Positions 1-64,000 of a stretch of DNA of 64,000 nucleotides are shown piece after piece. This stretch comes from Octopus bimaculoides. Lineage: Eukaryota. A program made the translations under genes and the position numbers. How positions within the stretch are numbered: the stretch's first letter is position 1; each line of letters begins with the position of its first letter. Under the pieces are notes generated by a model, which was not told the origin of the DNA, made no database searches, and saw only the letters and a program-made list of their open reading frames with translations. The stretch spans positions 158,837,607 through 158,901,606 of the forward strand of contig NC_068981.1 of NCBI RefSeq assembly GCF_001194135.2, written 5' to 3'.

Positions 1-189
1 GCAGGTTAATAAGTTACAGATTTAAATTCAAATCCTCTCTTTAACATACTATATATTTCCCCTCTCAAGATATTAGGAAATGGCAAGGGTCTCCATTGTA
101 AAATACCACTACTGTTGCAATGTCTCCATTAAATGAAACTGGCCATCACTTGAAAATATTTGGAAATGTGTATTTTGTGACACTGTCAG

Positions 190-670
190 CTAGCGGAATT
201 CTGCTTTATGCATGCCATATAACCCCTCCTAAATCAAAAAAAAATTTGGGGGGAATTTTCAGAAAATTTTCACAAATTTATGTTCTAAACACAGGAATTC
301 ATACAATTATGAAAAAAAAAATTTGTATGTGATTTAAAGGCTATTTAGCTGTTATTTTTAGCACATCTCATGCCCACCTGATACCTTCCTCATTTCTTTG
401 TCACTCTGACATATTGACGCTTTTCATTATCTTTTCTTCCCATAAACACATACAATGGTATATTGCTGAAATTTGAGCAAAAGATTTGGATTGTCCATAT
501 TTTAAATTGTGATTAAAAAAAAAATTTTGAAAAATCAAAAATAAATTTTTTGTTATAGTAGTGTGAATTCCTGTGTATAGAATACAAATTTGCAAAAAAT
601 TTTTGAAAATTACAAAAAAAAAAAGCTATAAAGTTATATGGCACACGTAAAGCAGAATTCCACCCTTTAA
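190..670. mobile_element. Non-autonomous DNA element (MITE), Kolobok-like, with long TIRs
   Basis: GGAATTCTGCTTTATGCATGCCATATAAC at about 195 is inverted as GTTATATGGCACACGTAAAGCAGAATTCCACCCTTTAA at about 632-670. A related arm lies at 53508-53650. Confidence 0.65.
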
Positions 671-771
671 TCATTGTTAAGTCAATGCAAATTATTTGAA
701 AAATTAAACATTAGAAAAACATTATAAATAGCTATCAAGAAATCTAAAACAAATCTATGATAATTTCTCAC

Positions 772-853
772 CATTGCCATCACTATCATCTTCCTGATCC
801 AAAAGTGGTTGTTCTTCATTATTTTCATACACGATGGCATCATTTTTATGTCT
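772..853 (-). CDS. TMEM104: TMEM104 loop exon (RHKNDAIVYENNEEQPLLDQEDDSDGN)
   Basis: Acceptor TATTCTATTATAG, donor ATG|GTGAGA, 82 nt, phase 0 to 1. Acidic loop with E.PLL, corresponding to human ...NYERAEKRPILS... Confidence 0.75.
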
Positions 854-1598
854 CTATAATAGAATATTGGAAAACGCATTAGTAAATGTATGATCATGCA
901 CTAACCTATTTAGATCATTAGGGTTCTTCTCATCTCTTCATTTTCATGCACTGTATCCATCTACAGACATTAAGATGCAACTGAAATAATTCACCAACAA
1001 TGAATTTTGTCTATAATCAAATATTTAGAGCAGACATTTTCAAATGGTGTGCTGTAAATTTATTAAAAAAAGAAAAAGAAAAACAAAACCACTTAATCCA
1101 TACTAATGCTTAAGCATATTGAAAAATGTGTTATTCTAATTTTGTTCTACTCAAAAATGATCAATGAAATAAAGAAACATTTTTTTTTTGGAAATTTTAA
1201 AAGTAAATAACAGGTTTTTTAAAAAAATTTCCACACTAAATACTGTTAATTGTTTTTATTTCATTTCCATTGTAATGTAAAGTTAAAATGAATTGAGACC
1301 CACTAATTATTCTTTCAAGAGTTAGGATACTTCTTTGAGCATTCGTAATAACAATATCCGTACATATCTTTCTTAATGTAATGTTTTTTTTAAATATTTT
1401 GAGAACTCATATAGGTTTTATTTCTAAGTAATCTATGGACAAATAATCAATTTTTAAACCATAGTTATAGTTTTTTAAGGAAATGCATAATTTTTAACTA
1501 GTGGTATCGTTATGAGAATATCACAATCCTTAATCCTTTTGACACCAACCTGCCTGAAATTGTCTCTGTTTCTATGATAGAAGCTTCTTAGTTTAAAG

Positions 1599-1860
1599 CA
1601 GTAGTTCTTAAATTTTTGAGGGGCACACAGGTCACATTCCGAGTGACCCCCCCTTCCCGCCCCATTTCCTACTCACCGCCACAAACATATAGACCACTTT
1701 CTGCATCAAATTCAAAATATCTGTATTTCACAAATAAAACTTAACCTAGTCAACCCATTATTTTGTTGCTTTTACATCCATTGCCCCCTTTTCTTCAGCA
1801 CTTCCCTGGATCTTTCCACTGCCTCCAGAAGGGCAACCCCACCCACTTTGGGAGCCACTG
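1599..1860. mobile_element. hAT-like MITE
   Basis: Degenerate termini CAGTAGTTCTTAAA ... TTTGGGAGCCACTG; no clear TSD. Confidence 0.45.
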
Positions 1861-1864
1861 CTCT

Positions 1865-2405
1865 GGCAGATGTGCTGGAGCAATAAGCCCCAAGAGCACA
1901 CGATAAATAGATTTTTCTCAAATGCCCAGGAAGATCCATAAATGTAGTAGACAGTTTCTGTTACCTAGGTGACCAAATTAGCAGAGGAAGAGGATGTTCT
2001 GAAAGTATACTAGCTAGAGTAAGAGCAGGGTGGAGAAGTTTTAGGGGGCTGTTATCTTTGTAGGTATCTAAACGTTTCTATCTTGAAGAGTAAGGTAGAC
2101 TATATGATGCTTGTGTATGAACTGCAATGCTACATAGTAGTGAGGCTTGGGGTCTGAATGTAGAAGGTCAGTAAAAACTACAAATAAATGAAATGAGCAT
2201 GCTCTGCTGAATGTGCAATGAGTGTATATGAATGAGGAAGTACAAATAAGTTGATGAAAAAAATGGGTATAAGAGAAATCAAATGTAGTGCTGGAGATAT
2301 GAAAAAAAAAAAAAGCATCTAGTATACTCTGTAAAGTGATTGGCATTAGGAAGAGCATCTTCAGATCCTACTGAACCATCAAACCCATGCCAGTGTGGAA
2401 AATGG
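1865..2405 (+). mobile_element. RTE-clade LINE reverse transcriptase C-terminal remnant
   Basis: Translates with stops to VVDSFCYLGDQISRGRGCSESILARVRAGWRSFRGLL...; same family as 20070-21735. Confidence 0.75.
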
Positions 2406-2929
2406 CCTTAATCACTCTTTTAATCAAATCCTGGTTTATTTCATTCCCAAAGGAAGCAAAAATTAGAGTAAAAATGTCACAAAGTTTTTAGAAAAAAACT
2501 AAAATATTTAGTGCATTTTCCTTTGAAAATTGCAATATAAAACCCACAAAATTACTTGAAGGAAGTTTGATGTAATATATGAAAAAGTGCAGTATAATGT
2601 GATATTTCGATATATAAAATTAAAATAGAATTGTAGTTGTCTGTATTGACATGATATTAGAGTAAAATCTAATTATATTTCTAAGAAGAAAGGCTAGATG
2701 TTTACATAATGAACAAAGATATAAACATAGTAAAATAACAACATAACAGTTATCATTAATCCACAGTGTATTCATAACAATCAGCTCATATCTTGCTAAA
2801 GATGTGTTGCTTTCCAAAGTAAGTGACATAACTCTGCTTGTCTTGGTTTAGAGTCTCTCTAATTTAAATAATGAGTTTTTAATTTTTAAATGGAATCAGC
2901 TATAAAAAATACTTATCATCACTTAACAT

Positions 2930-3640
2930 CTGGTTTGACAGGAGCTGGCCAGCTAGAAGCCTGCATCAGACTCTTGCAACTGTTTTGGCAGGATTTTTAC
3001 AGTTGGATGCCTTTCCTAACACCAACCGCTCAGCTGAATGGACTTAGTGCTTTTTACATGGCACAAGCACAGGCGAGGTTAGTTTTGGCAAGGTTTTTAC
3101 AACTGGATGCCCTTCCAAATGCCAACCACTTTACAGTGGAGACTGGGTGCTTTTAAGTGGTACCTGTACTGACAGGGTCACCAAGTACTTGCAAGACAAA
3201 AAAAAAATCTCTTTTGGGAGGGGAGGGGGCATTGGAGGTGGTGGTCTTGTGTCAGATGATGAAAGATTATAGTGAGATAGATAGACAGAAACAGGTGCAC
3301 TGCCGCAAAGGAAATACATGGTTACCCAACCTGAGGCAAGTGCAGGAGAAGGGGAGAGAGAGTGGGGACAGCAGGATAGAGATGGTGGCAAAGTGCCAGG
3401 CATACTCAAAAGGAATGGGGATCAGAATATAAATGGGATGGTTGAGTAAAGGAAGAGAGAGATATAGATGGTGGTAAGTGCTAGGATATTGTAAGGAATC
3501 GTGATCAGAGAGTGTGGAGAGGATGGCGAAAACCTGGGTATATATAGAGTCAGGTGGGTACTGGATAGCAATGATACAGAGAAACAGGGCCATGAGAACA
3601 GGATTGGGGAGTGAGAGGTAGTCATAGTGTATGAAGGAGG
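2930..3640 (-). repeat. Interspersed repeat including the RTE-type 3' UTR motif; diverged inverted copy at 5340-6150
   Basis: CTGGATGCCCTTCCAAATGCCAACCACTTTACAGT... and the adjoining sequence recur in reverse complement at 5740-5960. Confidence 0.6.
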
Positions 3641-4543
3641 AAATGTGAGGAAGAGATGTAGATTGGTTTCTTGAGGTTGGGTGTGTGCACTAACGTAGCT
3701 AGGTGGCAGGGGCACTTTTGGGTTTGCTGGAGGCAATATGTGTTTTTGTGGGGTCCAGCAGTGGCAAATGGAAGGGCCACCCCAGGCAGCACACACACTC
3801 TAGCTATGCTAGTGGGTGTGTGAAAAGTTTTCTTGTTACATGTGGGTGGAACACACAGGTCAGGGGCTAGTAGATATCAATGATACAGTGAAACAGGGTG
3901 TGTGGGTGGAACATACAGATCAGGAGCTAGCAGAGAGCAATGATACAGTGGGACAGGGCCAAGAGGATTGGGGAGTGGGTAGTTTGATTTGTTGGGGTAG
4001 AATGTGTGAGATGTTTTCTTGTTGAGTGTGGGTGAGACACACAGCACTTCTAAAACTCAGTTTCGCTGATGTGGGTAGGTCTTCAAAAGAACCTCATATC
4101 GCCAGACATCTCGGTCTATTGTCATTTTCTCCGTGAGGCCCAACATCCTGAAATCAAATAATGCTAATTATGTTTTCTTATACATAATGAAACTACTTGT
4201 TTATTGTGTGATGTATTACAGATATATTAACACACAAGGCCCAATCAACCTATTTGCTGGTTGATTTAGGCCTTGTATGGTGAAGATGGTAAAAATGGTA
4301 AAAATAGTAAAACCTAACTTAGGAGGCTAAATAGAGACACCCCCCCCCCAAAAAGATATGGGTCAAGATTGAAATATTGTGTTAGGTACCCAAAAACCAG
4401 CAAGAGAACTTATACTCTCATAGTATTGGTCATTGTAGAAGTGAAGAGGAGGGGGTAAATTTTTAAATGAAGAAGTGACCAAATGATTATGCTGTTGGAG
4501 AAATATTTACTGAAAATATATAAATATATATATTTTTATAGTT

Positions 4544-4768
4544 ATTTTGAATAAGGATGGTGAGTTGGCAGAATCATTAGCATGCTGGGGAAACATGCTT
4601 AGTGATATTTCATCTATCTTTATGTTCTGAGTTCAAATTTAGCTGGGGTTAATTTTGCCTTTCATCCCCTCGGGGCCAATAAAATAAGTACCAATTGAGC
4701 ACTGGGGTTGATGTAATCGACTCACCCACTCTCCTGAACTTGCTGGCCTTGTGCCAAAATTAGAAACA
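4544..4768 (+). mobile_element. tRNA-derived SINE (family with a GCCTTTCATCCTTTCGGGGTCGATAAAATAAGTACCAG core)
   Basis: A-box-like GAGTTGGCAGAATC, B-box-like GAGTTCAAAT, central core. Further copies near 12040-12190, 21870-21970, 34070-34230 and 50680-50870. Confidence 0.75.
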
Positions 4769-5339
4769 GTTACAGTTACTCTACATCTTATGATGATCAA
4801 CTGTTGTATGAGGAAAAAAATACTGTTTATTTATTTAAAAATAAAAAAAAAATTTAGGTGTTGTACATATTTCTAGTCATTAATTTTCCATTTTGTTTTG
4901 ATTTTGTTTGTCAAGGGATAGATTTGAAATTAAACTCTTCTGGGATTTCAAAGGTTAGAAAATATGGCTGTTTCTGGCTGTTATTTGATACATAAAAAAA
5001 TAAATGACAAAAAGAAAAAAAAGAATTATCAGTGGAACTGATTATTTTACTTATGAATACTGAATAAAAATAAATGTGGGGTAGACTATGGGGTTAAAGT
5101 ACAATAAAAAACCTGATTGCAAGTTGTATAATGAATCTGAAGGTGAAATGAAGGAAATTAGTGGGATAACAATAATGAGGATAAAGTGAAAATGTAAAAT
5201 AACAAGGAGGACAACAACAAAATTAGTCACTGTTGAAAACTGATGAATGATTTATAGCAACAATAACTGGAATATTTTGTATATAGCACTCTGATCTAAG
5301 TTATATTGATTAAGACAATACAGTAGATTTGTTTCATCC

Positions 5340-6150
5340 CATCTATACCCTGATACCCATTCCTTGCGAGTATACCCTGGCACTAGCTGCCATCCCTCTC
5401 CCACTCTTGCTGTCTTCTACTTTCTCTCTTTCTTTCACTTGTTCTTCCCTTTGACTGAGTAATCATGTATCTCCTCTAGAGCAACAAACCTGTTTCTGCC
5501 CACATTCTTGATCACCCTCTCACCTTCCTTTTCTTGCTCTTACCTATGGTTAGGTAACCATGTATCTCCTTTACAGCAGTACACTTCTTTCTTGTTAAGT
5601 CTCCCTGTCTCTGGGTAACCATGTCTCTACTCTTCAGCAGCACACCTGTTTCAGCCCTCATTCTTAACTCTCGCTCTCTTTCTCTCACTCTCTTCCTCGC
5701 TCTTTCCCTCTCTCTGGCTGAGTAAGCATGTACCCTTCTACAGCAAGACATCTGTTTCTGTCTCTCTGTCATACTCCAACCTTTCATCATTTGACACAAG
5801 ATCGCTTCCTCCAATGCTCCCTCCCATTTCAAAGATTCCGCATCTTACAAAGTTACTTGGTGACCCCATCAGTGCAGGTGCCACTTAAAAAGCACCCAGT
5901 TCACACTGTAAAGTGGTTGGCAATTGGAAGGGCATCCAGCTGTAAAAACCCTGCCAAAACTGACCTTGCTTGTGTGAGTGCCATGTAAAAAGCACTCAGC
6001 CCACTCTATGAAGTGGTTGGTGTTAGGAAAGGCATCGAGCCATAAAAACCATGCCAAAACAGACACAGAAACATGGTGCAGGCTTGCCTTGCCAGCTCCT
6101 GTCAAACTGTCCAATCCATGCCATCATGGAAGGAGGACGTCAAATGAGTT
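5340..6150 (+). repeat. Same interspersed repeat family as 2930-3640, opposite orientation
   Basis: GTGGTTGGCAATTGGAAGGGCATCCAGCTGTAAAAAC motif occurs twice, then CCAATCCATGCCATCATGGAAG. Confidence 0.6.
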
Positions 6151-6159
6151 CACTGCTTT

Positions 6160-6700
6160 CCACCACATCCTCTTTATTGTTCCTGTTCATTGACAGTCAC
6201 ATTGCGAAGCAGTACACCCCCATCCTGGAGTAAATAATCCATCAATACTACCACCAGTATGCAGGCATGATGACCACATGGAAAGCAAAAATGTCTTCAG
6301 GCTTGCACTGCATACAAGTTCTCTCAACTTTCTCAAGTGTAATTAGGTTTTCTGTTCCTTTGTTGAGAGGAACTCAACAAACTTCAAACTTTGGAGACTA
6401 TCTAACTCTATTCAACAAGGATGACTCTGTAAGAAGTACCCCTGTTTATGAAGTCATTACATTTTTTGTCTGCTTTGTTTCAGATTCCACTCTGTGCAAA
6501 CATGCTAGAAATCCTCCAAAATTCATTGCCTAGTAAAGTCTGTAAGCTTTGCCACCTAGCATGTATGTATAATCACCAAGTGTAAAAACCTCTCTTGTCA
6601 CTTCAACTTCACAAAATAACCAGTCTTGTTCCCAAATAGTTTTTACTCATAAGCCAAAACTTATTTTCATCAATATTTTCAACATTCCGTTCTTAACATG
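6160..6700 (-). mobile_element. Decayed RTE/BovB-like LINE fragment
   Basis: Minus-strand remnants resemble WNLKQ..K..V...GVLLT.... of the RTE RT thumb; heavily mutated. Confidence 0.4.
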
Positions 6701-6829
6701 CATGCATGCATGCATGCGTGTACACACACACACACACGTAGTTTCTTGATCTAAGAAAGACAGTTCCACAATTTCTTGCAGAACAACTTGCACAGATGAT
6801 CTGTTAGTAGTGATCAAATGTTTGTGCTA

Positions 6830-7030
6830 CACATAAGCTCACCCCCTCTATCAAATCAATATTGCCTGTGCAGGTGTACAGTGTGCAACATGTTAGGTAT
6901 TGAAGTGATCACAGAGCAATATGAGATGCGTTTTGCTCAAGAACACAAGGCACTACCTGGTCCAGGAATCAAACCCACAATCTTGGAATCATGAATGCAA
7001 CACTCTAACCATTAGGTCATGCATCCCAAG
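6830..7030 (-). mobile_element. tRNA-derived SINE fragment
   Basis: Reverse complement gives a tRNA-like head (..CCTAATGGTTAGAGTG..GGTTTGATTCCTGGACC) followed by GTGTTCTTGAGCAAAAC. Confidence 0.55.
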
Positions 7031-7229
7031 GTGTATGTGCATATGCATGCATACATACATATAAACATAACCCACCCCTAATCTATAGAAATCCATGGCA
7101 GGGTGTTCCAGACACCCTTCCCTGAAGGCAAACTCTCAGATACTTCCAGCATCTTAAAAGTGATCAAGGCAGTTATAAGTTAATATTTTTAAAACTGTGT
7201 TTCTCTTTCTCTTACACATCTCGCAGAGC

Positions 7230-8150
7230 TCCAGTATTTGAGCTAACACATCAGTCTTTCATCTTTGAGAATGATATTGAAAGTATTTTTAAACCTTCAA
7301 CCATGTCTAGCATGTATTGACAGAAATGCTGTGAGCACCACCTATCTCTTAAATTGGAAGTTTTTTTTTCAAATGCTCCATCACAATCTATCAATTCTAA
7401 TGTGGCTCAGAACTCAGTTATGTTCTCATTCTCTTTCTTCTATGCATTATTAACCTACATGTTGCAACTTCTAACTTAATACATTCTCACACAGATGGTA
7501 CCATCTGACACTCAATGATAATCTTTCATATCCAAACAACAACATAGAACCTAGACATCTCACATCATATTACATTATTCCCAGGAACAAAATTATTGAA
7601 AACATCTTCCAAAGAGAATACATCAACCAGATCTCTTTTAACATTATGCCCTCTCTTCTAATGAACAACTCAGTAAAACCTTCCCAAACTATGTAAATGC
7701 CAGGCATCTCAATATCAGGTCTTTCACTTTGATAAAACTGCATTCTCTGTGAAGTTAGATATTCTGTTTAAAGTTAGACAAGCTCTGAATAAGTTCTGAA
7801 CCTATAAAAGGTAGATATACATTGACAACATGTACAAAACAGCTGCAAAACACAAACATTCCAGGTTTCAAATGAAAATATGCCGCTTATTGGCAAGTTT
7901 TCACTCACAGATGGAATAAGTATACCAATGTGTTATGCACGCTATCCCTGTTCTATACTATAGTCACAATAGTCAACTGTGTACTATCTCCATCTGAAAC
8001 AACCTAATTCAATGATCTTGCTACTTCTTGCAATCTCTACTACCTTATATCCCATATTTTCACATCAAACCTTTATTCCCACTATTGTGATCTGCATCCA
8101 TGTTTTCTTACAGGCATGACATTAAAGATCATTTGCATCAGCATTTAGTG
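7230..8150 (+). mobile_element. Highly decayed CR1/L2/Jockey-like LINE 3' part
   Basis: Remnant SINSNVAQNSV resembles the INSGVPQGSV RT motif; many stops. Confidence 0.4.
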
Positions 8151-10319
8151 GAGCATGAAGAGGTTATAGGTAGCAACGCTCTTCCTTGAATTAAACTGTA
8201 AAAATTGAGACAAGCAATTCATAGGATAAATTCTTCCACAAGAAAAATAAACCAATTTCAGAGTGCTTGTATACTTATATATCAATTCAGTTTACAGCAC
8301 AACAACAACAACAACAGCATATCGATTCACAGTACATCTATGGATTTTTTTTTAGCCAATATTGTATGTTATGACAAATGTAGACAATATACACAATATC
8401 TTTCTTGACAGAAAAACAAGGAACCTGTTTCAAACATGTCATGCTTCAATCCTGTGTTGGGATTTCATCAACTGCAAACCTTCTTTCATTGCACATGAAC
8501 ATACTGATTGTGAACTCACTGATCTCATTAGCTTAACTAAACTGGACGGACCACTTTGCATATATAACATTTTCTTAACAGTCAGTTCTAATAGTGGTCT
8601 ATTATCAGTGTTTTATTTCATTGCTACAATGTATTAAAGAATATATCTATACATTTTTTTAGCCATTACTGTATATAACAATGAATGTAAACAATATATC
8701 TATAGCATGATATTTTTGTCAACAGTAAAACATTGAACAGCTGGGATTTCATAAGCAATGTTGGTTTGTGATTCCCAGTTGCTGAGGAAATCAGTAATAG
8801 AGTACAATGACACAATAAGAATACTAGTCTACTAACTTACTTCCCAGTACAACAATATACCAGTGTACCAATTCCCTTCACAATTCATTTAAGGCAGTAT
8901 ACCAATTCTGTTTCCAATACAATAAATATACCAGTATACTAAAATACTTGACAATATTTTACCAGTATATCAACCCATTGGTTAAAAGGTCAATGGTTTG
9001 TGTCTCTGACACAAGTTCATTTAGCTTTTCATTCTGTGGAAGCACAATTCACTGCTAAAGAAAGCAAGTGTAGTGCAATATTCGTTTCTTTCAGGTTGAA
9101 TTATTTCTGGAAAGGAAAGAAGTGCAAAGTTCTCTTCATTCAACAGCATTGCAAGTAAAGAAAAGTATGTTAAATTTTATAGTATTGCCATTGCATACAG
9201 TGTATAACAGCTGAGAATCAGTGATTAATAATTTGTCACTACCACCAAGTTATGTATGAGGCAGACACAACTCTTCATATAAGTTCATTGAAGTGTAAAT
9301 AGTAGGTACTACAGTCTGGTGTACTTTACGGATTGCTGTAAACAGTAACTGCACTATGTCACATGGGTGATTGAATTTGTTACAGAATTCAACCTTTCTA
9401 ATAAGAAAAGTTGCTTTTAATAGACTGACATCTCAACCAAGACAAGATTTCTTGTTCATCTATTTAATAGCATGGGAACTAGAGATAAACACTAGCCAAG
9501 TTTTGTTTAATAACAGTAGGCCAACCCTCAATATGGTCTATGGTCAAAAGCATTCCAGCCATGACCATACAGTCTTTTTATTAGACATTATGTATCTAGA
9601 ATTCCTTTAACTAGTATCTTTCCCTTTTTCTTATGAAAATAGGGTGTGATTTGAGGGAGGTTTGACAGTTTTTTTCTAGCAGGTCAAGTAGCTTTCTTGT
9701 TGGCTCAAGCACTGGCCTTATAGGCTGGAGAGGGTAATGAAACAACAAACAGACTTCTAAATTGTTAAATTAAAATGAAACAAAGTGGAACTTTTAAAAA
9801 TGTGTTTTCTTATACATCTTTGACACATTTTCCTTCTAATTAAGCAGAAACTGTAGTGTTTTGTAAGAGAGATAACAGTTTATCTATTTGATTGCTACAA
9901 TGTACTAATTTAAACACAGATAAATGATAAATAGTAATGGAATATGATATCTTGTAAAGATGAGAGCATCTAGATTTATCAAGGAGAAACAATGGGAAGT
10001 AGTTACATTCAAGCCCTTTTTTCAAGAAAAGAAGTGACATAAATGAAATAATCCCAGTTAGGAAGAGAAACTTGTTTGTGGCTGCTCAGTAAACTGATGA
10101 TCTACAGCCATATCCCAAATGAAACAAGCAGTGACATATCATAAGCCCTTTCTAATTAAATAAGATTGGTAACTATTAAGGAAGATGAGTAGTTTTCCTT
10201 ATTACATAAACTCTGTTTCAAACAACTGGAAGATTGTTAGTTTAATAAGTAAAGCAAGAAAAATATAAATTAATCCAGCAGACTGGTAAGCATATTAGGG
10301 AGACAAGAAAATCACTTAC

Positions 10320-10370
10320 AATTGGTCTCCAACCAAGAAAAGTATGTCGTCGAGCAAATATCGTACGGAT
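10320..10370 (-). CDS. TMEM104: Probable TMEM104 exon in the variable loop (IRTIFARRHTFLGWRPI), possibly a cassette exon
   Basis: Acceptor AATTTTTAAG, strong donor TT|GTAAGT, 51 nt, open in phase 0 to 0, which fits between the flanking exons; CpG-rich island in an AT-rich intron. No recognisable homology. Confidence 0.55.
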
Positions 10371-10780
10371 CTTAAAAATTCAAATGATTCACTATTATGC
10401 ATTCTTAGTGTTAACTATAGATCTATAAGTGACCAATGTTTTTTTGTAAAAAAGTCAAATAGAAAAAGAAATTAGAATAAGAAAATAACTAGACAAGGAA
10501 TTGAAATTAAATGTTAGCATTCATCATTGCTAATGATTTTATTGAACTTATAAAAGCATACCCTGTAAATGGTGGGTATGTTTTTGAAGGACATATCTCA
10601 TTTGGCTAAAATTAACTTTAGCTAATACTTGCTTCTTTTTGAAATAAAAAAAAAATCTACATTTCTGGATACATAAGTACCCTGAGATATAATAGTAATC
10701 CTATTCTATATTTAAGAGATGAGGAATTATGTACATTATTTACATTTGACGGGTATTTGTCCTCATCTTGTTTGTTGTTA

Positions 10781-10825
10781 ACACAACGTTTCGGCTGATA
10801 TACCCTCCAACATTCATCAGGTGTC
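10781..10825 (-). ncRNA. Minimal type I hammerhead ribozyme motif (left arm)
   Basis: Reverse complement GACAC-CTGATGA-ATGTTGGAGGGTATATCAGCC-GAAAC-GTT-GTGTT. Palindromic AACGTT stem III is intact; stem II has mismatches. Confidence 0.7.
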
Positions 10826-11095
10826 TTGAAGGAAATTTCGAATCTGGGTTCTCATTCCTAAGGTATTTTTTGATATTATTACTATTATTATCATTATTAT
10901 TATTATTCAGGTCACTGCCTGGAATCGAACTTAGAATCTTGGGGTTAGTAGCCCACGCTCTTAACCACTACGCCATATGCCTGTGGGCATATGGCATAGT
11001 GGTTAAGAGTTCGATTCCAGGCAGTGACCTGAATAATAATAATAACATCGAAAAATACCTTAGGAACGAGAACCCAGGCTTGAAATTTCCCCCAA

Positions 11096-11141
11096 GACAC
11101 CTGATGAAGGCTGGAGGGTATATCAGCCGAAACATTGTGTT
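11096..11141 (+). ncRNA. Minimal type I hammerhead ribozyme motif (right arm)
   Basis: GACAC-CTGATGA-A-GGCTG[GAGGGTATAT]CAGCC-GAAAC-ATT-GTGTT. Stem I, core and stem II are intact; the GTT triplet has changed to ATT. Confidence 0.7.
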
Positions 11142-11339
11142 AACAACAAACAAGATCAGGACAAATATCCATCAAATGTAAATAATGTAAATAGTAATCC
11201 TATTTCTGATTCAATGAAAAGAAATATATTAGCACAAAACTGGTAAGACCCGAAACTCAAACAATTTCATGGAACATTTCTTAAAAATTAATCGTAGTCA
11301 ATTTTTTAACTCGGCAGACATGCAAAAATATCTATTCTA

Positions 11340-11960
11340 TATGCTCTCTATGCATGGCCTCACATTTATATAGAAACAATGGGAAGATTTGCAAAGGCAA
11401 GAGAGAAACACACATGTATGATAAGACAGCAGTAGGGTATTAATGCTATTAGTTAATGTATGCAAGGGAGGTTGCTGCACTTGGAAGAACATGAGAGAAA
11501 CAGCATTGTATGATATCACCAAAAGGTATCCATAGAGAATGATAAAAAAAAAGGCATTGGAAGAAGTGATGAAGCCTGATCAGGATGCTGAATCTTTCAA
11601 ACAAAATAATAAAGGACCAAAGCCACACAGGTAACTCTTCCATCATGAAAGGATCAGGTAATGTGCATGGGGAAATTAATGTAAGCATGGAAAAAAATGA
11701 AGGTACATATTATATAAAAAAAAACAAAGGAATATCAAGACAAATTTAAGCTTCATATAGAAAATTATGACATGTCAATAATAATGATAATAATAAGCTC
11801 CTACGGAAAGTTTGTCTCGTAGGGACAGCAAGGATTATCAGGAGGATTCTAACCACTTGAAAGAGAGCTGAAAACTTGTGGATACCTAAGGTTACATGTA
11901 GTAACTCGCTACTCACATAAATCCTACCAGGAATAAGACTGAACCTGAGCCAAACCAAAA
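11340..11960 (+). mobile_element. Decayed RLE-type (R4/Dong-like) LINE 3' end
   Basis: Terminal LVGTARIIRRILTT* resembles the ..LLGTA.ILRKVL C-terminus. Confidence 0.5.
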
Positions 11961-12567
11961 TAATAATAACTAGCTGGACCTGTGAAAAATTCATGGAAAA
12001 CATTAAAAAATGTAAGCATCTGTAAACAGTGTACTGGTGCCATGAGAAATGTTTGCGTATTATGACCGTCTGTCTTTACGTTCTGAGTTCAAATTCTGCC
12101 AAGGTTGACTTCACCTTTCGTCCTTTTGGGGGTCGATAAATTAAGTTGTGTACTGTCCCCCTCTCCACAAAAATTTCAGGGCTAGAAAAGTATATTGTGA
12201 CAGTCACAGAATATAGAAAGTAATCTAATACCAATGGCTATATAATCCAACCAAAATATCTCAGTTATACAAACATAAGCGGAATTACTATTTAACCTTA
12301 AAATACATCATACATATTCAAAGAACCTTCTTGGTTTAGTGGTATGGAATGTTTTTCTGGTGTTCTTTCATTCTTTTATTTGTTTCAGTCACTTGACGGT
12401 GGCCATGCTGAAGCACCATCCTTTAGTCGAAGAAATTGACCCCTGGACTTATCCCCTGTAAGCCTGGTGCTTATTCTATCGGTCTCCTCAGCTGAACAGC
12501 TAAATTACAGGGATGCAAATATACTAACATCGGTTGTCAAGCAATGGTAGTGGTGGGACAGACACAA

Positions 12568-12599
<32 letters not shown>

Positions 12600-12649
12600 G
12601 ACAGGCTTGGAGGTAGTGGTGATGCTGGCTGGTGCAATTTTGTGGTTTG

Positions 12650-25423: not shown

Positions 25424-27047
25424 AGTGTGTGTTTAATTTTGGGGAAACTTTATTATTTCAATAAAGTGTATTTTGTATGTATGCATGTATTAAAGAAAGC
25501 AAAAAATATCAAAAAATGATAAAAGCAAAAGGCCCAAATGAATGTGTAACGTGTAAAAGAATTCAGTACTCAGTATTTTGGCTAGAATGGTTAAAGGTTA
25601 AAAGTGCAATTATTTTTGACAGTGGTTTGGTTGAGGTCTTTGTATTTATGTGTATGATTGTATGTATATGTATTTTTATTTTGTGGGGGATTGTATACAT
25701 ACACAAACGTGTATAGTGGGAGAAAGATGGGGGAGGTAAGATAAAACTTCTTGTGGTGTGTTCGATAGAGAAAATCCCTTTGTAATGGCACCTATTCAGA
25801 TTTTGGACAAGCACAAACACACAGCCACATACACACACACGGCTATGGTAGGAGATATTGGTGTCACACACTGGTGCTAAATCCAGAAACATAGCTAAGA
25901 AACAAAGTTCTTGCCACACAGACAGGACTGTGTCTTACAACAGAGCTTATAGAAAAAATATATATATAATCGGTAAATATATAACCAGCTTCCAAAAAAT
26001 TCTAATTAATAATTATTATTAATTTGCATTTTATGTTTATCTCTTTTAGTGTAACAACATAAATAAAAGTTTCTTTGGGATCTTGTTAAATTTCTTTCCG
26101 CTTTTTGCCAGAATATTTTAAAAACGCGTTCTTTAGATGTAGTTTAAGTTTATAGTTTAACAACACCCAATTTCGGTGTGAAATATTTGCTACTCTTGAT
26201 TTTGATTTCTATCTTAGATATGAATAAGTCATCACTTTGAAACTGTTTTCTATGCTGGGCAAGTCTCAGTGTCTCACCACATGGTGTAGTTTTTGTCATC
26301 TGACACACACACAGGAAGAGAGATAAAAATCAGCTCATTCTTTTTTTTCTACTCTGTAAATTGTCAGGTTTTGGGCATGTTTTTCTTTTTTATGACTGGA
26401 TGTCCTTTCTATAACCAAAAAACTTTACAGCATGGACTTGGTTAATTTTATTAAGGCAGTAACATTACATGGAAGAGATAATAGTTTCAGTGTAGAACAT
26501 GTTAGGTATGAAAGAGAAAATTCACACTGGTTGAATCTGAATTCTGACACAGAGAGACCAGATGAAATTTTGAAAGATAACTTCATCCAGTGCTCTTTCA
26601 TCTCTTCCAGCATGTTGCCTATAGTGCTCTTAATACTGATTTCTGATGATGGCACAAAATTGTTTCTAATCATAATATTAGAAAAGTTTATGACACAAAA
26701 TGTTACAAGAATCTCCTGGTGAAACACTCTACCTACAGGATTTATCACAAAGTAACTTATTGTAGTGGAACGTTTGTGAGTGATTGTTTCCTAACACACT
26801 CTTAACTATAGAATCTTTCAACTCCAAATCTAAAAACTGGCACTGACTAAAGGTCCATTATCATTCTACACCCTCTTTCTCCTTTACATGGGTAATTTAT
26901 ACAAAATCTTTGTGCAATTTTTTTTTATTCACTAATGTTAAATTTCATGCCAGTAAACATTTAAACTGTAAGATATACACTTAGAATATTAATTTCACAG
27001 AAAATATATTTCAAAATATAAAAAGAAGGATCATTCATTCTACTCAC

Positions 27048-27169
27048 CTAATGAATGCTAGTATAACAAGGAAGATGATACTCAGCAGCCAACCAGCACT
27101 GTGGAAAGACTTAGGCATTGCAAGAGCTCCAGTACCAACAATCAGGTTAAAAACGTATATTAGTCCCAA
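27048..27169 (-). CDS. TMEM104: TMEM104 coding exon 2 (LGLIYVFNLIVGTGALAMPKSFHSAGWLLSIIFLVILAFI-S)
   Basis: Acceptor TTTATAAATTTCAG, donor AG|GTGAGT, 122 nt, phase 0 to 2. FNLIVGTGAL.MPK.F..AGW matches the TMEM104/SLC38-like first transmembrane region. Confidence 0.95.
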
Positions 27170-27719
27170 CTGAAATTTATAAATGGACAAAATCAGATGA
27201 TTATAAAGAGTGAAATAAAATTAAATTTAAAAAAAAAAGATATCAACTAAATTATTACTGATTTCGAATGAAATAAGATCTTCAGTTGTTGAGTCTCACA
27301 GGGGCAATGACAAGTGACTGAGACTTCTGGCAATTTACTGTGCTTGAGAAGACATGCCAAGCTAAGTGAAACTGTGTTGACCAGTGCCGGTGACACGTAA
27401 AAGGCATTTGTGCTGGTGACACAAAAAAAAAAAGCACCCATGCTGGTGACACATAAAGGACACCCAATACACTCTGTAGATATATATCATCATCATCATT
27501 AACTTCCATTCACCATACTGACATAGGTTGCATGGTTTGAAAGGAGTTGGCAAGCCAGAGGATTGCACCAGACTCTACCCAGTAAAAGGCAGAGTGTATG
27601 ACGCATGTGTACGAACAGCCATGCTACATGGCAAGTGAAACATGGACCATGACCACAGAGGACATGTGTAAGCTCGCAAGAAATGAAGCCAGTATGCTCC
27701 GATGGATGTGTAATGTCAG

Positions 27720-28636
27720 TGTGCATACACTCAACAGAGTGTAAGTACCTTGAGAGAAAAGTTGGACCTAAGAAGCATCAGTTGTGGTGTGTGAGAAAGA
27801 CAATTGCGCTGGTATGGTCATGTGGCGAGAATGGATGAGGATAGCTGTGCGAAAAAGTGCCACACCCTAGCGGTTGAGGGAACTTGTGGAAGAGGTAGAC
27901 CCAGGTAGACCTGGGATGAGGTGGTGAAGCATTAGGCCTCACCGAGGCAATGACTAGTGACCAAGACCTTTGGAAATATGCTGTGCGTGAGAACACCTGG
28001 CAAGCCAAGTGAGACCATAACCCGTGGCCTTTGCCAGGGGTACAGCAACCCACTTATGTGTACCTTTCCTTCATTGGACACTAAACTCTGCTTGTAAAGA
28101 CCTGTTGAGGCAAGTGAAATCGAAATTGAACCAAATTCGATGACTGGCACCCATGCCAACCTTTCCTTCATTGGACACTAAACTCTGCTTGCGAAGACCT
28201 GTTGGGGCAAGTGAAATCGAAATCGAACCAAATTCAATGACTGGCACCCATGCCAGTGGGGTGCTAACAGCACCGTCCAAGTGTGATCATTACCAGCGTC
28301 GCCTTACTGGCACTTGTGCTGGTGGCACGTGAAAAAAACATTCGAGCGAAGTTGTTGCCAGTGCTGCTGGACTAGCTCCTGTGCAGGTGGCACATAAAAA
28401 ACACCATTTGAGTGTGGCTGTTACTAGTACCGCCTTACTGGCCCTCATGCCAGTGGCACGTAAATGCACCCACTACACTCTCGGAGTGGTTGGCGTTAGG
28501 AAGGGAATCCAGCTGTAGAAACTCTGCCAGATCAGATTGGAGCCTAGTGCAGCCGTCTGGCTTGCCCAGTCCTCAGTCAAATAGTCCAACCCATGTTAGC
28601 ATGGAAAGCAGACGTTAAATGATGATGATGATGATA
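27720..28636 (+). mobile_element. 5'-truncated RTE LINE with 3' UTR repeats and a (GAT)n tail
   Basis: REKLDLRSISCGV..RQLRWYGHVARMDEDSC..; ends GGAAAGCAGACGTTAAATGATGATGATG. Reverse-complement relative of 20070-20900. Confidence 0.9.
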
Positions 28637-29515
28637 TACAGGGTGTCCCAAAAGTCACTGATGGGTTTCAATTTTTAATAACTTCCTTAACTTTACAAAT
28701 AAATGCATGGAATTTTGATAGAAAATAAAGGATATAATGAAAATTAATATGCACAATTCAAATTTTGAAAAACTACTACATCACATATGAAAAATGACAT
28801 CACTTAAATGGCAGCCATTTTCGGCTTCACACGCCCATGCTCTTTCCAAAACTTCCACTATAACATCCTCAAGAATTTCAGACCCCATTTCTCTGATTTC
28901 TATATTGATGTTCCCATTCAGTCACACCAGGGTTTCCAGTTTGTTGATGTAAACCCTCTCTTCCAGGTATCCCTACAAGAAAATATCCGGACTAGTCAGG
29001 TCTAGGGAACATGAAGGCCAGTTGACATTGCCATAGCAGGAGATTATTCTCTCTCCAAAGCACTGCCATAGCAACTGCATTGTTCCTCTTGTGGCATGAG
29101 CAGCTGCCCCACTTTGCTGGAATGATGTGTGAGGTCTACTTTGAATGGCCTTCACATTTCCCAAACTTGACTAGCCCAGATTTTTTTTTTTTTTTTTTTT
29201 TTTTTGTGGGGATACGTAGAAGAGAGGGTTTACATCAACAAACCAGATACCCTGGTGCAACTGATGGAAAACATCAATAGAGAAATCAGAGAAGTGGGGT
29301 CTGAAATTCTTGAGAGTGTTATGGTGCAAGTTTTGGAAAGAGGACGGGCGTGCAAAGCCAAAAATGGCTGCCATCTAAGCGATGTCATTTTTCATATGTG
29401 ATGTAGTGGTGTTGCAAAATTTGAATTGTGCATACTAATTTCCATTATGTCCTTTATATTGTATCAAAATTTCCTGCATTTATTTGCAAAGTTAATAGCT
29501 TCCTTAACTTTACAA

Positions 29516-29517
<2 letters not shown>
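28637..29517. mobile_element. Fold-back Tc1/mariner-derived element (copy 2), inverted relative to copy 1, right terminus rearranged
   Basis: Left arm is nearly identical to the reverse complement of the copy-1 right arm (compare ORFs 28808-29005 and 18833-19030). Confidence 0.9.
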
Positions 29518-29553
<36 letters not shown>

Positions 29554-29640
29554 GATGGGGTTCTTTCAGTTTCCATCTTCCAAATTCAATCACAAGGATT
29601 TGGTTGGCCCGAGGCTATAGTAGAAGACACTTGCCCAAGG

Positions 29641-29707
<67 letters not shown>

Positions 29708-31419
29708 TACATATCTTTATATAATACACACACACATCTTGGAGCACCATCAGTTTAAAAAGTAGAAAACAGCGCCAACAAACCACATACACATTGAAAT
29801 AAAATTACTGAATATGAAAGATAAGCTGGATATATGAGGAGACAGAATTTGTTTCTGCAGCAGACTTCAATGATTGCAGTCAGTGTCACCACATGCACAA
29901 TCATCCTTAAACGGACATTACAACAACATTCAAATATAATAATAAAAATAACATGTACACAAAAATAGCAGCAGCATTAATAGCTTTATTAGCCCAAGAA
30001 CAACAACTGCTCTGTTATACTGAGGATACCCTGCTAAACTCTACTATGGCTGGTATCAGAACCTACCAATGAATAATGGAGAGTGAACATGCCAAGAATA
30101 TCAAACATATTACTATATTTCTACTGAGATGCTCGGTGGTTCTTTCAATTAATTCTAAATAGAACAAAGAATTTAGTAAAATAACTTAGTTATAATTTAA
30201 GCTAGTGTTAGAAACATAAACTATGACTAATGTTTGGTGGAAGATTTTAATTCAGAACTTTTGAAAACAGGATATTTGTAGTACAGAGCCAGAGGCAGTT
30301 TCAGGTGAGTTGGTATCGAAAGGGTTAAACTTCATCATGTAAGATTGCCTGTGCACATAGCCATTAGCCAGGCAGAGGCATATATAGGACAAGAGATTTT
30401 TGGGGTGCACACAGATCTAATTAAAAAGCTGACATGATACTACATAACAACAACAAGTCATTATTTTACATTTCCAATTCGTTTTTTCATCATCCTAGGA
30501 TAGGTCATCATAATTTTTAAAGCTTGATGTGTTTCCTAATAACCAGCCAACTCTAAAATAACGAAATGAGGTCAGCAACATTATTGCCTACAATCTAGTC
30601 TGTTTTAATCTTCAATTACCATTTCTATTGCATTGCTAACTTTTAAACAATAATCTCTCTAACTAAAGAAGAAAAAAAAGGAAAACAAATGAAATTTGTT
30701 GAAATAAGGTTTAGTATATTGAAAATTGATGGTGATGACTTTAGGGTGAATATTAATCGTAACACCTTCTTCATACACCACTACACATATTCTGGTACAT
30801 ATAAAGTTGGCATACTTCTACTTAAATGTTTTGAAACAGGATCTGCCAGACAGAATGAAAAGATCTGCCAAAATGAAAAGAGAAAAGAAAAAGAAAGAAA
30901 ATTTTTAGATTTCATGTTTGTATGGATAACATGACAGGAAGAATCTCATCCTCACTAATGCTTCTTGAGACTCTATTAAAAGCTATGTCAAGTGTTTAAG
31001 CATGATCTGTCAGAATAAATGATACAGTCTGTGGACAGAATCACTAAATTTGAATATTATTCAGTTTCTCCACTTTATGATATTCACAGTTGAACTCAAG
31101 TGCAGTTGCTCAAGCAATTAGTTTTACTGGTAATAGCTTTAATTTCTTTAATTCAAATTTTTCAAACATTTTCACTGGTTAGTCTAATAATTCTTTGTTT
31201 ATTCTGTCAATACTGGGATAACATATCATACTGCCTTCATGCATCAGCAACTTTAACTACATAATATAACACTCAACCTGCAAGAAATAGCAGTTAAATC
31301 GCCCTCAAATCACACCCAGCCAACCTAATAAAGGAAAGATAAATTGGATAGTGTCTGAAAATAAGATGAAATGGTTGCAATAGCAATGCTTCTCACCTAA
31401 AATTTGCTCAGTCACAACT

Positions 31420-31809
31420 TGTTGTTGTTGTTGGCACTCCGTCGCTTAAGACGTCGAGGGTTCCAGTTGATCCGATCAACGGAACAGCCTGCTCATGAAA
31501 TTAATGTGCAAGTGGCTGAGCACTCCACAGATACGTGTACCCATAACGTAGTTATCGGGGATAATCAGCGTGACACAGTGTGACAAGGCTGACCCTTTGA
31601 ATTACAGGCACAACAGAAACAGGAAGTAAGAGTGAGAGAAAGTTGTGGTGGAAGAATACAGCAGGGTTTACCACCATCCCCTGCCGGAGCCTCGTGGAGA
31701 TTTAGGTGTTTACGCTCAATAAACACTCACAATACCCGGTCTGGGAATCGAAACCATGATCCTATGACCGCGAGTCCGCTGCCCTAACTACTGGGCCATT
31801 GCACCTCCA
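31420..31809 (-). mobile_element. Full-length long tRNA-derived SINE with a (CAA)n tail
   Basis: Reverse complement starts TGGAGGTGCAATGGCCCAGTAGTTAGGGCAGCGGACTCGCGG...GGTTTCGATTCCCAGACC and ends CGGAGTGCCAACAACAAC. Confidence 0.9.
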
Positions 31810-32111
31810 CTATCAGTCACAACTGATCTGGGATTAAACAACAACAACAGTAACTGCAGCCGTACCAATACTGTACCAAGTCAGGTGTCATTTCTTTAAG
31901 ACATGTGGCTCACTGTTTCCCTGATTATACTAAAACTTTTCCAATGATAAAGGACTTCCTGTTAAAAATATTGCCTTCATTTCAAATCTTTCAATTGTTA
32001 ACCATAATTTTTTTTTTGTTGGATGTATGTAATGGTATTAGAATTCCAAAACATCAGCCAAACTCAATATTTGAAAGGGAATAAGAACTTCATACCAAAT
32101 ATAAAATACAA

Positions 32112-32715
32112 ATATGCTGTGCGTGAGAAGACCTGGCAAGCCAAGTGAGACCATAATTCGTGGCTTCTGCCAGGGGTGTAGCCAGCCCATTTATTCATAC
32201 CTTACTTCATTGGACACTAAACTCTGCTTGCAAAGACCTGTTGAACCAAATTCGATGACTGGCACCTGTGCCAGTGGAGCGCTAACAGCACCGTCCAAGT
32301 GTGATCATTGCCAGAGCAGTTGTCTGGCTTCCATGCTGGTGGCACGTAAATAGCACCATTTGAGCATGATCGTTACCAGCGTTGCCTTACTGGCAACTGT
32401 GCCAGTGGCACGTGAAAAAACATTTGAGCGAGGTCATTGCTAGTGCCACTGGACCGGCTCCTGTGCAGGTGGCACGTAAAAAACACCATTTGAGCGTAGC
32501 AGTTGCCAGTACCACCTGACTGGCTCTTGTGCCAGTGGCATGTAAAAGCACTCACTACACTCTCGGAGTGGTTGGCGTTAGGAAGGGCATCCAGCTGTAG
32601 AAACTCTGCCAGATCAGATTGGAGCCTGGTGCAGCCATCTGGTTCGCCAGTCCTCAGTCAAATCGTCCAACCCATACCAGCATGGAAAGCAGACGTTAAA
32701 CGATGATGATGATGA
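32112..32715 (+). mobile_element. RTE LINE 3' UTR-only insertion with internal tandem repeats and a (GAT)n tail
   Basis: Same 3' UTR as 28000-28636. Other copies at about 27290-27510 (minus) and 58780-59163. Confidence 0.85.
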
Positions 32716-32844
32716 AGAAGAAGAGAGCACAAATGACTTGAGAGTAAAAACTGGGCTTAAGAGTAAATAAATACCACATGTGAAACAAAAATGATTGCTG
32801 GTACAGACATGATGTGTATGGAAGATGACATTTGGATGACAATG

Positions 32845-32957
32845 CTAAGTGATCCAAGTGGAAGGAACTAAGTGATCCAAGTGGAAGGAACTAAGTGATC
32901 CAAGTGGAAGGAACTAAGTGATCCAAGTGGAAGGAACTAAGTGATCAAAGTGGAAGA
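32845..32957. repeat. 23-bp minisatellite, about 5 copies
   Basis: CTAAGTGATCCAAGTGGAAGGAA in tandem with no spacers. Confidence 0.95.
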
Positions 32958-33137
32958 GAAAGGCTGAAGTAGACACAGGAAGAAAAGTGATCTAGAGAGA
33001 CGTGATGAAAACTAATCGAGAGAGACAGAACTGTAGTATGACTGTACTAGCATTACTAAACACATACATTTTTAACTTCAAGTAGGCTCAAACGACATTA
33101 TAAGTTTACAGCTCCATTTGGTCTGCGATTGGCCAAA

Positions 33138-33305
33138 CAAACAGGCACCCTCTACTAGGTCTAAACAGGCACCCTCTACTACATCCAAATAGGCTCCCTC
33201 TACTACGTCCAAATAGGCTCCCTCTACTACGTCCAAATAGGCTCCCTCTACTACGTTCAAACAGGCTCCCTCTACTACATTCAAACAGGCTCCCTCTACT
33301 ACGTC
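33138..33305. repeat. 24-bp minisatellite, 7 copies
   Basis: CAAAYAGGCWCCCTCTACTACRTY in tandem with no spacers. Confidence 0.95.
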
Positions 33306-33807
33306 CATTTGTCACATATATAATGTGGCTGTGGCCATGTTCCTTTACTTAGTTTCTCTAAGTGGCTTGTAGTTTGGTTCTATCACGTTTGCACTGGCGT
33401 CTCTCATCTGTGTGTGCTAGCAGGATTGACCAAACTCAATGTTGTTATCTCTCATGTTTTCTAGAAACATTTCTATCAAGTCTCTTTCTCCTTACACAAA
33501 GTACACCTCATATCTTCATGCATTCATTTACTGCTAACACACTATAGACATCTCTATAACACAAAACTTCTTTACAGAAATCTTACACAAGGCATTTTAC
33601 ATTGTACATAACCCACTGCTGTGAATAAACTTTGCTATATGATGGGCTTCCACAGTTTCTGTTTACTAAATTCACTCACAAGGCTTTGGTTGACCAAGGT
33701 ACTGCACAGTGGAACTGAACCCAAAACCACACGGTTGCATAGCAAGCTTCATAACCATACAGTCATTTTTCTACCTATTTATTTATCATTATCATTTATC
33801 TATTTAT

Positions 33808-34030
33808 CTAACCCTTTAACACTTAAACCGACCATATCTGGCCCAAATATTCTTCCTGTTTTATATTCAAATTGGCCAGATCCAGCCTCTAACACCTACC
33901 TAATAATGTCATTCTAAAAACATACAATCACGTCATTGAAATCTGCACAAGATAATGCATGAGTAATTCAAAATAATGTAAATAAATAAGCATTAGATTT
34001 AAAAGAATAATCTGAATGCTAGAAGGTTAA
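33808..34030. mobile_element. piggyBac-like MITE
   Basis: (C)TAA-CCCTTTAAC ... AGAAGG-TTAA termini. A related TTAA-CCC type end lies at 30190-30328. Confidence 0.5.
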
Positions 34031-35544
34031 GGCAACAAGCTAGTAAAATCATCAGTACATTAGACAAAATGCTTAGTGGCATCTCTTTCAGCCTTACATA
34101 CTGCTGAGGTCAACTTTGCCTTTCATCTGTTCAGGGTCAATAAAATAAGAACCAGTTATGACTGGGACTGATGTAATCAACTAATCCCCTCCCCTAAAGT
34201 TTCAAGCCTTGAGCCTATAGTAGAAAAAATTATTATTTATTCATTCAGTTGCTTTATGAAGGACATTAATGATGTAATTCAAGTGAAATACCTAGCTATA
34301 ACTGAGATTCAAATATGATTCACAGGTTCATTTAAGCAGGAACTTAGCTCTATTTGGCAGAGCCTACTTCAAAACATTTAAGCATAAATATGGTAACTAT
34401 GCTATGTACCAGAATAGTAAAATTTTGGATAAAGCAGATGGAACAGACTGAGAATATTGGTCTCATGGACATGTAGATGCATGACCAAGACAAAAGGCGA
34501 CAAGATATACAGCATCCCTACTGAACTTGTAACAAAATAAATGCAAAAACAACAATTATTGATGAAGAAACCAATCCATGCCATAGTCCAACCCCACTTA
34601 TGCCAGCATTGAACATGGACATTAAATGATGATTATGAAGAAATAATGATGAAAGTTCAAAGAAGAAACTGTTATGATGCCTTCATTTCAGGATGATTTG
34701 GAAATTTCTCTTCATGGAAGATATATAGACCCCTATGATCAAAGATATTATCCCACTGTTTTTTCTTTTCAGATTATATTATCCAGTGCGGCCTTTTTTG
34801 AGACAGTAGGATATGATGTAAAGGAGATTTGGTTGCCATTTCTAATAGGTCAAGTTAGTTTAAGATGTTGATATTGTTGTTTAGCCCATGGTCAGCTCTG
34901 ATTGAGCAGGCCTATGATCAATGACTTTCCTGTATGCAGGGAACCCAATACCACCCAAGTCAACTTTTTTCTAAGATGATTGAATGTGATTTGAGGTAAT
35001 TTGGTAGTTATTTCTAACTACTTGAATAACCAAGTAGAGGCTCCTTCATTAGCCCAAGAAGCTCCCTAAATGGTAGAAAGTAAGGGAAAATATGGTATGG
35101 TGTAATAAGAGCATGTGTTTGGCTAAAGAAAGAGAATGAGAGAATTTTGTGATACATTTGAGTTGATAAAATGAGAGAAAAAGCAAACTGTTTACATTCT
35201 AAGATAGAACCCCTAATCTTGAAGATCTTCCAGCTTGGCTCTGAACTGAACAACACAAGGTGATCTAAATCTGTTTTGGTCAGCTGAGGGTGACAGAACT
35301 AATCTAATCACCAACAAATTGTTGCAAACCAGACTATGGTGCACTGCTTTAACAACTCTCTGCTACTTAATCCCTGTCATTGAAAAGACCTTACAGATAT
35401 CAACGGACAGGCAAAGAGCTATGTTGAGAGTGGTAAGCTGCTATATGACCATTACTAGGCTAAACGGTTAATGACAAGTGGAACCTATTAACAGGCTGCA
35501 TTGACAGTAGATTTTCAAACCAAAACAGTTGAACCTTTTACCAA

Positions 35545-36727
35545 TACCAGGTCATCCCATAAGTTCTGTCCAAATTTTGAATAAAGAAAACAAGTGATCA
35601 AATGTTATAATTAATTGAAATTTAATCATCAATGTATCTATGACTTCCTTCCATCAATTTACAAGCTTTTTAATCCCATCAATGTAAAACTCTTTTGCTT
35701 TCAAAGGGAAGAACTCTGAAATGTTAGTTTCGACCTCCCCCTGGCTTGCAAAAGTTATGTCCCCCAAATGATTCTGTAAACTACAAAACAAATGGTAGTC
35801 TGGAGGAGCAAGGTCAGGAGAATAAGGTGGATGAGGAATTTTTTTCCCAACCAAGCTCTTCAGCTTCTATGATGTGATCTTTGCAGTGTGGGGTCATNNN
35901 NNNNNNNNNNNNNNNNNNNNNNNNNNNNNNNNNNNNNNNNNNNNNNNNNNNNNNNNNNNNNNNNNNNNNNNNNNNNNNNNNNNNNNNNNNNNNNNNNNNN
36001 NNNNNNNNNNNNNNNNNNNNNNNNNNNNNNNNNNNNNNNNNNNNNNNNNNNNNNNNNNNNNNNNNNNNNNNNNNNNNNNNNNNNNNNNNCAGTCACAAGT
36101 CTATCCAAAAAGTGTGAAATGAGTTCGCGAGAATGGAGAGAAGAGCAGATATGAACTCGGGATTTGCGGTTGCTTTCGGACAATTCATGAGGCACCCATT
36201 TTCCAAGTTTAGGAACCTTTCCAAGATGTTGAAGATGACGATGAACAGTTGTATGGTTTGAACTAAGCTTTATTGCCAATTCTTCAACTGATAATGCAGG
36301 ATTGTCTTCAAGTAATACCTCAAGGAGTTTATCATCAAACTCAACTGGACATCTTGTTCGATCTCCATCTTCAAGGCTGAAATCTCCACTTTTGAATTTT
36401 GCAAACCATCTTCTGCAAGTTCTTTCATTCAAGCATTCTTTCCCATAAACTGAATGTATGTTTCGAGTCGCTTTGGCTGCAGAGTTTCCTTTTTTGTACT
36501 CATAAAACATTATGCGCCTCAAATGCTCTTTAGATACTTCCATGTTAGAAAGGGTTTTAATCAAAGAAATTTTAACTATTATTCTATAAAATAATATTTA
36601 ATTAGTTTAAATGTACATAAATGCATAAAAATAATTTTTAATTCTATTAGACATTCTAAAATACTATTAAATTTCATTCAATTTTAAAAAATGTAAAATC
36701 GGACAGAACTTATGGGATGACCTGATA
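35545..36727 (-). mobile_element. Mariner (DD34D-type) element with TIRs; transposase disrupted and gapped
   Basis: TIR CAGGTCATCCCATAAGTTCTGTCC at both ends, TA flanks; MEVSKEHLR...WFAKFKSGDFSLED...WVPHEL...HPPYSPDLAPPDYHLF. Confidence 0.95.
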
Positions 36728-37513
36728 GATGAAAAGCATTACTTTTGTTGCAATTTTCAAGGACAAGCAAACACTGGTGCATCAGTTACAGGTATATCTA
36801 GCTATGAAGGGGCCATCATCAGCACACAATTTATTTGTTCCAGCTAAGAAACTGGGAGGGAAAATATCTGTCATCACTTGCAGTAATTTCTTCCTAAAAC
36901 CTTTACCCTCTCTTTATGGAGCCCACAAGAGATAAAATTCATCAAAGCAGGGTCTGTGCCAAAGTATTCAGAAAGTTGCACAATGTGTGCTGTCTTCTCC
37001 CGGCCCTACATCGTGCATCCCCCTCCTGCAGCCCTACAATGTGCTCCCCTCTTTAGCTTTACAATGTGTTCCCTCTTCAGTCCTACACTGTACGTCTCCT
37101 TTAACAATTTTTTTAATGTAAATTCATTCCGCCATGACCTTCTTTACACCTGTGAAAAACGTTGTTGAAAAATTATAATTGCGCACAATAAATATTATTA
37201 TTATGTCTATCACCAGGTAAAATATAACAAAATCTTAAATGTTTCACGCCAATTTGTTTGATCATAAAATCACACGACCTTCTCGTCTTCTCCGTCCCAC
37301 CTCAACAACAGCCCTCCATCATCTTTTGTTTTGCGAGTGACTCTCACCCACTCTATTACTGAGATTTCATGAAAGAGTGGGGATGTTATTTTGTTTGGGG
37401 GGGGGTGTAAGAAATTTTGTCCAAATTGCTCAGAATTTGTGCAGTGCCCCAGATTTTCGCACCCTAAGCGAGCTCCCAGTTTACCAAGTGTGTAGCGCCG
37501 ACTCTAGCACAAG

Positions 37514-37698
37514 AGGGTAAATTTTCAGATTAACACCCGCACGATTTTCACTAGAGTGTTAGGGTTAGGGTTTTAGGGTGAGGGTTAAGGTTTTAGGGTT
37601 AGGGACGGAATTCCCTAACCCTAAAACACTAACCGTAACCCTAAAACCCTAACACCCTAGTGAAAATCGTGCGGGTGTTAATCTAAAAATTTACCCCC
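37514..37698. mobile_element. Palindromic MITE enclosing head-to-head telomeric repeats (TTAGGG)n...(CCCTAA)n
   Basis: About 40-bp TIR GGGTAAATTTTCAGATTAACACCCGCACGATTTTCACTAG and its near-exact reverse complement; CAAG(A) on both flanks. Confidence 0.85.
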
Positions 37699-37900
37699 AA
37701 GAGTATAACTATATAAAAAATGAGTACTTAAGAGCTATGTTTGTAAATTGAGAATGGTGTTTATCTTTTAAAGTGAACGTCTAACATTTTAAAAGTATAA
37801 AAATTGTTCATATTGAGTTAACAACAATTTTGTTTGTAAACAGTTACGAAAATAACGAAAAACATGAGAATATTAAACTGATGTAGTGTTAAAAACTTAC

Positions 37901-37945
37901 CATTGTTGGGTACTGAGCCCCACTGCTAGTTAAATCTCCAGCCAT
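37901..37945 (-). CDS. TMEM104: TMEM104 first coding exon (MAGDLTSSGAQYPTM); whole exon including 5' UTR is about 37901-38039
   Basis: ATG at 37945, phase-0 donor ATG|GTAAGT at 37900, acceptor TATTTTACTAG at 38040. Resembles the human TMEM104 N-terminus MAGEITETGELYSSY (from memory) and splices in frame to the 27169 exon. Confidence 0.9.
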
Positions 37946-50879: not shown

Positions 50880-52450
50880 CTAGCAGAGATACCCGACTTT
50901 GCTCGGGATTAAAATAGCATAGTTTAGTTTGTATATATATATATATATATTACAGTTTTGTTGAAACGTGATACGGGAAAATGCAGCATTGACGACAAAA
51001 CATTTGTGGAGTAAATGAAGGGCTAATTTGACTAAGCGATATGACATGCGTCCATTTGGGGATTCCAGGCCCTAACTTGTCATGGAAAATTGGGTATGGG
51101 GTGTATGTGATTTTTGAATACACTGAAAAGTTGTCAGTGGATATAATCTCCTTTGCGGCGGTCGGCGCTGCGTCTAACACGACCCATTGTATGGTTGACT
51201 GTCGAATGAATGTAGGTGTAATGGAGATGTTGTACGTAAATGGGAACATTCTGGAAAGAGGCTGCAATGGGAGACGGTAAAGGATGAAGTGAACTGTTGA
51301 CATGTTGCAGAAGGCGAAGGGTTGACTTTGGATTGCTGGTGTGGCTGTAGAATAAGAAACATAAAATGAGCCTATGCAGTCAAATGAGAATATGTAGTAA
51401 TAAATTACTTGATGGCTTACCGCGTGGTTGGTGGGAGTAATTGGAGAATATGCTTTGATACTGAAGTCCATGCAGGAAACTGCTTTGTTGAGGCAGTCTT
51501 CGGGTTTGTTCGTATTATGCCGAAATGGTATCCATCTTCATTCACAAAGAGCAGTGGATTTTGGAGCGTATCGCAGGATGTAGTAATTCCTACAAAACTT
51601 CTTGGTAAACAATATTCGTTGTTTTCCCTTGTGGAACAAATGCAAATTGATTTTTCTTTTTTGCTTTCCACTCTAGAGAAGCCAACATTTAATTGCACGT
51701 GTGAGAAGCATGACTCTTCCAAGTGAAGTTTGACCCTGGAATTTGTTGATATATATTGCGAAGTTGATACGAATAGGAAATTGCACTCTTCTGAATGAAA
51801 AGGAAATTTCTGCTCCCAATGGAATGAGAGGAATTCTGGGTATGAAAACTTCCTCTCCTTTTCCACACCCAAAGAAAATGGTGGCCTCGATAACATGTGG
51901 CATCATCTTTACCACTAGGCACGTCCCATTGCAGAGTGTTGGTGGATCCAAATTCCTCAATAACATTACTGGAGTTCCAATCTGTGGGGAGGTAGTCCTG
52001 GAGGTTCCAATGAATTGAGAAATTCCGTTGGATAATTTACCACCTCTTCTGGATTAACTGACTTATAGATGTGAGGACTTCCAGGAATGTATTGCAGCAG
52101 CTGCTCAATAATTTTACTTAAGTGCTGTTTTTTGGAGCCATTATTGCTCTTTCACACAGCCAATTGAGATTGTGATAATTTTTTGACTAATGAATGTAAG
52201 AAAGACAATCAATTTCTGAAAGTTACTTCGCAAAGAGTTACCTCCCTTTTCCACATAATCCAGGAAGGGTAGGTTTCTGCTCTCAGAAGGCCCGTTACTC
52301 ATTATGTGAAAACTTTTAAGAGTCTAAACCCTTTCTCTGAAACATAAGTAATGTATGTTCCCAGTTTGGAGAAGATCAATTGTGAACTTCAGAAGTTATG
52401 CGGGCTTACACACACATACACACAACCTCACTTTTATATGTATGTAAAGA
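50880..52450 (-). mobile_element. Internally deleted Helitron with helicase C-terminal remnant, extra 3' cargo and both termini
   Basis: MLLRNLDPPTLCNGT...IPRIPL...RRVQFPIRINFAIYINKFQGQT...PQGKTTNIVYQEVL*; 3' hairpin CCCGAGCAAAGTCGGG plus CTAG at 50880-50883; 5' TCTTTACATACATATAAAAGTGAG at about 52450. Confidence 0.85.
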
Positions 52451-53650
52451 ATAAAACGTTTTGAATGGTACAACAATGCACTATGATACAAACAATGGGC
52501 TATATACCTGTTGTAATTTAGTCATCCATAGTCTGATAATATTTCGGAATAAAATTCCTTCTTCAGATATTCTTAGATGGAGTCGCTGCTATAATCGGTT
52601 TTCCAACGGCTTTTCTTTTCTTTTTTTTTTTCGGAAGCGTCTCAGCATTGGTCTCACGAAGCCCCTTCCGGAATTCTTCTTGAGAAGTGCGCGAGGTCGG
52701 CCATGTCTCAATCTTGTGCGTGCTGGTACATCGGTAGCGCTGCTTCTGAGTTATGTATTATACATGCAGCTTCCTATCCCCCCCTTTTTTGTTATAAATA
52801 ATAGATGAGCATATTATCAAAAATGAACCTACACGCATCCAGATGTAGCTAAATAATATATTGATTACCAACCTCTAGCCTGTTGTTAATTTGGGGCCCT
52901 AGTCTGTGTATTTCTTATACCTTTCCAACTGTTTTTGACAAGGCATCCAGAATATCAGTGGGACCTCTTTTTATTCACTTGGGTATCACAATTTTCTGGG
53001 CATCATGTGACTTCTCCTTTGTTTGTGTTACCACCTGACAGCTGGAGATAACCATGACTGTTTGTTTTAGATGATAACATGCTGCAAGTTTACTCAAAGA
53101 TTTGAGACTTAGTATTGTAGACGACATTGCAGGACAAGTTCGCCATGCAGGGGGAAAATCTATGTATATATAGATAATGAACAACAAATCCACACGTTAG
53201 AAAAATTTAGTAAAATTATCACAGTTTAACCCTAGATCAACCTGACAGAAAAGACCTAAGATCAAAAGCAATACAGCTGAAGAAATCCCGTCTTTTTTCT
53301 TTGGGCAAGAAACCCAAGATCATATTCTCCAACGTGTTCCCCGCATCTTTTATTTTATTTTATTTTTTTAAAGCGGAATCTGTAGAAGATTTGACTTGTT
53401 TCTAATAGATTGAGCGACCACGTTGAAGTTACCTCGATGGTTAAAGAATGGTCGAAGAGTCTAGCGGAAATAGGACGAAGTTCGGGACCATATTGTTTTA
53501 GAATGATTTAAAGGTGAATTCTAGTTTAAGCACCCATATAACCCGTCATAACTTTTTTATTTTTATTTTTTGGAATTTTCAGAAAGTTTTGCGAATATGT
53601 ATTCTACACACGGGAAGTTATGCGATCATGAAAAAAAAAAAAAAAAAAAA

Positions 53651-54443
53651 NNNNNNNNNNNNNNNNNNNNNNNNNNNNNNNNNNNNNNNNNNNNNNNNNN
53701 NNNNNNNNNNNNNNNNNNNNNNNNNNNNNNNNNNNNNNNNNNNNNNNNNNNNNNNNNNNNNNNNNNNNNNNNNNNNNNNNNNNNNNNNNNNNNNNNNNNN
53801 NNNNNNNNNNNNNNNNNNNNNNNNNNNNNNNNNNNNNNNNNNNNNNNNNNNNNNNNNNNNNNNNNNNNNNNNNNNNNNNNNNNNNNNNNNNNNNNNNNNN
53901 NNNNNNNNNNNNNNNNNNNNNNNNNNNNNNNNNNNNNNNNNNNNNNNNNNNNNNNNNNNNNNNNNNNNNNNNNNNNNNNNNNNNNNNNNNNNNNNNNNNN
54001 NNNNNNNNNNNNNNNNNNNNNNNNNNNNNNNNNNNNNNNNNNNNNNNNNNNNNNNNNNNNNNNNNNNNNNNNNNNNNNNNNNNNNNNNNNNNNNNNNNNN
54101 NNNNNNNNNNNNNNNNNNNNNNNNNNNNNNNNNNNNNNNNNNNNNNNNNNNNNNNNNNNNNNNNNNNNNNNNNNNNNNNNNNNNNNNNNNNNNNNNNNNN
54201 NNNNNNNNNNNNNNNNNNNNNNNNNNNNNNNNNNNNNNNNNNNNNNNNNNNNNNNNNNNNNNNNNNNNNNNNNNNNNNNNNNNNNNNNNNNNNNNNNNNN
54301 NNNNNNNNNNNNNNNNNNNNNNNNNNNNNNNNNNNNNNNNNNNNNNNNNNNNNNNNNNNNNNNNNNNNNNNNNNNNNNNNNNNNNNNNNNNNNNNNNNNN
54401 NNNNNNNNNNNNNNNNNNNNNNNNNNNNNNNNNNNNNNNNNNN
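53651..54443. other. Assembly gap (largest). Other gaps at about 20370, 21049-21344, 24308-24545, 35898-36089, 42224, 49572 and 59980-60615
   Basis: Runs of N. Confidence 1.
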
Positions 54444-54953
54444 GGGTTGGTGCATAATTATTGCGGCTTTTTTTCAACAAATTTTATTCAACAAAAATAA
54501 CAACATACGCAGAGAGAGAGAGAGAGAGATTAACTGTACCCACAAAATATTTTTTATGACAAATAAACTAGCGACAAAACCACCTGAAATTTTTTCCGTG
54601 GTAGGTAAACTAACAGATACTAATTACACCTTGAGTAAGTGAACGGTACACATAATAAATAATAAAGGATGCCTCGAACACATCGTTACTTTAGCCACTT
54701 TTTAAATAAGTAATGAAATTATTGTATACAGTGCTCAGGTGCACTACAACATGCTTCGTTTTAATCATGCTCACCAAAACGAAAACAATAAATCTACTTT
54801 TTTAAAGGAAAAACTACTGTGTCTGTGACTACAAGTATCTGCAATAATTTTATCTCAAACTTCAAATACTGAAGTTTTAATATAATATGACTGTCCAGAG
54901 GTGGAATACTTTTCAATGGGTACATAGTTTACATAGATACCGAATTTATCAAC

Positions 54954-55030
54954 ATGCTTATTAACTGTAACACGAAAATCATCTCCGATCGTATAATTTT
55001 GGTACCGTACGAAGCTGCTCATGTACCAAA
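54954..55030 (+). CDS. NAT9: NAT9 (N-acetyltransferase 9) first coding exon (MLINCNTKIISDRIILVPYEAAHVP-K)
   Basis: ATG at 54954, phase-2 donor AA|GTAAGT at 55031; candidate acceptors give exon starts at 54899 or 54937. Matches the NAT9 N-terminus MRLNQNTLLLGKKVVLVPYTSEHVPR (from memory). The next exon (YHEWM...) was not found in the window. Confidence 0.85.
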
Positions 55031-55489
55031 GTAAGTTCTACTCAACCATACAAACCTATTTTTAAATTTTATTTAATGATTTTAAGTTTTGAAGTTAGCT
55101 CCTTATTTTGAAAAGAGCTACTTACCATGTCGTTTATCTTGATAGATCTATGACGTTTGTCGCTATGACAAATAACTTGTTTCTTTTATCAGTAAAACTG
55201 ATTTTAGGCTGAATCAATAGAGCATCGAATAAATGCCTTGTACTCACGAGTACTGGAGTCAATATCTTCGATGTCACTATTGACTTTTTGCGGTCCTAAT
55301 TTCGACATAACTACAGATTTCTGCCCCACCGACTTTGGATGATCATAACTTTCAGAAAAATGGATATTTTATAATGAAATTTTCTACGAATATATGTTAT
55401 ATCATGTAGATTCTGAATTTACAAAACTTTTGGGGAGAAAGTATTTTAGGAGGGGGTGGATGGAGAATTTCGGAAAATTCACCGGCATC

Positions 55490-56167
55490 CACTTCAATTC
55501 GTCTTAACTTTCGAGAAAATGGATATTTTTTAATGAAATTCTCTACAAATATACCTCGGACTATGTAGATTTCGAGAACATAGGAATTTTGAGGGAAAAC
55601 AATTGGGGGTTATTTTTGAGGACCGTTCCCCACTCAGGGTGTTTCGGAACAAGTTCATATTTGTTTCATTTTCTCCGTTTGTGCATCCGTAGATTTCTAC
55701 TGAAGCAACAAACGGGCCATGAAGGCAAATGAAGCCCTCACCAGAAAACTCTTTATGCTAAAAATAACAGCTACAGGTCTGGTACACAGAAGTATGTTAT
55801 TAAGACGACTTAACTGTTGCATACGATCTTTTGGATCTTTTCCTTAGAAGTGTAAAGTATAATTTGTTACATAATCTCTGTAAATATGATATTGAATGGA
55901 ATAATTCCTCGTTTGAACCTTTTTAATTACATGTGTGTGTGGTAGACATCTACGGATGCACAAACGCACACAAAACGGAGAAAATGAAACAAATATGGAC
56001 GACTTGTTCTGAAACACCCTCGAGTGGGGAACGCTTCTCAAAAATAACCCCCAGTTGTTTTCCCCCAAAATTCATATATTCTCGGAATCTACATAGTCCG
56101 AGGTATATTTGTAGAGAATTTCATTAAAAAATATCCATTTTCTTGAAAGTTAAGACGAATTGAAGTG
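55490..56167. mobile_element. MITE/fold-back element with TIRs of about 220 bp and CACT...AGTG termini (CMC-like)
   Basis: CACTTCAATTCGTCTTAACTTTC ... GAAAGTTAAGACGAATTGAAGTG; arms about 55490-55710 and 55945-56167; partial extra arm at 55335-55470. Confidence 0.8.
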
Positions 56168-58779
56168 TTGTAATCTTAAAAATCTCATTTCAGTAGTCTT
56201 TACAAACCCTATTTCCTTCAGTGTAACTCTCATGCAGAGAATGCTTATATATTGAATGTTGTGCCCCCAAACTAAAGCCTTACAGAATGAAGTCCCTATT
56301 TTAAAGGTGGGGTTTGTTGAAAAAAATTATGCTTCTATATTGACCTGGACAAGCAGCAACACAGCAGCTCTGTTTGTAATGTTTTGATTGCTCATTGTCT
56401 CAGAATATATGAATTTTGTGTCACACTGAGTACAGATTTTGTTATAACCTTATTGCAATGCTTTTAATGCGATTCTTTTCAGTTTATCATTCTAACAAAT
56501 AACTGTTAATAAGAAGTTGGTGTTAGAAAAGAACACTCCCAAAGATCTAAATAATAGATATTTGAAAAACATCATAATCATTTTATGTCTACTTTCTATG
56601 CTGGCATGAAATTGGATGGATCATCACAGTTAAGTCTGTTGGAAATTACTGCCCTCTCAGAGGATTGGAGGACTGTCTTGCTTATATGTTTCATTGTGAT
56701 TTTAGTTTCTATAGCTGGATGCCCTTCCTATCACCAACCACTTTACGGAATGTACTAGTATTTTATTGTGCTACCAGCACTATGGAGTTGCTTTGTACTC
56801 CATAAAATTTGAAGAGTCTTCTCTACCTTATGATGTGCTCATTCACTCAAGGTAACATGACTGAAAGGTAATTAGATGAATTAAAATGGTGGGGTGAAGG
56901 AAACCAAAGAATGTAAAAACAAATTGATGGGATGACAGAGTAGTAGATGGAATGAGAAAGTGATGGGTAGTAATAGATGTGGACAATCTATTGTTTCTAA
57001 AAACAAAATATTTTGAGTTATTACTTAGGAAACATATCTGTTGCATTGTTTATGTTTTCCTTTTCCTTTTTCTTTCTTTCTTTTTTTTTTTTTTTTTTTT
57101 GTTTTGGTTGACATTTTGAAATGTTAAACTTGAAACATTTGAAATTATATCAGATATAAAATAAGAGTAGAATTTGGTCTGAAATAGATTTCTCATCTAA
57201 AATTTTGAAAAATGATGTACTTTAAACATTCTTTCCCTCTCCGAGAACCCAGTCAGTGTGTCAACATATGACATGTGAGTTCAATTCCTATAGAGCTCTC
57301 AATTTTTATTCACTTTCACATTTGCTTTGTGTATCTGTACAACACCAGTTACAAACCAATCTTAATTTATTCATCACTAAATGAAATAGTGTAGCTTCAA
57401 CAACCTACATTCATCACCCTAACAAACATTAACATCAGATAAATAAAATACTAGCCATATCCTTAAGAAACAATACAAAATGCTACCTAGCAAACAATCT
57501 GTGGTCAGCCAACACATGTATATAATAACATCGCGAAACTATATTTTCTTGAACTCTTTACCAAAAGATCTGTTCTCTTACCCATTCATTTTAACTTATA
57601 GTTACAAGTTTGCCCAACACCTCAGCAAAACAAACACACAGCCTCATATACAGGCTGTGTGCATTATATTCCACAGACAGGATATGCGACTATTCTAAAT
57701 CCATACCAACCGCTCACAAACCTGGCTCTATGCAAATGAAATAGCTTTTCCAGATTTTATCTCCCTTTTTAGCAGCAACACTGGAGAACATCAGATATAA
57801 CCTATCACCCACACACATTCACACACCCATCGAGAAAACAGAATTGTTAAGAATTTTGTATGACCTTAACCCTAAAACAAAAGCAAAAAAAAAAAAAAGC
57901 ATGCAATGCACAAACACACCTAGAACACTCACAGGTATTATATTCAACCATAATAATGAAACAATAACATTGTAAATACATTATGGACTATGTGACTTCT
58001 GCTTGGGTTCCAATGTGTCCTTAAGAAATTGTAAATAACACAAAACAAGATACTTCATGTCATCACAGTCTGCACAATGATCACACCCAAAATACTCAAA
58101 ATGAATGACAACTTGGATATATGAAAGGTAGAGTTTGGTTGACTTAATTCACATATCTCTCAATCCTTTCAACTACATGTGTAATTATCCATAAACACGG
58201 TTACACTTTACAAAATATTTCTGCAGCATTATACTAAGAATAAGAACAAACAAACACCAACATATAACATACATGAAATAGCAGTAGCATCAATAACATT
58301 ATTAGAGTGAAATACGGCTGGGATGCTTACAATCAATCAGAGAGGAAGAGAAATTACAACAATCATGCTCCAACAAAGAACACTCTGCCTATACCTATAT
58401 CATCATCATTATCATCATCATCATCATCATCATTATTTAACATCCATTTTCTATTCTGGTGTGCATGGTTTGCTAGCAAGTCAGAAGATTGTATCAAGCT
58501 CCACTATCTGCTTTGTCATGATTTCTGTGACTGGATGCTTTTCCAAATGCCAACTATTCTACAAAGTGTTCTGAGTGCTTTTTACATAGCACCAGCAACA
58601 GTGAGGTCACCAAATAATTTACTAGACGAGACCTCCTATGATGAGGTGTGGGAGTAGTATTGAGGAAGGTGGCTTTGATGTACAAAACACGAACTGAATA
58701 GGGAAAAACAAAGTAACACTTTGGCACTGGTACATTGCATCCTACACAATAAATCACTGTATAGGTGCAAGCATGGCTG

Positions 58780-59163
58780 TGCGGTAAAAGGCTTAAGCAC
58801 CATCTGAATGTGATTGATGTCAGCCCCTTTGCCCTGACTGGTTCCTGTTCTGGTGGCACGTAAAAAGTACCATCCGATCATGGTCGATGCCAGCCCCACC
58901 TTGACTGGCTCCTGTGTTGGTGGCACGTAAAAAGTACCATCCAATCATGGTCGATGCCAGCCCTCTCTGGCTCCTGTGCTGGTGGCACATAAAAAGCACC
59001 CACTACACTCTCAGAGTGGTTGGCGTTAGGAAGGGCATCCAGCTGTAGAAGCACTGCCAGATCAGACTGGAGCCTGGTGCAGCTTCCTGGCTTCCCAGAC
59101 CCCAGTTGAACCATCCGATCCATGTCAGCATGGAAAACTGACGTTAAACGATGATGATGATGG
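58780..59163 (+). mobile_element. RTE LINE 3' UTR fragment with a (GAT)n tail
   Basis: GGTGGCACGTAAAAAGTACC repeats, GTGGTTGGCGTTAGGAAGGGCATCCAGCTGTAG, ACGTTAAACGATGATGATG. Confidence 0.85.
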
Positions 59164-61494
59164 TCCTGGGTTCAGTCCCACTGCATGGCACCTTGGACAA
59201 GTGTTTTCTACTAAGCCTTGTGAGTGAATTTGGTAGACAGAAACTGAAAGAAACTCATCATATATGTGTGTGTTTGCGTCTCTGTTCTTTACCACCTCTG
59301 GACAACTGGTAAAATGCATACTGGAGTAAATATTATGGTCATTAGTTGCAGACATGGTGCATCAGGTGCAGTGAACCTACGTATGACACTTATATCTGTA
59401 TCATGAGTTAAATCATTCAGGACTGACGTTGGTCCAAGAAAAAAGTAATTAATTCTCCAAATAAATAAATGAATGAAAAGAAAAAAAAAACAACTGCATT
59501 GCGGCAGATTTATAACTGGAGCCTGATGCAGCTCTCCACTTACCAGTTCCAATCAAACTGTATAACCCATGCCAGCATGGAAAAACGGACGCTAAATAAC
59601 GATGATGACAACAACTTATTTTGAGTAAATGTTTCCAACGTAGACAACAGGCCAGAAAATTTGGGGATAGTTGAGTTGATTAAACCAACCACAGTAATTG
59701 GTTGATACTATATTTTGACAGGCAATTCCAGAAGGAATGAAAGGCGAAGTTGACTTTGACATACAGCTAACATCTGGTAGATTGGGTAACAAAGAGCAAT
59801 AAAAATCGGCCAAGACTTCCGCCCCACCCAACCACCTTTCCCCCCAAATTTTTTTTCAACTCAACCCCCCGCCCTCCTTTTCGGCTACGGTGAATATGAA
59901 TCTGCAAAAAATTTGGCAAAAATCAGCATTTCTAAATTACCACCCACCCCCATTTCCTTCATTTTTTTCACTTTTTTAGNNNNNNNNNNNNNNNNNNNNN
60001 NNNNNNNNNNNNNNNNNNNNNNNNNNNNNNNNNNNNNNNNNNNNNNNNNNNNNNNNNNNNNNNNNNNNNNNNNNNNNNNNNNNNNNNNNNNNNNNNNNNN
60101 NNNNNNNNNNNNNNNNNNNNNNNNNNNNNNNNNNNNNNNNNNNNNNNNNNNNNNNNNNNNNNNNNNNNNNNNNNNNNNNNNNNNNNNNNNNNNNNNNNNN
60201 NNNNNNNNNNNNNNNNNNNNNNNNNNNNNNNNNNNNNNNNNNNNNNNNNNNNNNNNNNNNNNNNNNNNNNNNNNNNNNNNNNNNNNNNNNNNNNNNNNNN
60301 NNNNNNNNNNNNNNNNNNNNNNNNNNNNNNNNNNNNNNNNNNNNNNNNNNNNNNNNNNNNNNNNNNNNNNNNNNNNNNNNNNNNNNNNNNNNNNNNNNNN
60401 NNNNNNNNNNNNNNNNNNNNNNNNNNNNNNNNNNNNNNNNNNNNNNNNNNNNNNNNNNNNNNNNNNNNNNNNNNNNNNNNNNNNNNNNNNNNNNNNNNNN
60501 NNNNNNNNNNNNNNNNNNNNNNNNNNNNNNNNNNNNNNNNNNNNNNNNNNNNNNNNNNNNNNNNNNNNNNNNNNNNNNNNNNNNNNNNNNNNNNNNNNNN
60601 NNNNNNNNNNNNNNAAAAAACACCATTTTAAAATATTAATCTTCCCCCACCCTCCAAATTCTTCAATTTTCACTTTTTTCAGAAACTTTACAAAATTGTT
60701 TTTTCAGAATCATAATCTCTGTATTTTTCTACGTATTTCGCAAAAAAATTTCTGAAAAAAGTGAAAATTGAGGAGTGAGGGTGGTGGGGGAATTAAAAAT
60801 TTTTAAATGCCGTTTTTTTTTTTTTTTTTCAGAATCAGAATCTCCGTACTCGAAAATGGGGGGGGGGAGTCTGTAAAAAAAAACAAACAAAAGAAAACGA
60901 AAGGGTGTGCGGTCCACATTCTTTACGTCCGCCGACAAAAGCTGAAGCGAAACTCATCTCCCCCACTCTCTTTCTCTCTATGCGTTTGTGTGTGTAACAT
61001 TGTTGATGTTAGTTGGCGAAGGATATAAATAACATTAAGAAAACTGACAACCAAATGTTTTCGAAGTTCCTTTTTTATATTTATTTTGTACTATTACAAA
61101 GATGGCTCTTGTTATTCTCACTGTCAGAAATATAATGAACCAGTAATTAGCCTTCTGTAAATCTGTAACCAACGACATTACTGTTTACTAATCACGATAC
61201 AGCGCCTCAAAATGCTAATGAAAAATAAATAAATGTCTATTAGTAGACGTAGCTATTAAAAAAAAAAAAACTAATGTAATTTGCCTGACGGATTAACAGT
61301 AGAGTTATGTCCCTTGCACCAGTCTTTAATTGGATCAATCATTTATATTTGTTTCACTTTTCTAGTAGATTTCATTGACACATGGTTGAGAGATAAATAC
61401 ATGATGCAGTAATGTGTGTGATTCTTAAATAAGAATATTATTGACAGTGATTTCGAAGTTTCGGTCACTTAAGCCATGTCAATAATATTCTTGA

Positions 61495-61780
61495 TTAACC
61501 CATTACTTACCAGTGATTTCGTATGAGATCACTTAAAAATTACAAATTTCGTAATTATCTGTCAATATTTACACATATCTAACCTTTTTGCTATATCTAC
61601 TAGGTATATTTCTCTGATATTCAAATGAGGTTTGCTCATTTTTCACCCAATATCTCGCTTATTTCTATTTAAAATGTTATCTTGATCATTCCAGCGTGTT
61701 TCTAAGGCTGTTTTATGATAGAAATCAAAGTTTCATTAAAAAAATTCCAGTTAATACAATTATGGGAGGTAATGGGTTAA
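61495..61780. mobile_element. piggyBac-like MITE
   Basis: TTAA-CCCATTACTT ... AGGTAATGGG-TTAA. Confidence 0.7.
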
Positions 61781-62859
61781 GAATAATAAATTTGTACTCT
61801 AGAAATATAGAGTAACCCATCAGATTAACGTAAAATTGTTTTCATTATAACTGAACATAAAAACAAACATTAACATAATATAAATATGTGTGTGTGTATT
61901 GTTTTAGCCATTGGATTACAGACATGCCGGAGCACCACCTCCAAGAATTTTTAAACGAATGAATTGACCCCAGTACATTTTTTTTAAAGCCTAGTACTTA
62001 CCCTATTAGACTATTTTGCCGAACTTCGTAAACACACCAACACTGGTTGTCAAGTGGTGGTGGAGGACAAACGCAAACAGACAGGCACACACACATCTCT
62101 CTCTGTCTGTCTGTCTCTCTGTCTCTATATATATATCATTAACCATCATCATTTAACATCTGCTTTCCATGCTGGCATGGATTGGACGGTGTGATAGGAG
62201 CTGGCAAGCTCCAGAGCTTTCTTTCTACTTTGTTACCCTAGTGAAATTCCTTATACATACACACGCACGCACGTGCGTGGGCGCGCGCGCACACACACAC
62301 ACAGCGTGAGAAATATACAGAAAAAGAATGAGAGACAGTATACTAAATTTAAAGTGGGGAAGTTCACAATGAGAAAAGCATTAAAGACAGAGAGAGACAG
62401 ATAGTGAAAGCCACATAGTCAGATGCATGACTGACTATAAAGTTCTTAGTTTCATCAATAGTTATAGACTTTAATCTTATTTTCTGTTTGAAGTGGTTGT
62501 TAGTGGTATTACTATAGTAAGTAGCAAGGATTGTTGAGAATGATGATGTTAATATCATGGCAAGGTTTTAAAATTTTATACCTCGCTATTGCCAATATTG
62601 TAATTTCTTTTTGGAAGGCTATATTAACTAATGACATAATTGACTGACATTTTTGTTTCATGTTCAGTAAACACATTGTTATAAATGCATGATCAGTGAG
62701 TGAAGAAGTGTCATGCTCATGTGTATGATGTAACAGTTTACATTAGGGAGTTAACTCAACTTCCAAGCTTACACTAAAATGTTTATATTGTGTTGGTATG
62801 CTCTGTTGCTTGTCAAATTACTTTGTGTTGATAAAGATGTTTTTAGTTATGATGTTTGT

Positions 62860-63735
62860 CATGAAGTACATTTCAGAAGTTTGCAGACTTTTTTAGGACA
62901 TACTATTATAAATATCTGAGATTGTAATTTTAGTATATCATTACTATACATATAATAAGCTGACCTGTCAACTTTTGTTATTCCAGATCGAAGGAGACAG
63001 CTGTAACAGCACTTTGAAAACATCCTACTAAACATTGCTCATCACAGATGGTTAGTTTGCAGAAAGCAGTGGGGATGCTTAGAAGCTTGTTGTGCAAAAA
63101 CACTACAGAAATTTATCAAATGCACCAGACTTATTATAGATTAACTTTTTCTCTGGCACCAAAGTTTCATAGATGATAGAAAGGAGGTGAGAGATGATGA
63201 GCAAATTGGGAGTGAGAGGGACATCAGAGCTGGTTGAGGCAATTTGCAATTTTCTGGACGAAGACAATTTGTATCTATAAAGACAATAAGCACACAATTT
63301 AGAGTTGGTATGGCAACTGTACACAGAATTATTCATGGAAATCTGGACATGTGCAAAATTTGTGCAAAGTTTGTTTCCAGGGTGTTCAGTGTTGAGCATC
63401 CTGGTAACCAATTACTTGACAGAGATTGGCATCAAAATTGCCTCTCATCCTACCCATAGTCCAGACCTTACTCCCTGTGACTTTTGGTTGTTCCCCAAGC
63501 TGAAGGAGAACATCAGGAACAGTCATTTTGATGATGAAGGAGGCTGTGACAAAGGTCCTGGACACCTTCACTTTGGAGGACTTCCATAAAGCCTTCACAA
63601 ACTGGCTGGAGTGCCACAACAAGTGCATTGAAGTCAGAGGATCCTACTTTGAAGAAAGTTTGGGTTTTGTACTTCCCTGAAATTAATAAGGGTCTCTCCT
63701 GAAAAAGTCTGAAAACTTCTTGAATGCACCTTGTA
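62860..63735 (+). mobile_element. Internally deleted mariner element
   Basis: 3' TIR AAAAGTCTGAAAACTTCTTGAATGCACCTTG-TA; SHPTHSPDLTPCDFWLFPKLKENIR; MCKICAKFVSRV. Confidence 0.85.
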
Positions 63736-64000
63736 TATTTTTATTGATAGACAGTAGTTGAATGTAAGACTTGTGTTCTGTTTTATGATTTCTTTCTATT
63801 ATAGGCATAGCTATATGGTTAAGAAGCCCACTTTGCAACCATATGGTTTGGGATTCAGTGACATTGCATGGCACTTTAAGAAGTGTCTTCTATGATAGCC
63901 CCAGGCTGACCAATGCTTGGCGAGTTACTTTGGGGGAGAGAAACTATGTGCAAGCATGTTGTGTGTGTATCATCATCTTCATTTAGCATCTGATTTTCAT

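Follow-up and report, generated by a model that had tools for sequence, protein, structure and literature searches.

Conserved ancient microsyntenic pairs (CAMPs), such as HSPE1-HSPD1, are mostly divergent gene pairs that tend to retain their orientation and have short intergenic distances, and their conservation has been put down partly to common promoters (Irimia et al. 2012, PMC3514665). The human genes NAT9 and TMEM104 have in common one CpG-island region of 780 bp, which carries the annotation TSS200 for each of them, and MYCN/WDR5 bind at a single "promoter of the NAT9 and TMEM104 genes". The human head-to-head arrangement is taken here from two papers, and the common promoter CpG island that they give bears out the head-to-head human pair cited in a sequence-only reading of the octopus locus. 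In the searchable texts, the names NAT9 and TMEM104 did not co-occur with synteny or microsynteny terms.

The window analyzed here is a 64,000-bp stretch of the Octopus bimaculoides genome (contig NC_068981.1). As the same reading had proposed, start exons assigned to the two genes, both of an ordinary housekeeping type, lie head-to-head in it, with the TMEM104 ATG at 37945 on the minus strand and the NAT9 ATG at 54954 on the plus strand. The features of the locus are collected in Table 1.

Table 1. Features of the octopus window and of the limpet and toad comparison loci (window positions unless L003 or L008 is named).
Feature	Position	Strand	Details
TMEM104 coding exon 3	19457..19532	-	YLTVTFVTEAMAVANFKLKMGRNNK; matches Lottia L003 7634-7551
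TMEM104 coding exon 2	27048..27169	-	LGLIYVFNLIVGTGALAMPKSFHSAGWLLSIIFLVILAFI..; Pfam Aa_trans; Lottia and Bufo exon matches
CpG-undepleted domain	37001..56200		observed/expected 0.74; depleted gene bodies 0.29 (left) and 0.34 (right)
Repeat-free block at TMEM104 start exon	37001..39500		local CpG observed/expected up to 1.0-1.1
TMEM104 coding exon 1	37901..37945	-	ATG at 37945; 15 codons; MAGDLTSSGAQYPTM; donor gtaagt
Spacer between the two start codons	37946..54953		17,008 bp (17,009 ATG to ATG)
Tc1/mariner element (spacer)	about 40432-42093		~220-bp terminal inverted repeats
gag-like zinc-knuckle ORF (spacer)	42850-43296		
Mos1-type mariner remnant (spacer)	about 43900-45200		
Short repeat copies (spacer)	45514-45716, 47360-47569, 50667-50856, 49274-49797		
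Pif1/Helitron-like fragment (spacer)	51676-52053		
Repeat-free block at NAT9 start exon	54444..56200		CpG observed/expected 0.93-0.96; left edge is the 793-N gap
NAT9 first coding exon	54954..55030	+	77 nt (25 codons + 2 nt); MLINCNTKIISDRIILVPYEAAHVPK; donor gtaagt
Lottia NAT9	L003, at 10001	+	
Lottia TMEM104	L003, 2993-8692	-	complete
Bufo NAT9	L008, at 10001	+	
Bufo 490-aa Aa_trans gene	L008, ending 3754	-	exon 2 74% identical to TMEM104

Identity of the two start exons

The leftward gene on the minus strand is, on the evidence of its predicted protein, TMEM104, an Aa_trans/SLC38-like membrane protein encoded by a single-copy host gene. The window holds its first 81 codons in exons 1-3 (the whole multi-pass, transporter-like domain is ~490-500 aa), and this 81-aa N-terminus matches Pfam Aa_trans (PF01490) at 1.1e-9, scoring 38 bits against a cut-off of 25.6. 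It carries the N-terminal first-transmembrane motif of the Aa_trans family, and its nearest relatives are TMEM104 proteins: the best database matches are Aa_trans fragments (top identity 68%), one of which is named "transmembrane protein 104". Exon 2 is 72% identical to the corresponding exon of the limpet Lottia gigantea and 61% identical to that of the toad Bufo gargarizans. The earlier assignment of the gene starting at 37945 to TMEM104 is thus upheld by the domain match, the named relative and the exon identities.

The rightward gene on the plus strand is represented in the window by a single exon at its 5' end, which we assign from its predicted product to NAT9, a GNAT acetyltransferase (Acetyltransf_3; alpha/beta-tubulin N-acetyltransferase 9) and likewise a single-copy host gene. 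A NAT9-type profile was built from the N-terminal 26 residues of 85 representative NAT9 proteins; Pfam gave no match to the 26-aa exon. Among the 2033 six-frame ORF segments of the window, the exon scored 48.6 bits (E 5.6e-14) and the runner-up 7.7 bits. It aligns with the representatives end-to-end (residues 1-26 to 1-26, up to 65% identity) and contains, from residue 1, the NAT9 signature M-x-[IL]-N-x-N-T...[IV]-x-L-V-P-Y-x3-H-V-[PE]-[KR]. Its length of 77 nt and the phase-2 intron inside codon 26 (CCAAA followed by gtaagt) recur in Lottia, Biomphalaria, Bradybaena, Aricia, Bufo and Takifugu. Profile score and exon structure together confirm that the exon at 54954 had been recognized correctly as NAT9.

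It is conceivable that the exon is a relic, either a piece of a pseudogene or a duplicate of the first exon, and that no working gene follows it. NAT9 exon 2 was not found in 55031-64000 using tblastn and motif regular expressions, a stretch that includes a 635-N gap (59980-60614), so that a single 77-nt exon is all that is seen. We consider this reading very unlikely. The ORF runs unbroken from its ATG to a GTAAGT donor that matches the consensus and sits where the intron is conserved, the N-terminal signature is complete, and the exon sits in a CpG-undepleted, repeat-free block followed downstream by CpG depletion of the gene-body type, as for a germline-expressed gene. An intron of more than 9 kb is also unremarkable here, because 6.6-kb first introns and genes spanning 22-32 kb occur in snails and toad. 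The gene is probably an intact NAT9 whose exon 2 sits past the window end or inside the gap at 59980-60614.

Conservation and continuity of the pair

NAT9 and TMEM104 are adjacent in the same 5'-5' orientation in the window, Lottia, Bufo and human. In Lottia (KB203251.1, about 580.2-589.6 kb), 1,309 bp separate the two ATGs, and the TMEM104 start exon again has 15 codons (MAEGSLDRDAQYSTS, followed by the donor gtgagt). Elsewhere in the Lottia gene, 51% identity over 251 residues was obtained with a human TMEM104 query. This query served as a lead only, and its matches coincide with those of database-derived TMEM104 fragments; a human NAT9 query, also a lead only, is 91-99% identical to Homo sapiens database records. 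The gene list retrieved for the Lottia locus lacks TMEM104, which suggests that the annotation is incomplete there. In Bufo, the pair is head-to-head with 6.2 kb between the ATGs.

The deep conservation claimed for the pair is borne out by limpet and toad, in addition to human. The pair is broken in seven sampled lineages, namely fugu, two heterobranch snails, the butterfly Aricia, the bug Apolygus, Caenorhabditis remanei and the choanoflagellate Salpingoeca. In both heterobranch snails, RRP7 takes the place of TMEM104 beside NAT9. A deep ancestry of the pair with several losses is well supported, and its loss in many lineages argues against a strict functional requirement for the linkage.

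None of the assembly gaps overlaps an exon. One (35898-36089) lies inside TMEM104 intron 1 and three lie between the start exons. At the 10-N gap at 49572-49581, the two flanks carry the same 133 bp (100% identity); this gap represents unmerged overlapping contig ends, and the sequence is therefore continuous across it. No such overlap joins the flanks of the other two gaps (42204-42213 and 53651-54443), and adjacency in the window therefore rests on scaffolding, for which the Lottia and Bufo synteny provides independent support. With continuity unproven at two of the three gaps and the pair missing from seven sampled lineages, the adjacency could in principle be an artefact of mis-scaffolding over N gaps, or the product of an independent rearrangement whose likeness to human is coincidental. 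We regard this as highly improbable: the third gap is a true overlap, the same genes are found in the same 5'-5' orientation in Lottia, Bufo and human, and it is very improbable that the same oriented pair arose independently four times among ~20,000 genes.

One promoter or two

It had been claimed that no recognizable host gene lies between the two starts, and this stood up to scanning. Transposon remnants were all that was recognized in the spacer. A Pfam scan of its concatenated ORF segments of at least 45 aa, which genes of small exons without a Pfam domain would escape, returned no domains other than those of transposons, and the spacer contains no Rfam family and no tRNA.

CpG frequency changes in two steps across the locus. 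The limits of the undepleted domain are the change points of a three-segment model (37001 and 56001-56201; log-likelihood gain 92), and they fall inside the genes, ~0.9 kb from the ATG exon in TMEM104 and ~1.25 kb from it in NAT9. These breaks are symmetric if each transcription start adjoins its own ATG exon. A NAT9 start at 38.9 kb would instead imply 17 kb of undepleted sequence for this gene, compared with ~0.9 kb within TMEM104. In repeat families shared between the regions, spacer copies have CG where gene-body copies have TG/CA at 26 sites versus 3, with 18 of the 26 sites coming from a single flank copy. In O. bimaculoides, methylation is found in the bodies of constitutively expressed genes but is poor in intergenic DNA and transposons (PMC9476566). 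Assuming that the CpG domains of the locus reflect such methylation states, the 0.29/0.74/0.34 steps favour an untranscribed spacer with two separate promoters. The repeat-free block at each end would fit this arrangement: the left one is the probable promoter region of TMEM104 and the right one the probable promoter-proximal region of NAT9. The 793-N gap, whose right edge is 510 bp short of the NAT9 ATG, could conceal the promoter or 5'UTR of this gene. Comparison of the two blocks with the Lottia and Bufo intergenic regions revealed no significant conserved non-coding sequence. An E-box of the TCATGTGAC type near the TMEM104 ATG in both the window and Lottia was rejected as within chance expectation.

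The sequence-only reading had proposed a different layout, in which a single bidirectional promoter survives at ~38.15-38.94 kb and a short non-coding NAT9 exon there is spliced from a donor at 38937 (+) to an acceptor shortly before 54954, removing a 16-kb 5'UTR intron full of transposons. Parts of its basis are present. The region at 37.9-38.95 kb is repeat-free, as had been stated, and CpG-undepleted (observed/expected ~1.0); the opposing candidate donors exist (GTAAGG at 38149 on the minus strand and GTAAGT at 38937 on the plus strand); and the presumed ancestral layout was compact, as in Lottia (1.3 kb) and at the common CpG island of human. A slight plus-strand T>A excess in the spacer gives weak support, although strand-composition skews as a footprint of transcription over the spacer were noisy and uninformative.

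The two donors carry no weight, however, because GTAAG is frequent at chance level: it occurs 47 and 52 times on the two strands of the window (about one per 1.25 kb per strand) and 11 times on the plus strand of the spacer, including at 54635, 320 bp upstream of the NAT9 ATG. The splice acceptors said to precede the start exons fared no better, those before the NAT9 ATG being weak, with poor pyrimidine tracts (7-9 of 15 positions). The NAT9 exon itself sits in a further repeat-free, CpG-rich block, with depletion setting in only ~1.25 kb downstream in a mirror image of TMEM104, and CpGs are retained in the spacer repeat copies and lost in the gene-body copies. With splice sites at chance level and a CpG pattern of two separate blocks around a probably untranscribed spacer, neither the surviving promoter at 38.1-38.9 kb nor the expansion of NAT9 intron 1 to 16 kb finds support, and we consider the single-promoter layout unlikely. 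If a bidirectional promoter is one whose divergent transcription starts lie within less than 1 kb of each other, NAT9 and TMEM104 are unlikely to share one in this genome: the CpG step function, the two repeat-free CpG-rich blocks and the chance-level donors point indirectly to starts ~16 kb apart.

Proposed history and comparison with known pairs

Taken as a whole, an ancestral pair whose starts were split by transposons, leaving each gene with its own promoter, is the explanation that we favour, with somewhat better than even confidence. It builds on what was observed of gene identity, exon structure, synteny, transposons and CpG distribution. The head-to-head adjacency would go back to an early bilaterian ancestor; tetrapods and at least two genomes of mollusc grade would have retained it, and many other lineages would have lost it independently. 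From the compact state (~1.3 kb from ATG to ATG in Lottia, a single CpG island in human), we infer that the ancestral bidirectional promoter region was probably common to both genes. In this genome, transposon insertion between the two transcription starts would then have pushed them ~16-17 kb apart, so that each gene most likely has its own promoter beside its own start exon, where the starts are presumed to lie. The NAT9 promoter would fall in ~54.4-54.95 kb or in the gap at 53651-54443.

A more speculative extension, which we think rather improbable, is that a linkage kept since the bilaterian ancestor, despite more than 15 kb of transposons parting the core promoters, is held by something other than a common core promoter, e.g. 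an unmethylated chromatin domain that both genes share, or a distal regulatory element. Such a shared domain would have left its footprint in the 19 kb of CpG-undepleted sequence that extend ~1 kb into either gene.

Known divergent gene pairs with conservation across animals already run into the hundreds, and one further pair leaves the general picture unchanged. What this locus offers is a clean example of an ancestral promoter region, probably common to both genes, stretched to 17 kb by transposons with gene order intact, and such a stretched pair bears on whether core-promoter sharing or something looser is the binding force. TMEM104 is essentially uncharacterized, and its very old linkage to the tubulin acetyltransferase NAT9 provides a cheap co-expression hypothesis, which is weakened by the repeated loss of the linkage, including the NAT9-RRP7 arrangement of heterobranch snails.

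Like CAMPs, NAT9 and TMEM104 are two unrelated genes adjacent 5'-5' across very distant lineages; unlike CAMPs, they lie ~17 kb apart here rather than under 1 kb, and the pair has been lost in many lineages. At the human locus at 17q25.1 the orthologues of both genes are likewise head-to-head, but the octopus window has no CpG island in the vertebrate sense (GC 29-32%), and its start codons are 17 kb apart, with transposons between the genes and two separate CpG-undepleted blocks. The Lottia locus resembles that of the octopus in its 15-codon TMEM104 exon 1, identical exon 2 boundaries, 77-nt phase-2 NAT9 exon and head-to-head orientation, and differs from it in being compact, with 1,309 bp between the ATGs as opposed to ~17 kb.

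Identity of the two divergent genes

The exon beginning at the plus-strand ATG at 54954 was identified as the first coding exon of NAT9. NAT9 relatives were gathered using as a lead a human NAT9 sequence, which matches Homo sapiens entries of the database at 91-99% identity, and an exhaustive search was then made with the human protein from the database. Residues 1-26 of the window exon pair with residues 1-26 of nearly all NAT9 representatives, with identities of up to 65%. A profile built on the N-terminal 26 residues of 85 representatives gives this ORF 48.6 bits (E-value: 5.6e-14, among 2033 six-frame ORF segments) and the next-best ORF in the window 7.7 bits. Furthermore, the 77-nt exon length and a phase-2 intron within codon 26 are common to NAT9 of the window, Lottia, Biomphalaria, Bradybaena, Aricia, Bufo and Takifugu. 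Downstream of this exon, the last ~9 kb of the window yielded no second NAT9 exon, which is unsurprising for a gene that extends over 22-32 kb in both a land snail and a toad.

When joined, the first three TMEM104 exons encode 81 residues with a Pfam Aa_trans match (1.1e-9). In a collection of 5.8 billion proteins, these residues match Aa_trans fragments only (best match: 68% identity), one of which is named transmembrane protein 104. TMEM104 intron 1 carries, ~250-390 bp from its start, two degenerate telomere-like arrays in opposite orientation with 12 bp between them, which could be either interstitial telomeric sequence or a mobile-element end. With 37% GC, the window is AT-rich; it is also transposon-rich and contains eight N gaps, none of which interrupts an exon.

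Positions of features in the window and at the compared loci
Feature	Sequence	Position	Strand	Details
TMEM104 coding exon 1	window	ATG at 37945	-	15 codons, MAGDLTSSGAQYPTM; donor gtaagt
TMEM104 coding exon 2	window	27169-27048	-	acceptor tttcag; LGLIYVFNLIVGTGALAMPKSFHSAGWLLSIIFLVILAFI; in frame with exon 1
TMEM104 coding exon 3	window	19532-19457	-	joined after exon 2
NAT9 first coding exon	window	54954-55030	+	MLINCNTKIISDRIILVPYEAAHVPK; last codon split by gtaagt donor
Tc1/mariner copy	window	40432-42093		~1.66 kb; ~220-bp terminal inverted repeats, 87-91% complementary; transposase fragments DDE_3, HTH_Tnp_Tc3_2, HTH_SB
Pif1/Helitron-type helicase C-terminal fragment	window, TMEM104 intron	12755-13132	-	
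Pif1/Helitron-type helicase C-terminal fragment	window, spacer	51676-52053	-	the copy covered by the Pfam scan
Telomere-like array	window	37558-37604		TTAGGG-like
Telomere-like array	window	37616-37653		CCCTAA-like
ORF with LINE-type reverse-transcriptase C-terminal motif	window, TMEM104 intron 2	20589-20906	-	…RRLCWYGHVARMDED…; adjoins two N gaps
E-box/CLEAR-like motif	window	~38070-38085	-	TCATGTGAC
E-box/CLEAR-like motifs	Lottia (L003)	~8800-8835	-	GTCACGTGAT and TCATGTGAC; ~110-140 bp upstream of TMEM104 ATG
NAT9 start	Lottia (L003)	10001	+	
TMEM104	Lottia (L003)	2993-8692	-	KB203251.1, ~580248-585947
RRP7	Biomphalaria pfeifferi (L004)	2262-9599		divergent neighbour of NAT9
RRP7	Bradybaena similaris (L009)	1-3374		divergent neighbour of NAT9

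Conservation of the head-to-head arrangement

Ten further genomes were compared at their NAT9 or TMEM104 loci, including 10-kb flanks. In the limpet Lottia gigantea the genes are head-to-head, with 1,309 bp from ATG to ATG. Lottia TMEM104, located by tblastn, is complete and has the 15-codon first exon and exon 2 boundaries of the window gene; over residues 243-493 it is 51% identical to human TMEM104, and exons 1-3 were found besides. Its absence from the gene list returned for the locus looks like an annotation gap. In the toad Bufo gargarizans, NAT9 is head-to-head with an Aa_trans gene of 490 aa that has a TMEM104-like exon 2 (6,247 bp from ATG to ATG). In human, both genes carry the TSS200 annotation at a single 780-bp CpG-island region, and a ChIP study refers to one promoter for NAT9 and TMEM104.

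The two genes are not adjacent in Takifugu (teleost), Aricia (butterfly), Apolygus (bug, with a nuclear-receptor gene upstream of TMEM104), Caenorhabditis remanei (nematode), Salpingoeca rosetta (choanoflagellate) or the heterobranch snails Biomphalaria and Bradybaena. The swap of NAT9 partner from TMEM104 to RRP7 apparently took place once, in the common ancestor of the two snails. The spider Trichonephila, where the view was limited to 5.2 kb upstream, was left unscored.

The head-to-head pair described in the sequence-only reading is confirmed, and the orthology and deep conservation that it proposed are supported. The same oriented pair occurs four times, among protostomes as well as deuterostomes, and is best explained as inherited from an early bilaterian and lost repeatedly.

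Spacer contents and predicted promoters

The spacer between the two start codons is 17,009 bp in length and holds transposon remnants. Besides the tabulated elements, it contains a gag-like zinc knuckle, a Mos1-type mariner HTH domain and short repeats with copies in introns too. CpG is relatively undepleted in the Tc1/mariner element (observed/expected ~1.0), which may therefore be a young insertion. All other spacer ORF segments of at least 45 aa lack a Pfam match, and no Rfam family or tRNA was found in the spacer; at the resolution of these scans, the earlier statement stands that the pair has no further recognisable host gene between its members.

The flanks of the 10-N gap at 49572-49581 (49439-49571 and 49582-49714, 133 bp each) are 100% identical to each other. 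They are contig ends that overlap but were left unmerged, which duplicates 133 bp as an artefact of assembly; the sequence is thus continuous there and the true spacer ~143 bp shorter than written. Continuity across the gaps at 42204-42213 and 53651-54443 is unproven. The latter stops 510 bp short of the NAT9 ATG, and the NAT9 promoter may be hidden in it.

It had been proposed that one bidirectional promoter survives at ~38.15-38.94 kb, between donors at 38149 (-) and 38937 (+), with a NAT9 intron 1 of ~16 kb. The donor-like hexamers are indeed present at these positions. However, the two strands of the window contain 47 and 52 copies of GTAAG (~1 per 1.25 kb per strand). Eleven plus-strand copies fall within the spacer, one of them at 54635, 320 bp ahead of the NAT9 ATG, and the candidate acceptors ahead of this ATG have poor pyrimidine tracts. 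The CpG observed/expected ratio is 0.29 at 1-37000, 0.74 at 37001-56200 and 0.34 at 56201-64000, with maximum-likelihood change points at 37001 and 56001-56201 (log-likelihood gain: 92) and a TG/CA excess in the flanks that matches their CpG depletion. Measured from the ATG exons, depletion starts 0.9 kb inside TMEM104 and 1.25 kb inside NAT9, which argues against a 16-kb NAT9 intron. Repeat families found in both compartments have CG in the spacer and TG/CA in the gene body at 26 sites (18 of which derive from a single flank copy) and the reverse at 3. At either end of the undepleted domain lies a repeat-free block (37.0-39.5 kb and 54.4-56.2 kb), and these two blocks have the top CpG ratios (0.9-1.1).

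In O. bimaculoides, methylation is sparse in intergenic DNA and transposons, and constitutively expressed genes are body-methylated with an unmethylated transcription start (PMC9476566). On this reading of the CpG pattern, NAT9 and TMEM104 would both be germline-expressed and body-methylated, each would own an unmethylated promoter-proximal block, and the spacer would lie outside any transcription unit. The same paper describes a large gene class with an unmethylated first third, a caveat to this reading. A surviving bidirectional promoter with a 16-kb NAT9 intron is unsupported and mildly contradicted, and we consider it unlikely; separate predicted promoters for the two genes are somewhat favoured.

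At 34000-36000 and 56500-57500, CpG is nearly missing (observed/expected 0.06-0.10, 2-3 CpGs per kb), far below the rest of the gene bodies. Upstream of TMEM104, TCATGTGAC lies at a similar distance from the ATG in the window and Lottia; this is only a hint, since chance alone should give two 1-kb regions some 9-mers in common.

Relation to known gene pairs

Conserved ancient microsyntenic pairs form an established category in which 5'-5' orientation and short distances between the genes are over-represented, a bias that shared promoters explain in part (PMC3514665). No paper was found that names NAT9-TMEM104 as such a pair, in a search that covered papers outside their supplementary lists. 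The pair fits the category and, on this search, is a new member of it, or at the least one without an explicit description. The sole unusual feature is a spacer roughly 13-fold longer than that of the Lottia locus, with linkage kept.
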